Shown: in pieces, positions 1-60,087 of the stretch
Position numbering within the stretch: position 1 is the stretch's first letter
Layout of the letters: each line of letters starts with the position of its first letter
DNA from: a virus
Length of the DNA: 60,087 nt
Direction: 5' to 3' (one strand)
IMG/VR virus record: IMGVR_UViG_3300045988_173323
Position numbers and translations under genes: made by a program
Notes under the pieces: generated by a model
Database searches by the model: none
The model's input: only the letters and a program-made list of their open reading frames with translations
What the model was told of the DNA's origin: nothing

Positions 1-55
1 AACTTGTTACAATGGTATTATATCGCACCTTAGCTTAAAAGTCAAGCATTTTCGT

Positions 56-235
56 TTATTTTTTAAAATCTTTTAACTGCTGGTTTGTAGACAACTCTTT
101 AATTTTATATTTATGTAATCTGTTGTTTAAACAATAAATGCATGAACCATGGTTTCTGCACTGCATTGATATTGCTTTTGCTTTGCGGTATTCTTTTCTA
201 TGCTCTTTACCACTTTTAATTGCTTTGTCCATCAT
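56..235 (-). CDS. small Cys/His-rich protein (59 aa), absent from ORF track
   Basis: Manual translation of the minus strand gives MMDKAIKSGKEHRKEYRKAKAISMQCRNHGSCIYCLNNRLHKYKIKELSTNQQLKDFKK. An RBS (AGGTGG) lies 6 nt upstream. It sits directly downstream of the nucleotidase gene in the same operon. The C-x5-C-x2-C pattern suggests a small zinc-binding protein. Confidence 0.35.
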   Translation of the reverse strand: MMDKAIKSGKEHRKEYRKAKAISMQCRNHGSCIYCLNNRLHKYKIKELSTNQQLKDFKK

Positions 236-252
236 GTTTAACCACCTACTTT

Positions 253-726
253 CTATAAGAAATTTTTTAATACTTCCATGATATTGTTTACATCAAAACT
301 ATTTTTGCCCCACTCTTTTCTATTGCGTTCCTCGTCATCAAAAAGCCATCCCTTACAATCAACGACAGTACTTTTTGGTGTACCATAGTTTACAATTTTG
401 ATTTCATCCCATTCAATACTAGGCAAGTGTTTTTCAAGCCATGCAAGTTTTACACTTGTTACCGCCGTATTATAAGAAGCTGACCCGCTTTTACTTAACC
501 AGCTTACAATACCGATTCTATAGCCATTAGCTTGTAACTTGTGAAGCACTCTTGCGAAAGCTGAAAAATTGAAAAGCGGTTTTGCTACTTTGTATGGTGT
601 AGTATCTTCTTTTTCCAAATATGCTAACCAGTTTTCCACGCCGTAGAAATTAGCAAGTGTGCCGTCCATGTCAAAATAAATAGTTCCCTTTGTGTTCATC
701 ATTTCTTTAATTGTATTATTCATCAT
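253..726 (-). CDS. HAD-superfamily 5'(3')-deoxyribonucleotidase-like phosphatase
   Basis: The N-terminal FDMDGTLANF matches the DxDGT(L/V) HAD motif I of NT5C-type deoxyribonucleotidases. The size (157 aa) fits. The track start at 738 is a TTG; ATG-ATG at 724-726 with a GGGAAGGA RBS is more likely. Confidence 0.55.
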   Translation of the reverse strand: MMNNTIKEMMNTKGTIYFDMDGTLANFYGVENWLAYLEKEDTTPYKVAKPLFNFSAFARVLHKLQANGYRIGIVSWLSKSGSASYNTAVTSVKLAWLEKHLPSIEWDEIKIVNYGTPKSTVVDCKGWLFDDEERNRKEWGKNSFDVNNIMEVLKNFL

Positions 727-844
727 AATATCTACCAATCCTTCCCTTTTTGATTATCGCAAGTGCTTTGCGATTGACCGACCAATGATTATGTGAACCT
801 TGCTTTGTTTCTGTTTTTTAAGTTTAATGTCCTTCGACAAGTAT

Positions 845-873
845 ATATTACTACATCTTAGCGAAAAAGTCAA
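845..873 (-). promoter_or_regulatory. sigma70-like promoter (TTGACT-17-TAATAT) for the leftward nucleotidase operon
   Basis: Minus-strand reading: TTGACT, a 17-bp spacer, then TAATAT. It lies about 100 nt upstream of the ATG at 726. Confidence 0.4.
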
Positions 874-1170
874 ATTTATTTTTTATTGTGCAAAGTGATG
901 AAAATTTTACATAAAAATCATAGTATTTTTGTTAAAATGTACAAATGTAGAAAAATAATGCGGATTTAGGCAGATTTTTGTGCATTTTGCTATCTTAAAT
1001 ATCACATATTGTGTTTCTGCGTGTCAAAAAAGGTATGATTTTTTATTAAAATTTCGTCACTTTGCACAAGGTGTAGAAAATCTTAGCATTATTTTATTAA
1101 ATTTTGTACATTTTGTACACCATGTCAAAAAATGGGATTTTTTTAATTTATTTTTTGTGCAAATTGCCTA

Positions 1171-1200
1171 TTGACAAAAAGGTGCTAGATGTGGTATAAT
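1171..1200 (+). promoter_or_regulatory. near-consensus sigma70 promoter with extended -10 (TTGACA-17-TGgTATAAT), rightward
   Basis: TTGACA at 1171-1176 and TGGTATAAT at 1192-1200. No plus-strand CDS follows; the transcript would start about 1207 inside a GC hairpin. Confidence 0.55.
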
Positions 1201-1205
1201 AAAAT

Positions 1206-1227
1206 TTCGGGGTGCCCCGACCCCGAA
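1206..1227. other. GC-rich hairpin (TTCGGGG-N8-CCCCGAA) between two face-to-face promoters
   Basis: A 7-bp perfect stem with an 8-nt loop; locally >70% GC in a ~28% GC genome. It lies at +1 of the rightward promoter and about +12 to +33 of the leftward promoter. Confidence 0.5.
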
Positions 1228-1245
1228 CGGAATTCGTCTACTTCC

Positions 1246-1274
1246 ATTATAGCATACTCGAGCCACCTTGTCAA
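1246..1274 (-). promoter_or_regulatory. consensus sigma70 promoter (TTGACA-17-TATAAT), leftward, convergent with promoter 1171-1200
   Basis: Minus-strand reading: TTGACA (RC of 1269-1274), a 17-bp spacer, TATAAT (RC of 1246-1251). The -35 lies in the left arm of the 28-bp inverted repeat. Confidence 0.55.
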
Positions 1275-1339
1275 GAGAAAAAATGCACAAATTTTAGGAT
1301 AAAAATTTTGAAAAATTTGTGCATTTTTTCTCTTGACAA
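1268..1339. repeat. 28-bp perfect inverted repeat (TTGTCAAGAGAAAAAATGCACAAATTTT / reverse complement) separated by 16 bp
   Basis: Arms are at 1268-1295 and 1312-1339 and are exact reverse complements. Each arm carries a TTGACA -35 (of the divergent promoters) plus a TGCACAAA element. Confidence 0.9.
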
Positions 1340-1361
1340 AATGTCTCAACTATGCTATAAT
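1333..1361 (+). promoter_or_regulatory. consensus sigma70 promoter (TTGACA-17-TGcTATAAT), rightward, divergent from promoter 1246-1274
   Basis: TTGACA at 1333-1338 and TATAAT at 1356-1361 with TG at 1353-1354. The mirror arrangement matches the leftward promoter because of the inverted repeat. Confidence 0.55.
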
Positions 1362-1365
1362 GGAA

Positions 1366-1398
1366 GGCTCGGCTCGCATGGGCTGCTCGCGAGCCGGC
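1366..1398 (+). other. GC-rich structured leader (GGCTCGC...GCGAGCC; 10-bp palindrome GCTCGCGAGC) at +1 of the rightward promoter
   Basis: Seen directly in the sequence; about 75% GC over 33 nt. No ORF with an RBS follows. Confidence 0.4.
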
Positions 1399-1449
1399 TA
1401 TTATAACACATTTTCCGCGACTTGTCAACCCCTTTTAAAAAATTTTTTT

Positions 1450-1522
1450 ATTTTCGTCATTTTGCATAAAAATAAAATTCAGCATTTTGCACAAATTTTA
1501 TTTTCGTCATTTTGCATAAAAA
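1450..1522. repeat. two identical 23-bp direct repeats (ATTTTCGTCATTTTGCATAAAAA) exactly 50 bp apart
   Basis: Copies are at 1450-1472 and 1500-1522. A TTTTGCACA (DnaA-box-like) 9-mer lies between them at about 1486-1494. Confidence 0.85.
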
Positions 1523-1549
1523 AACAAAAGCCTAAATTATATAGGCTTT
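1514..1549 (-). terminator. rho-independent terminator ending the leftward early region
   Basis: A 7-bp stem AAAGCCT/AGGCTTT (1527-1549) is followed on the minus strand by a U-run (complement of A-rich 1516-1526). It lies 19 nt past the stop of CDS 1568-1774. Confidence 0.5.
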
Positions 1550-1567
1550 ATCATTACTCTTATTAAG

Positions 1568-1774
1568 TTATTTAGTATTACATTTACATTTTGCTTCTGT
1601 AATAATTTCTGTCTGATTAATTTCTGTATTGCTATTGTTATTAAAAAAATGGTCTGAGCCTTTTGCTAAAAAAACTATTATAGTTGCTAGAATCATTCCG
1701 ATTATAAGAAAACCAATTAGACCATTCAAATCTCTTCTAAATTCTTCATCTGTTGGGGCTTTTTCTTCTCTCAT
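1568..1774 (-). CDS. small membrane protein (68 aa, one central TM helix)
   Basis: ORF track entry; hydrophobic segment LIGFLIIGMILATIIVFLA. Confidence 0.5.
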   Translation of the reverse strand: MREEKAPTDEEFRRDLNGLIGFLIIGMILATIIVFLAKGSDHFFNNNSNTEINQTEIITEAKCKCNTK

Positions 1775-1820
1775 TTATTTTTTCCTTTTTTTAGAGTTGT
1801 GAGTTGTGAATTTCATGGAC

Positions 1821-2000
1821 TTAATTATTATTAAGTCCATGAAACTTTTTATTTTCTCGTTTCATTATTGTTTCATAAGCAATCTCTACTATTTCTTTTG
1901 AAATATTTTGATTTTCTGCTATTTTACAGAACATAATCACTGTATCATTTTCAAACCCTTTTACTTTAATTACATTATCCATCATCTCTGTTCTTGTCAT
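1821..2000 (-). CDS. small protein, paralog family A (59 aa from the MTRTEMMDNV start)
   Basis: The ORF track start at 2021 lies only about 5 nt from the predicted TSS. The ATG at 1998-2000 has an RBS (AAAGAGAGG) at correct spacing. It is paralogous to ORF 2160-2285. Confidence 0.5.
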   Translation of the reverse strand: MTRTEMMDNVIKVKGFENDTVIMFCKIAENQNISKEIVEIAYETIMKRENKKFHGLNNN

Positions 2001-2032
2001 TATTGCTTTCCTCTCTTTCATTTGATAATGTT

Positions 2033-2061
2033 ATTATACTATAAAGTCGGCTACTTGTCAA
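2033..2061 (-). promoter_or_regulatory. consensus sigma70 promoter (TTGACA-17-TATAAT), leftward, with conserved leader cassette
   Basis: Minus-strand reading: TTGACA (RC of 2056-2061), a 17-bp spacer, TATAAT (RC of 2033-2038). It is followed by the leader AACATTATCAAATGAAAGAGAGG, which is shared with the cassettes at 2921-2984 and 4366-4426. Confidence 0.55.
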
Positions 2062-2159
2062 CTACATTTTTTAAATGTTTAATTGCTTTTTCTCATTTTT
2101 ACTATCTTTTTCTTTTTTCTTTGTCGCATGAGTTTTTAAAACTCATGCGACTTTTACTA

Positions 2160-2285
2160 TTATTTTATTACTACTGCGTAAGCAAGTTCTACTGTTGTAT
2201 TTGAAACTTCACTTTCTGCTAATTTACAAAACCAGATTGTCAGTTCATCTTCAAAGCCTCTTGCTTTAATCACATTGTCCGTCAT
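2160..2285 (-). CDS. small protein, paralog family A (41 aa), absent from ORF track
   Basis: Manual translation gives MTDNVIKARGFEDELTIWFCKLAESEVSNTTVELAYAVVIK. It aligns with the core of the 1821-2000 product (MMDNVIKVKGFENDTVIMFCKIAENQNISKEIVEIAYETI). A TTGACA-17-TAATAT promoter lies upstream at about 2300-2330. Confidence 0.45.
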   Translation of the reverse strand: MTDNVIKARGFEDELTIWFCKLAESEVSNTTVELAYAVVIK

Positions 2286-2364
2286 TTCTTTTTTTACTGT
2301 TGTCTTTGACTGTTTTTATATTATCACAAAAGCTTGATTTTGTCAAGTTTTTGTGATATTTTTT

Positions 2365-2697
2365 TTACTTTTTTTGTTTAAAATTACTATGTAATTCAAT
2401 TACTTTACCGCAGTTGTCACAAGTCCAATAGTAAATTGTTCCGACATTTTTTATATAGTCTGCGTTTGCAAATCTCCATTTATTTCCGCACTCTACACAG
2501 TAGCCATTGTTCCAATTTACTTTATCGGATGATTGTTCAATTTTAATTAGCCATGTAAAAGTGCATCCTATTAAAAGAGCTAAGATAATGCCAATTACTG
2601 TTTTAATGATTCGATTTCCATTTTCATAAAAGATGTTTACCATAAATCCGCCAACGAATATTGTCATAAGAATCGTTACTAAAATTGTTCTAATCAT
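2365..2697 (-). CDS. membrane-anchored zinc-ribbon protein (110 aa)
   Basis: Two N-terminal hydrophobic helices, then C-x2-C ... C-x2-C (CVECGNKW...CDNCGKV). An RBS (GAAGGAA) lies upstream. Confidence 0.5.
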   Translation of the reverse strand: MIRTILVTILMTIFVGGFMVNIFYENGNRIIKTVIGIILALLIGCTFTWLIKIEQSSDKVNWNNGYCVECGNKWRFANADYIKNVGTIYYWTCDNCGKVIELHSNFKQKK

Positions 2698-2720
2698 TTT
2701 TTAATTCCTTCTTTCTTTAT

Positions 2721-2921
2721 TTATTTATTATTACTATCTCTCTTAACTATATTTATAATATCACATTTTTCGGTTTTTGTCAAGCCTTTTTCCTCTTTTA
2801 AAATTCTATTGATTTGGTTTTTAATATCCTTCAAATCTTCAAGACTGCAATAAACTTTATCACCCCAACCGCCTTTAATTGTATAAGGATAACTCTTATC
2901 ATCACTTTTTTCTACTGTCAT
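2721..2921 (-). CDS. hypothetical protein (66 aa from the MTVEKSDD start)
   Basis: The track start at 2984 lies inside the -35 of its own promoter. The ATG at 2919-2921 has a GAGAGAGG RBS and the conserved leader. Confidence 0.5.
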   Translation of the reverse strand: MTVEKSDDKSYPYTIKGGWGDKVYCSLEDLKDIKNQINRILKEEKGLTKTEKCDIINIVKRDSNNK

Positions 2922-2955
2922 TTTTATCAACCTCTCTCTTTCATTTGATAATGTT

Positions 2956-2984
2956 ATTATACTATAGGTCTTAACAAAAGTCAA
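2956..2984 (-). promoter_or_regulatory. consensus sigma70 promoter (TTGACT-17-TATAAT), leftward, with conserved leader cassette
   Basis: Minus-strand reading: TTGACT, a 17-bp spacer, TATAAT. The -35 is embedded in the imperfect palindrome AGGTCTTGAC-TTTT-GTTAAGACCT. Confidence 0.55.
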
Positions 2985-3002
2985 GACCTATTTTATTTTT
3001 TC

Positions 3003-3404
3003 TCAAATTTTTGTTATTCCTCTGTCTTTCAAATATTCACAAAAACTATCAGAGTCAAGCATTTTCGCAATGTCTTTCATTGAAACGTTCATTTTGTTAT
3101 ACACACAACGTACTTCAATAGGTTTAAATTTTTTTTCTGTAATAGCTGTTGATAAAGAATCTTCTACATTGCTTAATCGAACAACTCTTTTTTTAAAGAA
3201 ATTTTTTGAAATTTCAGCATTTATAAATAAACCTTTTTCAACTAAATTAATCAGTTCGTCAAAAGTGTTGATTGTAAAGTTCCTTGTCTTTGCTTCTGCT
3301 TCTTCTGGGGTAAGGTATCTTACGTGTTCCCAGATACTTGTATCAACAAAGTTTTTTCGACCCTCTATTCTGTACTTGAATCTATAATCATAAACTTCTT
3401 TCAT
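3003..3404 (-). CDS. hypothetical protein (133 aa from the MKEVYDYRF start)
   Basis: ORF track entry. The track start is a TTG; the ATG at 3402-3404 is preceded by AGAAAGAGG. Confidence 0.5.
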   Translation of the reverse strand: MKEVYDYRFKYRIEGRKNFVDTSIWEHVRYLTPEEAEAKTRNFTINTFDELINLVEKGLFINAEISKNFFKKRVVRLSNVEDSLSTAITEKKFKPIEVRCVYNKMNVSMKDIAKMLDSDSFCEYLKDRGITKI

Positions 3405-3437
3405 TTTTATCAACCTCTTTCTTTATTTTCTATATTT

Positions 3438-3466
3438 ATTATACAGTATCTATTGACTTTTGTCAA
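3438..3466 (-). promoter_or_regulatory. consensus sigma70 promoter (TTGACA-17-TATAAT), leftward
   Basis: Minus-strand reading: TTGACA (RC of 3461-3466), a 17-bp spacer, TATAAT (RC of 3438-3443). The flank has the same AAAATAGGTCTTGAC upstream element as the promoter at 2956-2984. Confidence 0.5.
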
Positions 3467-3481
3467 GACCTATTTTATTTT

Positions 3482-3742
3482 TTATTTTGGAAGGATAACC
3501 TCAGCTTCGACAGGTACTACTTTCTCAGATGCCATAAAAGCTTTCATATATCCCGTAGCAAGATTAACCGCAATGAATCTACCTTTTTGTCTTTCCAAGA
3601 AAAAACCGCTATTCCTATCAATAATCATGTACAACCCGATTTCATCAATACCACCTCTTTGACTAATACTGAAAAAAGTTTTTCCTATTGTCAAGTCATT
3701 GATGCAAATTTCTGTTGCTTTTTTATCATAGTTGATTTTCAT
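3482..3742 (-). CDS. hypothetical protein (86 aa)
   Basis: ORF track entry; an AGAGAGG RBS lies 8 nt upstream. Confidence 0.5.
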   Translation of the reverse strand: MKINYDKKATEICINDLTIGKTFFSISQRGGIDEIGLYMIIDRNSGFFLERQKGRFIAVNLATGYMKAFMASEKVVPVEAEVILPK

Positions 3743-3760
3743 TTTAATTACCTCTCTTTC

Positions 3761-3943
3761 TTATTTAATTTCTTTAAAGATACTTTCATCTGTGGCATTA
3801 CATAACTTATTATTTACGTTATACTTAGCATAAAGCCACTTTTTACAATCCCATTTTAGCGGACAATGATAACAAGTTGTAGTAAAAGCCGTGGTTTCCA
3901 TCGGAATTGCAAGAAATATCTTTTTAAGTTTTTTAGTTATCAT
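3761..3943 (-). CDS. small Cys-rich protein (60 aa; CYHCPLKWDCKKW)
   Basis: ORF track entry; an AAGGAGGAG RBS lies upstream. Confidence 0.45.
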   Translation of the reverse strand: MITKKLKKIFLAIPMETTAFTTTCYHCPLKWDCKKWLYAKYNVNNKLCNATDESIFKEIK

Positions 3944-3976
3944 ATTATTTTTTTCTCCTTCCTTTTAACTATCTTT

Positions 3977-4005
3977 ATAATACCATATTAAAATTATTTT
4001 GTCAA
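3977..4005 (-). promoter_or_regulatory. sigma70-like promoter (TTGACA-17-TATTAT), leftward
   Basis: Minus-strand reading: TTGACA (RC of 4000-4005), then a -10 with 5 of 6 matches. Confidence 0.35.
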
Positions 4006-4084
4006 TCCCCTTTTATAAAAAATTATAAAAAAGGAAGATTTTTTATCTTCCTTTTACTTTTGTTTTATTCTTGTTTTTTTATTT

Positions 4085-4231
4085 TTATCTTAATAATCTT
4101 AATAAATAGTTATTTTCATGCTCTTTCAAAAAAGCGTTAATTTCTTCTATTGTTTCAGCGTAAATCTCGCCTGTCTCAGTGTCTACAAGCATCAATTTTT
4201 TACTTCCTAAAAATAATCCTAAATCTAACAT
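4085..4231 (-). CDS. small protein (48 aa), absent from ORF track
   Basis: Manual translation gives MLDLGLFLGSKKLMLVDTETGEIYAETIEEINAFLKEHENNYLLRLLR; an RBS (AATGGAGGG) lies upstream. Confidence 0.35.
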   Translation of the reverse strand: MLDLGLFLGSKKLMLVDTETGEIYAETIEEINAFLKEHENNYLLRLLR

Positions 4232-4245
4232 ATTTAAGCCCTCCA

Positions 4246-4365
4246 TTAAGAAATTTTTACCAGATAACCGTTTGTATTTTTTTCTACTGAAAAAATGTAT
4301 TGATTATCTTTTAAGTATTTTTTTACAGTTTCAAATGCTTTTCGAGTTGTCAGTAACATTGTCAT
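4246..4365 (-). CDS. small protein (39 aa), absent from ORF track
   Basis: Manual translation gives MTMLLTTRKAFETVKKYLKDNQYIFSVEKNTNGYLVKIS. It is preceded by the conserved leader cassette (AAATGAAAGAGAGG). Confidence 0.35.
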   Translation of the reverse strand: MTMLLTTRKAFETVKKYLKDNQYIFSVEKNTNGYLVKIS

Positions 4366-4397
4366 ATCCCTTTACCTCTCTTTCATTTGATAATACT

Positions 4398-4426
4398 ATG
4401 ATACTATATTTCTTTGCTTTTGTCAA
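4398..4426 (-). promoter_or_regulatory. sigma70 promoter (TTGACA-17-TATCAT), leftward, with conserved leader cassette
   Basis: Third copy of the module ...TAT(A/C)ATAGTATTATCAAATGAAAGAGAGG. Confidence 0.5.
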
Positions 4427-4543
4427 GCATTTTAGGAAAATTTTCTAAAGATTTTTTTATGCGGATTTCCGCTGGAAAAACCTGAACTTAAGGAGATTAT
4501 AGGCGAACCGACTCCAGAACTATCAAGTTCGGGAGTCCCTTTT

Positions 4544-4720
4544 TTATTTAAGGAATGATTCTAAAGCCTTGTAGCATAAATCAGCGTTTTCTTTATCTTT
4601 TATGCTAGTACCTTTAGAAAAGTCATTCATAGCGGCTGTCAGTAGTTCTGGTACTGAAATAAATTCAAATTCAAATACCAACTGTAAAGCCGCCAATTCA
4701 TTAAGATTGACTTTTTTCAT
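4544..4720 (-). CDS. small protein (58 aa), absent from ORF track
   Basis: Manual translation gives MKKVNLNELAALQLVFEFEFISVPELLTAAMNDFSKGTSIKDKENADLCYKALESFLK; an RBS (GGAGATAAG) lies upstream. Confidence 0.4.
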   Translation of the reverse strand: MKKVNLNELAALQLVFEFEFISVPELLTAAMNDFSKGTSIKDKENADLCYKALESFLK

Positions 4721-4769
4721 CGGTTCTTTCTTATCTCCTTTTTAAATATTTTATTTTCTTTACATTATT

Positions 4770-4798
4770 ATTATATCAAATTTTTTAATAAAAATCAA
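4770..4798 (-). promoter_or_regulatory. sigma70-like promoter (TTGATT-17-TATAAT), leftward
   Basis: Seen on the minus strand upstream of ORF 4544-4720. Confidence 0.4.
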
Positions 4799-4814
4799 AA
4801 AAGATACTTTATCT

Positions 4815-4854
4815 AAACAAGCAAAGAAAAGGGCTGAACTTATTCCGCCCTTTT
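4815..4854 (-). terminator. putative rho-independent terminator after the lipoprotein-like gene
   Basis: A 7-bp stem AAAGGGC/GCCCTTT with a 12-nt loop, followed by a U-rich tract on the minus strand. Confidence 0.35.
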
Positions 4855-4866
4855 CCCGCTTCCCCG

Positions 4867-5133
4867 CTATCCTATTATCTCTGCATTTGTAATAATATCA
4901 TCTGTCACGTTGTCAGTCCCTAAAGAATCCATGTATAATTTAACTCTATCTTTTGCTTTAAAACCGTCTCCATAGAAACTCCAAACATGTCCGTAGCTAT
5001 CCATAACCACCACCTCATCATTAAAAGAGCTAATCACTTTAGCTTCTCTTGTATACTTAGTAAAGCTACCAAAACCGCAAATACTACTTAAAACTGCACT
5101 TACTGCTAATCCTAAAATCACCTTTTTCATCAT
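4867..5133 (-). CDS. secreted or lipoprotein-like small protein (88 aa from the MMKKVILG start)
   Basis: An N-terminal signal-peptide-like segment ends ...AVLSSICGF, a possible lipobox Cys. The track start is a TTG; ATG-ATG is preceded by AGAAAGAGG. Confidence 0.5.
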   Translation of the reverse strand: MMKKVILGLAVSAVLSSICGFGSFTKYTREAKVISSFNDEVVVMDSYGHVWSFYGDGFKAKDRVKLYMDSLGTDNVTDDIITNAEIIG

Positions 5134-5135
5134 AT

Positions 5136-5414
5136 CTAACTCCAACCTCTTTCTTTCTTAATCTTTTCGTATCTTTCTTTTGCTTCTTTTTCAATCTTCT
5201 TTTTGTCATACATTCTAATTTTCATTCTAGTATATCCGTCTCTTTTTAAACACCAACGTTCTGTTTTACGTTGTACTACTATTTTATCAATAGCTCTTTG
5301 CTGTACCTCTTGCTTATGAGTGTTGTAATATTTGATACTCTCAATTTCTAATAAAGTACTTATTGGTCTGTACTTATTGGTTACACTAAACAAAGTGCAT
5401 TGAATTGTTATCAT
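5136..5414 (-). CDS. basic (K/R-rich) hypothetical protein (92 aa), possibly nucleic-acid binding
   Basis: ORF track entry. An AGAGAGGTGA RBS lies upstream. It is the first gene after the promoter at 5443-5471. Confidence 0.5.
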   Translation of the reverse strand: MITIQCTLFSVTNKYRPISTLLEIESIKYYNTHKQEVQQRAIDKIVVQRKTERWCLKRDGYTRMKIRMYDKKKIEKEAKERYEKIKKERGWS

Positions 5415-5442
5415 CTTCTTATCACCTCTCTTTTCAAGTATT

Positions 5443-5471
5443 ATTATACTACCTTATTATACCATTGTCAA
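5443..5471 (-). promoter_or_regulatory. consensus sigma70 promoter (TTGACA-17-TATAAT), leftward, first promoter of the early region
   Basis: Minus-strand reading: TTGACA (RC of 5466-5471), a 17-bp spacer, TATAAT (RC of 5443-5448). Confidence 0.5.
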
Positions 5472-5489
5472 GCGTTTATTTATAGTATT

Positions 5490-5880
5490 TTTATTCGTCT
5501 TAATGCATATTTATTTATGTATATTTATTCACATTGCTAGTTAGCTTTACATATTTTATATTTATATCCTTTTATAAATTTTATAAATTAAATTATAAAA
5601 TAAAATATAATATATCAGTTATTGCATTGTTTTACTTAATATTTATTTAAGCATATCTTTCTTATTATACTATTATGTTATTCTATTATAACTATTATAA
5701 GACAAGAGTCTTACGTTGAATACACTATTATTATTATTGTAACACTTCTATAAAAGTAATTACATAATATAAAATATTATTATACTTATACTTTGTATGT
5801 ATTGTTATAGTATAATATTATTATACTGTTATTATTATTATTATTATTATCTTTCCTTTATCTTAAGCTTAATCTCTCAT
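5490..5880. repeat. about 390 bp of extreme AT-rich low-complexity non-coding DNA with an (ATT)7 microsatellite (5831-5850)
   Basis: Seen directly in the sequence. No ORF is present. A small palindrome TAAGAC-AAGA-GTCTTA lies at about 5698-5713. Confidence 0.6.
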
Positions 5881-5899
5881 TATAACACCTTTAGCTCAT

Positions 5900-6170
5900 T
5901 CTGTCAATAGACATTTTACACAATTTTTTCTTTTGATTTTCGTGCAGATTGACCATTGACATTTCTTGTCTATTGACATTTTGTACAAAAATCAAATTAT
6001 ATTTTTGTATACTTTTACCATTGACAGGACTTGTCAATAGACATAATGCACAAAATTTTCCTTGCATTTTTGTGCAATTTTACCTATTGACAAACTCATT
6101 TTAGGAAAATATCTTTGTGCATTTTTTACAAAAATTTAGCCAAAAATTTGTGCATTTTGTCTATTGACAG
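5900..6170. promoter_or_regulatory. array of at least 5 copies of the near-palindromic 12-mer TGTC(TATT/AATA)GACA flanked by TTGTGCA / TGCACAAA elements, in both orientations
   Basis: Copies are at 5903-5914, 5967-5978, 6032-6043, 6084-6092 (half site) and 6158-6169. ACCATTGACA appears at 5952 and 6017. The same motif family occurs in the 980-1340 control region. Confidence 0.6.
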
Positions 6171-6177
6171 GCTTCTC

Positions 6178-6223
6178 GGAGCGTTGCGAAAGTATACGCT
6201 CCGATGGTAGATGGCAAGCTACC
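6178..6223. other. pair of GC-rich hairpins (GGAGCG-N13-CGCTCC; GGTAG-N8-CTACC) immediately after the last repeat copy
   Basis: Seen directly in the sequence; locally about 55% GC versus a ~28% background. Confidence 0.45.
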
Positions 6224-6507
6224 AATAGCCAATAAAATTCTAATCTTCTTGCTTTATTTTAATTATTTAAAGAATTTATTTTATTAGTTTAACTCTTTCT
6301 CCTCTTTATTTAAAATAATGTGTTCAAAATCCTTCTGAACAAAAAACATATCCTCTTTGGAAAATGATTTGAAAAATTATTTGTTAGGCGGTGTTTTGTT
6401 GCTTCTTACTCAAAAGAAAAGACCAATCTACAGACCATACCCAAACATAATACCCGGGCTATATTAAAGGATTAAAATTTTTTACTTTTATAAAAAGATA
6501 GTGTTCT

Positions 6508-6645
6508 CCACAATTCTCTCTCCAAAAAAATTTTTAAATCTAAAAATTGAAGAAAATGAAGAAGAAAAAATTGAAATAATTCTCCTTCCAAAAATTTTAG
6601 AATCTAAGAATCTAAAATAAAAACTTTAAGGATTCTAAATATTAA
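6508..6645. repeat. iteron-like direct and inverted repeats (CCAAAAA(A)TTTT(T)A-AATCTAA; AGAATCTA x2; GGATTCT)
   Basis: Units are at about 6512-6545 and 6583-6612; AGAATCTAAGAATCTAAAA at 6599-6617; the inverted partner GGATTCTAAA at 6631-6640. Confidence 0.45.
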
Positions 6646-6727
6646 AAAATTTTCTTCTTCTTCTTCTTTAAAAAATGCGTGAGTGTCAAGTTAATCTCCG
6701 AAATACGTTTAAAAGCTTAGTAATCAT

Positions 6728-6952
6728 CTAAAACATCGCGTTTGCCTGTTCATAATATTTTAATTCTTGAATCCAAGCGATTGGAATTACCATTTCCGCT
6801 TTAGCGTATCTTTCTATAGCATCCATGATTTCATGTCTCCTAGTATTGATTATTTCTAATCTAAAAGTTTCACGCGGAACCAATCCTGCAACTGCAACTG
6901 CAACTGTTTTCTTTGCTTTCCCTGTTTCGTTATTCATAGTCATATTACTCAT
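6728..6952 (-). CDS. hypothetical protein (74 aa)
   Basis: ORF track entry. A strong RBS (AGGAGGAAAA) lies upstream. It is translationally coupled downstream of the DUF2493-like gene. Confidence 0.5.
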   Translation of the reverse strand: MSNMTMNNETGKAKKTVAVAVAGLVPRETFRLEIINTRRHEIMDAIERYAKAEMVIPIAWIQELKYYEQANAMF

Positions 6953-6964
6953 ATTATTTTCCTC

Positions 6965-7309
6965 CTATTTTACTATTTTAATTACTTTACCATGTTTTCC
7001 GCTCATTTTCATTTTCATAATAATCTTTCTAATTATTGCGTCTTTTCCATCATAAAAAAGTATAGCAAAATCAATATTATCTACCATTTTCTGAATTAAT
7101 TTATCTATATTGCGATCAAATATATATTCAATAGGAGCACCATTATTTTCTGCCCATATTTTTCCAATAGACTCCGAGAGCTTCTTCTCCGTATTCCCGC
7201 AAACAACAGTAAACAAGTAACACTGCGTTTCACAGATAAAATCTTCCATAGCTGCGGAGACTAGGCGATTATCCGCGAAACCGCGACTTCCAAGAATACT
7301 AATTCTCAT
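6965..7309 (-). CDS. DUF2493-like (SLOG/LOG-type Rossmann) phage protein
   Basis: The pattern MRISILGSRGFAD...TVVCG...W...P...LFYDGKD...GK.VKIV recalls the DUF2493 signature (MRVxVxGSRxF.D...VV.GGA...W...P...FPGG..GT...G..V). The call is by recall only. Confidence 0.45.
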   Translation of the reverse strand: MRISILGSRGFADNRLVSAAMEDFICETQCYLFTVVCGNTEKKLSESIGKIWAENNGAPIEYIFDRNIDKLIQKMVDNIDFAILFYDGKDAIIRKIIMKMKMSGKHGKVIKIVK

Positions 7310-7390
7310 CTCTTTTTCCTCTTGTTTTATTTATAAAATAATTATAACAAAAATTTTTTAAAAAATCCAATTAAAGTGCTTTAATCAAAT

Positions 7391-7419
7391 TTGACAAAAA
7401 AATTTTTTTGTGGTATAAT
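7391..7419 (+). promoter_or_regulatory. near-consensus sigma70 promoter with extended -10 (TTGACA-17-TGgTATAAT) driving the rightward structural operon
   Basis: TTGACA at 7391-7396 and TGGTATAAT at 7411-7419. The RBS AAAGGAGAAATT lies before the ATG at 7447. The region is divergent from gene 6965-7309. Confidence 0.6.
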
Positions 7420-7446
7420 ATAATTGTAAATTAGAAAGGAGAAATT

Positions 7447-8604
7447 ATGACACCAATAATAATAGAAGATGAAGCTTTTGAGGAGAATATTTTAGAAGAA
7501 GAAAAAACAACAGAAAAACAAATCAAAGAAGAAAATATACAAACTACTATTAAATTAGATTATTCTTTAGAGACTCCTGAAGAGCGGAATGAATTAGTTA
7601 AAAAAATTATAAATAATACTCCTTCTGAGCAATTAACACCTAGATATTTAGAAATATTGTCAGATTACATTATTTTTGCTATGGATAAACAAGAGCGGAA
7701 ACAAAAGCAAATATTAACTGATAATCACATGGTCACAGTTAACAAAAGAGAAACTTCTTTTGAAGGATTAGTTGGTCGCTTAGAGAATGGCGAAGATGGC
7801 ATTTATAATATGATTGCTAATGATAAGAATATTATCTTTACACCTAAATTTCAAATAACTCAACAAGATATTGCGGAAATCCCCGAGTTAAAACAACTTG
7901 TAGACGCGATTGCGGAAGTTGAAAAAGCTGAGAAAAAAGCAGTTGGTAAAAAGAAATTTTTATTAAAAAAGCAACTTATTGCTATGAGACAAGATCAATA
8001 TGTAATTAGAAGTGCATATAAGCCGCCAATTTATTGTATGAACGCAATTAAAAGTTTTAGCAAAATTGATTTTGATGAAAATGTTTCTATTAGCGGAGAT
8101 GATGAAATTGAAGATAATAGCTTAGTTTCTTTTTTTAATCCTAAGCACGTATCTGCGTTATTATGTAACTATTCCCGCCTAAAAGAAGATGCATGGGGAA
8201 AATTCTATAGTGATTCATACTTTTTAATGGAAGATTTAGATACATTAATAGAAAAGACTTTAAGAGACAGCTATCCAATGTATTATGACCTCTTGATTTA
8301 TAAAATAGATGGAAAACAAAATCTTGAAATTCAAAGCCTATTGAATCAAAAGCATAATGTAAAACATTCAGTGGAATATATATCATCTTTGTGGCGGAAT
8401 AAGATACCTAAGCTATTGTCAGAGCAAGCTCAGGAAGACTACTTAATTTGGTATTATACGACTCAGAAGAAGGGAAAATGGAAAAAATGTTCCCGCTGTG
8501 GGGAAATCAAATTAGCTCATAATAAATTTTTTTCAAAGAATAAGACAAGCAAAGATCATTTTTACAGTATATGTAAATGTTGTCGAAATAAGAAAAATAA
8601 GTAA
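7447..8604 (+). CDS. hypothetical acidic protein with a C-terminal C-x2-C...C-x2-C zinc ribbon (385 aa)
   Basis: ORF track entry. The C-terminus reads CSRCGEIKLAHNKFF...ICKCCRNKKNK. It is the first gene of the late operon. Confidence 0.55.
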   Translation: MTPIIIEDEAFEENILEEEKTTEKQIKEENIQTTIKLDYSLETPEERNELVKKIINNTPSEQLTPRYLEILSDYIIFAMDKQERKQKQILTDNHMVTVNKRETSFEGLVGRLENGEDGIYNMIANDKNIIFTPKFQITQQDIAEIPELKQLVDAIAEVEKAEKKAVGKKKFLLKKQLIAMRQDQYVIRSAYKPPIYCMNAIKSFSKIDFDENVSISGDDEIEDNSLVSFFNPKHVSALLCNYSRLKEDAWGKFYSDSYFLMEDLDTLIEKTLRDSYPMYYDLLIYKIDGKQNLEIQSLLNQKHNVKHSVEYISSLWRNKIPKLLSEQAQEDYLIWYYTTQKKGKWKKCSRCGEIKLAHNKFFSKNKTSKDHFYSICKCCRNKKNK

Positions 8605-8616
8605 AGGAGGCTAATA

Positions 8617-9816
8617 ATGAATTATACTTGCAACAAATGCGGAAAATCAATGGATGAAATAAATTTTTATACATATAAAAATGGTAAAAAAACAGAATTA
8701 TGTAAAAAATGTTTAACTATGCATATAAATAATTTTGAACCTAATACTTTCCTATGGGCATTAGAAAAGATGGATGTTCCATATGTTCCAGAAGAATGGA
8801 ATATTTTAAGGGATAAAGCCTATGCAAAAGATCCTTATAAAATGAATGGGATGTCAGTATTTGGAAAATATCTTTCTAAAATGCGGCTAAAACAGTGGAA
8901 AAATTATAGTTGGGCAGATACAGAAAAGATTGCTCAAGAAAAAGAAAAAAAGACTCAAGAGGATCTCGAACAACAGAAAAAATTTGAAGAGAGTATGAAG
9001 CAACAGCTTGAAAAAGGGGAAATTTCTGAAGCTGAATACAAAACAATGGTTTCTACCCCTACTCAGAACGCGGAATTGGCGGTAAAAGCTCCTAAGAATG
9101 AGATTGGAACTGACAATTTTTATGATGAAAATAATTTTATAAGCGAGGATGAATTAATTGATCCCGCCGCGGAATTAACTCAAGAAGATAAGATTTACTT
9201 AGCTATGAAATGGGGACGTTTATACAAACCAAATGAGTGGGTTGAATTAGAGAAAAAATATGAAGAGATGACTAGTTCTTTTGATATTCAAGATTCAGAT
9301 ACTACAGGAACTTTAATTCTTATTTGTAAAACCTATTTAAAGATGAATCAGGCGATCGATTGCGGTGACATGGATGGATACCAGAAATTATCCAGAGTAT
9401 ACGATTCATTGCGTAAATCCGCAAAATTTACAGCCGCACAAAATAAAGAAGTAAAAAGTGATTTTGTAGACTGTATTGGAGAGATGGTTGCCTATTGTGA
9501 AAAAAATGGCGGTCAGATTCCAAGAATGAAGATAGAGGCTCCAAATGATATAGTAGATAAGGTTATCATGGATTTAAAAGAGTATACGAGATCATTGATT
9601 TATGATGATAAATCCCTTGCTCAACAGATAGAAAATTATATTAAGCAGAGAGAAAATGCGGATGCGATGAAGAAAGATAGAGAAGAAGCTAAAGAAAAAG
9701 GCTATAATCAAATAGAATTAAAAGATAGAGATTATCAAACTTATTTTGATAATATTGCAAAAGAAAAAGAAAATGATGAAAAAATTTATATAGGAGAGGA
9801 TGAAGACTTTATATGA
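8617..9816 (+). CDS. N-terminal zinc-ribbon protein (399 aa); candidate small terminase or DNA-recognition subunit by position only
   Basis: CNKCGK...CKKC lies at the N-terminus, followed by a coiled-coil middle. The stop overlaps the TerL start (ATGA at 9813-9816). Confidence 0.45.
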   Translation: MNYTCNKCGKSMDEINFYTYKNGKKTELCKKCLTMHINNFEPNTFLWALEKMDVPYVPEEWNILRDKAYAKDPYKMNGMSVFGKYLSKMRLKQWKNYSWADTEKIAQEKEKKTQEDLEQQKKFEESMKQQLEKGEISEAEYKTMVSTPTQNAELAVKAPKNEIGTDNFYDENNFISEDELIDPAAELTQEDKIYLAMKWGRLYKPNEWVELEKKYEEMTSSFDIQDSDTTGTLILICKTYLKMNQAIDCGDMDGYQKLSRVYDSLRKSAKFTAAQNKEVKSDFVDCIGEMVAYCEKNGGQIPRMKIEAPNDIVDKVIMDLKEYTRSLIYDDKSLAQQIENYIKQRENADAMKKDREEAKEKGYNQIELKDRDYQTYFDNIAKEKENDEKIYIGEDEDFI

Positions 9817-11555
9817 GTTTAAAAGGTTTATTAGATTTATCTGAATCTAGAACCCTTAAGAAGCAGGGCATGTCAGAAGAAAGACTGAAAGCTCAACTTC
9901 CTCATTTAAGAAAACTAATCGCTTATTATAGAGAATATCCAGATCTTTTAGTAGACTTTATGAAAGGTCCTGAGAGTACTTTTAAATTCTTTTTTTACCA
10001 GAGAATATTCTTAAGAATTACAATGCGGCATAGATATGTGTATGCCACTTTTCCACGTGCGTATAGTAAATCATTCTTATCTATGATGATTCTTATGTTA
10101 AGATGTATTCTCTATCCTAACTCACATTTATTTGTTACTACTGGCGGGAAAGAACAAGCTGCTAGTATTACCATAGCAAAGATTGAAGAAATATGTAAGC
10201 TCATTCCCGCCCTTAATAATGAATTAGATTGGTCAAGAGGAGCTTCTAAGAAATCAAAAGACGATGTTAATTATATCTTTAAAAATGATTCTTCTATTAA
10301 TATATTAGCTGCGAAACAATCTTCTAGAGGCCAGCGTAGGACAGGTGGTTTAATGGAAGAATGTGTTCTTATAGACGGAGATATATTAAATGAAATAATA
10401 ATTCCTACGACAAATGTTGATAGATTATTACCAGATGGAACTAGACATAAAGAAGAAATAATTAATAAAAGTCAAATATATATTACAACAGCTGGGTGGA
10501 AGAATTCATTTGCATATGATAAACTGATGGAGCTTTTGGTTCAGTCAATGATTGAACCTGATAAAGTTATGATTATGGGTGGAACCTATGAAACGCCTGT
10601 TGCAGAAGGTCTTTTGGATGAAGATTTTGTAGAGCAACTCAAATTACAAGGCACATTTAAAGAAGATTCTTTTGATAGGGAATATCGTTCTAAATGGAGC
10701 GGAGATGCAGAAAATGCATTTTATTCTTCTGAAAAGTTTGATAGGTATAGAGTGTTATCCCAACCAGAATACGAATATAGCGGAAGAAGTAGTAAATCAG
10801 CTTATTATGTTATAGGGGTGGACGTCGGACGTATAGGCTGTACAACTGAAGCTTGTATATTCAAAGTTACCCCTCAACCGCAAGGAGCAGCTTTAAAGAG
10901 TTTGGTTAATATCTATACTTATGAAGCAGAGCATTTTGAAACTCAGGCAATCAATTTAAAGAAATTATATTATAAGTACAAAGCTAAAATTATTTCGATT
11001 GATGCAAATGGCTTGGGTATTGGACTCATCGACTTCATGACAAGGGCACAGATTGACCCTGAAACAGGGGATACCCTTCCGCCGTTTGGAGTTGAAGGAG
11101 GAACATCAGAGGATGCTATTGCTCCTTATAGAAAAATTAAGGGCGGAGATGTGGAAGATAATGCTTTATATTTAATTAAAGCAAATGCACCAATTAATAC
11201 TGAAGCTTATTCATATACTCAGACTCAAATGTCTAGCGGAAAAATTAAATTTTTGAAAGATGAGTCTGAAGCTAAAGCTAAGCTAATGTCATCAAAAGTT
11301 GGTCAGAATATGGATGCAGATAAAAGAAATGAATATTTAAAACCTTTTGTTTTAACAACGATTTTAAGAGAACAAATGCTAAATCTAGTTGAAGAAAATG
11401 AAGGAGTTAATATTATTTTAAAACAATCTTCAAGAGGTATAAAAAAGGATAAGTTTTCTGCTTTTATATATGGACTGTACTATATAAAACAGGAAGAAGA
11501 CCATAAGAAAAAGAGACGAAGTAGAAATATATCAGATTTTATGTTCTTTAGCTAA
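9813..11555 (+). CDS. terL: terminase large subunit
   Basis: 580 aa. The N-terminal ATPase region has a deviant P-loop (PRAYSKSF). The C-terminal RNase-H-like nuclease motif is YVIGVDVGRIG. It sits immediately upstream of the portal gene. Confidence 0.8.
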   Translation: MSLKGLLDLSESRTLKKQGMSEERLKAQLPHLRKLIAYYREYPDLLVDFMKGPESTFKFFFYQRIFLRITMRHRYVYATFPRAYSKSFLSMMILMLRCILYPNSHLFVTTGGKEQAASITIAKIEEICKLIPALNNELDWSRGASKKSKDDVNYIFKNDSSINILAAKQSSRGQRRTGGLMEECVLIDGDILNEIIIPTTNVDRLLPDGTRHKEEIINKSQIYITTAGWKNSFAYDKLMELLVQSMIEPDKVMIMGGTYETPVAEGLLDEDFVEQLKLQGTFKEDSFDREYRSKWSGDAENAFYSSEKFDRYRVLSQPEYEYSGRSSKSAYYVIGVDVGRIGCTTEACIFKVTPQPQGAALKSLVNIYTYEAEHFETQAINLKKLYYKYKAKIISIDANGLGIGLIDFMTRAQIDPETGDTLPPFGVEGGTSEDAIAPYRKIKGGDVEDNALYLIKANAPINTEAYSYTQTQMSSGKIKFLKDESEAKAKLMSSKVGQNMDADKRNEYLKPFVLTTILREQMLNLVEENEGVNIILKQSSRGIKKDKFSAFIYGLYYIKQEEDHKKKRRSRNISDFMFFS

Positions 11556-11628
11556 AACAAAATGGACAAATGTTTATAAAAAAGAGGAAGTATTTTTAAA
11601 GTATTATGAAAAAGAAGGGAGAAATGCT

Positions 11629-11985
11629 ATGCGAGCAAGTAGAGGTGAAATAAAAATTGAAGAAATTCTTCAAGAATCAGGTTTGAATTTTAAAGAAGAG
11701 TATATTTTTTCTGACCTTGTAAGTTCTAGCGGTCGACCCCTCAGATTTGATTTTGCGATTTTAGATGATAATAATGAATTAGATTTTTTAATAGAGTTCC
11801 AGGGTATTCAACATTATGAACCAAAGAGCAAATTTGGTGGAATCTCTGGATTGCGGAAGCAACAATATAATGATATGAAGAAGAGAGAATATTGTGCTAA
11901 GCACAATATTCCTCTTGTAATCATTCCTTATTGGGATGAAGGTAGACTTGATTATGATTATATTATGACTGCCGCAGGATATTAA
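11629..11985 (+). CDS. DUF559/Vsr-like PD-(D/E)xK endonuclease-fold protein (118 aa)
   Basis: Motifs RFDFAI ... LIEFQGIQH ... KHNIPLVIIPYWD resemble the D...E-x-(D/Q)-G-x-Q-H core of DUF559/Vsr-type nucleases. It is inserted between terL and the portal gene. Confidence 0.45.
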   Translation: MRASRGEIKIEEILQESGLNFKEEYIFSDLVSSSGRPLRFDFAILDDNNELDFLIEFQGIQHYEPKSKFGGISGLRKQQYNDMKKREYCAKHNIPLVIIPYWDEGRLDYDYIMTAAGY

Positions 11986-12101
11986 AATTTTTATTTTAAT
12001 AAATTAGATAAAATTGTATTTTATGTTATACTATACTTAGAAAGGTTAAGGTGTATATCTTGATAAATAGAGTAGCAGAAATAAAGAAGAAGGGGTTCCA
12101 A

Positions 12102-13643
12102 ATGAGTATTAATGACTCCACAGAAGATATATATGCTCAATCTTTTAATGCAGTAGACTTTTCTAAAATCAAGGTCGGGATAAAAACTTTAGATGACGCT
12201 ATTGTAAACTTAGGAGAACTAAAAAAAATCAATCCTAGGTTAGCTGATAAAAAAGAAGTTTTACGAGCTATTAATAATGGAGACTATGAAACAATGAGAG
12301 ATATATCTAATTTCTTTTATAAAACTAGTGGTATTTATAATAGACTTTGTAGATATATGGCATATTTATATAGATATGATTGGTTAATTACTCCTTATAT
12401 TAATTCAGATAATTTAAAGCCAGAAAAAGTATTAGATGGATTTAATAAAGCTTTAATGTATTTAGATAACTTTGAGGCTAAACGTTTTTTTGGGGAAGTT
12501 GCATTAAAAGTTATTAAGAATGGCTGTTATTATGGATATTTGATCCCCCAAAAAGATCGAATGGTAATACAAGAATTGCCGCCTAAATATTGCCGTTCAA
12601 GATTTAGTGTTAATGGACGTCCTGCGGTAGAGTTTAATATGAGATTTTTTGATGAAGCATTTAGAGATACAACTCAAAAGATGAAAATGCTAAATCTGTT
12701 TCCCGCGGAATTTAAGAAAGCTTATATTCTTTACAAAGAAGGAAAATTAAAAGCTGATTTTGCTGGAGATACATCTGGGTGGTATCTATTAAACATTGAT
12801 AACGTAATAAAATTTAACTTGAATGGAGATGACTTTCCGGCTTTTATTTCAGTCATTCCCGCAATTATAGATCTAGATGCTGCACAAGAGCTAGATAGAA
12901 AGAAAATGCAACAAAAACTATTAAAAATTATCATTCAGAAAATGCCTGTTGATAAAAATGGAGATTTGATTTTTGATGTAGAAGAAGCTCAACAGTTACA
13001 TAATAACGCTGTGAAAATGTTAGGAAAAGCGATTGGGATAGATGTTTTAACTACTTTTGCTGATGTTGAAGTTGCGGATATGGCTGATAAGAGTTCCACC
13101 ACTACTGTTGATGAATTGGAAAAGGTTGAGCGTGCAGTTTATAATGAAGCTGGAGTTTCTCAGATGCAATTTAACACAGATGGAAATATTGCCTTAGAAA
13201 AATCTATTTTGAATGACGAAGCTTCCATGTATAATTTATTAATTCAATTTGAAGGGTTTTTAAATACATTATTAAAACCTTTTAATAAGAATCCAAAAAA
13301 AGTATACTATAAAGCACAGATTTTAACTACAACAATTTATAATTATAAAGAGATGGCTAAATTGTATAAAGAACAGACTCAATTAGGTTATTCTAAGATG
13401 TTACCGCAAATAGCTCTAGGTCAATCTCAAAGTTCAATTTTAGCTAATGCTTATTTTGAAAATGACGTTTTAGATTTAGTAAATCTATTTATTCCGCCTT
13501 TAATGTCTAGCACTATGAACGTGGAAGCATTAAGCCAAGCAAAAACTGCGGAAGATGGAGAAGAAAAGAAAGCGGGCAGAAAAGAAAAAGCTGATGATGA
13601 GAAAAGTGAAAAAACTATGAAAAATATAGAATCTCAAGGTTGA
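12102..13643 (+). CDS. portal protein
   Basis: 513 aa. The gene order is terminase, portal, scaffold, capsid. The track start at 12051 is a GTG; the ATG at 12102 has a GAAGGGG RBS. Confidence 0.6.
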   Translation: MSINDSTEDIYAQSFNAVDFSKIKVGIKTLDDAIVNLGELKKINPRLADKKEVLRAINNGDYETMRDISNFFYKTSGIYNRLCRYMAYLYRYDWLITPYINSDNLKPEKVLDGFNKALMYLDNFEAKRFFGEVALKVIKNGCYYGYLIPQKDRMVIQELPPKYCRSRFSVNGRPAVEFNMRFFDEAFRDTTQKMKMLNLFPAEFKKAYILYKEGKLKADFAGDTSGWYLLNIDNVIKFNLNGDDFPAFISVIPAIIDLDAAQELDRKKMQQKLLKIIIQKMPVDKNGDLIFDVEEAQQLHNNAVKMLGKAIGIDVLTTFADVEVADMADKSSTTTVDELEKVERAVYNEAGVSQMQFNTDGNIALEKSILNDEASMYNLLIQFEGFLNTLLKPFNKNPKKVYYKAQILTTTIYNYKEMAKLYKEQTQLGYSKMLPQIALGQSQSSILANAYFENDVLDLVNLFIPPLMSSTMNVEALSQAKTAEDGEEKKAGRKEKADDEKSEKTMKNIESQG

Positions 13644-13662
13644 TTAAATTGGAGGTAGCTAA

Positions 13663-15072
13663 ATGTCAAGAATGAGTATAGCTACGATAGATAGTCCAGA
13701 ATTTATAAACGTTTCTCCATATAATCCTTTAATTTCAGAATGTGAAATTAAAGTTTTGTATTTGGGAGAAAATAGAAATCATAGCTATATAAGTAAAGAA
13801 GTAGCTACAGAGATGGCTAATTCGTTACCTGGATGTCCTATTGTAGGTTATTTTAAACAAGATGTAAAAGATTTTGGCGATCATGGGGATCAAGTAGTAA
13901 TTGATGAAAATGGAATACATTTTAATTGTCTTACAAAACCTTATGGATTTGTAGCTCCTAATGCTAAAATTTGGTTTCAAAAATTTGAGGATACAGACGA
14001 TTTTGGAAATTCTATTATTAGAGAATATTTAATGACTACTGGGTTTTTGTGGACAGGGCAGTTTGAAGAGGCTCAAGCTGTTGTTGAGCAGGGAAAACCA
14101 CATTCTATGGAATTAGATGAAGATTCCTTAGAAGGAGAATGGTCAAAAAATTATAAAACAGGTATAGAGTTTTTTATTATAAATGACGCAATATTTTCAA
14201 AATTATGTATTTTAGGAGATAATGTTGAACCTTGTTTTGAAGGTTCAAGTGTAACAGCTCCATGTATAAGTACATCGTTTACTAAAGTAGATGATAATTT
14301 TAAAAAGACTTTATATACTATGATGCATGAATTAAAAGATGCATTAGAAGGAGGACAAATGGCTTTAGAAAAAGATAATAAAAAAGTTTCTGATGAAAAG
14401 GACAAAAAAGAACAAAACTTTTCCGCAGAAAATCAAAATTCTACAGAGGGATTAAATCAAACTGATTTTGTAGCTTCTGATAAAGATAAAGATAAAAAAG
14501 AAGAAGAAGTTAAAGAAGATCAGCCTAAAAATGATGAAACCACAAAGACAGAAAAAGATGATGAAGATAAAAAGAAAAACTTTGTAAAAAAAGAAGAAGA
14601 TGAGACTGTTAAAGAAGAGTCTACTTCAAATGAAGATAAAAAAGATGATAATAAAGCACCTTCTGATAAAGAGGAAGAAAAAGAGAAGAAAGATAAATAC
14701 GCTTTATTAGAAACTCAATATCAAGATTTACAAAGTAAATACTCTGCATTAAAAGAGGATTTTCAATCATTAGTAGCTTTTAAAAATCAAATTGAAAACG
14801 AGAAAAAAGATGCTTTAATCAATAGCTTTTATATGCTTTCAGATGAAGATAAGAAAGATGTAATTGCAAATAAAGCTAAATACTCTTTAGATGATATTGA
14901 AGCAAAGTTATCTGTAATTTGTGTTAGAAAGAAAGTTAATTTTGATTTAGAGGATACCTCAAAAAATGAAAAAGATAATCCTGTTGCAACTTTTAATTTA
15001 GAAGAACAGGATAGCTCTATCCCAGCGTGGATAAATGCTTTAAAAAATACTCGAAACAGTAGAAATGATTAA
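13663..15072 (+). CDS. putative scaffolding protein (N-terminal globular domain, long D/E/K-rich low-complexity region, C-terminal coiled coil)
   Basis: 469 aa. Residues ~230-330 are about 70% K/E/D. It lies between the portal and capsid genes. Confidence 0.45.
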   Translation: MSRMSIATIDSPEFINVSPYNPLISECEIKVLYLGENRNHSYISKEVATEMANSLPGCPIVGYFKQDVKDFGDHGDQVVIDENGIHFNCLTKPYGFVAPNAKIWFQKFEDTDDFGNSIIREYLMTTGFLWTGQFEEAQAVVEQGKPHSMELDEDSLEGEWSKNYKTGIEFFIINDAIFSKLCILGDNVEPCFEGSSVTAPCISTSFTKVDDNFKKTLYTMMHELKDALEGGQMALEKDNKKVSDEKDKKEQNFSAENQNSTEGLNQTDFVASDKDKDKKEEEVKEDQPKNDETTKTEKDDEDKKKNFVKKEEDETVKEESTSNEDKKDDNKAPSDKEEEKEKKDKYALLETQYQDLQSKYSALKEDFQSLVAFKNQIENEKKDALINSFYMLSDEDKKDVIANKAKYSLDDIEAKLSVICVRKKVNFDLEDTSKNEKDNPVATFNLEEQDSSIPAWINALKNTRNSRND

Positions 15073-15085
15073 GGAGGATATATAG

Positions 15086-15670
15086 ATGGCTGCTACAACA
15101 ATTAAAAGAGTTGGTTTTGGTCAAGTTGAACCTAATCATTTGTCAGCTCAAAGAACTTCTCAGATTTATGCACAGTTACCAGCAAAATCTGATATTAGTA
15201 TTCTTGAAAATGGTCAGTATGTAAAATATGACTATGCTAATGGAGAAGTTAATTTTACTGGCAAAGGCGAATGGATGATGGTGTTCAACGAAGTAAAATT
15301 ATACGATGATAAGTGGAGAGAGTCTTATAAAGACTTTGCTATGATTAAAGATAATTATACAGCGGGAAGCGATGATATTACTCATGGTGGCTTAGGTCCA
15401 CTTAAAGGTCAGATGGTTCCGCGTGTAATTAAAACAAATGTTGGAGATATTTATACTACTAATGCTGTTGGTGCTGCGAATACAAGCGGAAAAGCAGAAT
15501 ATGCTGGTATTGCTCTTGAAGTAGGAGACTTTTTAAAAGTTGACACAACAGGCTTCTTAGTAAAAGATGAAACAGCAGAAGCTTCAACAGAAAGTATGTT
15601 ATGGCAAGTAGTAAAAATTTATACTATGGCAGATGGACAACCAGCTGTTAAGGTAATGAGAGTTAAATAA
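15086..15670 (+). CDS. head protein (decoration or auxiliary), 194 aa
   Basis: It lies immediately upstream of the major capsid gene; an RBS (AAGGAGGA) is present. Confidence 0.4.
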   Translation: MAATTIKRVGFGQVEPNHLSAQRTSQIYAQLPAKSDISILENGQYVKYDYANGEVNFTGKGEWMMVFNEVKLYDDKWRESYKDFAMIKDNYTAGSDDITHGGLGPLKGQMVPRVIKTNVGDIYTTNAVGAANTSGKAEYAGIALEVGDFLKVDTTGFLVKDETAEASTESMLWQVVKIYTMADGQPAVKVMRVK

Positions 15671-15685
15671 GGAGGATTATAAGAG

Positions 15686-16714
15686 ATGGCTTTAAGTAGA
15701 AAAGATTTATTTACATTAGCTAAAACCGTAGCAAAAGCTAATCCTTCTTCTCAGGTTGCTTATTCTTTCGGTAATGAAAAATTTAGCTATTCAGATTTAA
15801 ACGATACATTGAGAAACGAATTAAGAGAAATCGCGGGAACATACGCACTTTATCGCGAAAATAAGAATACAATTTTTGCTCTTATGGAAGAGACTATTGA
15901 CGATATTCTTCCAAAAAAAGTATTAGAGCAGTATGGTCAATTTGCTGAAATTAAGACATTTAGCCAGGGAGACAAACCTGTATTCACTCAGAGAATTACG
16001 GTTGCTTCAAAGAGACGTGCAAAACAATTTATTACAAAAGTTGGATTAGCAGGTATTTATGAAGTATTCAAACTGGATGGTAAATCTTATGAAGTTCCTA
16101 CAAGTGCTTTTGGTGGAGCTGCTCAGATTGGATTTGAAGAGTTCTTAGATGGACGTATAGATTTCGCAGATGTTCTTGACATTGTTATGGAAGGATTAGA
16201 CGAAAGCGTTTATCTTGAAATTGAAAGAGCTTTGAAAGGTGCTGTAACTAATTTACAAGCTAATAATAAAACCACCCAAGGTTCTTTTATAGAAGCTGAA
16301 ATGGATAAATTGTTAGCTGTAGCAGATTCTTATGGACAAGCTACTATTTATTGTACGTATGAATTCGCAGCTACCATGGTACCTGCTGAAGGTTGGGTTT
16401 CAGACGCTATGAAAGACCAGAAATGGAATAATGGTTATTTAGCAAATTATAAAGGACATAGAGTAATTGTTTTACCTCAGTCTTATGAAGATGAAACTAA
16501 TAGTAAAAAAGTTATCGACCCATCTTATGCATGGATTATTCCTACTGGCGGAAATGATAAACCTGTAAAAATTGCTCTTGAAGGACAGACTATCGTTAGA
16601 GAAATTGAAAATGCTGATATGTCAAGAGAAATTCAGGTTTACAAGAAAATGGGTGTTGCTGCAATTATTACTAATAATATTTGCGTATATAGAAACACTG
16701 GTTTGACTCAATAA
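15686..16714 (+). CDS. major capsid protein (HK97-fold type)
   Basis: 342 aa; position in the operon, composition, and a strong RBS (AAGGAGGATT). Confidence 0.65.
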   Translation: MALSRKDLFTLAKTVAKANPSSQVAYSFGNEKFSYSDLNDTLRNELREIAGTYALYRENKNTIFALMEETIDDILPKKVLEQYGQFAEIKTFSQGDKPVFTQRITVASKRRAKQFITKVGLAGIYEVFKLDGKSYEVPTSAFGGAAQIGFEEFLDGRIDFADVLDIVMEGLDESVYLEIERALKGAVTNLQANNKTTQGSFIEAEMDKLLAVADSYGQATIYCTYEFAATMVPAEGWVSDAMKDQKWNNGYLANYKGHRVIVLPQSYEDETNSKKVIDPSYAWIIPTGGNDKPVKIALEGQTIVREIENADMSREIQVYKKMGVAAIITNNICVYRNTGLTQ

Positions 16715-16781
16715 TTTAATATGGGGAAGATATTATCTTCCCCAATATTTTTATATATATTTAGAGATAAAAGGAGAAAAT

Positions 16782-17351
16782 ATGTTAGAGAAAGATACTT
16801 TAATCAAAGTTATAAATAGAGATAATGGAACTGTTGGTTATACAATTCCTGACTTAGGAAATTTACATCGTAATTTTCAGCCAAGAGAAGAAAAAGAAGT
16901 TACTATGGACGAGTTGAGAAAGCTATCTTATTTACCAGGCGGAATAGTTATTTTAAAAGACTGTTTAATCATTAAAAACAAAGAGGCTTTAGAAGAATTA
17001 CTTCCAGAAGTCGAGCCAGAATATTTTTATTCAGAAGAAGATATTAAAAAATTACTTTTAACAGGTTCATTAGATCAGCTTATGGATTGCTTAGACTTTG
17101 CTCCTATTGGTGTTATTGATTTAGTCAAAGAGTTAGCAGTTAAATTAAAAATTAATGACATTAGTAAGAGAGAAGCTATTTTTGAGAAGACTGGTTTTAA
17201 TGTAAGCAAGGCTATTGAAATCAATAAAGAGACAGACGAAAATGAAATTCCTAAAGAAAAAATTAGAAGAGCTACTCCAGTTTCTTCAACATCAACTTCG
17301 ACAGGAAGAAGAACAGCTCCGCCAAAATACAAAGTAACAGTTACAAAATAA
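16782..17351 (+). CDS. structural protein (189 aa) with a Ser/Thr-rich C-terminus
   Basis: ORF track entry in the head-tail joining block. Confidence 0.4.
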   Translation: MLEKDTLIKVINRDNGTVGYTIPDLGNLHRNFQPREEKEVTMDELRKLSYLPGGIVILKDCLIIKNKEALEELLPEVEPEYFYSEEDIKKLLLTGSLDQLMDCLDFAPIGVIDLVKELAVKLKINDISKREAIFEKTGFNVSKAIEINKETDENEIPKEKIRRATPVSSTSTSTGRRTAPPKYKVTVTK

Positions 17352-17370
17352 AACATAAAGGGAGGCAATT

Positions 17371-17940
17371 ATGAATAATATTAATAAAACTCCTTTTTCT
17401 AAAGTTTATGATTGTTTTTTATCAACTAAGGTAACAGACGATATGTACTTAGAATTAACTGAATTAGAGACGTTTCGTATGTTGCAAGACCTCTTGCTTT
17501 CCGCAATGCATAAGTTTGAATTTCCGCGAGTTAATCTTTACGATTATGAAGAAGATTCTTTTGTAGACGAATCTATTTATAAAGGAGTTGAAAGTAATAA
17601 TATAGAAGTTAAAGCTTTTATTTATTCGGGTGGTTTTTTTAATAGTTTTTTAACTCAAGAGGAAATCAATATTCTCGCGGTTTACATGGTTGTAGAGTGG
17701 ATAGGATATCAGTTAGCTTCGATTGAGAATACTAGACTTAAATATAGCGGTTCAGATTTTAAATTTACTTCTCAGGCAAATCATATGCATAAATTATTAG
17801 CAATTAAGAAAGATTATGAAAGAGAAGGATTTCATTTACAGAGATTGTATAAAAGAAGAAAAGCTGATAAAAAAGGTATTGTGCGTTCAACCTTCAATAT
17901 TATTATGGAACCAATAGAGGAGGAGCGTTATGATACTTAA
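17371..17940 (+). CDS. head-tail connector/adaptor candidate (189 aa)
   Basis: ORF track entry; an RBS (AAAGGGAGG) is present. Confidence 0.4.
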   Translation: MNNINKTPFSKVYDCFLSTKVTDDMYLELTELETFRMLQDLLLSAMHKFEFPRVNLYDYEEDSFVDESIYKGVESNNIEVKAFIYSGGFFNSFLTQEEINILAVYMVVEWIGYQLASIENTRLKYSGSDFKFTSQANHMHKLLAIKKDYEREGFHLQRLYKRRKADKKGIVRSTFNIIMEPIEEERYDT

Positions 17941-18235
17941 ATATGGTGCGGAAATAGATAAATCCGCTATTGATAAAAACTTAAATAGAATTACAAATCA
18001 AATCTATAAGTTATTGCCAAGTAGAGAAGAAAAAACAGATTGGCAAAAGCCATTAACTACTATTATTGAAGAGCTTGCGGGAATGGATAGACTGTTATTT
18101 GACCAGCATGAAGTTCTGTTTCCGCTCTTGTGTAAATTAGAAGGATTATTCCTGCTATCAGAAGATAAAGATTTTTTTCTTTATAGAAGGACTATCTTCG
18201 AATGTTTAGGATTGATAAATAATATAAAGATATGA
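17930..18235 (+). CDS. head-tail joining protein candidate (101 aa)
   Basis: ORF track entry; it overlaps the neighbouring genes by 11 nt and 4 nt. Confidence 0.4.
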   Translation: MILKYGAEIDKSAIDKNLNRITNQIYKLLPSREEKTDWQKPLTTIIEELAGMDRLLFDQHEVLFPLLCKLEGLFLLSEDKDFFLYRRTIFECLGLINNIKI

Positions 18236-19191
18236 GTGGATTAGATAATTTAAAAACTAGACTTAATTATTATGGCGGAAGTAAGGAACGAAGGCTTATT
18301 AATGATAAACTTAGATCATTAAAAAAAGCTATGTATTCTTATCAAGGTCAAACCGCGATTCTTGAAGACGGACGAGAGTTTAAATGCTTAATTAACCCAA
18401 ATAAGTTAAATCCAGATTACGATAATAAAATACTTTCTATACCTTATAAAGATGTATGTTTAAATAAAGACAGATTAGGAAAAACTTCTGAAGCAGAAGA
18501 GGAGTTGGGGATAAAGTCTGGAGACATTATCTCTTGGAAAGAGACTAATACTAAATGGATTATTTATTTACCTTTTTTAGAAGAAGTTGCTTATTTTAGA
18601 GCGGAGATTAGAAAGTGCGAGGCTCAAGCTGAATTAAACGGGAAGAAATATTGGATTTATATTAGAGGTCCGGTAGAAACTACTATTCAATGGAATAAAA
18701 AGAATAATACAGTTTGGAATGACTTAAATAACACCTTAGTTTTTTATATTACTAAGAATGAGGAAACTTTAGATTTTTTTCATAGATTTAAGTTATTGAA
18801 AATAGAAGGACAAACTTGGGAAGTCCAAGACACGAATATCTTTTATGGGGAAGGTATTATTAAAGTTACTGTAAAAGAATATTATGAGAATCCGCTTCAA
18901 GATTATTATGAAGAAAGAGAAAAAGAAAAAAAAGAAGATTCAACAACAGAATCTGATATAGTAGGAGATGTTGAAGTATATCCATATGATATAAAAGAAT
19001 ATTCTTTAAAAGGAGATTTTAAAGAAGGTACTTGGAGCATAAATAATAATAAAGCGAAAATTATAGAAATAAAAAATAATTCTGCTATTGTAGAGGTAGT
19101 AACTGGAAAAAGTGGAGAATTTATTTTAACTTACAGTGAAAAAGATCAAGGAAAGGTTTTAACTTTAAAAGTAAAAATCAATTCTTTGTAA
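18232..19191 (+). CDS. structural protein (319 aa)
   Basis: ORF track entry; ATGA overlap with the previous gene. Confidence 0.4.
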   Translation: MSGLDNLKTRLNYYGGSKERRLINDKLRSLKKAMYSYQGQTAILEDGREFKCLINPNKLNPDYDNKILSIPYKDVCLNKDRLGKTSEAEEELGIKSGDIISWKETNTKWIIYLPFLEEVAYFRAEIRKCEAQAELNGKKYWIYIRGPVETTIQWNKKNNTVWNDLNNTLVFYITKNEETLDFFHRFKLLKIEGQTWEVQDTNIFYGEGIIKVTVKEYYENPLQDYYEEREKEKKEDSTTESDIVGDVEVYPYDIKEYSLKGDFKEGTWSINNNKAKIIEIKNNSAIVEVVTGKSGEFILTYSEKDQGKVLTLKVKINSL

Positions 19192-19194
19192 GAT

Positions 19195-19803
19195 GTGAAT
19201 AGAGATAAAAGGAGTAATATGAAAAGAAATTTAGCCGTAACGAATATTCAATCATCTTTTCTCTCTTGTGAAAAAGATACTGAAAGAATATTAAAAAAAC
19301 TTTTTGTTGAAAGTAAACCTTATAGTGACGATCTAAAAAGACTTTTGGTAATAAATACTAAAGACTGTTTAGATAATAAAGAAGATGAACAGTATAAAAA
19401 AAAATTAACTGAAATGACTCTTGGAAAAATGATTGAGCAGGGTTATGTTAAATTAAAACCTAAGCTTAGACTTCCTGAACATGAAGAAATTAAATCTTAT
19501 ATAATTGTTTCTTATGATAATTTTACACCCAATAGAACAAATCCAGAATTTAGAGATTGTACGATTAATTTTGACGTATTATGTCATACTGATTATTGGG
19601 ATATAGGAAACTATAGAGTGAGACCGCTTAAAATTTGTGGTTATATAGATGGGCTTTTGAATAATACAAAATTAACAGGAATTGGAGAATTGCAGTTGGC
19701 AAGATGTAATGAATTACTTTTAGATGAAGACTTAAGCGGATATAGTTTAACTTATAAAGCAATTCATGGCAGTGATGATAAGATTCCTTCTGAGGAAGAA
19801 TAA
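19195..19803 (+). CDS. structural protein (202 aa)
   Basis: ORF track entry. Confidence 0.4.
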   Translation: MNRDKRSNMKRNLAVTNIQSSFLSCEKDTERILKKLFVESKPYSDDLKRLLVINTKDCLDNKEDEQYKKKLTEMTLGKMIEQGYVKLKPKLRLPEHEEIKSYIIVSYDNFTPNRTNPEFRDCTINFDVLCHTDYWDIGNYRVRPLKICGYIDGLLNNTKLTGIGELQLARCNELLLDEDLSGYSLTYKAIHGSDDKIPSEEE

Positions 19804-20546
19804 TGAATAATGATTTACTTTTATTGTCTGGTAATGATATTGCTTTTACAGAAGCTCAACTCACTGTACATCAACCTATTATTAAAGAAATTGCTTATAT
19901 TGGAGAAGAAACTTTTTTTATGGGATGCGAATTTCTAAATTTTTCAAAAGATAATTTAAGTAAAGAGGACAAAGTTAATTTAAGAAATAAAACTAATTTT
20001 GAAATATTAATGTCAATAATGAAAAGCAAAAATGTTATTGCCCAACAGAATAAAAACTGTGCTTTATTAGTGCTAATGTTATTATTCCCAGAATATAGTT
20101 TATCATTAGATATGTTTATGGAACAAATTGTTCTAAAAAAAGATGGGAAAGAATATTTTATCAATAATAAAAATTATGAAGCATTTAAAAGTATTCTAAT
20201 TTCTGTCTTTTGTTTAGATAAAAACAAAGATGATGTATCTTCATATAATCCTGGTAATGATTCAGCTAGAAAAATCGCGGAAAAGCTGAAAAAAGGTCGA
20301 GCTAAAGTTGCATCTTTAAAAGGTGATTCTCAAAAAATTTCTATTTTAGAAAGATATATTTCTATCTTAGCTGTTGGAGAAAATAAAGATATAAATTCTT
20401 TAATGCAATATACTGTTTATCAATTATTTGACGAGTTTCAGCGGTTTGAATTAAAACAAAGCTATGATATATATTTTAAAGCTAAATTAGCTGGAGCTAA
20501 AGATTTGGATGAAGTAGAAAATTGGATGAAAAATATCCATCCATAA
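19803..20546 (+). CDS. tail completion/terminator candidate (247 aa)
   Basis: ORF track entry; TAATG overlap with the previous gene. Confidence 0.35.
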   Translation: MNNDLLLLSGNDIAFTEAQLTVHQPIIKEIAYIGEETFFMGCEFLNFSKDNLSKEDKVNLRNKTNFEILMSIMKSKNVIAQQNKNCALLVLMLLFPEYSLSLDMFMEQIVLKKDGKEYFINNKNYEAFKSILISVFCLDKNKDDVSSYNPGNDSARKIAEKLKKGRAKVASLKGDSQKISILERYISILAVGENKDINSLMQYTVYQLFDEFQRFELKQSYDIYFKAKLAGAKDLDEVENWMKNIHP

Positions 20547-20629
20547 TATTACTTTATGTATAAAGATAACTTAAAAAAGTTATTTTTAAAAGATAAATTA
20601 AGAATTTTATATAAGGAGGATAATGCGTT

Positions 20630-21574
20630 ATGAAGTTTGGCGTTAGAGAGATTTGTGATGTAGTGTTTAAAGCGAAAGCAAATGTCACTATTGGTAATAC
20701 TAAATTCGTCAAAGGTCAGCCTGTACTTTATATAGATACAGCAAAAACTTCTACCTTAGAAGGTGCTGCAACCACAGTCTATGCACAGGGTGGAAAAGGA
20801 AACACTAGACTGATCGCATGGGAAGGTGAAAAGACTTTAACTTTTACAGTTGAAGATGCTCTATTATCACCTATTGGTTTTGCTGTACTTTCTGGAGCAG
20901 GCTTAGTTAAAGCTGATAGTAAGAATTTAGTCCATGTTCATATGACAACTGATGTAATCGCGGGAGCAGAAGGTGTTTGTGAAATCACTTATGAAGCTTT
21001 TGATGATGAAACAACAACAATCTGTAATACAACAGATGTTCCTGTATTTGGTACTGTTTTAGATGGTTCTGGCTCAGGCATTAAATTCTTAGGAGCAGGT
21101 ACATTTGAAGCAGCAACCGCAACGGTAAATGTAAAATCTACTACTATAGAAAATGCTATTGAAGTATCAAACGGAAAAACTTGTCAGATTAAATTTACAG
21201 GTGCGGTTGAAGGTCAGGTAGTAAGAATTGATTATTACATCATTAAATCTGCAGGTGCTCAGACCATTACTATTGATGCTGAAAACTTTGCTGGTTACTA
21301 CTATGTAGAAGCTAGTACATTATTTAGACGTCAGGATACTGGAGTAGATATGCCTGCTGAATTAGTTATTCCGAATGTAAAAATTCAGTCTAACTTTACA
21401 TTCACTATGGCTGCTACCGGAGATCCATCTACATTTACTTTTACGATGGATGCCTTCCCAGGATATACAATGTTTGATAGAACAAAGAAAGTCCTTTGTG
21501 CAATTCAAATTATTGGCACTGACGCAGTAGATGGTGTTGAAGATACAGGTCATACAAACCATCAAAAAGGTTGA
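20630..21574 (+). CDS. major tail (tube) protein
   Basis: 314 aa, T/G/V-rich beta-type composition. It lies just before the chaperone and tape measure genes, has a strong RBS (AAGGAGGATA), and is followed by a terminator. Confidence 0.6.
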   Translation: MKFGVREICDVVFKAKANVTIGNTKFVKGQPVLYIDTAKTSTLEGAATTVYAQGGKGNTRLIAWEGEKTLTFTVEDALLSPIGFAVLSGAGLVKADSKNLVHVHMTTDVIAGAEGVCEITYEAFDDETTTICNTTDVPVFGTVLDGSGSGIKFLGAGTFEAATATVNVKSTTIENAIEVSNGKTCQIKFTGAVEGQVVRIDYYIIKSAGAQTITIDAENFAGYYYVEASTLFRRQDTGVDMPAELVIPNVKIQSNFTFTMAATGDPSTFTFTMDAFPGYTMFDRTKKVLCAIQIIGTDAVDGVEDTGHTNHQKG

Positions 21575-21582
21575 TAATTAAA

Positions 21583-21614
21583 TAGGAGAGTTTAATAACT
21601 CTCCTATTTTTTTT
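21583..21614 (+). terminator. rho-independent terminator after the major tail gene
   Basis: Stem AGGAGAGTT/AACTCTCCT with a TAAT loop, followed by T9. Confidence 0.6.
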
Positions 21615-21634
21615 ATTTATGGAGGAAGTGTAAT

Positions 21635-22822
21635 ATGGCAAAAACTAAAATGGATGTTAATGAGAAAGATATTGATAAAATGGAAGATACTGTTTTAGAT
21701 GCTATGGACGAACCTGTTAAAGAAGTTGTTAAAGGCAATTTAAAAAAAATGAGAGAGGAAGCTCTAGCCTATTTAAATAAATTAAAAGAACTAAAAAAAG
21801 ATATTGAAGATATAGAAGATAGGATTAAAAAGTTAAAAGAATTTAGACATCAATATTCTAATAAAGTAAAAGTTCCAGGTAGAAAAAAAGCAGTGTCAGA
21901 ATATGAATTAATGGATGAGTATGTGCATGCAAGAGCGGAAAAGAATAGACTTTTAGCTGGAGATATTCCTAAACAACTTTATGAAAGTAGTTTTAAGTTT
22001 CAAAAAGCTTTGAATGAATTTTTAGGTCAAAAAGTAACAATGGTTTATGTATATAGATATAAAAATCAAGCACCTGTTTTATATGAAATACTGAATGAAG
22101 ATATATTAAAATTTGGAGATGCTTCAAAGTCTGGATTTACAGCTAGATATAAGGCAACTCAAAAACAAATAGAAAATATGTTAGAAAGTAAGGCTATTCA
22201 GCAGTTAGAAACAGGGAATGATTTTAATTTCAATCTTAATAACTTAAATCAAACATATGATGAAGTTATGTTTAGATTTAGAAAAAGTAAAAAAGTAACA
22301 GGTGGTCATTATATTATACTATGGCAAAATCCATTAAAGACTTGGCATCAGGCTTTTATATCTTCAGAAGGTGATATTAATGAAGCTTATGCTTCTATTG
22401 TTTTGGCGAATAGACAAGAGCCTAGCTTTGAAATAACCGAAAGCAATATTCTGTTACAATTAGAACTTTTTGTAAAGGACTTTATTGACGAAGTTTTAAA
22501 AGTAGATAGTTTACCTGGGGCATTAGAAGGAGATTTAGAGATGGGAGAAATTGAATATGGAATTAAATCTGCTGGTGCTTCAGCATTAGGGTTGCAACAA
22601 TTAGCAGATTTAGCCAAAAGTATTGTAGAAGATGAAAATTATAGTGAAGAAGAATTATTAAAGAAGAAAAAAGAATTTAAAGAGAACAAACAGACAAGAA
22701 ATAAACTTTTAGAATCATTAGAAGATCAAGTTGATAAGAGTATAAAAGAAGCAATAATAGATGCGTACCAGATGGGCGGAAAAAGAGCTTTAAACAGAGC
22801 AAAAAAATTAACTAAAAATTAA
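21635..22822 (+). CDS. coiled-coil K/E-rich protein (395 aa), function unknown
   Basis: ORF track entry; an RBS (GGAGGAAG) is present. Confidence 0.45.
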   Translation: MAKTKMDVNEKDIDKMEDTVLDAMDEPVKEVVKGNLKKMREEALAYLNKLKELKKDIEDIEDRIKKLKEFRHQYSNKVKVPGRKKAVSEYELMDEYVHARAEKNRLLAGDIPKQLYESSFKFQKALNEFLGQKVTMVYVYRYKNQAPVLYEILNEDILKFGDASKSGFTARYKATQKQIENMLESKAIQQLETGNDFNFNLNNLNQTYDEVMFRFRKSKKVTGGHYIILWQNPLKTWHQAFISSEGDINEAYASIVLANRQEPSFEITESNILLQLELFVKDFIDEVLKVDSLPGALEGDLEMGEIEYGIKSAGASALGLQQLADLAKSIVEDENYSEEELLKKKKEFKENKQTRNKLLESLEDQVDKSIKEAIIDAYQMGGKRALNRAKKLTKN

Positions 22823-22824
22823 CT

Positions 22825-22852
22825 TGACAAAAGAAAAATTTTATAGTATAAT
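22825..22852 (+). promoter_or_regulatory. internal sigma70-like promoter (TTGACA-16-TATAAT) ahead of the chaperone and tape measure genes
   Basis: TTGACA at 22825-22830 and TATAAT at 22847-22852. Confidence 0.4.
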
Positions 22853-22889
22853 ATTCTTATAAGATGAGACAAAAGGAGAAATAAATAAA

Positions 22890-23423
22890 ATGAAAGTAAG
22901 TTATGCAAATTTAAAATTAAAAACTAAAGATGAAATTAAAACTTTTAATTTTAATAATACAGAAATAGAAGTTAAACAATATTTACCTATTGAAGATAAA
23001 TATGATTTAGTTATGATTACTTTACAAAAAGCAGAAGAAAATGGTATTTATAATGCTTTAAAATTAGATATGTATTTTCATCTACATTTAGTTTATATGT
23101 ATACCAATTTAAGTTTTACAGAGAAACAAAAAGAAAATGAAATGAAAATTTATGATACTTTAGAGAGTAATGGTTTTATTGATAAAATGATTGAAATTAT
23201 TCCTGAAGAAGAATATAATGCTTTATTTACTTTTATGGATGAAATAATGCTTAATACTTTAAATTATACCAATACTGCGGGAGCTGTTATTCAAAGTATT
23301 ATAAATGATTTACCTAAAAACGCAAAGATTGCTAAAGATATAGTTGATTCTTTTGATAAAGAAAAATATCAAGAGGTAATTGAATTTGCGAAAGTGGCTA
23401 ATGGAAATCGTCCGATTGGGTAG
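22890..23423 (+). CDS. tail assembly chaperone candidate (177 aa)
   Basis: Its position directly upstream of the tape measure gene. No -1 frameshift extension frame is open downstream. Confidence 0.4.
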   Translation: MKVSYANLKLKTKDEIKTFNFNNTEIEVKQYLPIEDKYDLVMITLQKAEENGIYNALKLDMYFHLHLVYMYTNLSFTEKQKENEMKIYDTLESNGFIDKMIEIIPEEEYNALFTFMDEIMLNTLNYTNTAGAVIQSIINDLPKNAKIAKDIVDSFDKEKYQEVIEFAKVANGNRPIG

Positions 23424-23506
23424 AATAAATTAATAAAAATGCCTTTATTATCATATTATGGTAGTAAAGGTATTTTTTTATGCGTAATTTTAGGAGGTAA
23501 AAGGAT

Positions 23507-26500
23507 ATGGCGGCTACAAATCGTATTGATTTTACAGTTGGCTTTAATACAGATCAAAGCGGTTTATCAAGTATTAAGAAGGCATTAGAAGAAATTCAAA
23601 AAATGACTTCTGGTGATTTGATGAGCTTAAATAAAGGAATGGATTTAAGTGAAGCCAATAGCAGATTATCTCAAATAAAAGAATCTGCTAGCCAAGTTCA
23701 AAAAGCGTTAGAAAAAGCTTTTAACGCGGATTTAGGAACATTAAATGTATCTAAATTTAACAATGAATTAAAAAATTTAGATATAAATAAAATTTACAAT
23801 GATTTTAATAGTGCGGGTTCGGCAGGACAAACCGCTTTTAAAAATATGACAACTCAGATTTTAACTACTAATATGCAGTTAAAACAAACTCATAGCTTCT
23901 TAGAGAATATGGCTACAACTCTATCCAATACTATTAAATGGAATATTGCATCTGGAGCCATGAATGCATTAACTAATAACGTTCAACAAGCAGTTAATTA
24001 TGTTGAAAAATTAGATACTTCATTAAATAATATTAGAATTGTAACTGGCAAATCTGCGGAAGAAATGCGTGATTTCGCGGAATCTGCGAGTCAAACCGCT
24101 CAAGAGCTATCCGCGAGTACAAGAGATATAACTGAAGGAGCTTTAATTTATTATCAACAGGGTGATACAGATGAAGATGCTCTTGCTAAAGCTGAGATTA
24201 CTCAGAAAACCGCGAATGTATCTCAGATTAGCTCAGAACAGGCTGCGGAATATTTAACTGCGGTTTGGAATGGTTATAAAGTAGCTAATGAAGCTGCGGC
24301 TGAAGGAATGGACGTTTATGAAAAATATGTAGACAAGTTAGCGGCTGTAGCAGCTACAACTGCGTCAGACTTAGCTGAATCTTCTATGGCTATTTCTAAA
24401 GTAGCTTCCGCAGCAAGTTCTATGGGCGTTGATTTTGACCAATTAAATGCTCAGATTGCGACTATTATTTCTGTTACCCGCCAAGCACCAGAATCAGTAG
24501 GTACAGCCCTAAAGACAATTTATGCTCGTATGGGTGATCTAGCTGTTGATGGTGTTGATGAATTTGGAGTTTCTCTTGGTGAAGTTTCTGGAAAGATGAA
24601 AACAATGGGCATTGACATCTTAGATGAGAATGGTCATCTAAAAGAGATGGGAAATGTTATTGAAGAAGTAGCAGGTAAGTGGAGTACTTGGACAGACGAA
24701 CAAAGACAAGCGGCAGCAGTTGCAATCGCAGGTAAGAGACAGTATAATAACTTAATTGCTTTATTTGATAACTGGGATATGTATACTGATGCTTTAGATA
24801 CTTCTAAAAATGCATTGGGAACTCTTGAAGAACAACAGGACATCTATTCTGAAAGAACAGAAGCTCATATCCAAAGAATGAGAACTACTTTCGAGGATTT
24901 ATATGATTCTTTATTAAAGCCAGAAGCCATTAATAAAGTTGTCGACGGAATTACTTTTGTTGTAGATAAAATTGCAACATTAGTTGACAATATCGGCGGT
25001 GGCAAGACTGTTCTTGCTGAGCTAGGATCTTTAGGTGTAAGAGTATTTAGTAAACAAATCGCTGGTGGTATTTCTACAACTATAGCTAATTTTAAAAATG
25101 TAAAATCTAATGCTGAACAACTTAATGCTCAATTAGAGATTTTACAACAGTATAAAGGATTATCTGCGTTAGATGAAGATACTAAAGAATTAGTAAATAT
25201 GAAGCAAGAGATTGTGGATTTAGGATCTGTTGCTACTACTGAACAACAGAACATTGCTAACGGTTTTATTGAACAAATAAATGCTTTGCAAAATCAAAAG
25301 AAACAGTTAGAAGAGAATGAGGAAGCTGCAAAAAATCTTTATAAGGCTTTAACTAATGAAGAATTAGACTTAGATAGCCTTAGAGGAAAGGGCGAAGAAG
25401 CAGAAAAAACAGATACATATAAAGAAGTTCAGAAGCAAGTAGCTGAGACTCAGAAGCAGTATAAAAGTTTGAATAAAGAAGCTTCTAATTATGCTGGGGC
25501 TTTGACTTTAGCTACTTTTAATCAAAGACAAGCTTCTAAAGATAGTTCAAAGCAAGAAGAGGCAATTAAATCTTATGAAGCTTTAACTATCGCTGTAAAA
25601 AAATATAATGATGAAGTAAAAAAAATAGTTTCTTCAAGTCCAGAAGTCGCAAGTGCTTATGAAAATTTTAATAAGAAATTAAAAGAGTATAGTGAACTCA
25701 CAGGAAATGCTGAAAAATCGGTAGGAGAATTAATTGCGACTTACCCAGAATTAAGCAAAGCTTTCAAAGAGGTAACAGAAGTAAGTAAAGATTATGCTAG
25801 CCAAGCGGCAAGTGATGCACAGAAGGTCATGAAAACTGCACAAGATGTCGCTGCAGGGATAGGGGAAAAAGTAAAAGAAAAATTAGATGAGTCTCGCTCT
25901 GCATGGAAAAGCTTTATAGATGATGTAAGAAATACTGCGGTTATTCAATCAGCCCTAGACATTGCGGGTTCTATTGGAGAAATAGGTTCTTCTATAGTTA
26001 GTTTAAAAGGAATATGGGATGTTTTTTCAGATGATTCTTTATCTATAACAGAAAAATTAGGACAATCATTTACTGTTTTGCTTTCTACTTTACCACTTCT
26101 CATAGATGGGATTCAAGGACTTCGAGCAGGTCTTATAACTTTGGCTCAAAATGCAATTCCAGCTTTAGCTGGCTCTTCTTTGACTGCGTGGGAAGCGATT
26201 GGAGCATTATTTTCAGCCTCTTGGATTGGTTGGGCTGCGGCGGCAGTAGGTGCGATTGCACTAGTAGTATTCGCTATAGATCATTTTACGGTAAGTGCAA
26301 AAGAGGCAAAAGAAGCTTTAGAGAGTCAATTTGAAGAGTATGAAAAAGCTCAACAGGAAGTAGATGAATTAAATTCTAAGTTAGAAACAACACAAGAAAG
26401 ATTAAAAGAATTATATCAAATTTCTCCAGATGAGCTTACTCTTGCACAAAAAGAGGAACTAAAAACCTTAGAAGCCCAAAATGCGGCGTTGACAACACAG

Positions 26501-29500
26501 CTTGAGCTAAGAAAGAAAGTTGCAAAAGCTGAGGAAAAGAAAACAGTAGAAGCCGCAGAACAAGCCGCAAAAAAAGACGCATATGGTAAAGAACTTGAGA
26601 CAGCATCGGTAGACGCGTCAGTAGATAGGAGCCAATTAGCAGAAGTATCTGGAATAAATATTGGAAATGGAAGGAAAGTTCAAGATATACTTCTTGATGA
26701 TTCTGTTGCTAAGTTTCAACTAGGCGATGAGAAAGCTTATGAGGAATATAAAGCTCAAGCAGAATATTCTATTTCCGAAATTAGAGATCTATTAGCGAAA
26801 GAGAATACTGGAATTAATTATGACCAGAGAGAAGCTTTAAAGGCTTATGTAAGTAATTTAGAATTCACTCTGTCTTCAGTAAATAAAAAATGGGAAAATT
26901 CTTCTGGTGAAGTTTCTAAAAGTTTAACAGACGCGTATAATAACGCTTTAAAACAGATTCCTCTGTTAGAAGAAGCTGGTTCAAAATATGTTGACTACTA
27001 TTATAATATTGTTGAACAATATTATAGAAAAACAGATACATTAGGTTTTGCTACTAAGCAAGCTTTCGGTGAAGCTTTAAGTGAAAATAAAGAAGCTTTT
27101 GATAAAATGAAAGCAGAGATAGAAAAAGAAGGCGGAATTGATGTATTATTAGCGGATGATGGTAAAAAGCTACGAAATGTTATAGGTAGTAATGCTTTTG
27201 AATCTTTAAAAGAATACTCTACTCAAACAGGACTTTCTTTAGAAATTTTATTAAAGAGTCTTGATGAGATTGATGCTAAATATGATGATATTAAAGATGG
27301 GGCATCTATTGCGGCTAATACAGAGAAAAAAGAAATTGAAGAATTAACAAAAAAACAAGAACAGTATCAAGAGGAATTAGATAAAAAATCTGTAATTAGT
27401 GAAATTTCTACTCAATTAGCTAGCGAAGGTAGCTTAGATAAATTAAGTAAAAGTAAAGAAGGAAAGGCTACTTTAGAGACTTTTAATCAGATGCTAGAGG
27501 AAACCGCAGGCATTTATAATAAAAATGTAAGTGCGGCTCAAGAGTTTGAAGAAGCTGCTGCTAGAGGCGTTCTTGGACAAATAGAATATTTAGAAGATTT
27601 AAGAGAAGCAGATTCTAATTATTATACTGAAGTTATCGAGTTAGAAAAACAAAAATTAGAAGCGGAATTAGATTCTAATAAAAAAATATTAGAAGGATAT
27701 GCACATAGAAAAACTGAATTAACTATGCATATCAATCAGCTAGAGGATATAAGAGAGAAAGAAGGTTCTCTTAGTAAAGAACAACTAGATGAACTTAGTA
27801 ATGCTCAAGTTGAATTGGAAGCAGTTACAGAAAAATATAATGAATATCAAAACGCTGTTTCAGATACAAAGAAAGAAATAGAGGATACCGATTGGGAATT
27901 AAAAATTGATTTAGCTGGTGCGGAAGAAATTTTAAGTATCGGTGATTCTATTTTAAGTGAATCTGATAAGATTAGAGAAGCGGCAATGATGATTGGTGAA
28001 GGATATGTTGTTGCGTCTGAGGATGCTAAACAGTTAGCAGAAGTTTTTCCAGAAATTATGGAAAATGCGGAAGTGTTAGCAGATGGACAAATTCAATTAA
28101 ATCAAGGTGTAGTTGAAGAAACTTTAACTGGACAGCAATCTATTCTTCATGGAGATGTAACAACCGCTTTATCTAGAATAGATAGTCAGGTTAAAATTTT
28201 AACTGCACAAAAAGAAGCGGCTGAGGCAGAGTTAGAATTATGGCAATCTGTATATCAAGGAAAAGTAGATATGGACTCTCAGGCTTTGGAAGCTATGGCG
28301 GGAGGACAGAAATCTTTTACTGAGTATTTGGTTGATTTAGGTGTTAAAGAATCTGATGCAGATAAAGCAGTTAAAGAAGCTATGGCGGGAAACTACGATG
28401 AGTTAGCTCGAATAGCAAAAGATGCTTCTATCAATATGGATCAAAACCTTAGTCAGGGTATTCAAGATGCAGCCAATAACTCAAAGACTAATTTAGGTGC
28501 TGTCGTTACTAACTTTATGGCTGTTATGAGAGCTGCTCAAGAAGCGGGAAAAGCTGCATCCGCGTCTATGAATGGAAAGGTAGCAGGAGAATACATTTCT
28601 CCAGATAGTCTCTCTGGCGGAGGTTGGTCACAGAATTTTACCGGAAAAACTCTGGACGCAAAGTTTAAAGGTGCTGAAAACAATATAACCACAACAACAA
28701 AAGAGTTTGCGGCAGATAAAATTAATGAAGCTAAAATAAGAATAAATAAGTATACAAAAGCAATATCTGAAATGGAGGCTTTAGCGTCAAGACTTCGTGA
28801 GAATGAAGCTAATTCTAATTTAGCTCTTGAAAGTGCAAAAGCAGGGACTGGTGGTTCAACGCCTTTTGAGAAAGATAAGAGCAGTAAAGGCGGAAAAGGT
28901 AGCGGAGGAAAAGGTGGTTCTTCATCAGATGCACAAGCTGACAAAATAGATTTATTGCAAGATGAATCTGAAGTATATCACGACATAGATCTTGAAATTA
29001 AAAATATCACAAGAGATTTAGATGCTTTACAGAAAAAACAAGAAAAGCTTACAGGTAAAGAATTAATTAAAAATCTTCAAGAGCAGTTAGACTTATTGGA
29101 AAAACAAAAGAAAGCTTATGGTGAAAAGATAGAAGTAGCCGAAATTCAGTCAGGAGCATATAAATCTGCATTAAAACAAGAAGGGGTTACTTTTGATGCA
29201 GATGGAAATATAACCAATTATTTTAATATTATGAAAACCAAGCTGGATAATGTCAATAAAATGATTACTAAATATAATGGCATGTCCAAAGCAGAGCAAA
29301 AGAAATATAAGCAAACGGTTGAAGATGCTAAAAAGGATTATGAGAATTTTAAAAAGATTCTTAGCAAATATGAAGACTTAAAAGCAGATGAAAAAGAAAT
29401 AAAAAAGCAACAGCAAGAGGCAGAAGATAAGGCTACAGAAGTAAGGATTAAGAAGTTTACCTTAAAAGTTGACTTAGCTCTTGATACGGCTCAAGCAGAG

Positions 29501-32038
29501 AGAGATTTTAATGCTTTTAAAAAGAAAGTTATTGATGGTATAAAAGATGACGATTTTTCGGGTCAAGTTAATGCTTTACTATCTAATTTTAGTTCATATG
29601 TAAAGCCAGATGGTACAGGTGAGATTCAAGCTTTAACAGATCAGCTTAATAAAACTAAGAGTGAAATTGAAATTATGAAAGCTGGTGGAAAATCAACTAT
29701 TTATGGAGATAATCTTGCTAAAGCTTATGAAGACTTAGAGAAATATGAAAAAAATGCGGAGACCGCGTTAGAAAACTATGCACAAATATCAAAGGATATT
29801 GAAGAGACTTACCTAAGTGCAATAGATAAAGCTCAAGAAAAACTAGATGAGCAATCAGAGCAATATGAATTTATATCTGATTTGATTGACCATGATAAAG
29901 ATGTAATTGGTTTAATCTATGGCGATAAAGCTTATTCTCAATTAGCTAAATATTATGAGATGCAAAGAAAAAATAATAATGACAATTTAGACTTTGCAAG
30001 AAAACAAGTAGAATTCTGGAAACAGAGAATGGATAACGAAGAAAAAGATTCCAAAGCTTGGAAAGAATATAAAGCTAATTATGAAAAAGCGGTTACTGAT
30101 TTAAACTCAAAAGTTAAGAGTTCTATTGAAGAAGTTATTGAAGAATATAAAAATACTATAAATAAAATCTTTGAAGACATTAACAAGAGATTAACTAACG
30201 GAAGCGGATTAGATTATGTTAAAGATCAATGGGATTTAATTAACAAAAATGCAGATATGTATTTGGATAGTATTAATTCTTCTTTTGAAATTCAAAAACT
30301 TCAAAATAAGTATTTAGATTCTATTGATAATACAAGTAGCTTATCTGCTCAAAAGAAATTAAATAACTTGATGAATGAGCAGATTGAAATGCTTAAAGCT
30401 AAAGAAAAGTTAACTCAATATGATGTAGATCGTGCTAATGCGTTATATGAAATAGCCTTAAAAGAAATTGCTTTACAAGATGCTCAAAAAAATAAGTCAA
30501 AAATGAGATTGAGACGTGATTCTCAAGGAAATTATAGTTATCAATATGTTTCTGATGAAGATAGTATAGCTCAAGCACAGCAAGAGCTATTAGAAGCTCA
30601 AAATTCTCTCTATAATTTGGATAAAGACAAGTATAAGAGTAATTTAGATGAAATCTATAGCACTTATTCTGAGTTCCAACAGAAATTATTAGAACTGTAT
30701 TCAGATACCACTCTTGCAGATGAAGAAAGAGAAGAAAAGAAAAAGTTATTAGCAGAACAATATGGCGAAATAATAAATAACTTAGTTGAACAAAATGAGC
30801 AAGTTAAGCAGAATCTCCAGGATACAACTTTCCAAGAATTGGCTAAAAAATATAATACCGATGTAGCTAACTTCCAAGGAATGTCAGATGAGGAAAAGAG
30901 AATCTTAATGGAGAGTATGATTCCGCAATGGAATTCAGGCGTTCAGCAAATGGCTGATAAATTTGCGGGAGAAGGCGGTTTTATTCCAACTTGTGAAAAT
31001 GCCTTTAAACAGCTAGATGAAGCTTTACTTACTTATAGAAATAACTTGAGTGAGACAAGCGAGCGTTCAGGGGTAGATTTTAACAAGATTGCTGAAGGAT
31101 ATGATATGAATATCCAAAAAGCTAAAGAACTTCTTGAGGAAAATGATAAGTTACTTGAAAAATACAAGGCTCAATTAGAAGCTGTTCAAGATGTACTTCA
31201 AGAAGTGAAACAGCTAGAAGAAGCTTATAGAGGTGTTGCGGCAGCTGCTATTTCTGCGGTTACAGAAGCTAATAAATTAAAGCAACAGAAGGATAAGGAA
31301 GCGAGAGAAGAAGCAGATAAAGATGCTGCTGGAAATGGCAAAAGCGGAGATAATAAAAAGAATAACAAAAGTAATAAAGGTGGAGGAAAGAATACAATCG
31401 TTGATGTCAAAGCGGATCCTTCTGATACTCCAGCAAGTGCAGTTGACATGGACGAAGGTAGTAAGAAATTTAAAGTTGGAGATAAGGTTAAATTACTAAA
31501 AGGAAAAAGATATTATTATACGTCTGAAGGAGCTGAACCTTCAGGAAATAGAGGAGCTGGACAGAATAAACCTGGTACGATTACTCAGATTGAAAAGGGA
31601 GCTAAAAAGCCTATTCATGTTCAGAGTAACGATGGTCCGTTTGGATGGCTTACAAAAGATGATATCAAGAAATTTGATACTGGTGGATATACTGGAGCAT
31701 GGAGTGGAAATGAAGGAAAAGTTGGTATTCTTCATCAGAAAGAGTTAGTCTTAAATAAAGAAGATACTAAAAATTTCTTATCTGCTATGAATGTTGTTAG
31801 AAGTTTAGATAGTGTTTTAGATACAATTAATGCATCTATGATGAATAGATTAGTTGGATTGTTAACTAAGACTACTACTTCTTTGAGCGGAATTTCCGCG
31901 TCTCAGGATTTAACTGTTGACCAGAAAGTTCAAATAGAAGCTTCTTTCCCAAATGTTCAAAACTCTGGAGAAATTGAAGAGGCATTTAAAAATTTAGTAA
32001 ATTATGCAAGTCAACATGCATATGACACTAAACGTTAG
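23507..32038 (+). CDS. tail tape measure protein (2843 aa)
   Basis: Extensive coiled coil. A central hydrophobic block reads LLSTLPLLIDGIQGL...AIALVVFAI. Near the C-terminus there is a Gly/Lys/Asn-rich linker, an about 70-aa SH3-like module (KVGDKVKLLKGKRYYY...GPFGWLTKDDI), then a typical TMP terminal block (GGYTGAWSGNEGKVGILHQKELVL). Confidence 0.85.
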   Translation: MAATNRIDFTVGFNTDQSGLSSIKKALEEIQKMTSGDLMSLNKGMDLSEANSRLSQIKESASQVQKALEKAFNADLGTLNVSKFNNELKNLDINKIYNDFNSAGSAGQTAFKNMTTQILTTNMQLKQTHSFLENMATTLSNTIKWNIASGAMNALTNNVQQAVNYVEKLDTSLNNIRIVTGKSAEEMRDFAESASQTAQELSASTRDITEGALIYYQQGDTDEDALAKAEITQKTANVSQISSEQAAEYLTAVWNGYKVANEAAAEGMDVYEKYVDKLAAVAATTASDLAESSMAISKVASAASSMGVDFDQLNAQIATIISVTRQAPESVGTALKTIYARMGDLAVDGVDEFGVSLGEVSGKMKTMGIDILDENGHLKEMGNVIEEVAGKWSTWTDEQRQAAAVAIAGKRQYNNLIALFDNWDMYTDALDTSKNALGTLEEQQDIYSERTEAHIQRMRTTFEDLYDSLLKPEAINKVVDGITFVVDKIATLVDNIGGGKTVLAELGSLGVRVFSKQIAGGISTTIANFKNVKSNAEQLNAQLEILQQYKGLSALDEDTKELVNMKQEIVDLGSVATTEQQNIANGFIEQINALQNQKKQLEENEEAAKNLYKALTNEELDLDSLRGKGEEAEKTDTYKEVQKQVAETQKQYKSLNKEASNYAGALTLATFNQRQASKDSSKQEEAIKSYEALTIAVKKYNDEVKKIVSSSPEVASAYENFNKKLKEYSELTGNAEKSVGELIATYPELSKAFKEVTEVSKDYASQAASDAQKVMKTAQDVAAGIGEKVKEKLDESRSAWKSFIDDVRNTAVIQSALDIAGSIGEIGSSIVSLKGIWDVFSDDSLSITEKLGQSFTVLLSTLPLLIDGIQGLRAGLITLAQNAIPALAGSSLTAWEAIGALFSASWIGWAAAAVGAIALVVFAIDHFTVSAKEAKEALESQFEEYEKAQQEVDELNSKLETTQERLKELYQISPDELTLAQKEELKTLEAQNAALTTQLELRKKVAKAEEKKTVEAAEQAAKKDAYGKELETASVDASVDRSQLAEVSGINIGNGRKVQDILLDDSVAKFQLGDEKAYEEYKAQAEYSISEIRDLLAKENTGINYDQREALKAYVSNLEFTLSSVNKKWENSSGEVSKSLTDAYNNALKQIPLLEEAGSKYVDYYYNIVEQYYRKTDTLGFATKQAFGEALSENKEAFDKMKAEIEKEGGIDVLLADDGKKLRNVIGSNAFESLKEYSTQTGLSLEILLKSLDEIDAKYDDIKDGASIAANTEKKEIEELTKKQEQYQEELDKKSVISEISTQLASEGSLDKLSKSKEGKATLETFNQMLEETAGIYNKNVSAAQEFEEAAARGVLGQIEYLEDLREADSNYYTEVIELEKQKLEAELDSNKKILEGYAHRKTELTMHINQLEDIREKEGSLSKEQLDELSNAQVELEAVTEKYNEYQNAVSDTKKEIEDTDWELKIDLAGAEEILSIGDSILSESDKIREAAMMIGEGYVVASEDAKQLAEVFPEIMENAEVLADGQIQLNQGVVEETLTGQQSILHGDVTTALSRIDSQVKILTAQKEAAEAELELWQSVYQGKVDMDSQALEAMAGGQKSFTEYLVDLGVKESDADKAVKEAMAGNYDELARIAKDASINMDQNLSQGIQDAANNSKTNLGAVVTNFMAVMRAAQEAGKAASASMNGKVAGEYISPDSLSGGGWSQNFTGKTLDAKFKGAENNITTTTKEFAADKINEAKIRINKYTKAISEMEALASRLRENEANSNLALESAKAGTGGSTPFEKDKSSKGGKGSGGKGGSSSDAQADKIDLLQDESEVYHDIDLEIKNITRDLDALQKKQEKLTGKELIKNLQEQLDLLEKQKKAYGEKIEVAEIQSGAYKSALKQEGVTFDADGNITNYFNIMKTKLDNVNKMITKYNGMSKAEQKKYKQTVEDAKKDYENFKKILSKYEDLKADEKEIKKQQQEAEDKATEVRIKKFTLKVDLALDTAQAERDFNAFKKKVIDGIKDDDFSGQVNALLSNFSSYVKPDGTGEIQALTDQLNKTKSEIEIMKAGGKSTIYGDNLAKAYEDLEKYEKNAETALENYAQISKDIEETYLSAIDKAQEKLDEQSEQYEFISDLIDHDKDVIGLIYGDKAYSQLAKYYEMQRKNNNDNLDFARKQVEFWKQRMDNEEKDSKAWKEYKANYEKAVTDLNSKVKSSIEEVIEEYKNTINKIFEDINKRLTNGSGLDYVKDQWDLINKNADMYLDSINSSFEIQKLQNKYLDSIDNTSSLSAQKKLNNLMNEQIEMLKAKEKLTQYDVDRANALYEIALKEIALQDAQKNKSKMRLRRDSQGNYSYQYVSDEDSIAQAQQELLEAQNSLYNLDKDKYKSNLDEIYSTYSEFQQKLLELYSDTTLADEEREEKKKLLAEQYGEIINNLVEQNEQVKQNLQDTTFQELAKKYNTDVANFQGMSDEEKRILMESMIPQWNSGVQQMADKFAGEGGFIPTCENAFKQLDEALLTYRNNLSETSERSGVDFNKIAEGYDMNIQKAKELLEENDKLLEKYKAQLEAVQDVLQEVKQLEEAYRGVAAAAISAVTEANKLKQQKDKEAREEADKDAAGNGKSGDNKKNNKSNKGGGKNTIVDVKADPSDTPASAVDMDEGSKKFKVGDKVKLLKGKRYYYTSEGAEPSGNRGAGQNKPGTITQIEKGAKKPIHVQSNDGPFGWLTKDDIKKFDTGGYTGAWSGNEGKVGILHQKELVLNKEDTKNFLSAMNVVRSLDSVLDTINASMMNRLVGLLTKTTTSLSGISASQDLTVDQKVQIEASFPNVQNSGEIEEAFKNLVNYASQHAYDTKR

Positions 32039-32040
32039 AT

Positions 32041-32071
32041 AAGAGAGGTTTATACCTCTCTTATTTTTTTT
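32041..32071 (+). terminator. rho-independent terminator after the tape measure gene
   Basis: Stem AAGAGAGGT/ACCTCTCTT with a TTAT loop, followed by T9. Confidence 0.6.
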
Positions 32072-32132
32072 GGACATTTTTATTTAAAAATCTTTAATAA
32101 AAAATTATATTTTATATAAAGAGAGAAAAGGA

Positions 32133-35100
32133 GTGTATAAGTTGAGTAATAACATAGAAAGCAATATTTGCAAAGCTATTGATATTATTGTAAAGAAAGC
32201 GGTAAATCAAGCTAGCTATGATAAAACAATTCAAGCAACAATTCTTTCATGTGTAGATGCTACTATTGGTAAATACAAAGTAAAGTATCAAGATAGCACT
32301 TTTTATGCGTACTCAGGAAACTCTGATACCACTTATACAGATGGTTCTAATGTCTATATACTAATTCCTGGTAACGATATGAAAAAAGATAAGACTATTT
32401 TAGGTACAACGAAAAAACTAGGTATTAACTATATAGCTACTTCAGAAGGAGAAGAGAGTTATGAACCTATTGGAAATAACTGTATTTCTTCATCTATTAC
32501 TTTTGGATTAAGTTCATATTCAAAAGTTGGACAAGAGAAAATCTTATATAGCAGAGATTTTCCAAATAAGAATTTAATAAAAGTAGACAGTGCATCTGCG
32601 GAAGAGTATATAAAACAATCTGCAAATTTAATTTGTAGCATGAAAGTAAGAACATCTTTACCGCCAGAGCAACAAAGTAGGGGTAATTATGGTATTATTT
32701 TTGCATTAGATTTTTTAGATAATGCTACTAATAAAACTATAACAAGAAATTATGTTATAGATGTGGATAAAATGACAGGTAACCCTTATAAACTAGTTTA
32801 TTCAACTAAACAATATGGTATTTTTGATATAGATGGAATAAATTTCAAATCTATAAAAGAAATTAAATTATTCTGTTATAATTTCCCGAATAGCAAGGAA
32901 AATTATATTGATGATATTTTTATAGAAGATTTGCAATTTTATGGAGTTGCAAAACTTAGCGAGGAGGATATTAATGGTTGTAGTTTAAGTATCATAACTC
33001 CGCAAGGTAATTTTTTCAATAAAAATGCGAATAAAAATGATTATAAAAAGTTACAGGCTCAAGTTAGAGTCAAAGGAAAAGTTATAGATAATAATTCTCA
33101 AAAACTTCCTTTCTATTGGTTTGTAGAAGATATTAATATTACATCGAAAAGTTTAGGTTATCATAAGTATGGCGGTCAGGGCTGGAGATGTTTAAATAAG
33201 TATAATATTATTCAAGACGCGAATGAAGAAAATGGAGAAGCCGCAATAGTAGAATATGTAGCTCTTGATTCTGAGTACAAGGTCTATTTTGAAGATGTAA
33301 TTGCGAAAGAGACTAAATATAAATGCGTTGTTATTTATGATGAGAGTGCTTTAGAAAAACAGATTGTGATTAAAAATTATAATTCTAATTATCAATTTTC
33401 ATTAGTATCTGATTTAGGAGAGCAGTTTTATTATGATGTTGGTTATCCTACTTTAACTTGTTTAATGAATGGAGAACAAATAAAAGATACGGGTAATTAT
33501 GAATTCTCTTGGATTACTGTTGATAGCATAGGCGGTTTTAGTAATCTTGAAGAGACGACCGCGGAAAATGAAGAATATAATAAGGCAGTTAAGAATAAAA
33601 AAAATTTAGAAAAAGCTATTAGTGATGGTACAAAGTATTACGAAGTTGTAAAGGATGAATTAGACAGATATAATGCTGTTATAGAGAAATATAATACAAT
33701 AACAAGAGTAGAAAAAGATAAGATTATTCATATAGATGTACGCTCTATTACACGAAATAAAACTTATAAATGTGCGGTATATTATATTAGAAATGGAAAT
33801 AAAACCTTCTTAGGTTCAGCATCAATCACTTTAACTAACTCCTTAGGCACAGAAGGTTCATATACTTTAGTTATTAACAATGGTATACAAACTTTTAAAT
33901 ATAATGAAAATGGAATTAGCCCAGCTTCTAAGTCATTGGAAAAGCCTATCATTTTACAAGCTTTAACTTTTACTATTTATAATAATTTAGGTCAGCCTAT
34001 TGATGATGAAGTGGCTAAGCACTGTAAAATTAAATGGATTGTTCCTTCTAAAAATACTATGTTAAAGATTTCATCAGATTATAATAATGTTAAAAAAGAT
34101 GAAGATTTAATCAATAATACAACAACATATAATAATATTACAACTTTGACATATGGTATTGAAGATAAGTATTCTGTTAATAAAGTTAGAAATAATATTC
34201 AATTAGCAGTAGAATATAAAGAGATGAATTTAATTGCGGAAACTAACTTTACTTTTGTTAAAGAAGGAGAGTCTGGAACAAATGGGACTGACATTGTATG
34301 TAAAATAGTTCCAAATGTTGAAGATGGAAAACCTATTCCAGTATATCCAATTCTTACTAAAAGTGGTGCTACTTATAGTTTTAATTTTGAGAAGAAAAAA
34401 AATGCAGAATCAAATTTTAAAATTGAAATATGGAAAGATGGAGAAATAGTTTTTAGCGGAAGTACTACGTCAGGTAATACGACAGTAGTTTGGAGCGTAT
34501 TAAAAAATAAATATGGACTTGATTATGGGAATTCTAGCGGTACAGATTATTCTTTTATACAAATTAATGCTCAAAATGGAAATGTTACTGAAGCGGTTAC
34601 TGGAAAAGAGCCAAAAGAGCCTTTGGCTTGGGGTCGCCTAGGAGTTGCTAATATTATAAAAGCTACAGTAAAATATGATGGAGTAACTTATTATGTTACT
34701 ATGCCAATCATAGTTGCGGAAATTTATGATTACAACTATAAAGTTAATTTAAAGGATTATACTGGTTTTAGGTATGTTATTTATAATGCGGATGGAAGGA
34801 AACCTAAATATGATAATGCTACTCCTTTTACTTTAGAAGTTAAGAAACGTATGCAAGAAGCTAATGGCTATGTGGATATTAGCACCAATTCAAAAACTAA
34901 TTATACATGGGATAGAAAAGGAAGCATTTTAGAATATCACCAGAGTTCTGGAACTAATGATTCAACTTGTTGGGAAGAAAAATCTTCTCTACATTTAATA
35001 GATATTAGTCCAGAAAACATTTCAATAAATCAGCATAGTTATAAACCTATTGATAATTATGATGGACAATGTGTAAATAATGGTATAGTGTGTACCATAA

Positions 35101-36746
35101 AAGATGAAAATAATAACAATAAAAAAGTTGCAGATATCTATATACCAGTACATTTATATTTGAATAGATTTAATAATGCGGCTATAAATGATTGGGATGG
35201 TAATAGTGTTAATGTAAATAGCAATGGCGGATTTATCCTATCCCCGCAAGTTGGAGCAGGAATAAAAGATAATAGTAATGCTTTTACAGGTATTGTTATG
35301 GGAAAAGTACAAGAAGCTAATCAGAATAATATTGAGGTAGGATTATTCGGATATAATAAAGGTCAAAGAAATATATTCTTAGACGCGGAAACGGGTAAAG
35401 CTATTTTTGGTGTTAATAATGGCGGACAAATTATTTTAGATCCTTCTGATGGAAAAGCTGAAATAAAGTCTGGAAATTATAAAGATGGAGTAGGTGGCAT
35501 GTTAATTGATTTAACTACGCCAGAAATTAAATTTGGGACAGGCTATTTTAGTGTTAATAGTAGTGGCTATTTAACAGCAAAAGGTGGAGGAAGTATTGCT
35601 GGATGGAATATTGGTGAAAATACTCTATCTAAAGGTAGTGTAATTTTAAGTTCAGACAATTCTGAACAAACTAACAAAGCTTTTAAAGTGGGAAATGTTT
35701 TTAGTGTAGATTATAATGGATTTTTAGTAGCTCAACAAGCAACCATAGGTAGTGGAACAGCCAAAATTACTGTGGGTATGAATCAAACAAAAGCATACAG
35801 TGCTATTTATAGTGGGGATAAAAATGGATTACAAGTAAAGGAAAAAGGCTTTTACTTAGGAACAAATGGAATTGGGCTTGGAACGACCGAAAAAGTAAAA
35901 AGTAAAATAGTAAGCAAATTTCAAGTAGATGATGAAGGAAATTTTTATGCCGCTTCAGGATGTATTGGTTTTGGAAAGGATCCTTTAGAAATAACAAGTA
36001 ATGGTTTGTGTAAAGGTAAAACAACCTATAATGATAATAACGAAGGAGTTTATTTAGGGTCGAATGGAATTGGATTAGGTGCGAAGAATTTTACAGTTAA
36101 TGCTGCTGGATATTTAACTGCAAAGAGCGGAAAAATTGGAGGCTGGGAAATTAGTGACTCTAGTTTAGTAGGAACAGAGAAGAAAAAAGATAAGGAAGAA
36201 AAGAAAATAACTTTAAATCCAGCAACAGGCATAAATTTTAATGATCTTTTTACAGTTAATCAAAATGGATACTTAACTGCAAAAAGCGGAGAGATTGGAG
36301 GCTGTACTATAACAGGTAGTGGCATCTCTGGCTCTACTAAAGGAGGAGCATCTTGGAGCATACAAGGAGATGGCACAGCTAGCTTTACTAATGTATTAAT
36401 AAATGGAAAGTCAATTATATCAGCAGGTACTCAAATTGGCACGGAATATGATAGTAATGGAAATGTTTCAAAACAATCAGATTTGCCTAAGTATATAGGA
36501 AGTCAATCTGGGGGAGCTTTGTCATCTAATTTAGGTAATAATGATTATGTAAAAAATAGAGCTTCAGAATCAGATCAATATGAGGTAGGTTGGTTTTTAG
36601 GAATTGTACAAATAGACAAAATATCTCTTGATGTAAAAAATAAAACTGCATCATTATGGTATAAACGGATGCCTTTTTTAAGTAAAGGATCAGTGTCAAG
36701 CAGTGATGCCCATGGATTAGCTTTTGATTATATAGGAGAAAAATAA
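32133..36746 (+). CDS. large tail fibre / distal tail structural protein (1537 aa) with repeated GYLTAKxGxIGGW and G(F/V)YLGxNGIGLG motifs
   Basis: Its size and position after the tape measure gene; the C-terminal third carries three diverged repeats. Confidence 0.6.
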   Translation: MYKLSNNIESNICKAIDIIVKKAVNQASYDKTIQATILSCVDATIGKYKVKYQDSTFYAYSGNSDTTYTDGSNVYILIPGNDMKKDKTILGTTKKLGINYIATSEGEESYEPIGNNCISSSITFGLSSYSKVGQEKILYSRDFPNKNLIKVDSASAEEYIKQSANLICSMKVRTSLPPEQQSRGNYGIIFALDFLDNATNKTITRNYVIDVDKMTGNPYKLVYSTKQYGIFDIDGINFKSIKEIKLFCYNFPNSKENYIDDIFIEDLQFYGVAKLSEEDINGCSLSIITPQGNFFNKNANKNDYKKLQAQVRVKGKVIDNNSQKLPFYWFVEDINITSKSLGYHKYGGQGWRCLNKYNIIQDANEENGEAAIVEYVALDSEYKVYFEDVIAKETKYKCVVIYDESALEKQIVIKNYNSNYQFSLVSDLGEQFYYDVGYPTLTCLMNGEQIKDTGNYEFSWITVDSIGGFSNLEETTAENEEYNKAVKNKKNLEKAISDGTKYYEVVKDELDRYNAVIEKYNTITRVEKDKIIHIDVRSITRNKTYKCAVYYIRNGNKTFLGSASITLTNSLGTEGSYTLVINNGIQTFKYNENGISPASKSLEKPIILQALTFTIYNNLGQPIDDEVAKHCKIKWIVPSKNTMLKISSDYNNVKKDEDLINNTTTYNNITTLTYGIEDKYSVNKVRNNIQLAVEYKEMNLIAETNFTFVKEGESGTNGTDIVCKIVPNVEDGKPIPVYPILTKSGATYSFNFEKKKNAESNFKIEIWKDGEIVFSGSTTSGNTTVVWSVLKNKYGLDYGNSSGTDYSFIQINAQNGNVTEAVTGKEPKEPLAWGRLGVANIIKATVKYDGVTYYVTMPIIVAEIYDYNYKVNLKDYTGFRYVIYNADGRKPKYDNATPFTLEVKKRMQEANGYVDISTNSKTNYTWDRKGSILEYHQSSGTNDSTCWEEKSSLHLIDISPENISINQHSYKPIDNYDGQCVNNGIVCTIKDENNNNKKVADIYIPVHLYLNRFNNAAINDWDGNSVNVNSNGGFILSPQVGAGIKDNSNAFTGIVMGKVQEANQNNIEVGLFGYNKGQRNIFLDAETGKAIFGVNNGGQIILDPSDGKAEIKSGNYKDGVGGMLIDLTTPEIKFGTGYFSVNSSGYLTAKGGGSIAGWNIGENTLSKGSVILSSDNSEQTNKAFKVGNVFSVDYNGFLVAQQATIGSGTAKITVGMNQTKAYSAIYSGDKNGLQVKEKGFYLGTNGIGLGTTEKVKSKIVSKFQVDDEGNFYAASGCIGFGKDPLEITSNGLCKGKTTYNDNNEGVYLGSNGIGLGAKNFTVNAAGYLTAKSGKIGGWEISDSSLVGTEKKKDKEEKKITLNPATGINFNDLFTVNQNGYLTAKSGEIGGCTITGSGISGSTKGGASWSIQGDGTASFTNVLINGKSIISAGTQIGTEYDSNGNVSKQSDLPKYIGSQSGGALSSNLGNNDYVKNRASESDQYEVGWFLGIVQIDKISLDVKNKTASLWYKRMPFLSKGSVSSSDAHGLAFDYIGEK
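35564..36325 (+). repeat. three diverged about 60-bp intragenic repeats encoding the GYLTAK(G/S)G.I(A/G)G(W/C) motif
   Basis: The DNA units are at about 35564-35625, 36108-36165 and 36266-36325; their similarity was seen directly. Confidence 0.55.
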
Positions 36747-37013
36747 ATGAGTAATAATAACAATAATATAGATCTAAATATTCAATGTTATAAATTTTCA
36801 CAAGATTTAATAACATTAATAAGCAATAGCGGTTTGCCTATTACCGTAGCTTATTTAATTTTAAAAGATACTTGTCAACAAGTTGAAAAAACAAAAAATA
36901 ATTATTTATCAATGCTATCTTCAGAATCTATAGAAAAAGTTTCTGTGCCTTTAAGTATTAATGAAGAAGATAATCAAGATAATAAAGAAGATTTAGAAGA
37001 AAAGGAGAATTAA
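36747..37013 (+). CDS. small acidic protein (88 aa, N-terminal poly-Asn)
   Basis: ORF track entry. Confidence 0.4.
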   Translation: MSNNNNNIDLNIQCYKFSQDLITLISNSGLPITVAYLILKDTCQQVEKTKNNYLSMLSSESIEKVSVPLSINEEDNQDNKEDLEEKEN

Positions 37014-37014
37014 T

Positions 37015-37398
37015 ATGGTAGATGTATTAATGGTATTTTTAAAATTAGTTATTATGGTTGTTGTTCCAGTAGCAACATCAGTTTTAACATTCTTATTAAA
37101 AACTTATCTTGAAGAACTAATTAACAAAAATGTTCAAAATGAAACTGCGGATGCTCTAAAGAAAGGACTAAATATTATTTTAGATTCAGTTAATTATGTT
37201 CAACAGACATACGTAGATAATTTAAAGAAAGAAGATAAGTTTACCGCGGAAGCTCAGTCTAAAGCTCTTCAAAGTGCGAAACAACGTGCTATTGAATTAA
37301 TGAATACTGATGTCCAATCCGCGATTGAAGCTAGTTACGGTAACTTAGATACTTATGTTACTACAGTAATAGAAAGTTTAATAAAGAAAAATAAATAA
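37015..37398 (+). CDS. N-terminally membrane-anchored coiled-coil protein (127 aa)
   Basis: The N-terminal hydrophobic stretch is MVFLKLVIMVVVPVATSVLTFLL. Confidence 0.45.
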   Translation: MVDVLMVFLKLVIMVVVPVATSVLTFLLKTYLEELINKNVQNETADALKKGLNIILDSVNYVQQTYVDNLKKEDKFTAEAQSKALQSAKQRAIELMNTDVQSAIEASYGNLDTYVTTVIESLIKKNK

Positions 37399-37408
37399 GA
37401 AAGGAGAG

Positions 37409-37434
37409 AGGCGGGTTCATCCCGCCTATTTTTA
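37409..37434 (+). terminator. rho-independent terminator/attenuator (AGGCGGG-TTCAT-CCCGCCT + TATTTTT)
   Basis: Seen directly. It sits between an AAGGAGAGAGG RBS-like element and the ATG at 37437. Confidence 0.5.
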
Positions 37435-37436
37435 GT

Positions 37437-38837
37437 ATGGATAAAATTAAATCAGCAAAAATATCTTTAGATGATGGTGCTAGTTATAGTGAAGAAATTC
37501 CTATTGGGGTAGAAGCTTCTAATGTAGACCTACCAGATGGAACTAACTTAGGTGAATATTTAGAAGATATGAAAATTGCAAATGAACTTAAAGCAAGTTT
37601 AAAATCCGCCAGATTACGTAATTATCAAGGAGAAGTTCCTGTTGGAGCGAGAAGCTTGACCATTGGATCAAATAATAGGGCAGTTGGAGAAGATTCTTTT
37701 GCAGAAGGAAAAGCAACTTATGCAGTAGGTAATTTTTGCCATGCTGAAGGTAATGGTACTACTGCGGGTTTTAAGGATACTTCAACTGGTAAAACAACTT
37801 ATGCAGCACATGCTGAAGGCGGTAATACTCAAGCTTTAGGAATGTATTCTCATGCGGAAGGATATAATACAATAGCTAAGGCAAATATGTCTCATTGCGA
37901 GGGATTTGGTGGAGAGGCAAAAGGTACTAGTTCTCATGTAGAAGGACTTGGAACTATTTCTCATGCTTCATATCAGCACGTACAAGGAAAATATAATGTA
38001 GAAGATATTGAAAATAAGTATGCCCATATTGTAGGCGGTGGCACAGGCAGTTCTGAGGATCAAAGAAAAAATATTCACACTCTTGATTGGCATGGTAATG
38101 CCGTATATTCAGGAGATGTAATCATAACTGTTGAAGATGAACAGATACCTCTTTCTTCTATAGTCGACGTTTTTCGTACTGGAGCCGCGGCTCATAATTC
38201 TGTATACAGAGGAAAATTTTTAGGAGATACTATTACTTCAGAACAGGCTTCTGCAATTAGTGATGGAACTTTTAGAGATTTATATTTAGGCGATTATTGG
38301 ACTGTTAATGGAGTCAATTATAGGATAGCGGATTTTGATTATTGGATAAATAAAGGCTTTCCAGAGATTGATAAAACAAAAGTTCATCATCTTGCTATTG
38401 TTCCAGATAGTTGTTTAGCCACTGGACAAATGAATTCTTCCCTTACTACCAATGGTGGATATATAGGTTCTGGAATGAAAATAAATATATTAAATACTGT
38501 TACATCAAATTTACCAGATACTTTTAAATCAAGAATACTATCTCGTAGAGTTATGGTTGAAGGAACTTGGATTGTTACTACATTAGATCTAATGAATGAA
38601 GTGATGGCATATGGCTGCTATATTTATACCCATAACAATAATAAACAAACCTCTGACAATAGACAATTAAATTTATTTCGTTTCAATTCAGATTTACTAA
38701 ATATCAATAATAATTATTGGTTGAGAGATGTATCAAGCGAAACTAGGTTTTGTTTAGTTTCTCAATATGGAGATGCGAGTAGAGATGATGCTACTAGCAC
38801 TTATGACGTTAGACCTGTTTTTGCGATAGGTGGTTAA
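37437..38837 (+). CDS. tail fibre / receptor-binding protein with tandem (S)HAEG-x-NT beta-helix-type repeats (466 aa)
   Basis: The repeats read CHAEGNGTTAG...AHAEGGNTQALG...SHAEGYNTIAKA...SHCEGFGGEAKG...SHVEGLGTIS. Confidence 0.55.
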   Translation: MDKIKSAKISLDDGASYSEEIPIGVEASNVDLPDGTNLGEYLEDMKIANELKASLKSARLRNYQGEVPVGARSLTIGSNNRAVGEDSFAEGKATYAVGNFCHAEGNGTTAGFKDTSTGKTTYAAHAEGGNTQALGMYSHAEGYNTIAKANMSHCEGFGGEAKGTSSHVEGLGTISHASYQHVQGKYNVEDIENKYAHIVGGGTGSSEDQRKNIHTLDWHGNAVYSGDVIITVEDEQIPLSSIVDVFRTGAAAHNSVYRGKFLGDTITSEQASAISDGTFRDLYLGDYWTVNGVNYRIADFDYWINKGFPEIDKTKVHHLAIVPDSCLATGQMNSSLTTNGGYIGSGMKINILNTVTSNLPDTFKSRILSRRVMVEGTWIVTTLDLMNEVMAYGCYIYTHNNNKQTSDNRQLNLFRFNSDLLNINNNYWLRDVSSETRFCLVSQYGDASRDDATSTYDVRPVFAIGG

Positions 38838-38935
38838 TATAGGTTTTTAGTAGCTCTATATGGGTAGAACTATTTAATTACTTTTTTCTTTTTTTAAAAT
38901 ATTATGAAGAAAGACAAAATAGGAGGGCAAGTTTT

Positions 38936-39418
38936 GTGATAGAGCTATTAGCAAAATATTCTTTATCAGAAATTGTTGCTTTTTTAGTTACTTTTGCTTT
39001 GGCTATAAAAGGAGTTATTTCTTTTTATGATTGGGCAACTGAACGATTAAAAAAAGCTTTTAGTAAAGAAACTCAAAGAGATAAAGAAAAAGAAGTATTA
39101 GAAGAAAGATTAGTTTATGGAGCTGATAAAATGCGGGCTTTAGATAAACAACAGAAACAAACTAATGAACAATTAAAGGCAATTCATAAACAACTAGAAA
39201 TGTTAATTTCTTCTGATAAAGATGATATAAAAGCTGATTTAACTAAAGATCATCATTATTTTTGTTATAAAAAAAAGTGGATAGATGATTATAGCTTAGA
39301 TTGTATGCAAAGAAGATTTGAAAGATATGTAGAAGAAGGCGGCAATTCTTTTATTGAAAAATTGATGGATGAAGTTAAAGATCTACCAAACCAGCCGCCT
39401 TCTGATTTAGATAATTGA
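38936..39418 (+). CDS. N-terminally membrane-anchored coiled-coil protein (160 aa; GTG start)
   Basis: The transmembrane segment is IVAFLVTFALAIKGVISF. Confidence 0.4.
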   Translation: MIELLAKYSLSEIVAFLVTFALAIKGVISFYDWATERLKKAFSKETQRDKEKEVLEERLVYGADKMRALDKQQKQTNEQLKAIHKQLEMLISSDKDDIKADLTKDHHYFCYKKKWIDDYSLDCMQRRFERYVEEGGNSFIEKLMDEVKDLPNQPPSDLDN

Positions 39419-39450
39419 ATTGAATTAAAGAGAAAAAAGGAGAAAATAAT

Positions 39451-42171
39451 ATGGCAAGCATAGGAAATAATTTATATCCCCCAATTATAGATACATTTAT
39501 GCCAGCCTTTATACGAACTCAAACTTGTAGAGTTTATTTTTCATTGTCAAGATATAATGATATAAAAGAAATAATGAACGCACAGATTATCGTAAGTAAT
39601 CAAAGTACTAACGCATCTGTACTAGATTCCGTCGCTTACCCCGTGGGCATAAAAGTATCTAATATTTTGATTGATTCAGAAAGAATTACTGATGATAAAT
39701 ATTATGTAGAAATAAATCCCTCAGATTTAGCAGGAAATAGGGGGTTTGGAGTTAATCAATTTTATAAAGTTCAAATTCGTTTTACTAGTACAAATGCTAC
39801 TAGTTTTCCAAGCGATACCAATAAAATAGCTAGTTGGTTATCAAGTAATGAAAGTTATTTTTCTGAATGGTCTACGGTTTGTGTTATTAAAGGCATAGAG
39901 AAGCCACAATTATCTATTGTAGGATTCGAGAATGGACTAGACCAAGAAATTATTTTTACAAATCAAGTTACATCAATAGTAGGTTCAATGTATTATTCTG
40001 CTAATTCTACTCTTGAAAAAGAATTTTTAAAAACCTATCAGATTCAAATTTATAATAGTGAGACAGAGGAAGCAAAGCCTGTTATAGATAGTGGGATTTT
40101 ATATTCTAATCCATATAGTCCTAATGAAATTAATTATACTTTAAATTATCAATTAGAAGAAGGAACTCAGTATAGAGTAGATATTACCTATACTACAAAT
40201 AATTATTATACTTCTACACAATCGTATAATTTCATTATTATTAGTTATGGAATAGATAGGTTAAATGCCACTATAACCGCATTAGATGATCTTGATGAAG
40301 GGCGAGTTAAAATTCATATATTAAGTACAAAAGATGAAACTTTTTTTGGAAACGTTACAATCAGAAGAACCTCCAGTAACAGTAATTTTCAAGTTTGGGA
40401 AGATATATATACAATTAGTATTGTTGCGAGTGAAAAACTGGATTTGACTTGGTACGACTATACCGTTGAGAGCGGCGTTTGGTATAAGTATTGTGCCCAG
40501 AAAACAAATGAGCGTGGAGACCGAGGTCCGATAATTCAAATTGATAGTCCAATCATGCTAAATCTTGAAGATAGTTATTTAAGTGCGAATGGAAAACACT
40601 TAAAATTAAAATTTGATAATCAGATTTCTTCTTTCCAACATACTATTTCAGAAACTAAGACGGACACCATAGGCTCTCAATTTCCATATATTAGAAGAAA
40701 TGGCAATATGAATTATCGTCAGTTTCCTATCACTGGATTGATAACTAGCTTTTGCGATGAACAAGAATTATTTACTAGCAAAGATGAGATTTATGGTGAA
40801 AGTAAAAATCTTTATAAAGAATATAACAGTGAACAGAATATTTCTGATTATAGAGATTTTATATATGAGAAGAAGTTTCGAGATAAGGTATTGGATTTTT
40901 TATATGAAGATTCTGTTAAACTTTTTAGGTCAACAACAGAAGGAAATATATTAGTTAAGTTAATGGATATTACTTTAACCCCTAATCAAACGTTAGGTAG
41001 AATGTTATATTCATTTTCCGCGAACGCATATGAAATAGATGAAAGTAATTTGGTCAATTATAATAAATATAATATTCAATTAAGTGGAGAAACAGTATCA
41101 TATATAGAAGGTACTTTTTCTAAAATTGGTCAACTATATGGAGAATTTAGAAAGAATACCAATATTTTTTCTATAATTTCAGAAAAATATGTAGAATCTA
41201 GTAAAACAGGTGTAATAAATGTTCCTCAATATTTAAGCTATTTGAAAGTTGAATTTAATTCAAAGCCTTATTTAATTGTAGATGGAAGTAATCCCCGCCC
41301 TGCGTTACCAAATGAAAAATCAAATAACTTAGTTCAAGGATATATAATGACGATTAATGGAAAAAATGTTATAGTAAAAGAACGCGGTTTTTATGAACTA
41401 AGAGATGAAGGTATTAACATAACTTCACTAGTTTTCCCTGTTGACTGTAATGTTACTATTGATTATGTTTATGTTTATACAAAAGAAGAAGATACTCGCA
41501 GAAAAGTTGATAGAGTTTATTATACTCAAAAGGTTGGTCAATTATTTGGTACTTTTGATATAAAAGATCTTTTAATAAATAAAGTTTACTCAAAATATTT
41601 TGAAGATACTAAAACGTATTATCAAAAATTAGTTTCTATAAATGGAATTAATGTAGAAGCTAATCCAGGAGTTGTTATTTATGTACAAGATTCAGAAGAT
41701 GAAAGTTTATTTAGACACGTAATTGGAGAAACTGGAGTTTTACAGCTATATAGTGATGACGCAGTTATTCAAGGTTTTTATTTTGGCGGATTTCACCTAA
41801 CTGAATTTACTGGAGAGAATTTAGAAGTTATGAACTTGGATAGTCAATATATAGAAACTGGCATTGAAGCGAATGATTTTAATAAGATAAAAAATCCTAT
41901 TCCGAATGGAGTTTACAAAATAAGAGATTATAGTATACATAGTGATAGATATGAAAATCCGATGTTATTTTTGTCATCAAATAAAGGAATAGTTAAAGAT
42001 TCAGTAACTCAAAAGTATATATTGCTATTGAGACAGTTAATCAATAATAGATTCATTTATTTTAGAGACAAATGGTATGTATTTAATGATAATGGAGATG
42101 TTCTTTGTCCAATAGATGCATTAATAGATTATTTTTGTGAAATAGAGAAAGGAGAGTATTCAGCAACATGA
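39451..42171 (+). CDS. baseplate / tail structural protein (906 aa)
   Basis: ORF track entry; an RBS (AAAGGAGAAAA) is present. Confidence 0.5.
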   Translation: MASIGNNLYPPIIDTFMPAFIRTQTCRVYFSLSRYNDIKEIMNAQIIVSNQSTNASVLDSVAYPVGIKVSNILIDSERITDDKYYVEINPSDLAGNRGFGVNQFYKVQIRFTSTNATSFPSDTNKIASWLSSNESYFSEWSTVCVIKGIEKPQLSIVGFENGLDQEIIFTNQVTSIVGSMYYSANSTLEKEFLKTYQIQIYNSETEEAKPVIDSGILYSNPYSPNEINYTLNYQLEEGTQYRVDITYTTNNYYTSTQSYNFIIISYGIDRLNATITALDDLDEGRVKIHILSTKDETFFGNVTIRRTSSNSNFQVWEDIYTISIVASEKLDLTWYDYTVESGVWYKYCAQKTNERGDRGPIIQIDSPIMLNLEDSYLSANGKHLKLKFDNQISSFQHTISETKTDTIGSQFPYIRRNGNMNYRQFPITGLITSFCDEQELFTSKDEIYGESKNLYKEYNSEQNISDYRDFIYEKKFRDKVLDFLYEDSVKLFRSTTEGNILVKLMDITLTPNQTLGRMLYSFSANAYEIDESNLVNYNKYNIQLSGETVSYIEGTFSKIGQLYGEFRKNTNIFSIISEKYVESSKTGVINVPQYLSYLKVEFNSKPYLIVDGSNPRPALPNEKSNNLVQGYIMTINGKNVIVKERGFYELRDEGINITSLVFPVDCNVTIDYVYVYTKEEDTRRKVDRVYYTQKVGQLFGTFDIKDLLINKVYSKYFEDTKTYYQKLVSINGINVEANPGVVIYVQDSEDESLFRHVIGETGVLQLYSDDAVIQGFYFGGFHLTEFTGENLEVMNLDSQYIETGIEANDFNKIKNPIPNGVYKIRDYSIHSDRYENPMLFLSSNKGIVKDSVTQKYILLLRQLINNRFIYFRDKWYVFNDNGDVLCPIDALIDYFCEIEKGEYSAT

Positions 42172-44195
42172 GATATCCTTATTTAAAAGACTCTTCTTTT
42201 TTAAAAGAAATTGATAAATTAAAAATAAAGGAGCAATTTGTAAAGATTATATTATTAGATTTTTATGAGAACCCAATAAGAGAAATACAGGGAAAAGCTA
42301 TAAGTGGTAGCTTAAATTTAGAAGGGGAATCAAATATTAGAAGGACTTGCAATTTAACTATGGTTGCAAGTCCTTTTGAAAATGATCTAACTAATATAAA
42401 TAATCTTATTTCTATAAATAAAAAGATTCAATTAGAAATAGGAATTTTAAATACTACAAAAAAATATCAAGAGTATAAAATAATCTGGTTTCCGCAAGGT
42501 GTTTTTGTTAATATTAACTCATCTATTTCACATTCTACTAGTGACGTAACTATATCATTACAGATGAAAGATAAAATGTGTTTACTTAATGGAGAGTGCG
42601 GAGGCATTATTCCTGCTTCTACAACTTTTCACGAATATGAGACAACTGATGAAAATGGTAATACAGTAATAAGTAATCCAACAATTTATCAGATTATTCA
42701 AGAGGTAGTTAATCATTTTGGCGGAGAACAGCTAAGTAAAATTATTATTAGTGATATTGATCTCCGCATTAAGAAGGTTATGAAATGGACAGGAAGTTCT
42801 CCTTTCTACTTGATAAAAAAAATGAAAAATAATACTATTCAATATTTGCCTACTACTAACGCAGATGAACTTACAAAAGAAGATGTTCAAGAGTATAAAA
42901 TATATGAATATGGAGAAGATATAGGATATGTATACACAGACTTCGTCTATCCAGGAGAATTAATTGGAGATGCTGGAAGCACTGTATGTGATATTTTAGA
43001 CTCTATTAAAGACACTTTAGGGAATTATGAATATTTTTATGATGTAGAAGGAAATTTTATTTTTCAAGAAATTAAAAATTATTTAAACAATTCTCAAACA
43101 AAAGTTGAATTAAATAATATGACAAATGACAATTATTTAATTGATATGAGTAAAGGCAAGTCAGTTTATACTTTTGATGATAGTTGTTTGGTTACTTCTT
43201 ATTCAAATAGCCCGCAATATGGAATGATAAAAAATGATTTTATAGTATGGGGTATGAAAGAAAATGAGAATGGAAACACAATGCCTATTCGTTATCATTT
43301 AGCTATTGATTCTAAGCCTAAAGTTGGAAATACTTATAAATGTTTTTTCTATGAAGATCCAGATGATAAAATTAAAAAGGCTAAATGCCCTATTACTTTT
43401 CCTACTTTTTCTGACTTTCCAAAGGAAGGTAAAGCAGATGTTTTTTATATGGCTAAAGATTCAGGTATAATATATAAATGGGTTACTTCAGAAAATGGAG
43501 ATGAAAAATATATTGCTATAGAGAATCAATTAACTTCCATTATTACTTCTGATTGGCGGACTGAGTTATATCTATCTGGTGTTAACGGAGAGCCTTTAGG
43601 TTCAGATTCTAATTATTATTATACTGAGCTATTGAATGAGTGGCCCAAGCTCTATGATATTGAGAACGGGAAATTTTATGATGAAAATTTAAAGACACCA
43701 AGTGATATAGATTATTTTTTAGATTTCATAGATTCTTCAGCGTCAATTTCTGAACTTAGTATATCTAATATAGGAAGAAGAACTAAAGTTATTAATGATG
43801 ATAAGATAAATTGTATTTTTGAGCCAGAGATTCCAGATTTAGTATTATTAAATTTAGCGGATAAGAATGTTGAAGAGCTAAGGACAGAATGTGATAACAA
43901 AGGACAAGATTATGTACAACTGGAAGATAGAATTTTTAATATGATTGTTGCAGGAGGAAAATCTAATTCCGCGTATAATATGGTTCGAGAACTTCTATAT
44001 CAATATACTAGTTATAATGAAAGTATTACAATAGATGCATTACCAATTTATTATTTAGAGCCTAATGTTAGAATTACAGTAAGAGATAGTCTAAGTGGAA
44101 TCTACGGAGACTATATGATAAAAAGTATCTCTCTTCCATTAGACATATCTAGTACAATGTCGATATCTTGTACAAGAGCTTTAGAAAGATTTTAA
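42168..44195 (+). CDS. baseplate / tail structural protein (675 aa)
   Basis: ORF track entry; ATGA coupling with the previous gene. Confidence 0.5.
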   Translation: MRYPYLKDSSFLKEIDKLKIKEQFVKIILLDFYENPIREIQGKAISGSLNLEGESNIRRTCNLTMVASPFENDLTNINNLISINKKIQLEIGILNTTKKYQEYKIIWFPQGVFVNINSSISHSTSDVTISLQMKDKMCLLNGECGGIIPASTTFHEYETTDENGNTVISNPTIYQIIQEVVNHFGGEQLSKIIISDIDLRIKKVMKWTGSSPFYLIKKMKNNTIQYLPTTNADELTKEDVQEYKIYEYGEDIGYVYTDFVYPGELIGDAGSTVCDILDSIKDTLGNYEYFYDVEGNFIFQEIKNYLNNSQTKVELNNMTNDNYLIDMSKGKSVYTFDDSCLVTSYSNSPQYGMIKNDFIVWGMKENENGNTMPIRYHLAIDSKPKVGNTYKCFFYEDPDDKIKKAKCPITFPTFSDFPKEGKADVFYMAKDSGIIYKWVTSENGDEKYIAIENQLTSIITSDWRTELYLSGVNGEPLGSDSNYYYTELLNEWPKLYDIENGKFYDENLKTPSDIDYFLDFIDSSASISELSISNIGRRTKVINDDKINCIFEPEIPDLVLLNLADKNVEELRTECDNKGQDYVQLEDRIFNMIVAGGKSNSAYNMVRELLYQYTSYNESITIDALPIYYLEPNVRITVRDSLSGIYGDYMIKSISLPLDISSTMSISCTRALERF

Positions 44196-44216
44196 TAATA
44201 AGAAAGGAGAAAACTT

Positions 44217-44957
44217 ATGTATCAAATAGGTCAATTTCGTAGAACTCAATTACCTATAGATAGATATAAAATTACCAAACAAGGTGAAATTGTAAGCGTA
44301 AAAAGTACCTTAAAAAGCAGTAATGGTGAAGAAGATGACTCTTTTGTTTTTGAAAATAAAGGACTTTTATTAGAAGGTAGTAATGTTTTAGATAATCAAA
44401 CTAGTTATTATTTAAAGTTTACTGTTTATAAGAAAACTTCTGGAGAACAAAGTTTTGACTTAATTTTAAAGAATAGTGATGTTTCAAACAAAGAAACTCA
44501 GACTATAGAGTCTTTTGTTGCGGCGAAGTTAGTAGAGGGAGAAAAAAATAATAAAGTAACTTTCGAAGTAATTATTTCTCCTAATTCAACATATAATCAA
44601 ATTGTTTTCGATTTAGATAGAACTTCAATAGATTTAAAAGAAGCTAATCAAGAGAAAGAGGATGTAGTTGGAAGAGTTATGAATATTGAAGTTAATGATT
44701 TTTATGCTATTCATAATATAATTGAAGATTTATCTTCTAATCTTAATTATTCTGATTTAGAAGAGCTAGCTAAAATCGGCGTACAAGGACCGCCTGGATT
44801 GATTATGTGTATCAACAGGGAACAGATTAGAATAGGTAGAACTGGAATATATGAATTAAATAATGGGATGAAGATTCAATCTATTGGTTTTATTTTAAAA
44901 AAATCTGATTTTTATTTAGATGGAACTGATTATTTCATAATGGATTTCCAGTATTAA
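44217..44957 (+). CDS. tail structural protein (246 aa)
   Basis: ORF track entry; an RBS (AAAGGAGAAAA) is present. Confidence 0.45.
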   Translation: MYQIGQFRRTQLPIDRYKITKQGEIVSVKSTLKSSNGEEDDSFVFENKGLLLEGSNVLDNQTSYYLKFTVYKKTSGEQSFDLILKNSDVSNKETQTIESFVAAKLVEGEKNNKVTFEVIISPNSTYNQIVFDLDRTSIDLKEANQEKEDVVGRVMNIEVNDFYAIHNIIEDLSSNLNYSDLEELAKIGVQGPPGLIMCINREQIRIGRTGIYELNNGMKIQSIGFILKKSDFYLDGTDYFIMDFQY

Positions 44958-44967
44958 GGAGGTTAGA

Positions 44968-46560
44968 ATGTTAGGAAGTTTTTATGGAGGTAAACCAGGA
45001 GTTTCCTTTATCATTGTAAAGAGTTATTTGTCTATTGAGGCAATGAAAAATGATTTTAGACAAGGTCCGCTTTTTAGTGAAGTTACTTTTGGGGAATATG
45101 TTTTAATTAACACTGAGAACAAAAATGATCCTGATAATGGAAAGATTTTTAGAAGAGGATTAAATTATACTGATACGAAAACTGCGGGAGCTATTTATGT
45201 AGGTACTGTTGTTGGTCCCGCGGGAAGAGCTCCGATGCTAGAAGTTACTACTTTAGATATAATAAAAGATAAACAAAATGAAGAAGGTTTTGAATATAGA
45301 AAAGGTGAAGGCTCTTATGCCTTAAGCGGAAAAGATTTATTACCAGGTAAGGTAGATGGAGAAGACCAGTATAATGATGAAATTCAATGGGGATACTGCT
45401 CTGTTAGAAATGCAAATGGAGAAGATACTACTGCATATATTGGTTTTAAATTTCCTTATTTAGTAGTTGACTTTAAAGCTAATTCAGTTAGTCCATATTA
45501 TAATAGAAGTAATGACACAGCTAATTTTACTAATAATAATTTAGTTGAAAGAGCTGATGATAAGTCTCATCCTTTTTATGAAGAATGGGATATTAAAATT
45601 CCAAAAGGAATAAAAGGAGACTCTTTAAAGAACTTAAGAGTAATGGTTGCTGATGATTCAGTTCAATATGAAAACTTAAGTAAAAAAGCAGATGATATTG
45701 CTAATAGTAGAAAAGTACTAGTATATGATTATTATAATTATGATGCTAATGCGAATGGTGAATTAACTCCTATTTACTTAGGAGATTATAATATGATTGA
45801 AGATATCTATATAGATGGAGTAACAGGCAAGATTACTATTAATTATACACATGATGATGACTATGGTAAATTTTTACAATTTGTTAATGGAATTTCAATA
45901 GCGGAAAATGGAACTGTCACTCTTAGCTATACAGGCGGTGCTTCAGATGTAGTTTTATCTACTAAATTAAAATGGATTTCTAATGTAACGGTAAACACTG
46001 GAACTCAAGAGGGAAATGGCACTCAGAAAATCGCTGTAACTTATAATGATGGAACTTCTAGTGAAATTGGAAATCCATTAAATTATATTATGAGAATGGC
46101 GGTAAATGAAGAAAATTATCATTTGTTAATTCTTTATAGTGATCCCGCACGTAGACAAAGTTTAATTTCATCTGGACAAGCAGTTACTTATAATGGAATT
46201 CAAGGATGGTTAGATTTAGGTTCAGTAAAAGATAAGGGTGGATTATTAGTAGGTCCGCGTATAAAAATCTCAGACTTAGGATTGACAAGTAGTGCAACTA
46301 CACAACAGATTGCTGCGGCTTTAAAACGTTTATATCCAAATGGTTTTTCAGATGCAGATAAAGGAAAAGTTGCAGTTATAGAGTTTGATGAAACAATAAA
46401 AGACTATTATGGATTCGATTATGATAGTAATGAATGGTATTACATCGCAGGTTCTGCTTTAATTAATATTCCTATTGTAGTAGGTAAAGAGAATGATGCA
46501 GATATAGAATCAAAGATAAATGATTTACCTGAAGGCGGTATCTGGTTTGTAATAGACTAA
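44968..46560 (+). CDS. tail structural protein (530 aa)
   Basis: ORF track entry; an RBS (AAGGAGG) is present. Confidence 0.45.
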   Translation: MLGSFYGGKPGVSFIIVKSYLSIEAMKNDFRQGPLFSEVTFGEYVLINTENKNDPDNGKIFRRGLNYTDTKTAGAIYVGTVVGPAGRAPMLEVTTLDIIKDKQNEEGFEYRKGEGSYALSGKDLLPGKVDGEDQYNDEIQWGYCSVRNANGEDTTAYIGFKFPYLVVDFKANSVSPYYNRSNDTANFTNNNLVERADDKSHPFYEEWDIKIPKGIKGDSLKNLRVMVADDSVQYENLSKKADDIANSRKVLVYDYYNYDANANGELTPIYLGDYNMIEDIYIDGVTGKITINYTHDDDYGKFLQFVNGISIAENGTVTLSYTGGASDVVLSTKLKWISNVTVNTGTQEGNGTQKIAVTYNDGTSSEIGNPLNYIMRMAVNEENYHLLILYSDPARRQSLISSGQAVTYNGIQGWLDLGSVKDKGGLLVGPRIKISDLGLTSSATTQQIAAALKRLYPNGFSDADKGKVAVIEFDETIKDYYGFDYDSNEWYYIAGSALINIPIVVGKENDADIESKINDLPEGGIWFVID

Positions 46561-46572
46561 AGGAGTTAAAAT

Positions 46573-46863
46573 ATGAGTGATACAAGTGTTAATAAATTCT
46601 TTGGTCAGATACGAGGACCTTTTACCAAAGACCAAGAAATTATAGAATTGATTAGAACTGTGACTAACTATAGAAATTTAAGTTATTTAAAAAAAGTAGG
46701 TATTCAAACAGATGTAAGAAACGAGATAGAAATAAATGGTCATATCTTTGAAATAGGCAAAACTGGTATTTTGGAGAGCGATTATGATAATAAAATTACT
46801 TCTTTAAAATTTAAGCAGGATGTTGATGAATATACTATTGTAGATTTTATTTGTAATAAATGA
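46573..46863 (+). CDS. small tail-associated protein (96 aa)
   Basis: ORF track entry. Confidence 0.4.
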   Translation: MSDTSVNKFFGQIRGPFTKDQEIIELIRTVTNYRNLSYLKKVGIQTDVRNEIEINGHIFEIGKTGILESDYDNKITSLKFKQDVDEYTIVDFICNK

Positions 46864-46877
46864 AAGGAGTGTGTTAG

Positions 46878-47441
46878 ATGGCGGAAACAAGCAGTTCATT
46901 TAAAGTTAAACAAAAAGATGGCACTTTTAAAGATTTTAAATTTAAAGTAGATACAATAAATGTAAAGTTATCCGACCAGTATCAAGGTACTCAAGGATTG
47001 GATAATTTAGAAGATTTTTTAAAGGCTGAAAAAGAATGGACAAGTAGCGGAAATCTTAATTATGAGATCTCAGATGGTACTGTCATTAGATTGACTATTA
47101 CCCCAGCCGCGAAAAAATTAGCAAATTGTCTTTATATTTTTTCTGAGTATAATGGTCATCCTATGGAAGTAAAACAGATTCCTGTAAATATGGTAGATTA
47201 TGAAAATAAGATAATTCAATTATCCTATACCATTGTAGATCCCATTACCCATGCTATGACTATTTTTCAATATAATCTAACTTGGGAAAATGATAAAAAT
47301 ACTTTAACAGTTTCTGATGTTCGTACAGCAGAATTAAAAGTAATTATAGAATCCGATGGTAGCAAAAATTTAGATTTTCAAGTGGTAGAAGGAAAAAATA
47401 ATAAAGCTTATAGATTAAGACAATTATGCCTTTCAAGATAG
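46878..47441 (+). CDS. tail-associated protein (187 aa), last gene of the structural operon
   Basis: ORF track entry; followed by a strong terminator. Confidence 0.4.
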   Translation: MAETSSSFKVKQKDGTFKDFKFKVDTINVKLSDQYQGTQGLDNLEDFLKAEKEWTSSGNLNYEISDGTVIRLTITPAAKKLANCLYIFSEYNGHPMEVKQIPVNMVDYENKIIQLSYTIVDPITHAMTIFQYNLTWENDKNTLTVSDVRTAELKVIIESDGSKNLDFQVVEGKNNKAYRLRQLCLSR

Positions 47442-47450
47442 TAAAATGCT

Positions 47451-47495
47451 AGCCAAGAATAATATTTATTGTTATTCTTGGCTATTTTTTTGTTT
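47451..47495 (+). terminator. rho-independent terminator ending the structural operon
   Basis: An 11-bp stem GCCAAGAATAA/TTATTCTTGGC followed by T8. Confidence 0.65.
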
Positions 47496-47622
47496 TATAC
47501 AGAATTTTATATACGTACTTTTTATTTTCTTACTTTAGGAGCCAAATTTACTTTTTAAATAAATTTTAATGAAAATTTCGGGCAAAGTGTAAAATTTATT
47601 ACTAGTCATTTTTCATATACCA

Positions 47623-48132
47623 TTGCAAGGGAAAGGAGTGAAAAGTAAAATGTATCAAAATTTACAACAACTGCAAAACAGTCCTTATTACCAATACCCT
47701 TATAATCAACAATATCAACGCCTGGCACAATTAGAACAACAACAACAGATGAATACTCCATATAATACTATGGTTTCTCAAAATCAAAGTTTTTTAAAAG
47801 GTAGACCAGTAGTATCCATGGAGGAAGCCCGTGCCGCACAGATTGATTTAGATGGTTCGTTGTTTATTTTTACTGACATAGGAAATAAGAAGATTTATAC
47901 TAAACAGATAAATCTTGATGGAACTGCTACTTTGAACACTTACTCTCTTGTAGAAAATGTAGCACCAATAGAAAGTTATGTCACTAAAACTGAATTTGAA
48001 AAAGCCATCTCATCAATTAGGGAAGAAATGGTTAAAAAGGAAACATTAGAAAGGAATGTAGATAATGACTCAATTAAACAGCAACAATCTGGAACAACTA
48101 AAAAAGCAGTTTGCAAACCATCCTCTTTTTAA
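47623..48132 (+). CDS. Gln/Tyr-rich (prion-like N-terminus) protein, 169 aa
   Basis: The N-terminus reads YQNLQQLQNSPYYQYPYNQQYQRLAQLEQQQQ; an RBS (AAGGGAAAGGAG) is present. Confidence 0.45.
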   Translation: MQGKGVKSKMYQNLQQLQNSPYYQYPYNQQYQRLAQLEQQQQMNTPYNTMVSQNQSFLKGRPVVSMEEARAAQIDLDGSLFIFTDIGNKKIYTKQINLDGTATLNTYSLVENVAPIESYVTKTEFEKAISSIREEMVKKETLERNVDNDSIKQQQSGTTKKAVCKPSSF

Positions 48133-48262
48133 TAGAGCAGAACAAATGGTATCTGGAAAAACGTCAGAAGAGATAGAACAAATTGCGAAAAATTTATGCC
48201 AGCAAAGAGGAATTAATTTTGATGAAGCATGGAAAATGTTTCAACAACAATTTAGATTTTAG
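48065..48262 (+). CDS. small helical protein (65 aa) overlapping the previous gene's 3' end
   Basis: ORF track entry. The 68-nt overlap is out of frame; the RBS is weak. Confidence 0.3.
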   Translation: MTQLNSNNLEQLKKQFANHPLFNRAEQMVSGKTSEEIEQIAKNLCQQRGINFDEAWKMFQQQFRF

Positions 48263-48316
48263 CGTACAAGGCTTTTATGGAAAACAAATTATAAATTATA
48301 AAAAAGGAGATTTATT

Positions 48317-49066
48317 ATGGGAATGATGAATGATGGATTAAGTATCGCTGATGCTATGGCTTTAGCAAAAGATGGAGATTGCACTGGATTCGGCGGAAAT
48401 GGTACTTGGATTTGGGTATTTTTCTTATTTTTCTTGTTAGCTTGGGGCGGAAATGGCTTCTTTGGTAATAGAAGTGGAGTAGATAGTGCCGCAGTTCAAG
48501 GAGCTTTAACAAGAGCAGATTTATTTGAAGGATTTAACAACAGCGACGTTCAAAGACAATTACAAGGATTATCTAATGGACTTTGTGATGGATTCTACGC
48601 TCAAAACACAACTATGTTAAATGGTTTTAATACTGTTGGTAGAGAACTTTGTCAAGGTTTTGGTGGAGTTAATAGTAATATGAGTTTAGGTTTTGCAGGA
48701 ATTCAATCTGCAATTAATGATGCAAAATTTGCGGATCAGCAATGCTGCTGTGAAACGAATCGCAACATAGACGCGGTTCGCTATGAAAACTCTCGTAATA
48801 CTTGCGATATTGTAAATGCAATTCGTGAAGATGGAAATACTACAAGAGCGTTAATCAATGCTAATACAATGCAGGATTTAAGAGATAAATTAGCGGATAG
48901 AGATAGAGATCTTATGACTGCAAATTTCCAACTAAGTCAACAGGCTCAAAGTGCTAATTTGATTGGAACATTAAGACCTTATCCACAACCAGCTTACATT
49001 ACTTGCTCTCCATATGAAGCTTCCTTATTAGGAAACAGAATTTATAATGGATGCGGCTGTAATTAA
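48317..49066 (+). CDS. membrane protein with a Gly/aromatic YjcZ-like TM segment and a Cys-rich C-terminus (249 aa)
   Basis: The TM segment is GFGGNGTWIWVFFLFFLLAWGGNGFFGN. The C-terminus carries QQCCCE ... GCGCN. An RBS (AAGGAGA) is present. Confidence 0.45.
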   Translation: MGMMNDGLSIADAMALAKDGDCTGFGGNGTWIWVFFLFFLLAWGGNGFFGNRSGVDSAAVQGALTRADLFEGFNNSDVQRQLQGLSNGLCDGFYAQNTTMLNGFNTVGRELCQGFGGVNSNMSLGFAGIQSAINDAKFADQQCCCETNRNIDAVRYENSRNTCDIVNAIREDGNTTRALINANTMQDLRDKLADRDRDLMTANFQLSQQAQSANLIGTLRPYPQPAYITCSPYEASLLGNRIYNGCGCN

Positions 49067-49080
49067 TCTTAATAGAATAC

Positions 49081-49099
49081 GGGCGGAGATTCTCCGCCC
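49081..49099 (+). other. GC-rich hairpin (GGGCGGAG-ATT-CTCCGCCC) without a U-tract
   Basis: Seen directly in the intergenic region between genes 48317-49066 and 49119-49568. Confidence 0.4.
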
Positions 49100-49118
49100 A
49101 AGAAAGGAAATATAAAAT

Positions 49119-49568
49119 ATGGGATATACAATAAACAAAGCATATCAAAAAAGCGTATTAAATGCTGTATCTACTGCGACTGAAACCTTAACAACAGGAC
49201 AACTTTTACCATTTACTAATATCAATATTTTAAATGGATGCTCTATCAATTATGTTGCTGGTTCCTCTTCAATTCAATTAAAGAAACCAGGAGTCTATTT
49301 AATTAGTGTAGATGCTACCGCCGCAGAATCTGGAACCGCGGGAACTGTTACTATGCAATTACAGAAGAATGGAGTTAATGTAGAAGGGGCAAAAAGTAGC
49401 TCTAATTCCGCGGCAGTAACAGACTTTAATGGAATGTCTTTTTCAACTGTTGTCAAAGTTTTACCTTCTTGTGCTTCTATTGATAATACTACTACTTTGA
49501 CTGTATTAAATACTGGCGTAGGAACTATTTATTCTAATACTAATATAACTGTAGTTAAATTATGCTAA
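49119..49568 (+). CDS. BclA C-terminal-domain-like (C1q/TNF-like jelly-roll) protein, 149 aa
   Basis: The T/S/G/V-rich beta composition, with VYLISVDATAAESGTAGTVTMQLQKNGVNVEGA, resembles exosporium BclA-CTD. The call is by recall only. Confidence 0.4.
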   Translation: MGYTINKAYQKSVLNAVSTATETLTTGQLLPFTNINILNGCSINYVAGSSSIQLKKPGVYLISVDATAAESGTAGTVTMQLQKNGVNVEGAKSSSNSAAVTDFNGMSFSTVVKVLPSCASIDNTTTLTVLNTGVGTIYSNTNITVVKLC

Positions 49569-49583
49569 TAAGGAGGCTATATT

Positions 49584-50129
49584 ATGGCAGAAATAGTATC
49601 TCCAAAAACAATAGTGGAAAATACGAGCGAAGATATAATGATTAAGATGATGGAGCAAAATTTAGAAGGAGTAATGTTTCATTTATTTGAAACAGACTTA
49701 TATGATTTATTAAAATTACCTGGATTTAAGGCTTTACATCATCACCAATCACAAGAAGAGACTGAAACTCTTGAACTTTTAAAACATAAATATATTGAGA
49801 AATATAAAAAATTTCCAATCTTAAAAACAAAAAGTATTGACCGTTGGGAAGAAAACGAGGATTTATATAAAGATTTATCTGAAGAAAAAATTATTTCTTT
49901 AGTGAAAGAATCTATGAAACAATACGCTGATTGGGAAAGCGAAGTTTTAGAACATCTATTACAATGGAAAAGAAATGTAGAAGATAGAAAGATCGTGCAT
50001 AAAATGATAGAAGATGTCATGCAAGAGATAAAGCATATAGAAACATTAATGGACATCTTAGAAGAACATGATTATAATTATCAATGTATCTGTGAAATCT
50101 CTGATTACCTTAGTCGTAGATATAAATAA
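49584..50129 (+). CDS. hypothetical helical protein (181 aa)
   Basis: ORF track entry; an RBS (AAGGAGG) is present. Confidence 0.45.
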   Translation: MAEIVSPKTIVENTSEDIMIKMMEQNLEGVMFHLFETDLYDLLKLPGFKALHHHQSQEETETLELLKHKYIEKYKKFPILKTKSIDRWEENEDLYKDLSEEKIISLVKESMKQYADWESEVLEHLLQWKRNVEDRKIVHKMIEDVMQEIKHIETLMDILEEHDYNYQCICEISDYLSRRYK

Positions 50130-50130
50130 T

Positions 50131-50158
50131 GGGAGCTATTTAGCTCCCATATTTTTTT
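50131..50158. terminator. bidirectional rho-independent terminator at the junction of the convergent late (+) and replication (-) modules
   Basis: Stem GGGAGCTA/TAGCTCCC followed by T7 on the plus strand. It overlaps the ruvC stop on the minus strand. Confidence 0.55.
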
Positions 50159-50651
50159 ATTCCCAAATAATTTTATTATTTAAAAGAATATATGCATAAC
50201 CTATTCCTATAGCATCTGCTTCATCATCATTTACTTTAATATTAAATTTTTCTTCTACAAATCGAATATCTTCAAGCTTTAATTCTTCTCTTTTGATTCC
50301 TTTTCCTGTGCGGATTCCACATGCAGAACGCCATTCACTTGGGTATAAATATTCAATTTTTATTTGTGGAAAATTATCATGTACAGTAAAAGCTATCGCT
50401 GCTTGAAGCCACATCAAAACACGATGAGTTTGAATATTTTGCAATCCATTTTCTGGTCTAACTTCCTCCAAAATAATTTTATCTATAGAATATTTCTTTA
50501 AAATTTCAATTAGTCCTTCTATCATTTTTTTTATTCTTGCGATAACATCTTTTGAAGAAGCTGTAATACAAGTATGATAAGTTAGTTTATTGTTTTCAAA
50601 AATAGCGAATCCGCTACTCTTGGAACTTGCGTCTATTGATAATATGTTCAT
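50157..50651 (-). CDS. ruvC: RuvC-family Holliday junction resolvase
   Basis: The N-terminal ILSIDASSKSSGFAIF (RuvC ILGIDPGSRVTGYGV), DKIILEEV (DYFAIEQVF) and C-terminal DDEADAIGIGYAY (ADAADALAIA) match the catalytic acidic residues of RuvC. Confidence 0.7.
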   Translation of the reverse strand: MNILSIDASSKSSGFAIFENNKLTYHTCITASSKDVIARIKKMIEGLIEILKKYSIDKIILEEVRPENGLQNIQTHRVLMWLQAAIAFTVHDNFPQIKIEYLYPSEWRSACGIRTGKGIKREELKLEDIRFVEEKFNIKVNDDEADAIGIGYAYILLNNKIIWE

Positions 50652-50679
50652 ATTTATTCTCCTTTATTTTTCTATCTAA

Positions 50680-50708
50680 ATTATAACATATTATTCTAAT
50701 TCTGTCAA
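50680..50708 (-). promoter_or_regulatory. consensus sigma70 promoter (TTGACA-17-TATAAT) for ruvC
   Basis: Minus-strand reading: TTGACA (RC of 50703-50708), a 17-bp spacer, TATAAT (RC of 50680-50685), then the RBS AAAGGAGAA. Confidence 0.5.
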
Positions 50709-50720
50709 ATTTTATTTAAA

Positions 50721-50759
50721 CAAAAAAAATAGAGTATATAAAATATATTATATACTCTA
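50721..50759 (-). terminator. rho-independent terminator after the dUTPase gene
   Basis: Stem TAGAGTATATA/TATATACTCTA followed on the minus strand by U8. Confidence 0.55.
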
Positions 50760-50766
50760 CTTAATA

Positions 50767-51210
50767 TTATTTAGAACCGGTAGAACCAAAGCCTCCTGTC
50801 CCTCTATCGGTATTCGTGAGAGAGTCAGCTTCTTCGAAAATAACTGGAATGAAAGGCATAATAATCAGTTGTGCTATTCTTTCTCCAGCCTCTACTACCA
50901 TTGTTTTATCAGAATCATTATGAACGGCTACAATATACTCACCCCGGTAGTCTGAGTCACAAACGCCAACGCAGTTAGCTGGACGTAATCCTTTTTTCGT
51001 AGCCAATCCGCTTCTCGCGAAAATGGCTCCAAAAGTATTTTCCTCTAATTCAATAGCAAGTCCCGTACCTATTTTTACAGTTTTGTGAGGAGGAATTTCT
51101 ATATCATATGCGGTCGCCGCGTATAAATCATAGCCTGCGGCATACTCACTTCCGCGAGTAGGAATTTTCGCTAAATCATTTAAACGCTTTATTTTTATTT
51201 TATTTGCCAT
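50767..51210 (-). CDS. dut: dUTP diphosphatase (dUTPase)
   Basis: All five dUTPase motifs are present: AGYDL, RSGLA, GVCDSDYRGE, GERIAQL and RGTGGFGSTG. Confidence 0.9.
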   Translation of the reverse strand: MANKIKIKRLNDLAKIPTRGSEYAAGYDLYAATAYDIEIPPHKTVKIGTGLAIELEENTFGAIFARSGLATKKGLRPANCVGVCDSDYRGEYIVAVHNDSDKTMVVEAGERIAQLIIMPFIPVIFEEADSLTNTDRGTGGFGSTGSK

Positions 51211-51461
51211 TAAAAAGCTCCTTTTTTAGTATATTCAATGTCAATCTCACTATCTGGCTCTTGTTCATTATTAAAAAGTTTTACAACTTCAAAACGAATC
51301 CATTCATCAATGATTTCGCCTTTTGATTTTTTTTCTTTTTTGGTACTACTATATTTAGCTACCGTAAAATGCGGATCAGCTTTTAATTCTTTAAGAAAAT
51401 CTTCTACTTCTCTTTCATTACTTAATCTATATGTTTCTACTACTTTTGTTAAATATCTCAT
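51210..51461 (-). CDS. hypothetical protein (83 aa)
   Basis: ORF track entry; start/stop overlap with dut. Confidence 0.45.
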   Translation of the reverse strand: MRYLTKVVETYRLSNEREVEDFLKELKADPHFTVAKYSSTKKEKKSKGEIIDEWIRFEVVKLFNNEQEPDSEIDIEYTKKGAF

Positions 51462-51472
51462 TATAATTCTCC

Positions 51473-51730
51473 CTAAATTAAATTAATTTGAATTGAGTTT
51501 TTATTATATTTAGAAAATTCTGCTTCTTTAATTTTTTTACTAATGCCTTTTGTATATTGCTTAGGTCCAGTCAAGTCTACCTGAGTAATATTATACTTTT
51601 CTACAAAAGTAAAGATGGTATCGTTTACTTCATCTATTGTAGGATAAGCCATATCAATTTTATTACCATTTTCATAAACGTAAAAGCTTTGTTCCAAATC
51701 AAAAGGTCTTAATATTCCAATTATTTTCAT
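51473..51730 (-). CDS. hypothetical protein (85 aa)
   Basis: ORF track entry. Confidence 0.45.
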   Translation of the reverse strand: MKIIGILRPFDLEQSFYVYENGNKIDMAYPTIDEVNDTIFTFVEKYNITQVDLTGPKQYTKGISKKIKEAEFSKYNKNSIQINLI

Positions 51731-51731
51731 A

Positions 51732-52100
51732 TTACACCTCTATAATAGCTTCATCATATGGAAATAAATAATAGCAGTATGCATCATTATTCGTTTTAAT
51801 CCAAATTTCAAAAGCTTCTTGTATTTCGTCTACTTTACTAATGCCTAAAATTTCTCCTCTATTGAGTAAACATTCTTTTAATTCTTCTGTTGCCTTTTCC
51901 GCGGAAGCATGATTGTTTATTTTAAAAATAGTGTAATCCTTTGCTTCATTGCAAAGTAGCATAAAATACATTTTATTATTTTTAAAAAATTTAGTTACCT
52001 GTTTTAATTTATTAGTTAAAGCAGGATAAGAAAGTTTTTTTTCTTTTTTCATAAGATTTTTATTAATCTCATATAAAGTTCCTAAACTAATTTCTCCCAT
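51732..52100 (-). CDS. hypothetical protein (122 aa)
   Basis: ORF track entry. Confidence 0.45.
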   Translation of the reverse strand: MGEISLGTLYEINKNLMKKEKKLSYPALTNKLKQVTKFFKNNKMYFMLLCNEAKDYTIFKINNHASAEKATEELKECLLNRGEILGISKVDEIQEAFEIWIKTNNDAYCYYLFPYDEAIIEV

Positions 52101-52135
52101 ATTTCTTACTCCTTTTAATTATAATATATTTTTAT

Positions 52136-52621
52136 TTAAAAGTCAATTCCTTTTTTTAATATTCGTTGATTACGACTACCCCTCCAAGACAGCCCATATT
52201 CATATTCGTCCTGTTTAAATTGTCCATCTATTAGGATATCTACATATTCTAATATTGGCAAATTTTTAATATCTTCTAAGACAAAACCAGTCCAAAGCCA
52301 TATTGTTTTATCTGGAAAATTTTTCTTAAAATTAACACATAATTTAGTAACAGTATTTAGATTATATTGACTTAAAGGTTCTCCGCCCAAAATTGATATT
52401 CCACTGATATGTTCGTTAATAGAATTAAAAATTTCTTGTTCTTTTGTTTCAGTATACTCTTCTCCATAATTAGGATTCTGTAATTTATAATTAAAACATC
52501 CTTTACAATGGAAATCACATCCAGAAAAAAAGATAGCGGTTCTTAGCCCTTCTCCATTTGATATGCAATATTTTTTAATCTTTGCTATATTAGCCATATT
52601 ATTCTTCCTCTTCTGGATCAA
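52136..52621 (-). CDS. nrdG: anaerobic ribonucleoside-triphosphate reductase activating protein (radical SAM)
   Basis: The CDFHCKGC cluster (C-x3-C-x2-C) follows GEGLRTAIFFSGC. It overlaps the nrdD 3' end. Confidence 0.85.
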   Translation of the reverse strand: MIQKRKNNMANIAKIKKYCISNGEGLRTAIFFSGCDFHCKGCFNYKLQNPNYGEEYTETKEQEIFNSINEHISGISILGGEPLSQYNLNTVTKLCVNFKKNFPDKTIWLWTGFVLEDIKNLPILEYVDILIDGQFKQDEYEYGLSWRGSRNQRILKKGIDF

Positions 52622-54722
52622 TGTGATAAACTCTTGCGGCTATATCTGCTGCCCTACCTTCACTAAAAGGATTAGTACTTATATATCCACATATACGAAC
52701 TGCAACATTCATTTTATCAAAATCATCGTTTCCGCAACAAGGACAAACGAATTTTAATTTATTTTTATCCATTTTAATATCTGTACTTCCACAAACTTGA
52801 CAGTAAGATGTAGTAGTGTTAATTTCTGCATACATATTAGTTTCATAAATATGTTTAATAATTTCCAATAGTGCAGGAATATTATTTTCCATATTTGGTG
52901 TTTCACAATATGTAATTTGACCTCCTTCGCTATATTTAGCGAAATCACTTTCAATAGTTAATTTCTCAAAAGCATCTATTGAAAATGCAGGATTTATATG
53001 ATAAGAATTAGTAATATATAATTTATCATTAACACCTTTTATGATAGGATATTCTTTCAACGCTTTTGCAAATTTAGTTGTAGTATTTTCAATAGGAGTC
53101 CCATATAAAGAAAAACCTATATTTGTTTTATTTTTCCATTCTTTACATTTTTCATTAAGGTGCTTCATAATAGACAGAGCCATTTCTTTTCCTTCTGAAG
53201 TAGTTAAGCTTTTATTTGTTAAAGCTAATACTGTTTCCCACAGTCCTGCATAGCCAAGAGAGATAGATGAATTTAATCCATATAATAAAGGATCAATTAC
53301 TTCTCCAGGTTTTAATCTTGCACAAGCACCATGTTGCCATAATATCGGGGCTACATCAGACTTTGTTCCTAGTAATCTATTATGCCTAATCATTAATGCT
53401 CTATAGCATAATTCTAGTCTTTCGTCTAGCACACTCCAGAAATCTTCCTTACTATTGATAGCTTCTAATGCAGCTGCCGCCAGATTTATAGTGACTACGC
53501 CCTGATTAAATTTCCCCCAATATCTATGTTCGATTGGATCTCCTGCGAGAAAAGATCTACATCCCATACATCCGTAGACGTCGCCTTTTAACTCTTTCAT
53601 CTTCTTTGCAGAGATATAATCTGGAACTAATCTTTTTGCACTACACTCCGCGGCTAATTCTGTTAAATACCAATATTCGCTATCTTCTGTAATGTTATTT
53701 TTATCTAAAACATAAAGTAACTTTGGAAAAGCTACAGTTACGTAAACACCCTGTTCATTCTTAATTCCTTTAATTCTTTGTTTTAAAATTTCTTCTATTA
53801 TTAGAGCTAAGTCTTTTTCCTCTTGTTTATTTTTAGCATCTTTTAAATAAAGAAATAAACTTGCAAATGGAGACTGACCATTCGTACTAGACATTGTAAT
53901 TAATTGATACTGAATTGTCTGAACGCCATCTGAGATTTCATCTCTTATTAACCTTTCAATTTCAGGATCACTCAAAAAAGGAAATTTTCTTAAATACCTT
54001 TCTCTTGATTTTTGAACAAGAGGGGCTAAGTGAGCTATATTGATAGTTTGTCCTCCATACTGAGAGCTTGCAACTTGAGCAGCAATTTGAGTTGCAACAG
54101 TACAACCTGTTCTAAAACTATTTGGAGGGTCTATCTTAGAGCCGCTTATAACAGTACCATTCTGTAACATATCTTCAAGATTAACTAAACAACAATTAGT
54201 CATTGGCATAGCAGGACTATAATCCATATCGTGAAAATGAATCCATCCTTTGTTGTGAGCATCTAATATGTCTTTATCAATATGAAATTCCGCTAATTCC
54301 TTACAGGTAAATCCAGCAATATAATCTCTCATAGTTGGAATAATTCTAGTATCTTTATTAGAGTTTTCGGTTTTAGATTCTTTATCTGTCCCATCAATTA
54401 GATTAAGAATTTTTTCATTCTTAAATTTTAATGTTCCTTTCATTTCTCTAAGATGAGTTCTTTCATCTCTATACACAATAAAAGCTTTTGCAACATCTTT
54501 TCTTTTAGTAGACATTAGTCCTTTTTCAACTAAATCTTGAATTTCTTCTACTGTTAAGTCTTTTGTTTTTGCTATATCTGAAATATAATCTGCAATATTA
54601 CCAGCTTTAATTAAAGCATAATCAGATATATCATTATCAATTTGCTTAAAAGCAGCAAGAACCGCGTCTACAATTTTCATCTTATCAAATTTTACTGTTC
54701 TATTATCTCTTTTAATTACCAT
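52599..54722 (-). CDS. nrdD: anaerobic (class III) ribonucleoside-triphosphate reductase
   Basis: An N-terminal ATP-cone (VIKRDNRTVKFDKMKIVDAV), the C-terminal Zn site CQVCGS...CPCCGN, and the glycyl-radical motif RICGYIS. Confidence 0.9.
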   Translation of the reverse strand: MVIKRDNRTVKFDKMKIVDAVLAAFKQIDNDISDYALIKAGNIADYISDIAKTKDLTVEEIQDLVEKGLMSTKRKDVAKAFIVYRDERTHLREMKGTLKFKNEKILNLIDGTDKESKTENSNKDTRIIPTMRDYIAGFTCKELAEFHIDKDILDAHNKGWIHFHDMDYSPAMPMTNCCLVNLEDMLQNGTVISGSKIDPPNSFRTGCTVATQIAAQVASSQYGGQTINIAHLAPLVQKSRERYLRKFPFLSDPEIERLIRDEISDGVQTIQYQLITMSSTNGQSPFASLFLYLKDAKNKQEEKDLALIIEEILKQRIKGIKNEQGVYVTVAFPKLLYVLDKNNITEDSEYWYLTELAAECSAKRLVPDYISAKKMKELKGDVYGCMGCRSFLAGDPIEHRYWGKFNQGVVTINLAAAALEAINSKEDFWSVLDERLELCYRALMIRHNRLLGTKSDVAPILWQHGACARLKPGEVIDPLLYGLNSSISLGYAGLWETVLALTNKSLTTSEGKEMALSIMKHLNEKCKEWKNKTNIGFSLYGTPIENTTTKFAKALKEYPIIKGVNDKLYITNSYHINPAFSIDAFEKLTIESDFAKYSEGGQITYCETPNMENNIPALLEIIKHIYETNMYAEINTTTSYCQVCGSTDIKMDKNKLKFVCPCCGNDDFDKMNVAVRICGYISTNPFSEGRAADIAARVYHIDPEEEE

Positions 54723-54802
54723 AATTAATATTATCCTCCTAATTATATTATTATTTTAAGGCTTATAATATATATTAAATTTTACTTATTGATTATTATT
54801 AG

Positions 54803-55393
54803 TTATTGTCCATGTATAAAATCTGCAATAGGTTCAAAAGAGTCAAACATACTAGGAGCATAATCAGATTCATTATAAAAAGTTATATATTCAAAATTAA
54901 TGTCTGAAAAATCTCTTTCGTCAGCAAGAAATCTTCGACAAATTTCTCTGCAATCTGGGTTATGTTCTCTTCTTAAAGCTCTTTTTAATCTTTCTTTTCC
55001 TGGTGCTTCTATTAAAACTGGTAGTACCTCTATTCTTTCATCTTTCAATAATTGCCTAATCCCTGAGATACTAAAAACACCAATATTTATTTTATCTTTA
55101 TCTAACTCTTGGATAGAAGTGCCATATAGCCATTTTTTAAAATAAACCGCATCTATTATATCTTTATTGCGAACCCGTCTTTCAAAATCATCACGATATA
55201 GAAAATAATAATCTATGCCATCTCTTTCGTATGCTCTTGGTGATCTAGTAGTACAACTAATAATTTCTTTTATTTCTGAATGATTGTAACACATTCGTTT
55301 TTTTATAGTATCTTTTCCTGCACCGCTCTTTCCGAACAGTGCAAGAACTTTATATTTTGACATTTTATTCTCCTTCCATACCATATCTAACAT
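54803..55393 (-). CDS. gmk: guanylate kinase-family nucleoside monophosphate kinase
   Basis: The P-loop GKSGAGKDT, the TTRSPRAYERDGIDYYF guanylate-kinase signature (TTRxPRxGExDGxDYxF), and the YGTS motif. Confidence 0.75.
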   Translation of the reverse strand: MLDMVWKENKMSKYKVLALFGKSGAGKDTIKKRMCYNHSEIKEIISCTTRSPRAYERDGIDYYFLYRDDFERRVRNKDIIDAVYFKKWLYGTSIQELDKDKINIGVFSISGIRQLLKDERIEVLPVLIEAPGKERLKRALRREHNPDCREICRRFLADERDFSDINFEYITFYNESDYAPSMFDSFEPIADFIHGQ

Positions 55394-56776
55394 GCTCTAG
55401 TTTCATATCTGAACCATTGACGTCAATAATCTTGTAGAGCTGATGGGTAGGGGTATGTTTATACGATTTAGTCTGAAATGTATCTCCACGCCTAAACCCA
55501 GTACACATTACTTTTGTTCCTCTTTGAAACCAGCCTTTTTCCATAACTTTTTTAGTTCCATCTTCTTGCTTTTCAGAAATTTGTCTCCCAAACATAGCAA
55601 AGTAATCTTTTGTAAATTTTACATTAACAACTCCAGAAGTTGTTAATAATGATATTGAAGAACGAGCATCATTTTTACTGATTACAGTGCCAATGATTTT
55701 ATAAGTCTTATAAATAGGGATTTCTTTTCCATTTCTTTTGAAAAAATAATCTACAACAGGCTCTTCGGGTAATTTAGAAAAATCTGAAATTCCATACTTT
55801 AAAGTATCAATATTTATTAATTCATGTGGATGATAATAAAAACATAAGCTTTCCATTTCCCACGCGGAAATATTTCCTTTAGCATATTTATTCCAAGAGT
55901 CAAGAAATAAAGCCTCATTAAATTCTTTTAATACTGTCTGTTGATTCTCTTTAAGCCAATCTCTAGCTCTATCCATGCCTTTTTGATACTTTTTATCCCA
56001 TTTGTTTTGTAAAATACAAACGCATCCGTTTATCACTTCAAGGTCTTCCATATCGTATCTTTGATTGTAGAATTTTTCACAAGCATCATCAAAGACATAA
56101 TATTTTCCAACTTTTTTCTCAGTTTTTAGATACTTATTAAAGAAAAATAATCTTTTCATACTATCTAAAGAAGGTGGAATTAAGTCTTTTTGAATTAAAC
56201 CATTAAAGTTTTGTAGCGTTAATTTCTTTTTTGGTTCACTAACAACAGACAGATAATATATCATTACAAGCACTCTTGGTTCAACATTTAATTCTTTTGC
56301 CCATTCTAATTCCAGTTTATCAAAAGCTCCGCTCTTTATTAAGGAAATCATTGCAGATTTATTTAAAGGACATCTTATCATAAAGTCTTTAATGCTTTTA
56401 TATGGTCTACCAGAAAAAATCTGCTCAATAATTGGTGCACCTACATTACTCAATGCTTTCATTCCAAAAAGAATTTCGTTGTTTTCAACATCTGGCTTAA
56501 AGCTATAGTCAGATTTATTTATATCAACTAAAGAAATTTTTATTCCTCTTGATAAAATATCTCCAATAGCCTTAGCTATTTTACTATAATCCGTAGATTT
56601 TTCTTTCTTTTTACTTTCTTCTGTTTCTTCTTCATTTTCAATATTATCTTCTTCTAAGGCTCCACTATTTACAATTAAACACGCGGTATTCCAATAGATA
56701 GGATTCCATCTTGTGGCTATGTATATAGTTTGAAATCCTATGAAAGAGTAAGCCAGGGCATGTATGCATAATTTAA
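55365..56776 (-). CDS. dnaE: DNA polymerase III alpha (DnaE-type) C-terminal exon (HhH + OB-fold region), downstream of the intron
   Basis: The translation upstream of the track start continues in frame as HALAYSFIGFQTIYIATRWNPIYWNTA...DINKSDYSF...EILFGM-KALSNVGAPIIEQI, matching the DnaE ...SHAxAYSxIGxQ... fingers and HhH region. The 5' limit at 56776 is the estimated 3' splice site (+/- a few nt). My reading of the displayed sequence near 56460 differed by 1 nt from the ORF track, and I trust the track. Confidence 0.7.
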
Positions 56777-56777
56777 A

Positions 56778-57992
56778 ATTACTGACTATTTTTTACAGAC
56801 GTTGTAGTGAGATTTTGGCTTTTCTCTTGTCTGCACACTATTTCCCAAAACGTATCAATAGTTTCAGTACTCCCCGTCTAACCAGGGATAGTCGATACAA
56901 CATTTTTCTTTTAATAGATTTATTTATTATCTCTAAGAGGGTATTTATATTTTTCTTTTTTATGAGAACGTCCTGCGTTAATATTTTTAATTGTTGCATA
57001 GCTTTTATTCCATTTTTTTGCGATATCTTTTAAAGATAAATCTGTTTCTAAAATATCTTTTATAATACCTTGAATCCAGATTTCATTTTTAGCTTTATTA
57101 CCACCTTTATCACAAAGAGGGTAGTTATCCTTATCACTATAAAAATATTTTCCTGTATTTATCATAGATAAAAATCCAGCTGATTTAATTCCAAAATCTT
57201 CTTGAATTGTTTTATATTTTTCTCCGCTTTTAATTCTATCTTTTATTTCTCTAATTTCTTTTTGAGAAAAGCGGCTTTTAGAATTTTTCTTTAAAGGATA
57301 ATCAAACTCTTCATTAAAATAATTTGTTCCAGTATTTATATTAACTAAAAACGTTCTTTTTAACTTAGGAAAATAAATTTTTTCAATATCATCATATTCT
57401 TCATCATTCATTAGACGATTTTGGATATCAATAATTTCTTCTTTTTTAAAGAGTTTAGATCGGTTTAATTTTTCTTCATACGTTAAAGGTTTTCTTTTAT
57501 ATCCTTGTCCGCCTAAAGTAATATTATATCCATTTTCATCTTTTAAAGAATGATAATATTGAATAAAATAAATTTCTCTTTCGTCAATATATTCTTGAGA
57601 TTCTCCATCAGCAATCTCTTCAAGAATATCAAAATTAAAATTATCCCAACCATATTTTCTTATGGCTGCGTGAAATGGCAAATTATAGCCAGAAGTTTTT
57701 TCATTAAAAGACTCACTTTTATGTCCATTTTTTCTTTTTTGAACATTATTAGTTTGTCCGATATAAATTTTACCATTTGTTTTATTTGTAAATTTATAAA
57801 TATAGTACATAATATTCTCCTTATACATTGTTTTACTATTCTCATGTATAACTGAAAAATACTATACCTCTATTAAAGAAATTTGTCACGAGATTTAACC
57901 CTCGTTAGCAATTAAAACCATATTTGCCAAATATGTAAATGTTTTAATTACCCCACTGATAAGTGGTTAAGTGTGTAAGCACCATTCACACA
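56778..57992 (-). mobile_element. group I intron (about 1.2 kb) in dnaE carrying a GIY-YIG homing endonuclease ORF
   Basis: dnaE reading frames lie on both sides. The insertion falls inside the conserved GY(S/G)F-NxS-HAxAY polymerase motif. In-frame stops follow exon 1 at 57986. A free-standing HEG with its own RBS lies inside. Flanking blocks of about 180 and 140 nt are compatible with a group I core. The boundaries are approximate. Confidence 0.7.
56920..57810 (-). CDS. GIY-YIG homing endonuclease (intron-encoded), 296 aa from MYYIYKFTN
   Basis: The classic N-terminal YYIYKFTNKTNGKIYIGQT...R...H...N...E GIY-YIG module is present. The C-terminal two-thirds looks like a DNA-binding extension. 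An AAGGAGA RBS precedes the second ATG; the track start at 57828 is 6 codons upstream. Confidence 0.8.
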   Translation of the reverse strand: MYYIYKFTNKTNGKIYIGQTNNVQKRKNGHKSESFNEKTSGYNLPFHAAIRKYGWDNFNFDILEEIADGESQEYIDEREIYFIQYYHSLKDENGYNITLGGQGYKRKPLTYEEKLNRSKLFKKEEIIDIQNRLMNDEEYDDIEKIYFPKLKRTFLVNINTGTNYFNEEFDYPLKKNSKSRFSQKEIREIKDRIKSGEKYKTIQEDFGIKSAGFLSMINTGKYFYSDKDNYPLCDKGGNKAKNEIWIQGIIKDILETDLSLKDIAKKWNKSYATIKNINAGRSHKKEKYKYPLRDNK

Positions 57993-60087
57993 ATGCTAAA
58001 GCTATATCCCATCTGCGGACCTATGCCATATTTCCATACATAGTCTCCGAGTTCTTTTCTTTTAGCTTGTTCAATAACCTTCTTTTTCAATTCTGGAATT
58101 TTACTCATTTGTTTTTTACCAACAATTTTTCTCGCGGTGTTGGCTTCAGATAACTTAAAACCGCAAATATCCTTATCCATTAACATACTCATTAATTGTT
58201 CTTGACTTGGCGGAACACCATAAGACTTTAAGAAATAAGGTTCTAATGTTTTCATCTCTTGAGGAGATAACCCCTCTCTTCTCATTTCTTGATACCAAAG
58301 ATCAATATTTTTTTTATATCTTACATATTTTTCCATTGGCGTTTCTTGACCTTTTTCACTAGTCATAAGTCTCATTAATCCATTAGCATCTGACATTTCA
58401 ATTATTGAGGCTGGCTTAATTTTTTTTGCAGCCTGACTGCCTACATCGCTATCAAATTGAAAAATATTTAAAACTGAGTTGTTTTGCAGTGCTTTCCAAC
58501 ATTTTTTATCTTCGATAGGTAAAACACTTGGATGAAAATATTTTTCATACACTTCTTTTAAAGATAAATCTGATTCAATTTCATTATTAGCCTGTAGTAA
58601 TTTAATTGTTTCTGCTAATTTATCCTGGACTTCAGTTACTAAGAAGTCATATTTTGTCATACCTGCTGCTTCGCACATATGAAGATCCCATTGCGTAATA
58701 ATTTCTCCTTTAGGAGTCCGCATAAAACATCCAAATTCATATGGGTCTTCATCAAAAAGGATTACTCCAGAAGCATGAGAACTCCTTTTGTTTACTAACC
58801 CTTCAATAGCAATCATAATATCTAATAAGCCAGGATATTTTTCTACCTCATTAGTAAACATCTTAATAGGCTTTCTATCTTTATCTGGGTTACCATTAAT
58901 GGCATCTGATAAAGACCATAAAAAACCTCTTTCACTTGGAATTAAAGAAGATAAAAATTGAGCAGTGTCAACATCAATTCCGTCTGGATACTCTTCACTT
59001 CTATATCCGCGACAAGCAGTTAAAATAGTTGATCGAGTACCTTCAGTTCCAAAAGTGGCTATCAACGTACATCCTAAATTTTTTCGAGATAAAACATCGA
59101 TATCTTTTTTAAAATTTTTTCCGCGTTCTTCCTTTATTTTCTTTAAAATTAAAGGTCTTTTACTTGGACTTAAATCTAAATCTATATCTCCAAGCTCTAT
59201 ACGCTCTTTATTTAAATATCTCCAGAAAGGAAGCTCCCATTCAATCGGATCTAGTTGAGTAATTCCCATTAAGTAATGATTTAATCCAGAGCAAGAACTT
59301 CCTCTTCCTGCACCTACCATACTTCCGCAATCCCAAAATAAATCAACATAATGTTGTAAAGTATTAGGATAACTAAACATATTAGTTTCAAGTTTTTTAC
59401 TAATAGTATCTTTAATATCAGCTTCTTCTTCTAATCGAGATAAATAAGTATTGTTATATTTATTTATTTCTTGGAGTTTTTGCAAACAAGTATTAACCCA
59501 ATATCTGTCTTGAATATCATCACTTAATAATAATTTATGTAAAGTAGGATATTCCTTTAAAGAGTTATCTTTAGGGTAATCTCTAACTTTAACTTTTGGA
59601 ATTGTTTGTTTATGTTTTAAATTATAATTTTCAATTTTAGAATAAATTTCTAAAGAATTATTACATAATTCTTCATAATTTAACTCAGAAGGCTTTAAAT
59701 TTTCAATTATTTCTTCTTCTGATTGCAAGTAACTATATTCATAAAACTCATCAACTTCTCGTTCTCCACCCTTAGAATTTAAGTAAGATTTATGAACAAA
59801 TCTATCTTCTTTTTTTAAATAATGAGCATCTGTGCCAAGTACCATTTTTATATTAAAACATCTAGCAATAGATAAAAGTCTCTTATTTACCATTACTTGA
59901 TCTTTACTTTGTCCTGGAGCACACTCAATATAGAAATCTTGTCCAAATAAAGACTTGTTCCATAAAATAAAATTAACTATTCTATTATGAGCTTCCCCCG
60001 CAGATTCAACATCTTTCATCTGCTCTGCTAAAATTAATTGTTTAGTTAAAGTGCTTAATTCTCCGCCCAAACATGCTGTTGTTGCAA
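57993..60087 (-). CDS. dnaE: DNA polymerase III alpha (DnaE-type) N-terminal exon (PHP domain + polymerase core), truncated by the window end
   Basis: The PHP motif GTDAHY and the palm/fingers region are present, ending ...GIGPQMGYSF immediately before the intron. The ORF remains open at 60070-60087, so the start lies beyond the window. Confidence 0.8.

Follow-up and report, generated by a model that had tools for sequence, protein, structure and literature searches.

Facing promoter pairs across GC-rich hairpins in a non-coding phage tract: a possible control hub for early transcription

Strong promoters that converge over a short overlap are known from pR/pL of phage 186, Pe/Pc of P2 and Pant/Psar of P22. 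The outcome in these switches depends on competition and collision between polymerases and on a short antisense RNA, with nearby operators in control. A different device, a strong promoter followed immediately by a terminator, is represented by PR'-tR' of lambda, the source of the 6S RNA, and such units await an antiterminator. In par of pAD1, a type I toxin-antitoxin locus, RNAs from convergent promoters end at one shared hairpin. Transcription-dependent phage origins, such as oriF and oriG of T4 and the primary origin of T7, share a strong, ORF-less promoter of host type. In the Ceduovirus c2, the first early promoters flank a non-coding origin whose core varies in sequence and whose PE1 transcript is untranslated yet essential (PMC7150918). 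In the central control region of phi29, the promoters A2c, A2b and A3 are combined with sites for p4, p6 and Spo0A, the sites of the phage regulators being interleaved with 0A boxes; these boxes, of consensus TGTCGAA, have a role at both the early promoters and the origins of phi29 (PMC2731898).

The window analysed here is a stretch of 60,087 nucleotides from the IMG/VR virus record IMGVR_UViG_3300045988_173323, in which an earlier note had singled out positions 740-1560 as a promoter-dense, repeat-rich, non-coding control region. This description holds. The longest stop-to-stop frame overlapping the region has 84 codons; frames reach at most 97 codons with TAG or TGA read as sense, and with TAA read as sense a 155-codon frame (1077-1541) appears, which still does not span it. 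Gene callers placed no gene in the region on three of the four ENA contigs. The indels that distinguish relatives within the tract measure 11, 13, about 25 and about 26 nt and are not multiples of three, so that a hidden or recoded gene, which the note had named among the findings that would overturn its reading, was rejected on both frame and indel evidence. The late genes of this phage read through in the standard code, and TAG is recoded in phAss-1, a distant relative. The latter is the nearest named phage, with a portal identity of 39.5%; its first 50 kb lack the module described below, and no similarity to the region was found among deposited phages. A comparison with Rfam, also suggested at the outset, was carried out with the Rfam 15 covariance models together with a tRNA/tmRNA search, and no family matched the region at or near the gathering score; the only hits were sub-threshold matches to microRNA precursors, caused by a 55-nt inverted repeat. 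On the left, downstream of the tract, lies the gene of a HAD/NT5C nucleotidase (726-253), for which a weak candidate promoter can be proposed from the sequence at 840-868 on the minus strand (TTGACT-17-TAATAT, 9/12), with TGTCGAA at its predicted start (833-839). The right-hand edge is formed by the intrinsic terminator of the upstream early gene 1774-1568, located by a terminator scan at 1527-1549 on the minus strand.

The earlier claim of at least four sigma70 promoters on both strands was borne out by four perfect 12/12 matches of the sigma-70/sigmaA type, all with a TG-extended -10 element, at 1171-1200 and 1333-1361 on the plus strand and at 1274-1246 and 1428-1400 on the minus strand. 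The whole window holds 11 perfect promoters where 0.05 would be expected under a first-order Markov model, and four of them are packed into 258 bp of the tract. What the note lacked is the organising principle of the locus: P1 faces P2 and P3 faces P4, and each such pair brackets one hairpin, with 45 nt and 38 nt, respectively, between the -10 elements. Start sites, placed throughout from the positions of the -10 elements, would lie about 25-33 bp apart within a pair. The antisense-type P1 (1155-1200 with its upstream box TTGTGCA-N9-CTATTGACA, plus strand, TTGACA-18-TATAAT) has a predicted start at about 1205-1208 and leads through AAAATTTC into hairpin 1; it has no variable column among four lineages. 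Its partner P2 (1246-1296, minus strand) points in the sense direction and also has a TTGTGCA box upstream. The antisense-type P3 (1317-1361, plus strand), again with an upstream TTGTGCA box, leads through GGAAGG into hairpin 2, and the sense-direction P4 (1400-1428, minus strand) is invariant in relatives; its -10 element abuts hairpin 2, which puts the predicted start inside the stem. As had been stated, the rightward promoters P1 and P3 have no plus-strand gene to express, and they are the only perfect plus-strand promoters of the leftward early block besides that of the sigma-factor gene at 7391.

Both GC-rich hairpins of the first reading are present. Hairpin 1 (1206-1227) is an 8-bp stem of TTCGGGGT and ACCCCGAA, found by terminator scan and folding, and is invariant in relatives. 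On the minus strand (1227-1206) it is followed by ATTTTATTAT and scores as an intrinsic terminator for P2 transcripts, so the P2 RNA is predicted to be about 40-45 nt long and to end at this hairpin; for the RNAs of the other promoters no such clear end is seen. Thus the suggestion of short structured RNAs gains some support, from a canonical terminator about 40 nt after P2 and from rightward promoters that face leftward ones. Hairpin 2 (1366-1399) has a core stem of CGGCTCGC (1370-1377) and GCGAGCCG (1389-1396); it has no U-tract on either strand and so, unlike hairpin 1 on the minus strand, does not qualify as an intrinsic terminator. Its core is inverted in one relative (L002), and its loop is deleted in two others (L019 and L164). 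In a census of its orientation across viral and metagenome collections, the lineages were too few for a flip rate. Compared with dinucleotide shuffles the folds are only modestly more stable (z of -1.9 for hairpin 1 and -1.8 for hairpin 2), and individual module hairpins set against GC-matched shuffles likewise show a modest gain only (z from -0.9 to -4.2); part of the stability signal is plain GC-richness. A Chi-like protective oligomer was considered and set aside, given that no GC-rich k-mer is common to 18 cores and the leader GAAATTTCG is the only thing they share.

The perfect 28-bp inverted repeat reported previously was found at 1268-1295 and 1312-1339, and it is the core of a longer repeat of 55 nt (1241-1295 and 1312-1366, 91% complementary) with an AT-rich centre of 16 nt. 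All five mismatches of the longer repeat fall in spacers between -35 and -10 elements, and the repeat is therefore best described as P2 and P3 placed back to back. A long hairpin RNA or cruciform is an unlikely target of selection here, as relatives break the repeat with insertions: an indel hot spot at 1277/1278, within P2, carries 11 nt in L001, L002 and L019 and about 26 nt in L162. The 11-nt insertion lies upstream of P2 and lengthens the spacing from box to -35 by about one helical turn.

Evidence of selection comes from the recurrence of the module. Across the window, the same phage beyond its left edge and relatives in IMG/VR and ENA, 27 distinct face-to-face pairs with a GC-rich core were collected, and the clade that bears them consists of uncultivated gut and rumen phages. 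A third copy in the same phage lies 3.1 kb beyond the left edge of the window (L159:13111-13204), giving at least three modules within about 4 kb here, and four occur within 13.7 kb in the relative L110. The gap from -10 to -10 is mostly 36-38 bp. Hexamers, this gap and the polarity relative to the early genes are conserved across modules; spacers and hairpin sequences are not. The polarity is constant, in that the antisense promoter has a leader of 8-9 nt (GGAAATTTCG) and, on the sense side, the promoter directly adjoins the stem. With 15 modules aligned by position, 76.9% of cells pair, a share that none of 500 shuffles reaches (61% after shuffling) and that drops to 35-41% once the partner columns are displaced by sliding. 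Both members have changed in six of the eight pairs, and the covariation score is 0.332, against 0.118 for shuffled and at most 0.124 for slid columns. Among close relatives, P1, hairpin 1 and P4 have no variable columns, compared with 7.6% in the neighbouring HAD coding sequence. As judged from these alignments, it is shown that both promoters of each pair are under selection, with hexamers and TG kept and spacers left free, that selection maintains the hairpin as a structure whose position is fixed, and that the polarity of the module relative to the early genes is conserved.

These observations weigh on the alternative that the tract has no dedicated function and that recombination in a region rich in promoters merely left behind duplicates of early promoters and terminators in decay. 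In favour of this account, the early region is saturated with promoter cassettes so nearly identical that they match one another by BLAST, and the tract has undergone indels and an inversion. However, architecture, spacing and polarity are kept in distant relatives whose cores are non-homologous, the stems covary, and the promoter cores stay invariant while the flanking coding sequence varies. This account is already disfavoured, and we regard it as very improbable.

The most likely reading is that the tract is a control hub for early transcription, a non-coding, cis-acting element whose promoters yield very short RNAs and compete for RNA polymerase; we assign it a probability of about 0.4 and consider a replication origin less likely. 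The hub would sit in an early region dependent on host RNA polymerase and would be built from two copies of a module, in which two consensus sigmaA promoters fire at each other across a GC-rich hairpin of 25-30 bp amid iteron arrays. With start sites about 25-33 bp apart, polymerase footprints should overlap, so that one promoter of a pair would be occupied at a time. Whichever promoter fires would produce only a very short RNA, and in many relatives the antisense RNA would end at the hairpin plus ATTTTA, the complement of the facing -10 element. Since only such RNAs would be made, the module would act through occupancy, competition and head-on interference, as "transcription to nowhere", rather than by way of any gene product. 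The winning promoter would be set by a factor that binds the iterons and is encoded by the phage or by the host (such as Spo0A), and this choice would gate or insulate transcription into the downstream operon from the HAD/NT5C nucleotidase onward; the module would also block antisense or read-through traffic. Several points stand against the hub. With both promoters of a pair leading nowhere, the switch has no obvious target; transcripts from P2 are expected to stop short of the HAD gene, and a weak promoter of its own seems to serve that gene; as hairpin 2 lacks a U-tract, transcription from P3 and P4 may continue past it; none of the early genes was recognised as coding for a DNA-binding protein; and iteron arrays beside gene-less promoters are also a classic signature of an origin. 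Hairpin promoters of the N4 type, serving a virion polymerase, were rejected as a further explanation, since sigmaA promoters serve the early genes and the protein of 2843 aa is a tape measure protein.

The direct repeats reported 50 bp apart were recovered at 1446-1477 and 1496-1527, with the first 27 nt identical, and belong to a three-copy array with a 25-bp period (1449, 1474 and 1499; 1449-1519, minus strand) of the 18-nt iteron TTRTGCAAAATGNYGAA. In L001, L002 and L019 about 25-26 nt are deleted, leaving two copies. Another copy, TTGTGCAAAGTGATGAAA (886-903, plus strand), is inverted with respect to the others, matches the pattern without mismatch and is an arm of a 31-nt inverted repeat whose other arm is 1039-1069; within the latter lies TTGTGCAAAGTGACGAAA (1052-1069, minus strand), invariant in the same three relatives. 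In total, five or six 18-nt copies are found between 740 and 1560, and six of the eight matches of the window fall within the tract against 0.5 expected. Across the clade there are 49 distinct copies, with a conserved extent of 18-26 nt, TTGTGCAAARTGNCGAA(ATTTCGGGA), and the form TTGTGCAAAGTGACGAAATTT.

The form of the iteron permits the reading that it consists of two tandem 0A-like boxes (TGTGCAA-AR-TGNCGAA) and that the tract is a silencing array responsive to the host, in which Spo0A~P of a spore-forming host would shut the early hub, as in phi29; such a role is compatible with the hub explanation. Relatives of this phage group are predicted to infect Clostridia (PMC10607447). In its right half the iteron reads TGNCGAA, where N is A, C or T across the clade. 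The window has 18 TGNCGAA sites, of which four fall in this tract of 820 bp, including one at the start predicted for the HAD promoter. Yet the best-conserved half, TTGTGCA, is not a 0A box (at most 5/7, and 5/7 for the left half TGTGCAA), the halves are separated by 2 bp where 3 bp are reported for phi29 and Nf, and TGWCGAAAA is not enriched across the window. Altogether, Spo0A silencing appears quite improbable.

Elements with TTGTGCA had been noticed both in the tract and in an array at 5.9-6.2 kb, and this correspondence is real: in the early region, four intergenic sites carry clusters of the box. In about 100 of 992 distinct strong promoters of the clade, the box keeps a constant distance from the -35 element, in phase with the DNA helix; it starts 16-17 nt ahead of that element in 84 of the 992, with secondary peaks at 26-27, 58-59 and 76 nt. 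Because it is phased to -35 elements, the box behaves as the site of a transcription factor and not of an initiator, which points to a putative transcription factor site. DnaA boxes were also considered and, from inspection by eye, rejected: TTGTGCA(A/T) fits TTWTNCACA poorly, there is only one perfect match to the relaxed form, and the conserved flank is on the wrong side. When viral contigs were scanned for TTGTGCA-N7-9-CTATTGACA, mostly single chance matches were obtained, along with a few family members carrying extra modules.

The same arrays raise the question of an origin, one of several, activated by transcription through an R-loop or primer. Host polymerases firing towards each other into the GC core would open the duplex or leave RNAs that prime both leading strands, and the iterons would bind an initiator or helicase loader for the DnaB/DnaE replisome of the phage. 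The gene-less promoters, the three-copy array and AT-rich flanks suit this proposal. Iteron-type origins call for at least three repeated sites, and the array offers three, plus two more copies elsewhere; transcription-primed origins carry a strong early promoter with neither ORF nor ribosome-binding site downstream, which is also the situation here. The phage encodes DnaB, a split DnaE and RecJ-like and PIF1-like proteins, the examined stretch of its replication block is gene-dense with no obvious origin, and face-to-face starts have the geometry that would be expected of two leading-strand starts in a bubble. The c2 origin offers a precedent (PMC7150918). Against this, the module is present in several copies, many ordinary promoters that drive genes have the TTGTGCA box in phase with their -35 element, and a hairpin with a U-rich tail predicts release of the RNA rather than a persistent hybrid. 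Iteron-type origins occupy one or a few loci, in or by an initiator gene; here the boxes cluster at four intergenic sites, and no initiator gene is adjacent, nor was one recognised among the neighbours. The turns in GC skew, at about 7.3 kb and about 50 kb, go together with the direction of transcription and lie outside the tract. We therefore find an origin doubtful. It is as a unique origin that the idea put in the earlier note has been weakened, by the multi-copy modules, the four box clusters and the phasing of the box. The overall interpretation of that note is thus supported in part, its description being sound and its short-RNA proposal having some backing.

A further possibility is that ultra-short hairpin RNAs of about 30-75 nt, from three or four different hairpins per genome, act in trans, for example in regulation or as decoys that engage an RNA-binding host defence or nuclease. 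Very high output is to be expected of consensus promoters, the stem shows covariation, and one subfamily keeps the loop CCAGGRCCGTGG although the stems differ. In the L003 group the GC hairpin is followed by a canonical terminator that belongs to the antisense RNA, which resembles a true small-RNA gene of about 75 nt. Leader and loop evolve fastest among close relatives, as would be expected in an arms race; the 18-nt leader of the predicted P2 RNA (1228-1245, minus strand), delimited in the alignment of relatives, is a substitution hot spot, with six of 17 columns variable in 1229-1245. However, this leader has no second copy or complement elsewhere in the window, no Rfam family is matched, and an exact-match search of 185,579 bacterial and archaeal genomes found no counterpart of hairpin 1 (23 nt), which is thus no copy of a host CRISPR repeat or small RNA. 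At this level of exact matches, an RNA anti-CRISPR in which hairpin 1 mimics a solitary CRISPR repeat was rejected as well. Moreover, the stems are almost purely Watson-Crick and have similar energies on both strands, so that neither strand is favoured, and the inversion of the hairpin-2 core in L002 changed nothing else, thereby swapping the loop sequence of each strand. Action in trans is, on balance, unlikely.

To our knowledge, a conserved unit in which two perfect promoters point at each other across about 37 bp, without a gene for either to transcribe, is not among the described regulatory devices of phages, and literature searches returned nothing like a facing promoter pair over a hairpin without a gene. 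It is conceivable, and we hold it only tentatively and as rather doubtful, that the module, present three or four times in the early region of phages from a widespread clade, is an undescribed class of phage cis-element acting as a bidirectional origin primed by host polymerase or as a factory of ultra-short hairpin RNAs that disarm a host system. If so, it would be a "gene" whose product is the act of transcription itself or an RNA of 30-45 nt, and it would show how large Firmicute phages start replication or counter defence. A switch based on polymerase competition would instead offer temporal control by a design that is both compact and new. The index of a public assembly collection lists the neighbouring HAD protein, with its exact sequence, in 566 blocks, which suggests that this uncultivated gut phage is abundant. 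The module has a simple, portable architecture made of consensus elements, and it could serve as a synthetic insulator or toggle.

Each known system shares part of this design. Like the switches of 186, P2 and P22, the tract has facing promoters with overlapping transcripts (P1/P2 and P3/P4). Unlike in those temperate phages, neither promoter drives a gene, both strands being free of ORFs; the overlap spans no more than about 25-33 bp, the gap holds a covarying GC hairpin, the unit is multi-copy, and the parts of this phage examined contain no lysogeny genes. P2 with hairpin 1, and the sense promoters of the L003 group, resemble PR'-tR' of lambda in reaching an intrinsic terminator within about 30-45 nt, whereas no Q-like protein or pause element was identified and, in contrast to lambda, a second consensus promoter faces the first. 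As in par of pAD1, two convergent promoters surround one hairpin, but no toxin ORF fits into the 38-45 nt between the -10 elements. The hub of phi29, a lytic Firmicute phage, is likewise a short non-coding tract with several sigmaA promoters on both strands and repeated sites; its promoters, which have no sequence similarity to these, are tandem or divergent and drive the early and late operons, while those described here converge across a hairpin. With the PE1-T origin of c2 (PMC7150918) the locus shares a non-coding early tract, a strong ORF-less promoter and a variable core of conserved function. In the origins of c2, T4 and T7 the promoters are single or arranged in tandem, with structured transcripts of greater length or an unwinding element; the promoters of this phage are convergent, the predicted RNAs tiny and the unit repeated several times.

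The tract at 740-1560 is free of credible genes, as the earlier note had proposed: its longest stop-to-stop frame reaches 84 codons, no frame spans it even with TAG, TGA or TAA recoded as sense, and independent gene callers predicted nothing in it on three of four contigs. Where that note counted at least four near-perfect sigma70 promoters on both strands, a scan gives four perfect ones (TTGACA and TATAAT 17 or 18 nt apart), each extended by a TG at the -10: P1 (1171-1200, plus), P2 (1274-1246, minus), P3 (1333-1361, plus) and P4 (1428-1400, minus). The whole window holds 11 perfect promoters against 0.05 expected. At the core of a 55-nt inverted repeat, 91% complementary, lies the perfect 28-bp one reported before; the five mismatches of the longer repeat are all within promoter spacers, and it thus represents P2 and P3 placed back to back. 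The two GC-rich hairpins were located at 1206-1227 (hairpin 1) and 1366-1399 (hairpin 2).

The window (GC ~30%) derives from a large tailed phage. Minus-strand blocks (1-7300 and 50100-60087) carry genes for small early proteins and for replication and nucleotide functions, including a HAD/NT5C-like nucleotidase (726-253, minus), NrdD, NrdG, dUTPase and guanylate kinase, while the plus-strand block (7447-50129) opens with a phage sigma factor and continues with terminase, portal and a tape measure protein of 2843 aa. This sigma factor (phrog_5767) and a perfect, TG-extended promoter of host type that belongs to it lie at 7391-8604, divergent from the leftward early genes, which implies a programme in which host sigmaA serves early transcription and the phage sigma factor takes over late. 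The nucleotide-metabolism genes lie at 253-726, 50767-51210 and 52136-55393 (deoxypyrimidine 5'-nucleotidase-like HAD, dUTPase, guanylate kinase and anaerobic NrdD/NrdG), and the pairing of nucleotidase with dUTPase hints at dNTP-pool manipulation or a modified base. On the minus strand, a GIY-YIG endonuclease gene that stands alone (56920-57828) interrupts a DnaE-type polymerase (55365-60070), separating its N-terminal part (57986-60070), which shows PHP, alpha and finger domains on longer contigs, from a C-terminal HHH_6 fragment (55365-56462). DnaB, RecJ-like and PIF1-like genes follow directly past the window's right edge. The exact HAD protein occurs in 566 indexed blocks of a public assembly collection, on contigs of up to ~139 kb. 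The closest named phage is phAss-1 (portal identity 39.5%), whose group is predicted to infect Clostridia; a similarity search of the tract found no match among deposited phages.

The four promoters form two face-to-face pairs, P1/P2 converging on hairpin 1 and P3/P4 on hairpin 2, with gaps of 45 and 38 nt between their -10 elements, so that the inferred start sites are just ~25-33 bp apart. On the minus strand ATTTTATTAT comes after hairpin 1, which a terminator scan flagged as an intrinsic terminator; a P2 RNA of ~40-45 nt is predicted from this. Neither strand of hairpin 2 carries a U-tract. The whole tract is kept in three close relatives (L001, L002 and L019; 92-93% identity), in which P1, hairpin 1 and P4 are invariant. 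The share of variable columns is 7.6% in the HAD coding sequence, 35% in the P2 leader (1229-1245) and still higher in the hairpin-2 core. An indel hot spot at 1277/1278, directly upstream of the P2 -35, carries an 11-nt T/A-rich insertion in these relatives and a ~26-nt A/T tract in another, L162.

A third module of this type, two facing promoters bracketing a GC hairpin, is located 3.1 kb left of the window on L159, a contig of the same phage (L159:13111-13204; also L001:8782-8875), where a further box cluster separates two early operons. From IMG/VR and ENA relatives 27 distinct modules were collected, up to four within 13.7 kb. Their hexamers and TG are conserved but not the spacers, the -10 elements mostly lie 36-38 bp apart, and the GC-rich cores, although non-homologous, each fold into one hairpin in a constant position. 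The polarity is also constant: the promoter reading against the early genes has an 8-9 nt GGAAATTTCG leader ahead of the stem, and the sense promoter adjoins the stem, which places its predicted start inside it. In many relatives the sense -10 is TAAAAT, so the antisense RNA carries the hairpin and then ATTTTA. About 5 kb left of the window (L159:15634-16060), a lone box-type consensus promoter (15683-15711) with a GC hairpin directly after it precedes ~350 nt of non-coding DNA before the next gene's own promoter, and resembles half a module or a gene for a non-coding RNA.

Against GC-matched shuffles the cores scored z -0.9 to -4.2, negative in all 16 tested, but the gain is individually modest and GC-richness therefore accounts for part of the hairpin signal. 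A positional alignment of 15 modules, with 500 column shuffles and slid partner columns as controls, gives stronger support for hairpin selection than single-core folding: 76.9% of cells pair, against 61% in shuffles (0/500 as high) and 35-41% with partners slid, six of eight stem pairs show changes on both sides, and the covariation score is 0.332 (0.118 shuffled, at most 0.124 slid). This covariation and the conserved geometry disfavour the view that the modules are a neutral by-product of promoter duplication. Since the stem pairs are almost all Watson-Crick and folding energies are similar on both strands, neither strand is favoured, and the hairpin might work in both RNAs or at the DNA level. 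In L002 the 18-bp hairpin-2 core (1372-1389; flanks GGCTCG/CGAGCC) is the exact reverse complement of that in its near-identical sister L001 with no other change (L002:5295-5390), and in L019 (L019:5308-5390) and L164 a 13-bp loop deletion leaves a perfect palindrome; these variants look like flip/flop hairpin-loop inversion and suggest hairpin extrusion in DNA. Such an exact inversion speaks against trans-acting hairpin RNAs, as do hairpin 1, for which 185,579 bacterial and archaeal genomes gave no exact match, and the Rfam search proposed in the earlier note, which returned no match for the tract. That reading, to which a loop motif CCAGGRCCGTGG retained on different stems and an antisense unit with its own terminator in the L003 group lend some weight, is considered unlikely.

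The direct repeats 50 bp apart described previously are part of an array in which an 18-nt iteron occurs three times with a period of 25 bp; further copies lie at 1052-1069 and, inverted, at 886-903. Six of eight matches in the window lie inside the tract (0.5 expected). The clade consensus is TTTTGTGCAAA(A/G)TGNCGAA(A/T)TT(C/T)GGGA (49 distinct copies). Its left half, TTGTGCA, confirmed as common to the tract and the 5.9-6.2 kb array, clusters at four intergenic early-region sites of this phage and begins 16-17 nt before the -35 in 84 of 992 distinct strong clade promoters, with secondary peaks at 26-27, 58-59 and 76 nt; the 11-nt insertion upstream of P2 lengthens this spacing by about one helical turn. 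Such fixed, helically phased placement is expected of a transcription factor or alpha-subunit contact site, not of a replication initiator site. The right half, TGNCGAA, matches the Spo0A 0A box in its loose form. The strict consensus of that box is TGTCGAA (PMC2731898). A link to Spo0A may serve as a lead only, and against it the better conserved left half is no 0A box and the spacing differs. Closing the early block, a 1.1-kb non-coding tract (L159:16461-17613) has one strongly C+T-rich strand; after it comes a long hairpin between direct repeats of 37 nt, which contain the iteron variant TTGCAAAATGTCGAAAAA with a perfect TGTCGAA.

A second cluster (5900-6235) packs seven CYATTGACA and several TTGTGCA boxes within ~270 bp, most without a usable -10, and ends in a ~60-nt Y-shaped GC-rich structure (6170-6232; fold z -3.4) with no Rfam or tRNA match. 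Downstream of a perfect promoter at 5907 (minus), and predicted to be transcribed from it, ~400 bp of very AT-rich non-coding DNA (5480-5880; 24.5% GC in the 5001-6000 bin) that contains (ATT)n runs and numerous TATAAT-like words precedes the next gene (5414). An unwinding role is conceivable for this DNA and would make that cluster no worse a candidate for the origin than 740-1560. A transcription-activated replication origin fits the gene-less promoters, the iterons and the AT-rich flanks of the tract, and the Ceduovirus c2 origin is a good precedent for it: there an untranslated early transcript, situated between the first early promoters, is required, and the core is sequence-variable (PMC7150918). 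Every element listed in the earlier note is present, and its interpretation stands in part. The origin becomes a rival, possible though rather unlikely, because the modules are multi-copy, the boxes are phased to promoters and the design is terminator-like.

We tentatively favour, at a probability of about 0.4, a cis-acting control hub of early transcription. Selection on the hexamers shows that both promoters of a pair should bind polymerase, and with starts 25-33 bp apart their footprints are inferred to overlap. Very short RNAs are the predicted products of P2 and many antisense promoters. The module would act through polymerase occupancy, promoter competition and head-on interference, the outcome being set by a box-binding factor. 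This reading is weakened by the two outputs of a pair, neither of which leads to a gene, and by the early genes, among which no candidate regulator was recognised. A literature search found no comparable device, and the module, with its facing promoters of consensus type, its covarying GC hairpin and its phased boxes, seems to be a so far undescribed form of known convergent-promoter or promoter-to-nowhere devices.

Follow-up and report, generated by a model that had tools for sequence, protein, structure and literature searches.

The window, a 60,087-nt stretch of viral DNA, contains a 720-bp non-coding region in which repeats at 25-nt intervals accompany two large inverted repeats and clusters of sequence boxes (Table 1). 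The first gene that leftward transcription from this region would reach encodes a 5'-deoxyribonucleotidase-like protein, with a match to Pfam NT5C (E = 3e-05, 24.4 bits) just under the family cut-off of 24.8 bits and a match to phrog_2643 (E = 1e-11). The phage itself looks large and encodes a sigma factor of its own along with NrdDG and a DnaE-type polymerase. A scan of ~34 ORFs turned up neither an integrase nor a repressor.

Table 1. Features of the non-coding region and its surroundings, in window coordinates
Feature	Position	Strand	Remarks
5'-Deoxyribonucleotidase-like ORF	253-738	-	First gene downstream of P2 and P4, in sense direction
TTTGTGCA box	1154-1161	+	9 nt upstream of the P1 -35
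P1	1171-1200	+	TTGACA 1171-1176, 18-nt spacer, TATAAT 1195-1200; TG extended -10; 12/12
hp1	1206-1227		GC-rich stem-loop, TTCGGGG(T)-loop-(A)CCCCGAA
P2 initially transcribed region	1228-1245	-	Two alleles; without counterpart in canonical 36-39-nt cassettes
Inverted repeat	1241-1366		55-nt arms 1241-1295 and 1312-1366, 91% complementary; holds P2, P3 and their TTTGTGCA boxes
P2	1274-1246	-	TTGACA 1274-1269, 17-nt spacer, TATAAT 1251-1246; TG extended -10; 12/12
P3	1333-1361	+	TTGACA-17-TATAAT, TG; 12/12
hp2	1366-1398		GC-rich stem-loop between P3 and P4; insert between -10 boxes 38 nt
P4	1428-1400	-	TTGACA-17-TATAAT, TG; 12/12
Three 21-nt repeats	1449-1519	+	Spaced 25 nt apart, TTTTCGTCATTTTGCATAA type; each bears the box in reverse orientation
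Intrinsic terminator	1527-1549	-	Ends the upstream early operon, whose last ORF is 1568-1774
Terminator	1811-1844	+	U-tract on + strand only; first + strand-only terminator past P1 and P3

The original prediction for this locus, a pair of consensus promoters, P1 and P2, that converge across the GC hairpin hp1, with predicted transcripts overlapping at their 5' ends, held at every point; both promoters are perfect (12/12) and have TG. Placed 7 nt past each -10 by the usual rule of thumb, the predicted starts fall at ~1207 and ~1239, about 32 nt apart, and the gap between the -10 boxes is 45 bp. That description was nevertheless incomplete, as it missed a twin convergent pair (P3/P4, 1333-1428) adjoining the first and enclosing a GC hairpin of its own, hp2, together with the inverted repeat with 55-nt arms. 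P1 and P3 are directed against the early genes, P2 and P4 with them, and P2 is an inverted copy of P3.

Perfect 12/12 promoters number 11 in the window, four of them within 258 bp, against 0.125 expected from first-order Markov simulations, so that a chance origin is excluded. Judged by their hexamers, a spacing of 16-18 nt and the TG, P1-P4 would be promoters of the sigma-70/sigma-A type. P1 was nearly invariant across 11 contigs, with hexamers and TG unchanged and two spacer substitutions in one of them (L194). Because the spacer sequences diverge but hexamers, TG and spacing do not, in these 11 near-identical contigs as well as in distant relatives, the comparison supports the view that both P1 and P2 are under selection. 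No ORF with a start site follows P1 or P2: the ORFs overlapping 1168-1406 begin upstream of the predicted starts or have no RBS. The RNAs of P1 and P3 likely extend to the terminator at 1811-1844.

On the - strand, the hp1 stem is followed by the tract AUUUUAUUAU, and a terminator scan flagged this position (8 pairs, 5 of them G-C). With a G+C-rich stem-loop and then a U-rich tract (TTCGGGGTCGGGGCACCCCGAA, then ATTTTATTAT), the element resembles an intrinsic terminator lying upstream of the nucleotidase operon, much as had been proposed. It begins ~12 nt after the predicted P2 start and ends on the P1 -10. An antiterminator alternative to hp1 was discarded, the competing helices being only marginal. 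The folding energy of hp1 (-12.8 to -14.1 kcal/mol) is not significant when the hairpin is taken alone (z = -1.3 to -1.6 against dinucleotide shuffles); its significance derives from the family to which it belongs, described below. Between hp1 and the P2 -10, contigs with near-identical surrounding sequence carry either AATTCGTCTACTTCC or ACTTTGCCCTCTTTC at positions 1229-1245, meaning that the predicted 5' segment of the P2 RNA is dimorphic, not hypervariable. A trans target for this segment was also sought, and dropped when the window yielded a single match with 3 mismatches (26356).

The neighboring hairpin, hp2, folds with -20.3 kcal/mol (z = -2.55). It is inverted in contig L036, has lost 13 nt in L053 and L194, and shows loop variants in other contigs. 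The long inverted repeat that overlaps P2 and P3 is absent from relatives. A read-through RNA would fold over it into a hairpin of ~55 bp, with a predicted -100 kcal/mol (z = -14); a DNA cruciform, with loops 7-11 nt long, was judged unlikely. Transposon-like inverted repeats were rejected as well, the two sides of a module having only hexamers and TG in common.

Of the TTTGTGCA boxes listed in Table 1, two lie within the inverted repeat (1284-1290, - strand; 1317-1323, + strand). TTGTGCA occurs 19 times in the window, where 5.6 copies are expected, and 11 of these cluster in 886-1494 and 6047-6154. As to the identity of the box, a DnaA box (TGTGNATAA) was set aside since typical copies show two mismatches, and the spacing fits none of the Rex, CRP/FNR and CodY consensus sequences.

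Searches of existing collections were largely negative. Rfam, at gathering score, gave no match in the window or at the modules in nine related loci; with an E-value threshold, 800-1600 gave below-threshold matches only, of miRNA-precursor models to the long inverted repeat. Neither the region nor a concatenate of ten modules matched any GenBank phage in near and distant DNA searches. Among named phages, TerL places Phass-1 closest; this metagenomic phage belongs by assignment to the genetic code 15 clade, and its first 50 kb contain no such module and a single 12/12 promoter. A scan of genome contigs retrieved six MAG contigs only, of mixed taxa, which are probably mis-binned phage.

Related IMG/VR, metagenome and MAG contigs, on the other hand, contained the same kind of arrangement. 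They belong to a clade of uncultivated gut phages, ~135 kb long and including contigs UMES01054838.1 and QZLZ01000049.1, in which it sits between early operons. In 0.9 Mb we surveyed 806 promoters with at least 11/12 matches, comprising 118 followed by a GC-rich hairpin and 688 gene promoters. The hairpin promoters had a mean MFE of -17 (gene promoters, -2.6), and 80% of the gene promoters were followed by an RBS and a start codon. The former also carried TG more often (95% vs 61%), had an opposing promoter within 10-90 nt in 38% of cases (vs 3.5%), and were preceded by an exact TGTGCA in 55% (vs 2.6%).

Our collection comprises 41 distinct GC-rich inserts, each lying between convergent promoters whose hexamers are at consensus or one base off; across these 41 modules hexamers, TG and spacing are kept and spacers differ. 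The length of the insert, from -10 to -10, peaks at 36-39 nt. The two sides are not equivalent. On one side (A), 7-9 unpaired nucleotides (GGAAATTTC) separate the -10 from the stem, in the order TATAAT-GGAAATTTC-hairpin, and the leader GGAAAUUUC is conserved; on the other (B), the -10 lies only 0-4 nt from the stem. In 36 of 38 modules, promoter A points against the local gene promoters. Read in gene direction, the canonical layout runs: gene, bidirectional terminator, B forward, GC stem-loop, A backward, TTTGTGCA boxes, gene promoter (G) forward, next gene. B follows the terminator of the upstream gene; A and the promoter of the next gene diverge, and inverted TTTGTGCA boxes occupy the interval. 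Of the pair, A is the one predicted to be stronger, having TATAAT as its -10 in 39/39 modules and an AT-rich start region; the B -10 is TAAAAT in 12/39 and its start region is GC-rich. The predicted start of B falls inside the stem, so the B RNA would not contain the whole hairpin.

The P1/hp1/P2 unit is a lineage-specific, rearranged copy of this conserved non-coding cassette. P1 is its A-type promoter, with the leader AAAATTTCG preceding the hairpin; the adjacent P3/hp2/P4 cassette is canonical, with P3 as A and P4 as B, the P4 -10 being 1 nt from hp2. The earlier account of P1 and P2 thus had the anatomy right and missed both the polarity of the cassette and the atypical 45-nt insert of this copy. 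Genomes carry several cassettes, all in the early region (two here, a third in close relatives). Many A-type promoters also stand alone, followed by hairpin, A-rich linker and canonical terminator, with no B, as at L044:6987(-), L054:3529(-), L030:1051(+) and L040:4645(-). In canonical cassettes the two strands continue past the stem with GAAATTTCC-ATTATA and GCC-ATTATA, respectively; with a mean of 2.2-3.5 T per 10 nt, neither amounts to a U-rich tract. Reading the inserts by eye, without a count, we also saw a partial recurrence in the loops, CA-N5-CGUG, in a subset of them.

Across the family the stems covaried. Paired cells made up 86.5% of the total, against 66.8% in shuffles, and none of 500 shuffles reached 86.5%; in slid controls, 32-42% of cells paired. 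Cells changed on both sides numbered 42 (15 expected), with such changes in 6 of 8 pairs, and the covariation score was 0.511 versus 0.192. Over the 41 inserts the mean folding z was -2.0 (p = 5e-14). These figures show that what is selected is the structure of the stem and not its sequence, in an RNA (or DNA) element. The stems are near-perfect palindromes, with 5 G.U pairs among 179 paired cells and no G.U strand bias, and folding is about as good on one strand as on the other (33 vs 33 for antisense promoters, 22 vs 16 for sense promoters); in the absence of such a bias, the functional strand cannot be read from the stems.

Taken together, the cassette most likely gates or insulates early transcription and does not act as a lysis/lysogeny switch. 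More specifically, we give a probability of roughly 40% to a mechanism in which the two promoters are mutually exclusive, the hairpin causes pausing or termination over the opposing promoter, and sense transcription is gated by the cassette. A and B would both be host sigma-A promoters, at or one base off full consensus and with TG. A (P1, or P3 in the adjacent copy) would fire against the genes and give a non-coding RNA that starts with a complete stem-loop, and B (P4, with P2 taking the B role for hp1) would fire with them. An open complex has a footprint of about -55 to +20. The predicted start sites are only about 22-32 bp apart, hence two open complexes could not coexist, and a polymerase escaping from one promoter would have to cross the other. 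Transcriptional interference, as first suggested for P1 and P2, would therefore seem a reasonable way for them to work.

Only 0-4 nt separate the stem-loop from the B -10, and an A/U-rich tract following the stem would come from the complement of either -10. We infer that the stem-loop makes the A polymerase pause or terminate atop B, a pause-enhanced occlusion, and that B transcripts, beginning within the stem, would escape the same fate. The position of the signal over its convergent target is what such a scheme calls for: the stem is 0-4 nt from the B -10 and, in the hp1 copy, the tract falls on the P1 -10. The cassette would then be a competitive interference node, or an insulator, setting sense transcription into the next operon, and a hypothetical factor bound to the TTTGTGCA boxes beside A and G would probably set the node. 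In the present copy the P2 start lies upstream of the whole of hp1 and AUUUUAUUAU follows hp1 on the sense strand; consequently, the RNAs of P2 and P4 are predicted to stop mostly at ~1200, over the P1 -10, before the nucleotidase operon.

Some observations sit uneasily with this gating mechanism. After canonical stems, GCC-AUUAUA on one strand or GAAAUUUCC on the opposite one makes a poor U-tract, and termination there may be weak. The lone A units look like ordinary small-RNA genes, which argues that the RNA product matters, and the recurring loop parts hint at sequence-specific recognition rather than at a generic pause hairpin. Keeping a strong B merely to suppress it would also make little obvious sense for a phage.

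These points lead to the best of the alternatives, which we regard as somewhat unlikely: that each A promoter belongs to a gene for an abundant early small RNA (5' GC stem-loop, linker and terminator, ~70-120 nt) with a role in trans, such as sequestering, as a decoy or sponge, a host RNA-binding protein, an RNase or a defense sensor, and that B is a secondary addition. Stand-alone units of A promoter, hairpin and canonical terminator do exist in relatives, and within a module the A RNA would reach the bidirectional terminator of the upstream gene. The conserved leader, the recurring loop parts, the covarying stems and the several paralogous copies per genome, all in the early region, fit as well. 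Small RNAs of this kind, however, would leave the tight and conserved abutment of B on the stem (0-4 nt) unexplained. They match no Rfam family, and in the window the P1 RNA has no nearby terminator, the first on the + strand being 1811-1844. Mimicry of one host RNA, such as a CRISPR repeat, is hard to square with stems that vary freely between copies and with an hp2 that is inverted between strains.

Unlikely, in our view, is a passive insulator without any promoter competition, where the stem-loop would be a shared 5'-terminal protective hairpin, a two-way read-through terminator, or both, and the flanking -10 complements (AUUAUA) would serve as U-rich tracts. Stem-loops at the 5' terminus stabilize mRNAs in E. 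coli and B. subtilis, and such a role would suit near-perfect palindromes that contain few G.U pairs (5 among 179 paired cells), fold about equally on either strand and have a -10 complement on either side; the flagging of hp1 as a terminator on the - strand can be counted here too. Yet a canonical terminator already lies ahead of B, the promoters face inward so that nothing useful would be restarted, the B RNA starts within the stem and would have no full hairpin to protect it, and the strong polarity (36/38) is unexpected for a symmetric element.

Less probable still is a replication origin or primer site, at which structured GC-rich RNA from the strong promoters would stay hybridized as an R-loop or prime DNA synthesis in a repeat-rich, AT-rich non-coding setting. 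The origin of lactococcal phage c2 needs a non-coding early transcript, and origins of T4 and T7 contain promoters. The 720-bp region, with its 25-nt-spaced repeats, its two large inverted repeats and its clustered boxes, would be a suitable place, and, when single-stranded, the DNA of the inverted repeat 1241-1366 would fold back into a double-stranded P2/P3 promoter, in the manner of Frpo/sso elements. Several cassettes per genome, spread among early operons, are not what an origin would predict, however; the long inverted repeat is missing in relatives, the palindromic stems have no G/C strand skew favoring R-loops, and no replication-initiator gene is adjacent.

Finally, the proposed analogy with the 186/P2 developmental switch between two gene sets fails and can be considered highly improbable, despite the convergent promoters, their overlapping 5' ends and the documented interference in 186, because no ORF with a plausible start lies downstream of either promoter, regulator genes are missing, the cassette occurs several times per genome, and the gene content (own sigma factor, NrdDG, DnaE-type polymerase, no integrase or repressor among the ORFs scanned) points elsewhere.

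Convergent-promoter interference has so far been known from a handful of single-copy coliphage switches. Under the gating mechanism, the same principle would appear here as a standardized, multi-copy and polar part, whose geometry (36-39 bp) and covarying stem are conserved in phages that span 28-48% GC and have no cultured representative. It is conceivable, if rather doubtful, that the cassette represents an undescribed class of phage regulatory device, a self-contained promoter inverter (two consensus promoters 36-39 bp apart plus a covarying stem-loop) reused at operon boundaries and timing early genes by exclusive polymerase binding; alternatively or additionally, the abundant 5'-hairpin RNAs would form a new early anti-host or anti-defense family, whose recognition could occur through the conserved leader and loop. 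If the gating mechanism holds, a large phage reliant on host sigma-A for its early genes would order or insulate dozens of consensus promoters without a dedicated protein for each, and synthetic biology would gain a very compact inverter or insulator of ~100 bp. If the hairpin RNAs are the active product, they would constitute a new and abundant family of phage early RNAs.

Among known systems, RNA anti-CRISPRs (Racr, solitary repeat units) are copies of a single repeat sequence of the host (PMC10651486). They resemble the cassette in being short, hairpin-forming non-coding units behind a strong promoter in an early/anti-defense region of a phage. They differ in that cassette stems vary freely, with compensatory changes, between copies and strains, and one is inverted, which would argue against CRISPR-repeat mimicry; nor did a matching repeat array turn up, in a genome scan designed for another purpose. 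Intrinsic terminators and attenuators are approached by hp1, whose - strand combines a stem of 8 bp, 5 of them G-C, with the tail AUUUUAUUAU, but hp1 lies ~12 nt past the P2 start and overlaps the P1 -10, and canonical members of the family have no real U-tract.

In IS10, the face-to-face promoters pIN and pOUT are about 36 nt apart, and the antisense RNA folds into a stable stem-loop with complementarity to the sense transcript at its 5' end. The IS10 overlap covers the translation start of the transposase, whereas that of the cassette has no RBS or start codon and its stem-loop is GC-rich and palindromic.

The 186 pR-pL pair (and P2 Pe-Pc) has in common with the cassette a face-to-face arrangement of sigma-70-type promoters with transcripts overlapping at their 5' ends. 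In those phages the weaker promoter suffers interference in cis from the stronger, and repression of the stronger indirectly activates the other. Each of their promoters drives a regulator gene (cI/apl or C/cox) in a single-copy lysis/lysogeny switch, while the cassette promoters have no ORFs and the cassette is multi-copy in the early region of a large phage. The cassette starts are also closer (~22-32 bp) than those of 186 (roughly 60 bp), so that open complexes should exclude each other outright, and a conserved GC hairpin fills the overlap. In terms of magnitude, 186 pR lowers pL 5.6-fold, and polymerases from lambda PR that pause at tR1 over PRE cause potent interference (PMC6593788). The lambda PR-tR1-PRE arrangement is alike in that a pause or terminator signal makes polymerases linger over a convergent promoter and so strengthens interference. 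There, however, the promoters are 320 bp apart and the target promoter requires CII; in the cassette the hairpin lies 0-4 nt from the target -10 within a 36-39-bp gap, and pausing would presumably take place directly over the opposing promoter.

The convergent promoters P1 and P2 and the hairpin between them, hp1, were found as the original prediction had described them, both promoters with the full score and a TG ahead of the -10 box. A terminator scan flagged hp1 on the leftward strand, where the hairpin had been said to precede a U-rich tract; taken alone, hp1 was without significance (z about -1.3 to -1.6). Neither P1 nor P2 had an ORF downstream whose start was plausible. Chance as the origin of the window's perfect (12/12) promoters is excluded, as 11 were observed vs 0.125 expected, four of them inside 258 bp.

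P1/P2 is half of a larger unit, whose other half, missed by the original prediction, consists of the promoters P3 and P4 facing each other across a second hairpin, hp2. Because P2 and P3 occupy the arms of an inverted repeat, P2 is an inverted copy of P3 together with its upstream TTTGTGCA box. Both pairs lie inside a non-coding stretch in which, together with a second one near 6050-6150, eleven copies of TTGTGCA occur (19 in the window vs 5.6 expected). Another large imperfect palindrome separates the nucleotidase gene from the promoter cluster. The complement of the regularly spaced TTTTCGTCATTTTGCATAA repeats contains TGACGAA, which would fit the Spo0A 0A-box, TGNCGAA. Three hairpin terminators among the early genes look built to halt antisense (rightward) transcription, e.g., from P1 and P3.

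Coordinates of the promoter unit and of other features in the window
Feature	Position	Strand	Remarks
5'-Deoxyribonucleotidase-like gene	253-738	-	One flank of non-coding stretch
Non-coding stretch	840-1560		720 bp
Imperfect palindrome	886-916 / 1039-1069		31-nt arms, 84% complementary; ends in TTGTGCA boxes
TTTTCGTCATTTTGCATAA repeats	1049-1069; 1449-1519		25-nt spacing
P1	1171-1176 / 1195-1200	+	TTGACA, 18-nt spacer, TATAAT; 12/12, TG
hp1 (TTCGGGG/CCCCGAA)	1206-1227		Between P1 and P2; then AUUUUAUUAU on - strand
P2	1274-1269 / 1251-1246	-	TTGACA, 17-nt spacer, TATAAT; 12/12, TG
Inverted repeat	1241-1295 / 1312-1366		55-nt arms; P2 in one, P3 in the other
P3	1333-1361	+	12/12, TG; faces P4
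hp2 (GC hairpin)	1366-1398		Between P3 and P4; -20.3 kcal/mol, z = -2.55
P4	1428-1400	-	12/12, TG; faces P3
Early-operon terminator	1527-1549	-	Other flank of non-coding stretch
Hairpin terminators	1811-1844; 2123-2151; 2322-2358	+	U-tract on + strand only; surrounding early genes on - strand
AT-rich stretch with box array after it	5480-6170		~400 bp extremely AT-rich, low-complexity, (ATT)n runs; then 6-7 boxes
Box, TTGACA and two-hairpin element	6148-6235		Hairpin element GC-rich; MFE -29 kcal/mol, z = -5.2
Sigma-factor gene	7447-8604 (region 7391-8604)	+	phrog_5767, E = 4.5e-52; 12/12 + TG promoter ahead
DnaE-type Pol III alpha, two ORFs	55365-56462; 57986-60070 (55365-60070)		Split by GIY-YIG ORF
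GIY-YIG endonuclease ORF	56920-57828		Between the DnaE-type ORFs

In the window and 61 related IMG/VR loci (0.9 Mb) we counted 38 convergent promoter instances (at least 11/12, -10 boxes 25-74 nt apart), and all 38 inserts were strongly folding and GC-rich (49-76% GC vs ~30% in the DNA around). Promoters with a score of at least 11/12, 806 distinct ones in all, divided cleanly into gene promoters (n = 688) and hairpin promoters (n = 118). The mean MFE of the downstream 50 nt was -2.6 for the former and -17 for the latter, and an RBS with a start codon followed 80% vs 12%; a TG preceded the -10 in 61% vs 95%, an exact TGTGCA box lay upstream in 2.6% vs 55%, and an opposing promoter stood 10-90 nt away in 3.5% vs 38%.

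After orientation, the insert has the form TATAAT-GG(A)AATTTC-[8-10-bp GC stem, 7-11-nt loop]-(0-4 nt)-ATTATA, with a sharp length peak at 36-39 nt. The stem is kept by compensatory change: 86.5% of cells were paired vs 66.8% in column shuffles (0/500 as high) and 32-42% in slid controls, both sides had changed in 42 cells vs 15 expected, and six of the eight pairs varied on both sides. Against dinucleotide shuffles, 41 inserts had a mean z of -2.0 (p = 5e-14). Since G.U pairs were scarce (5/179 paired cells) and both strands folded about equally well, the functional strand is not readable from the stems. A two-hairpin variant of 73-74 nt occurs in L037-L051 (about 4520-4670). Its first hairpin is a terminator with G.U pairs and a visible compensatory G-C to A-U change; this hairpin starts directly 3' of the sense -10, so the sense promoter's own RNA would skip it.

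The cassette is polar. Promoter A, on the side of the AT-rich leader, has TATAAT as its -10 in 39/39 cases and, in 36 of the 38 modules whose polarity was determinable, points against the gene promoters around it, which are unidirectional; promoter B, which abuts the stem, has TAAAAT in 12/39 and a GC-rich start region, and is directly preceded by the upstream gene's A-tract/stem/U-tract terminator. The next gene's own promoter, G (TCCCGAAATTTGTGCAA..TTGACA-17-TATACT-leader-RBS-ATG), diverges from A, with inverted TTTGTGCA boxes between them. Read in gene direction, the canonical order thus runs gene, terminator, B (forward), hairpin, A (backward), two boxes, G (forward), gene.

P4/hp2/P3 is canonical, with a 38-nt insert, the P4 -10 lying 1 nt from the stem and an A-type box on P3. 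P1/hp1/P2 departs from this plan: the insert is 45 nt, P2, a copy of P3, occupies the position of G, and its predicted start is about 12 nt upstream of the complete hp1. As the P1 leader is AAAAT, not GGAAAT, the sense-strand tail of hp1 has a good U-tract. This atypical arrangement was found only in the window and 10 near-identical contigs (L035, L036, L053, L194-L200), where it is nearly invariant: hp1 is identical in all, and the -35, -10 and TG of P1 and P2 are unchanged, with few spacer substitutions (L194 in P1, L195 in P2). Two alleles, AATTCGTCTACTTCC and ACTTTGCCCTCTTTC, exist for the 15-17 nt that follow the P2 -10 (1229-1245), and hp2 is a variation hot spot (inverted in L036, shorter by 13 nt in L053 and L194, and with loop variants).

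Searching IMG/VR for convergent pairs of perfect promoters gave at least 83 distinct ones. Among the matches listed, 25 of the 83 had GC-rich hairpins of the same style, on contigs of 28-48% GC, many of 80-197 kb. The other 58 of the 83 listed (loci L065-L181) had AT-rich inserts and formed other recurrent families, e.g., ATAGTTGCAAGATA..TTACGG..CCGT with TA instead of TG preceding the -10; phages thus have face-to-face consensus promoters more often than one would gather from the few cases studied. Six MAG contigs, from the gut of humans, sheep and roe deer, also contain the cassette; their mixed taxonomy suggests mis-binned phage. No Rfam match to it was found.

The window comes from a tailed phage of low GC content (~30%), whose large terminase shares ~44% identity with its counterparts in ~140-kb Enterococcus and Geobacillus phages; no close DNA relative was found among GenBank phages, and the near-identical contigs (134-137 kb) come from human-gut metagenomes. 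It also codes for anaerobic NrdD/NrdG and guanylate kinase. The gene for the phage's own sigma factor is the first rightward gene; the C-terminus it encodes is rich in Cys and gave a weak endonuclease VII-like match. Judging from the series of small minus-strand ORFs in 1-5500, each with its own consensus promoter ahead, this appears to be an early region dependent on host sigma-A. In many contigs of 130-195 kb the nucleotidase/early region lies within ~5-18 kb of a contig end, which hints that it is located close to a terminal repeat or to the genome's physical end. One standard leader, TATAAT-AAATGTATCAAATGAAAGAGAGG-N-ATG, is reused by early genes across the clade (e.g., L037-L052; in the window at 2061 and 3466, both -), and suggests that promoter/UTR cassettes spread via recombination. 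The AT-rich stretch is followed by 6-7 boxes of the form TTGT(G/A)(C/T)A-N8-9-TATTGACA, which face both ways and mostly lack a -10; this may be an origin-like region or an array of operators. The two-hairpin element, conserved in three close relatives, immediately follows a TTTGTGCA box and a TTGACA lacking a -10; it may represent a degenerate cassette or one more non-coding RNA.

As for function, which we predict from sequence, a composite interference mechanism is our main reading (probability roughly 40%). With starts placed 7 nt after each -10, A and B would initiate 22-32 bp apart. Protection by an open complex extends from about -55 to +20, so the two polymerases would compete for the same downstream duplex and could not both form open complexes; every escaping polymerase would have to traverse the opposing promoter. 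Only the A RNA would carry the full stem, ending 0-4 nt from the B -10 and followed by its complement (AUUAUA), so that the A polymerase, pausing or weakly terminating at the hairpin, would linger over B, whereas B, starting inside the stem, would be spared the reciprocal effect. Being the better promoter on paper, A would hold B down by default, and a factor at the boxes common to A and G could switch the node over. In the P1/P2 copy the relation would be more symmetric, and hp1 with its U-tract should end the RNAs of P2 and P4 near 1200, before they reach the nucleotidase operon; in this respect the proposed attenuator is reasonable.

It is possible, but less probable, that the A RNAs are themselves the functional product, a trans-acting decoy or sponge. 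Many relatives have stand-alone A units (promoter, hairpin, A-rich linker, canonical terminator) resembling an ordinary small-RNA gene of ~70-80 nt, and leader and loop are conserved; however, the stems vary freely and invert, and B abuts them tightly. A passive common 5' hairpin or two-way terminator would suit the palindromic stems, but we hold it unlikely given the cassette's polarity and the redundant terminator upstream. An origin or primer transcript is more doubtful still, since the multi-copy distribution speaks against it despite the repeat-rich, AT-rich setting.

The principle behind the cassette, convergent-promoter interference or a cis-antisense unit, is known; what is notable is that an uncultivated phage clade uses it in the form of a standardised part, polar, covarying and multi-copy, without database annotation. 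While interference and attenuation are plausible, the analogy with the lysis/lysogeny switches of 186 and P2 did not hold up: a developmental switch of that type is most improbable, the defining regulator genes being absent. In 186, pL is lowered 5.6-fold by pR, and repressing pR indirectly activates pL (PMC6593788). In lambda, PR polymerases pausing at tR1 over PRE cause potent interference (PMC6593788), and the cassette would have the same arrangement, with a putative pause site over the opposing promoter.

Follow-up and report, generated by a model that had tools for sequence, protein, structure and literature searches.

A 28-bp perfect inverted repeat in the DNA of a tailed phage was found to be the back-to-back joint of two copies of a non-coding cassette, in each of which two consensus promoters of the sigma-A/sigma-70 type stand face to face over a GC-rich hairpin. 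The repeat lies in the window, as we term the whole stretch of DNA that was analysed (IMG/VR record IMGVR_UViG_3300045988_173323; 60,087 nucleotides), which carries the terminase, portal and DNA polymerase genes of a dsDNA phage. Comparison with related viral contigs indicated that the face-to-face arrangement of promoters and hairpin is a conserved non-coding element of a whole family of large gut phages, in which it sits at the ends of early-gene operons. We infer from the sequence, with a probability of about 45%, that the tandem cassettes joined by the repeat act in the control of transcription, through mutually exclusive binding of RNA polymerase to the facing promoters together with a hairpin-capped antisense RNA.

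Structure of the inverted repeat

A first-pass annotation had described a 28/28-bp inverted repeat with a 16-bp centre that placed the TTGACA -35 hexamers of two divergent consensus promoters symmetrically, and all of these elements were recovered. The 28-nt arms (1268-1295 and 1312-1339) flank a 16-nt centre (1296-1311), each arm carries a -35 hexamer (TGTCAA at 1269-1274 and TTGACA at 1333-1338), and the promoters concerned, P2 on the minus strand and P3 on the plus strand, match the consensus at 12/12 positions with a 17-nt spacer and a TG-extended -10. The extent given for the feature, 1268-1361, takes in the -10 of P3 and leaves out that of P2 (1246-1251). No longer perfect inverted repeat was detected in the window, and its length is unlikely by chance, as had been claimed: the maxima in 40 dinucleotide-preserving shuffles of the window were 11 to 15 nt. 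The arms extend imperfectly to 55 nt (1241-1295 and 1312-1366; 91% complementarity), and positions 1236 to 1371 fold as single-stranded DNA at -44.2 kcal/mol (z = -13.6). The spacer between the divergent -35 hexamers measures 58 bp and is 86% A+T. Perfect TTGACA-N16-18-TATAAT sites numbered 11 in the window, against 0.07 expected.

Each arm also contains an 8-mer box, TGCACAAA on the left and its complement TTTGTGCA on the right. The window holds 13 copies of this box against 2.2 expected, nine of which fall in two clusters (977-1495 and 6047-6154). The box had been noted in each arm by the first-pass annotation, and its recurrence at fixed positions across the phage family marks it as more than a chance occurrence; the likeness to a DnaA box that had been seen in it amounts to 4/9 positions only (TTTGTGCAT versus TTATNCACA). 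The centre of the repeat is asymmetric, and the RGGAT motif found there belongs to P3 alone.

The repeat is formed by the upstream regions of P2 and P3, as both have a box 9 nt from the -35. In the three nearest relatives (L003, L009 and L004), an insertion of 10 to 11 nt lies between the -35 of P2 and its box, and P1 to P4 are all invariant. Because this insertion breaks the repeat, neither perfect symmetry nor the capacity to form a cruciform is conserved, and the weight placed earlier on both features could not be upheld; elsewhere in the family only boxes of ~8 to 11 nt, lying ~24 nt apart, are symmetric. An indel of 10 to 11 nt in the lineage of the window made the repeat perfect. A striking perfect palindrome can thus be the by-product of back-to-back promoters of the same class, rather than a binding site dependent on symmetry.

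Organization of the cassettes in the window

The feature missed in the first reading is that each of the divergent promoters faces a convergent consensus promoter across a GC-rich hairpin (Table 1). Four perfect promoters, all with a TG-extended -10, are present within 260 bp and form the convergent pairs P1/P2 and P3/P4, whose -10 hexamers are 45 and 38 nt apart, respectively. The promoters of each pair point at one another with overlapping 5' ends of their transcripts, as judged from predicted start sites, and no credible ORF or ribosome-binding site was detected downstream of any of the four.

The two hairpins occupy two of the only six GC-rich islands of the window, the other four being inside long ORFs. 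The island of hairpin 2 (1361-1401; 41 nt) folds at -20.6 kcal/mol, and this hairpin has no U-run terminator layout on either strand. The minus strand of hairpin 1 (1227-1206), followed by ATTTTATTAT, has the layout of an intrinsic terminator for the predicted P2 RNA, which would end at this hairpin after ~40 nt. P2 is atypical in this respect, its hairpin being 17 to 19 nt away and its predicted RNA being terminated immediately.

The whole cassette region is located past the terminator of the early-gene block, in which small minus-strand genes (1568-5900) lie behind perfect or near-perfect TTGACA/TATAAT promoters. The second box cluster, upstream of this block, mostly lacks a good -10 and is 95% conserved in relatives.

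Table 1. Positions of the cassette parts and associated elements in the window
Feature	Position	Strand	Remarks
GGGAT motif of P1	1134-1138	+	15 nt upstream of box, 32 nt upstream of -35; matches RGGAT-N15-TTTGTRYA
TTTGTGCA box of P1	1154-1161	+	9 nt upstream of -35
P1, TTGACA-N18-TGgTATAAT, PR-type	1171-1200	+	Points against genes; -10 to hairpin, 5 nt
P1 initial region, A/T-rich AAAATT(TC), then hairpin 1		+	PR-type feature
GC-rich hairpin 1 (TTCGGGGTGCCCCGACCCCGAA)	1206-1227		GC island 1204-1236 (33 nt), -14.1 kcal/mol
P2, TTGACA-N17-TGcTATAAT, left promoter of repeat	1246-1274	-	Gene direction; -10 at 1246-1251
P2 box (TGCACAAA on + strand)	1284-1291	-	9 nt from -35; 19-20 nt in relatives
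AGGAT motif of P3	1296-1300	+	Asymmetric element in repeat centre
TTTGTGCA box of P3	1316-1323	+	9 nt upstream of -35
P3, TTGACA-N17-TGcTATAAT, PR-type, right promoter of repeat	1333-1361	+	8 nt from hairpin 2; against genes
GC-rich hairpin 2 (CGGCTCGC-ATGGGCTGCTC-GCGAGCCG)	1370-1396		27 nt; 8-bp stem, 11-nt loop
P4, TTGACA-N17-TGtTATAAT, PL-type	1400-1428	-	3 nt from hairpin 2; gene direction
Direct repeats of box-like units (TTTTCGTCATTTTGCATAA)	1446-1527		Spacing 25 and 50 nt; between P4 and terminator
Intrinsic terminator	1527-1549	-	Closes minus-strand early-gene block
First early promoter, perfect	5907-5879	-	Box variant ATTGTGTA at 5917-5924, 9 nt upstream of -35
Second box cluster	5940-6169	both	Boxes 9-10 nt upstream of (C)TATTGACA -35-like hexamers
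Further 27-nt GC hairpin, CGGAGCG-N13-CGCTCCG	6177-6203		7 nt after box + -35 (6147-6169); no -10 hexamer

Conservation of the cassette in related phages

The 24-mer TTTGTGCATTTTTTCTCTTGACAA matched 14 viral contigs, and a convergent-pair pattern matched more than 120 viral loci, which gave 83 non-redundant pairs. A GC-rich insert was present in 24 of these 83 pairs, and all 24 inserts folded at -10 kcal/mol or better; among 118 non-redundant convergent pairs from bacterial genome contigs, used as a control, no such insert was detected. The box accompanied 19 of the 24 pairs with a GC-rich insert and no pair without one. It was found in only 2 of the 118 bacterial pairs and is lacking from ordinary early promoters of the same phages. 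Promoter quality in the locus set is biased, because the loci were gathered with perfect-promoter or box patterns.

Related viral contigs yielded 115 promoter-plus-hairpin units across 43 loci, and the distances within them took few values. The -10 was 2 to 4 nt from the hairpin in 50 units and 7 to 9 nt from it in 53 (n = 115), the hairpin was exactly 27 nt long in 63/115, and the gap between box and -35 was 9 to 10 nt (61 units) or 19 to 20 nt (11 units) and never any other, with 37 units having no box. Six units were counted in one 10-kb locus (L091) and three to four per locus of 8 to 15 kb in three others (L106, L050 and L078), and the frequency in relatives is roughly one cassette per 1 to 3 kb, rising to about one per 1 to 2 kb.

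Two types were recognised among these units. In the PR type, the layout is RGGAT-N15-TTTGTGCA-N9-TTGACA-N17-TGnTATAAT-GGAAATTT-hairpin, with the -10 located 7 to 9 nt from the hairpin and the promoter directed against the genes; of 57 PR-type promoters, 53 had the RGGAT motif 31 to 33 nt upstream of their -35. In the PL type, represented by P4 in the window, the -10 is 2 to 4 nt from the hairpin and the promoter runs with the genes. A third promoter, also in gene direction, stands back to back with the PR-type promoter, their -35 hexamers being separated by 58 bp; P2 holds this place in the window and doubles as the gene-direction partner of P1. The mode of the divergent -35 spacing in the family was likewise 58 bp, with minor groups displaced from it by roughly one or two turns of the helix. 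PR-type promoters faced ORFs on the opposite strand at a ratio of 29:1 and PL-type promoters ran along ORFs at 20:7, with gene orientation taken from crude ORF lengths and unclear for 27 of the 57 PR-type units.

The hairpins were conserved in form. Across the family, in a count of hairpins preselected as perfect stems of at least 6 bp, 98.9% of cells were paired and both sides had changed in 5 of 8 pairs; none of 500 shuffles scored as high, and slid controls gave 26 to 42%. Between close relatives the hairpin was flipped (hairpin 2 in L003), loop-deleted (hairpin 2 in L004) or substituted. A T-run followed the hairpin in 4/57 units in the PR direction and 11/52 in the PL direction, and a canonical terminator lay within 260 nt downstream in only 11 of 57 PR-type units.

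Role of the boxes

The first-pass annotation had proposed a dimeric regulator that would repress both divergent promoters at once. In its general form, joint control of the two promoters by a dimeric or tetrameric protein on the TGCACAAA and TTTGTGCA half-sites, this explanation draws on several regularities: the half-sites are 32 bp apart from start to start, or three helical turns, the dyad is conserved family-wide with boxes 24 nt apart in most modules (as read by eye), a distal half-site was found by pattern at 24 or 14 nt in several PR-type units, the divergent -35 hexamers are 58 to 59 bp apart in 21 of 40 pairs, and the boxes are specific to cassette promoters. A conserved spacing of this kind is what a classical dyad operator has; its half-sites would be expected to overlap the promoters, whereas the boxes end 9 to 10 or 19 to 20 nt upstream of the -35, at about -52 to -45, clear of both -35 and -10. 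Occlusion by a dimer does not fit that position, and bridging does not fit the single boxes of promoters that lack a divergent partner. Moreover, the alternation between the two box gaps shifts the half-sites relative to one another with conservation kept, and box variants within one module can be non-complementary (for example, TGCACAAA and TTTGTGAG in L090). No candidate regulator gene was apparent: a Pfam search of the conserved neighbouring proteins detected no DNA-binding domain, an NT5C-like nucleotidase alone scoring, just under threshold. A shared operator is, on balance, an unlikely explanation.

A gap confined to 9 to 10 or 19 to 20 nt points instead to an upstream element on one face of the helix, UP-like or of the activator type, rather than to one bridging or occluding dimer. 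The TGCACAAA boxes may thus be helically phased upstream promoter elements that would be bound by the alpha subunits of polymerase or by another factor.

Two other readings of these sequences were discarded. RNA pairing of the two boxes in a 28-bp stem of the RNase III type was considered as a conserved feature; the box variants of other modules are non-compensatory, and the nearest relatives have an interruption in the stem. Sites of the CodY or Spo0A type were too weak, with TGNCGAA occurring three times in 850-1560 and 15 times elsewhere.

Proposed mode of transcription control

An open complex protects about -55 to +20. All start sites considered here are predictions from the position of the -10, and those of a facing pair would be only ~25 to 32 bp apart, so both promoters could not hold polymerase simultaneously and the pair would compete. 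With the usual start ~7 nt after the -10, a hairpin 7 to 9 nt after the -10 would leave the PR-type RNA starting 0 to 3 nt ahead of a complete GC hairpin. This is the geometry of a 5'-terminal stem-loop, a structure that stabilises bacterial RNA. The same RNA would cross the partner promoter in antisense and would, in the majority of units, continue into the 3' end of the upstream operon; the PL-type RNA would start inside the 5' arm of the hairpin.

Most likely, the cassette would set or insulate transcription where the variable immediate-early block (1568-5900) gives way to the genes that follow (253-738 onward), by means of occluded promoters, head-on interference and an antisense RNA that is stable. 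Repression through interference by antisense and convergent promoters has been described (PMC4731013, PMC6593788). Against this reading, there is no obvious gain to a phage from constitutive consensus promoters that oppose its own early operons, and with a gene-direction promoter beside each PR-type promoter the downstream genes would not simply be switched off.

If control of this kind holds, the cassette would be compact, portable transcription logic that works without a dedicated protein, built from two mutually exclusive consensus promoters and one common hairpin in a helically phased geometry. It would account for the delimiting and timing of immediate-early operons in the phages that bear it, and a whole family of uncultured phages of ~80 to 200 kb reuses it many times per genome. 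Its signature could help to find early regions in phage contigs from metagenomes and to read the orientation of their genes, and its parts could be used in Firmicute synthetic biology as very strong promoters, insulators and 5' stabilisers.

A bolder version, to which we attach a good deal of doubt, is that an antisense super-consensus promoter locked face to face with a gene-direction promoter constitutes a polymerase-level switch or timer, new to the literature, across a family of large gut Firmicute phages. The signature of the antisense promoter would be TGCACAAATTT-CGGGAT-N14-AAATTTGTGCA-N9 ahead of the -35, together with the 27-nt GC cap hairpin. Stable antisense RNAs might then progressively silence the immediate-early operons, or the state of the host might be sensed by a promoter starting with A/U set against one starting with G, in the manner of initiating-NTP sensing in Firmicutes.

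The 27-nt hairpin length, the RGGAT motif and the boxes are conserved beyond what plain interference needs, which hints at a specific factor or an RNA product. PR-type units could be genes for small RNAs capped by the 27-nt GC hairpin, or for complementary RNA pairs, that act in trans, for example by timing the shut-off of early mRNAs as antisense RNAs or by diverting, as decoys, a nuclease or defence protein of the host. The tight conservation of hairpin length and of its position relative to the predicted start is consistent with such a product, as are the short RNA predicted for P2 in the window and some variants that resemble entire small-RNA genes terminated on both strands: a group of loci (L001) with two hairpins, each followed by a U-run, the locus L006, and positions 499-570 in the phage Phass-1. 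Against it, most PR-type units lack a nearby terminator, and the hairpins of one genome have entirely different sequences from unit to unit, which excludes a common sequence-specific target or ligand. Matches to Rfam give no help, since those obtained were spurious microRNA-precursor models that scored the long repeat only. An RNA product acting in trans is, on balance, an unlikely explanation.

The Rfam search of the whole window at gathering thresholds gave no match; at permissive E-values, positions 700 to 1700 matched plant and animal microRNA-precursor models, below gathering scores, and these were dismissed as an effect of the long hairpin. A scan for tRNA and tmRNA genes in the window detected none. 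Two further candidates were eliminated: mimicry of CRISPR repeats by an RNA anti-CRISPR, because the hairpin sequences differ within one genome, and hairpin promoters of the N4 type for a virion RNA polymerase, because the promoters are of plain -35/-10 consensus and the ORF of 2,843 amino acids has its counterpart in the giant tape-measure proteins of a related group, that of Phass-1 (PMC10607447).

Replication and recombination as alternatives

The first-pass annotation had also raised the possibility of a cruciform-prone origin element. An origin or unwinding element would act through the 58-bp spacer, underwound by the strong divergent promoters, or through a cruciform, with GC-rich transcripts forming R-loops that prime DNA synthesis, and origins activated by transcription are known from lambda, T4, T7 and ColE1. 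The A+T-rich spacer between divergent consensus promoters, the folding of the long repeat as single-stranded DNA at -44 kcal/mol and the iteron-like direct repeats close by (1446-1527) are features that an origin might have. The presence of several cassettes per genome, such as the six units in the 10 kb of L091, speaks against one, as does the breakage of the perfect repeat in the nearest relatives, with the rest of the family symmetric in short boxes only. Convergent transcription would overwind the GC palindromes and disfavour extrusion there, no DnaA boxes were found in the sequence, and the GC skew merely follows gene orientation. An origin is accordingly very improbable.

Units might also serve as patches of homology by which early-gene cassettes are shuffled, the repeat being the scar of an inverted duplication of P3. 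Positions 1 to 1495 of the window are 92% identical to L003, and the early genes beyond (1500-4027) are non-homologous, their only matches being short repeated promoter-leader patches; one homology break, at ~1495-1825, adjoins the cassette edge. Duplication or gene conversion is suggested by P2 and P3, whose spacers agree at 12 of 17 positions and which have the same TATGCTATAATGGAAG, and the promoter-early stem-loops of T4-type phages, composites of a stem-loop and near-consensus early promoters, occur in plastic early regions (PMC4122927). However, the patches that recur at breakpoints, like those repeated inside the variable block, are ordinary early promoters and not hairpin cassettes. 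The quantised distances, the covariation of the stems and the fixed orientation relative to genes argue for selection on function and not just on homology. Recombination as the purpose of the cassette is thus highly doubtful, and control of transcription remains the preferred reading.

Comparison with known systems

The promoter-early stem-loop (PeSL) of T4-type phages is a composite promoter-terminator motif (PMC2839356, PMC4122927). Like the cassette, it is non-coding and conserved, recurs within the plastic early region of a large virulent phage, and is a composite in which a stem-loop accompanies a near-perfect host-type promoter (TTGACA-N17-TATAAT) and an A/T-rich upstream part. Like PeSLs, the two cassettes of the window lie at the end of an early block whose adjoining genes are not conserved between close relatives. 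In a PeSL, however, the stem-loop precedes a single promoter, after which come a Shine-Dalgarno sequence and a start codon, whereas the cassette has two facing promoters, one antisense to the genes, with the GC hairpin downstream of both, dedicated upstream boxes (TTTGTGCA and RGGAT) and no ORF after P1 to P4.

Face-to-face or antisense promoters are familiar from temperate phages, as in Pe/Pc of P2, pR/pL of 186, Pant/Psar of P22 and oop of lambda. These and the cassette have close convergent promoters in common; overlapping transcripts, a strong promoter that hampers the opposing one, and a short antisense RNA against an operon end or leader would be shared as well. The temperate switches drive repressor or antirepressor genes under known repressors, occur once per genome and have no common GC hairpin, whereas the phage of the window appears virulent, its cassette is repeated, and neither transcript is protein-coding within the cassette. 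Promoters of the P2/186 type lead into an operon that begins with a repressor or antirepressor gene, whereas those of the PR type are aimed at the 3' ends of opposite-strand genes. Phage 186 and transcriptional interference are also treated in a published account (PMC6593788).

Three further systems share single features with the cassette. The block 1568-5900 resembles the host-takeover module of Bacillus phage SPO1, which has many small early genes, each with a near-consensus sigma-A promoter and a terminator; to our knowledge, neither a face-to-face promoter-hairpin cassette nor the TTTGTGCA box has been described there. The ompA, ermC and aprE leaders carry 5'-terminal stabilising stem-loops, and a stable hairpin is likewise present a few nucleotides from the predicted 5' end of the PR-type RNA; here, by contrast, the palindrome is common to two opposing promoters and the RNA would be non-coding and antisense. 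In single-strand hairpin promoters of conjugative plasmids and the minus origins of filamentous phages (for example, Frpo and the pLS20 family), a promoter is rebuilt by folding, as the 55-nt arms of the window would rebuild a full -35/-10 promoter in a single-stranded hairpin. The window belongs, however, to a dsDNA phage, whose nearest relatives have the long repeat in interrupted form and whose other family members lack it.

In a literature search on convergent or face-to-face hairpin promoters, the box sequence and antisense promoters of phage early regions, the cassette was not found described. Positions 800-1600 and 1-8000 were compared by DNA similarity with 50,697 phage records, and no cassette was matched; the matches obtained were short promoter patches and one neighbouring gene. 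Two cultured relatives were compared. The first 80 kb of Enterococcus phage EF1 contained no cassette unit apart from one promoter with a GC hairpin; this unit lies in a repeat-rich non-coding region, and its boxes differ. The first 20 kb of Phass-1 contained one PR-like promoter-plus-hairpin unit and no facing pair. The portal protein of the window is distantly related to the portals of large Bacillus and Enterococcus phages.

The inverted repeat is the middle of a four-promoter block

Repeat analysis recovered the perfect 28/28 inverted repeat with a 16-nt centre described in the first-pass annotation. No other perfect inverted repeat in the window was as long, and this one extended imperfectly into 55-nt arms (91%). 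A repeat of this length was unlikely by chance in 60 kb, as had been claimed, the maximum in 40 dinucleotide-preserving shuffles being 15 nt. A -35 hexamer in each arm, the divergent consensus promoters (P2 and P3) and a symmetric 8-mer box in each arm (TGCACAAA / TTTGTGCA) were likewise confirmed; the annotated interval was correct overall, but its left end stopped before the -10 of P2.

The repeat formed the central part of a larger structure, in which four perfect promoters were packed into 260 bp as convergent pairs P1/P2 and P3/P4, with -10 to -10 distances of 45 and 38 nt, and each pair faced across a GC-rich hairpin, an arrangement referred to here as a cassette. The G+C content of the genome was 30%, and two of the six GC-rich islands in the window held the cassette hairpins, while the remaining four lay within long ORFs. 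On the minus strand, hairpin 1 was followed by a U-run and scored as a terminator. P1 and P3 were PR-type promoters (a type usually 7 to 9 nt from the hairpin and directed against the genes), both with the order RGGAT-N15-TTTGTGCA-N9-TTGACA. P4 was PL-type (2 to 4 nt from the hairpin, in the gene direction), and P2, a gene-direction promoter, stood back-to-back with P3, with exactly 58 bp between their -35 hexamers, and also faced P1. Perfect TTGACA-N16-18-TATAAT sites numbered 11 in the window (0.07 expected) and the box TTTGTGCA 13 (2.2 expected), with 9 of the 13 boxes in two clusters flanking the early block. The cassette block lay in a noncoding stretch upstream of an NT5C-like deoxyribonucleotidase gene and directly followed the terminator of an array of small genes on the minus strand, most of which had their own consensus promoter.

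Features of the window discussed in the text
Feature	Position	Strand	Description
NT5C-like gene	253-738		deoxyribonucleotidase
Noncoding stretch	about 740-1567		830 bp, holds cassette block
Box cluster 1	977-1495		flanks early block
Direct repeats	1041-1131, 1446-1527		paired box variants (TTTTCGTCATTTTGCATAA; TTTTGTACATTTTGTACA)
P1	1171-1200	+	perfect promoter
Hairpin 1	1206-1227		GC-rich, enclosed by P1/P2
Palindromes	1224-1229, 1257-1262, 1387-1392, 1392-1397		EcoRI GAATTC, XhoI CTCGAG, NruI TCGCGA, NaeI GCCGGC
Imperfect repeat	1241-1295 / 1312-1366		55-nt arms
P2	1274-1246	-	12/12 consensus, 17-nt spacer, TG extended -10
Perfect repeat	1268-1339		28/28, 16-nt centre
P3	1333-1361	+	12/12 consensus, 17-nt spacer, TG extended -10
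Hairpin 2	1370-1396		GC-rich, enclosed by P3/P4
P4	1428-1400	-	perfect promoter, PL-type
Small early genes	1500-4027		not homologous to nearest relatives
Terminator	1549-1527	-	ends small-gene array
Small-gene array	1568-5900	-	
Promoter/leader patches	1994-2043, 2934-2999, 4371-4433		examples
Dense box cluster	5940-6170	both	
Opposed -35 hexamers	about 6022-6038		overlapping, TTGACAGGACTTGTCAA
Box cluster 2	6047-6154		flanks early block
Unit without -10	6147-6203		TTTGTGCA box, -35 at 6164-6169, hairpin 6177-6203
A/T-rich region	6240-6700		about 460 bp, noncoding
Genes	6700-7320		
Sigma factor gene	7391-8604		PHROG 5767
Giant ORFs	23507-32038, 32133-36746		2843 and 1537 aa

The window was a portion of a large tailed phage, encoding a terminase, portal, DNA polymerase, anaerobic ribonucleotide reductase and sigma factor, and was probably only part of a larger genome. 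The portal shared 39% identity with its counterpart in phage Phass-1 and about 32% with those of ~140-kb Enterococcus phages. Giant tape-measure proteins in the Phass-1 group have been called typical of siphovirus morphology, and Clostridia were suggested as likely hosts (PMC10607447). Two giant ORFs were present in the structural module of the window, the larger being comparable in size to the ~3150-aa tape-measure proteins of that group. The sigma factor gene (E = 4.5e-52) lay behind its own perfect TTGACA-N17-TGgTATAAT promoter, implying an early phase served by host polymerase and then a phage-sigma phase.

The cassette marks an apparent phage family

An exact 24-mer of the right arm matched 14 viral contigs. 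The nearest relatives (L003, L004 and L009) were 92 to 93% identical to window positions 1-1495, with the four promoters in common; in distant relatives, a boxed promoter faced a second consensus promoter across different GC hairpins. A search for the structural pattern (TTGACA-N17-TATAAT, 20 to 50 nt, ATTATA-N17-TGTCAA) returned >120 loci in viral contigs and >120, mostly from Clostridia, in bacterial and archaeal genome contigs. Among the viral matches listed, 24 of 83 non-redundant pairs had a GC-rich insert, all 24 inserts folded at -10 kcal/mol or better, and the box was present in 19 of these 24 pairs and in none of the AT-rich pairs. No GC-rich insert was detected among the 118 non-redundant bacterial or archaeal convergent pairs listed, which resembled ordinary regulatory regions of face-to-face promoters, with A/T-rich operators. 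Thus, among the matches listed, the GC-hairpin cassette was found in the phage set only.

The cassette loci, gathered by exact patterns demanding perfect promoters or the box, had a flanking G+C content of 25% to 50% and lay on contigs of tens of kb to 197 kb. Homologous neighbour genes recurred with their orientation conserved (an NT5C-like protein at 19 loci, plus families of ~240 aa and ~133 aa), and the loci hence appeared to represent one phage family. The presence of many copies per genome and the fact that relatives had lost the long repeat disfavoured a replication origin or cruciform, the second function proposed in the first-pass annotation.

Cassette geometry is quantised

A scan of 43 family loci for a GC-rich perfect stem with an adjacent promoter (at most 1 mismatch) yielded 115 non-redundant promoter-hairpin units. 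The -10 lay 2 to 4 nt from the hairpin in 50 units (PL-type) and 7 to 9 nt in 53 (PR-type), and the hairpin was exactly 27 nt long in 63 of the 115. Stem pairing in the 23 distinct 27-nt hairpins, which had been preselected for perfect stems of 6 bp or more, was 98.9%, and at 5 of the 8 pairs both sides had changed; 0/500 shuffles scored as high and slid controls gave 26 to 42%. The 24 GC inserts picked by promoters alone among the viral matches listed folded equally well. The strict hairpin length would fit an RNA product acting in trans, and some variants resembled complete small-RNA genes, but hairpin sequences differed inside a single genome.

The gap between box and -35 was 9 to 10 nt (61 units) or 19 to 20 nt (11 units), with no other value, and 37 units had no box. 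An RGGA motif was located 31 to 33 nt upstream of the -35 in 53/57 PR-type units. The -10 was directly followed by GGAAATTT(C) in PR-type units and by G/C-rich nucleotides, mostly G at positions 5 to 6, in PL-type units. By crude ORF calls, PR-type promoters were on the strand opposite to flanking ORFs in 29 cases, on the same strand in 1 and unclear in 27, and PL-type promoters were on the same strand in 20 and the opposite strand in 7. A facing partner was present for 34/57 PR-type and 38/52 PL-type promoters, and a canonical terminator within 260 nt past the hairpin for 11/57 PR-type units. Upstream of PR-type promoters, a divergent gene-direction promoter was detected in 40/59 cases; the -35 to -35 spacing was 58 to 59 bp in 21, with smaller groups at 46 to 48, 66 to 68 and 80 to 81 bp, about one or two helical turns off the mode.

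Conservation of the dyad and its spacing gave some support to a shared operator, as proposed for a dimeric regulator controlling both promoters, but the box position was unfavourable, boxes also occurred singly, the box gap was movable and box variants were non-complementary. The 9/19-20-nt quantisation and helical-turn divergent spacing suggested instead that the boxes act like face-of-helix upstream promoter elements, which could be bound by polymerase alpha subunits or another factor.

Perfect symmetry is specific to one lineage

The upstream regions of P2 and P3 mirrored each other because the box was 9 nt from the -35 in both. The two promoters also had 12/17 spacer positions in common and an identical TATGCTATAATGGAAG, suggesting inverted duplication or gene conversion. 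All four promoters were invariant in the three nearest relatives, where an extra 10 to 11 nt (TTTTTTTCAA) separated the P2 -35 from its box and made the gap 19 to 20 nt; the perfect 28-nt symmetry thus arose by accident in one lineage, through an indel of one helical turn. Differences among these relatives were concentrated in the hairpin inserts. Hairpin 2 (L009 7030-7056) was exactly inverted in L003 (6513-6537) between identical flanks, indicating that loop orientation is neutral; its loop was lost in L004 (13 nt of loop and arm) and carried substitutions in L009. The flip/flop and loss looked like palindrome-mediated template switching. The promoters were tightly constrained, and the hairpin was constrained as a structure only.

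A proposed cis-acting control cassette at operon borders

The simplest reading, to which we assign a probability of about 0.45, is that the cassette controls transcription in cis at the borders of operons. With start sites predicted at about 7 nt past the -10, the starts would be about 25 bp (P3/P4) and 32 bp (P1/P2) apart. A bacterial open complex spans about -55 to +20, and so the two polymerases of a pair could not bind together and would have to compete. The PR-type RNA would begin 0 to 3 nt ahead of a complete GC hairpin, a geometry that stabilises bacterial RNAs against 5'-end-dependent decay, whereas the PL-type RNA would start within the 5' arm. PR-type transcripts would run antisense across the partner promoter, most reaching the 3' end of the upstream operon before any canonical terminator. 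Control would be exerted by promoter occlusion, head-on interference and a stabilised antisense RNA; such mechanisms have been documented both at convergent promoters (PMC6593788) and with engineered antisense promoters at 3' ends (PMC4731013). In the window, the effect would be to insulate or tune transcription where the variable immediate-early block meets the conserved genes beyond it.

Among described elements, the PeSL promoter-terminator cassettes of T4-type phages come closest; they share repetition, near-consensus host promoters and a plastic early-region location but have the layout stem-loop, one promoter, ribosome-binding site and gene, unlike the cassette (PMC2839356, PMC4122927). 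By analogy, the cassette may work like the face-to-face promoter pairs of P2/186 and the antisense promoters P22 Psar and lambda oop; it falls outside these systems because it lacks repressor genes and has many copies per genome. A literature search found no description of the cassette or the boxes; the cassette combines known parts in an arrangement that this search did not find described.

The early block and related units

The small early genes of the window were not homologous to those of the nearest relatives, though these relatives were otherwise 88 to 93% identical. Matches in the early block were confined to short promoter/leader patches, each matching several places, which resembled the shuffling of early genes between repeated promoters described for PeSLs. 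Such recombination may be an added consequence of repeated promoters but leaves the quantised geometry unexplained.

The early block was bracketed by the cassette-block boxes and a second dense cluster, in which each box preceded a (C)TATTGACA -35-like hexamer by 9 to 10 nt and most units had no usable -10. In one unit, 95% conserved in three relatives, the -35 was followed after 7 nt by a 27-nt GC hairpin and then a second small hairpin (GGTAG...CTACC), with no -10 hexamer; it looks like a PR-type unit minus spacer and -10. The adjoining very A/T-rich region, between the early block and further genes, contained runs rich in purines (gaagaaaatgaagaagaaaaaattgaaataa) as well as repeats of the motif aaaatttt(t)a(g)aatctaa and is a possible origin or packaging site.

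GC-containing 6-bp palindromes clustered in or near the two cassettes of this 30% G+C genome, and GGCCGGCC, CCGCGG and GCGCGC palindromes occurred in hairpins of relatives; this clustering is probably a mere by-product of GC-rich palindromic stems. The TTCGTCA box variant fitted the Spo0A-box pattern TGNCGAA, which had no overall enrichment. The direct repeats of paired box variants, with T-tracts phased at about 9 to 10 nt and unit spacings of 25 and 50 nt, could be iteron-like or intrinsically curved DNA.

In five higher-GC relatives (L050, L098, L106, L025 and L090), ordinary early promoters downstream of cassettes were followed by a common purine-rich leader (ATGTCAAGAGGGGAAC / ATGTTCCAAGAGGGAA), in some units without an obvious ORF after it; the leader recalls the polypurine 5' stabiliser of Bacillus phage SP82. 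In the cultured distant relative Enterococcus phage EF1 (L254 13700-14500; record 63.7-64.5 kb), an 800-bp noncoding region contained another box in many copies (AAAATAACAC / GTTATTTTAT), together with a promoter-like site that had its -10 2 nt before a GC hairpin (CGCTCGCCAGCGAGCG), then GCCGAAAAATAAC; this region may be a cassette analogue with other boxes. Phass-1 (L132 326-570) had divergent near-consensus promoters (354-326, minus; 499-527, plus) separated by TTGCACAAAG, TTTCGTCAAAG and AATCCCAC. Its plus-strand promoter was followed by a GC hairpin and U-run, with a predicted RNA of about 45 nt, a putative PR-like unit with no facing partner.
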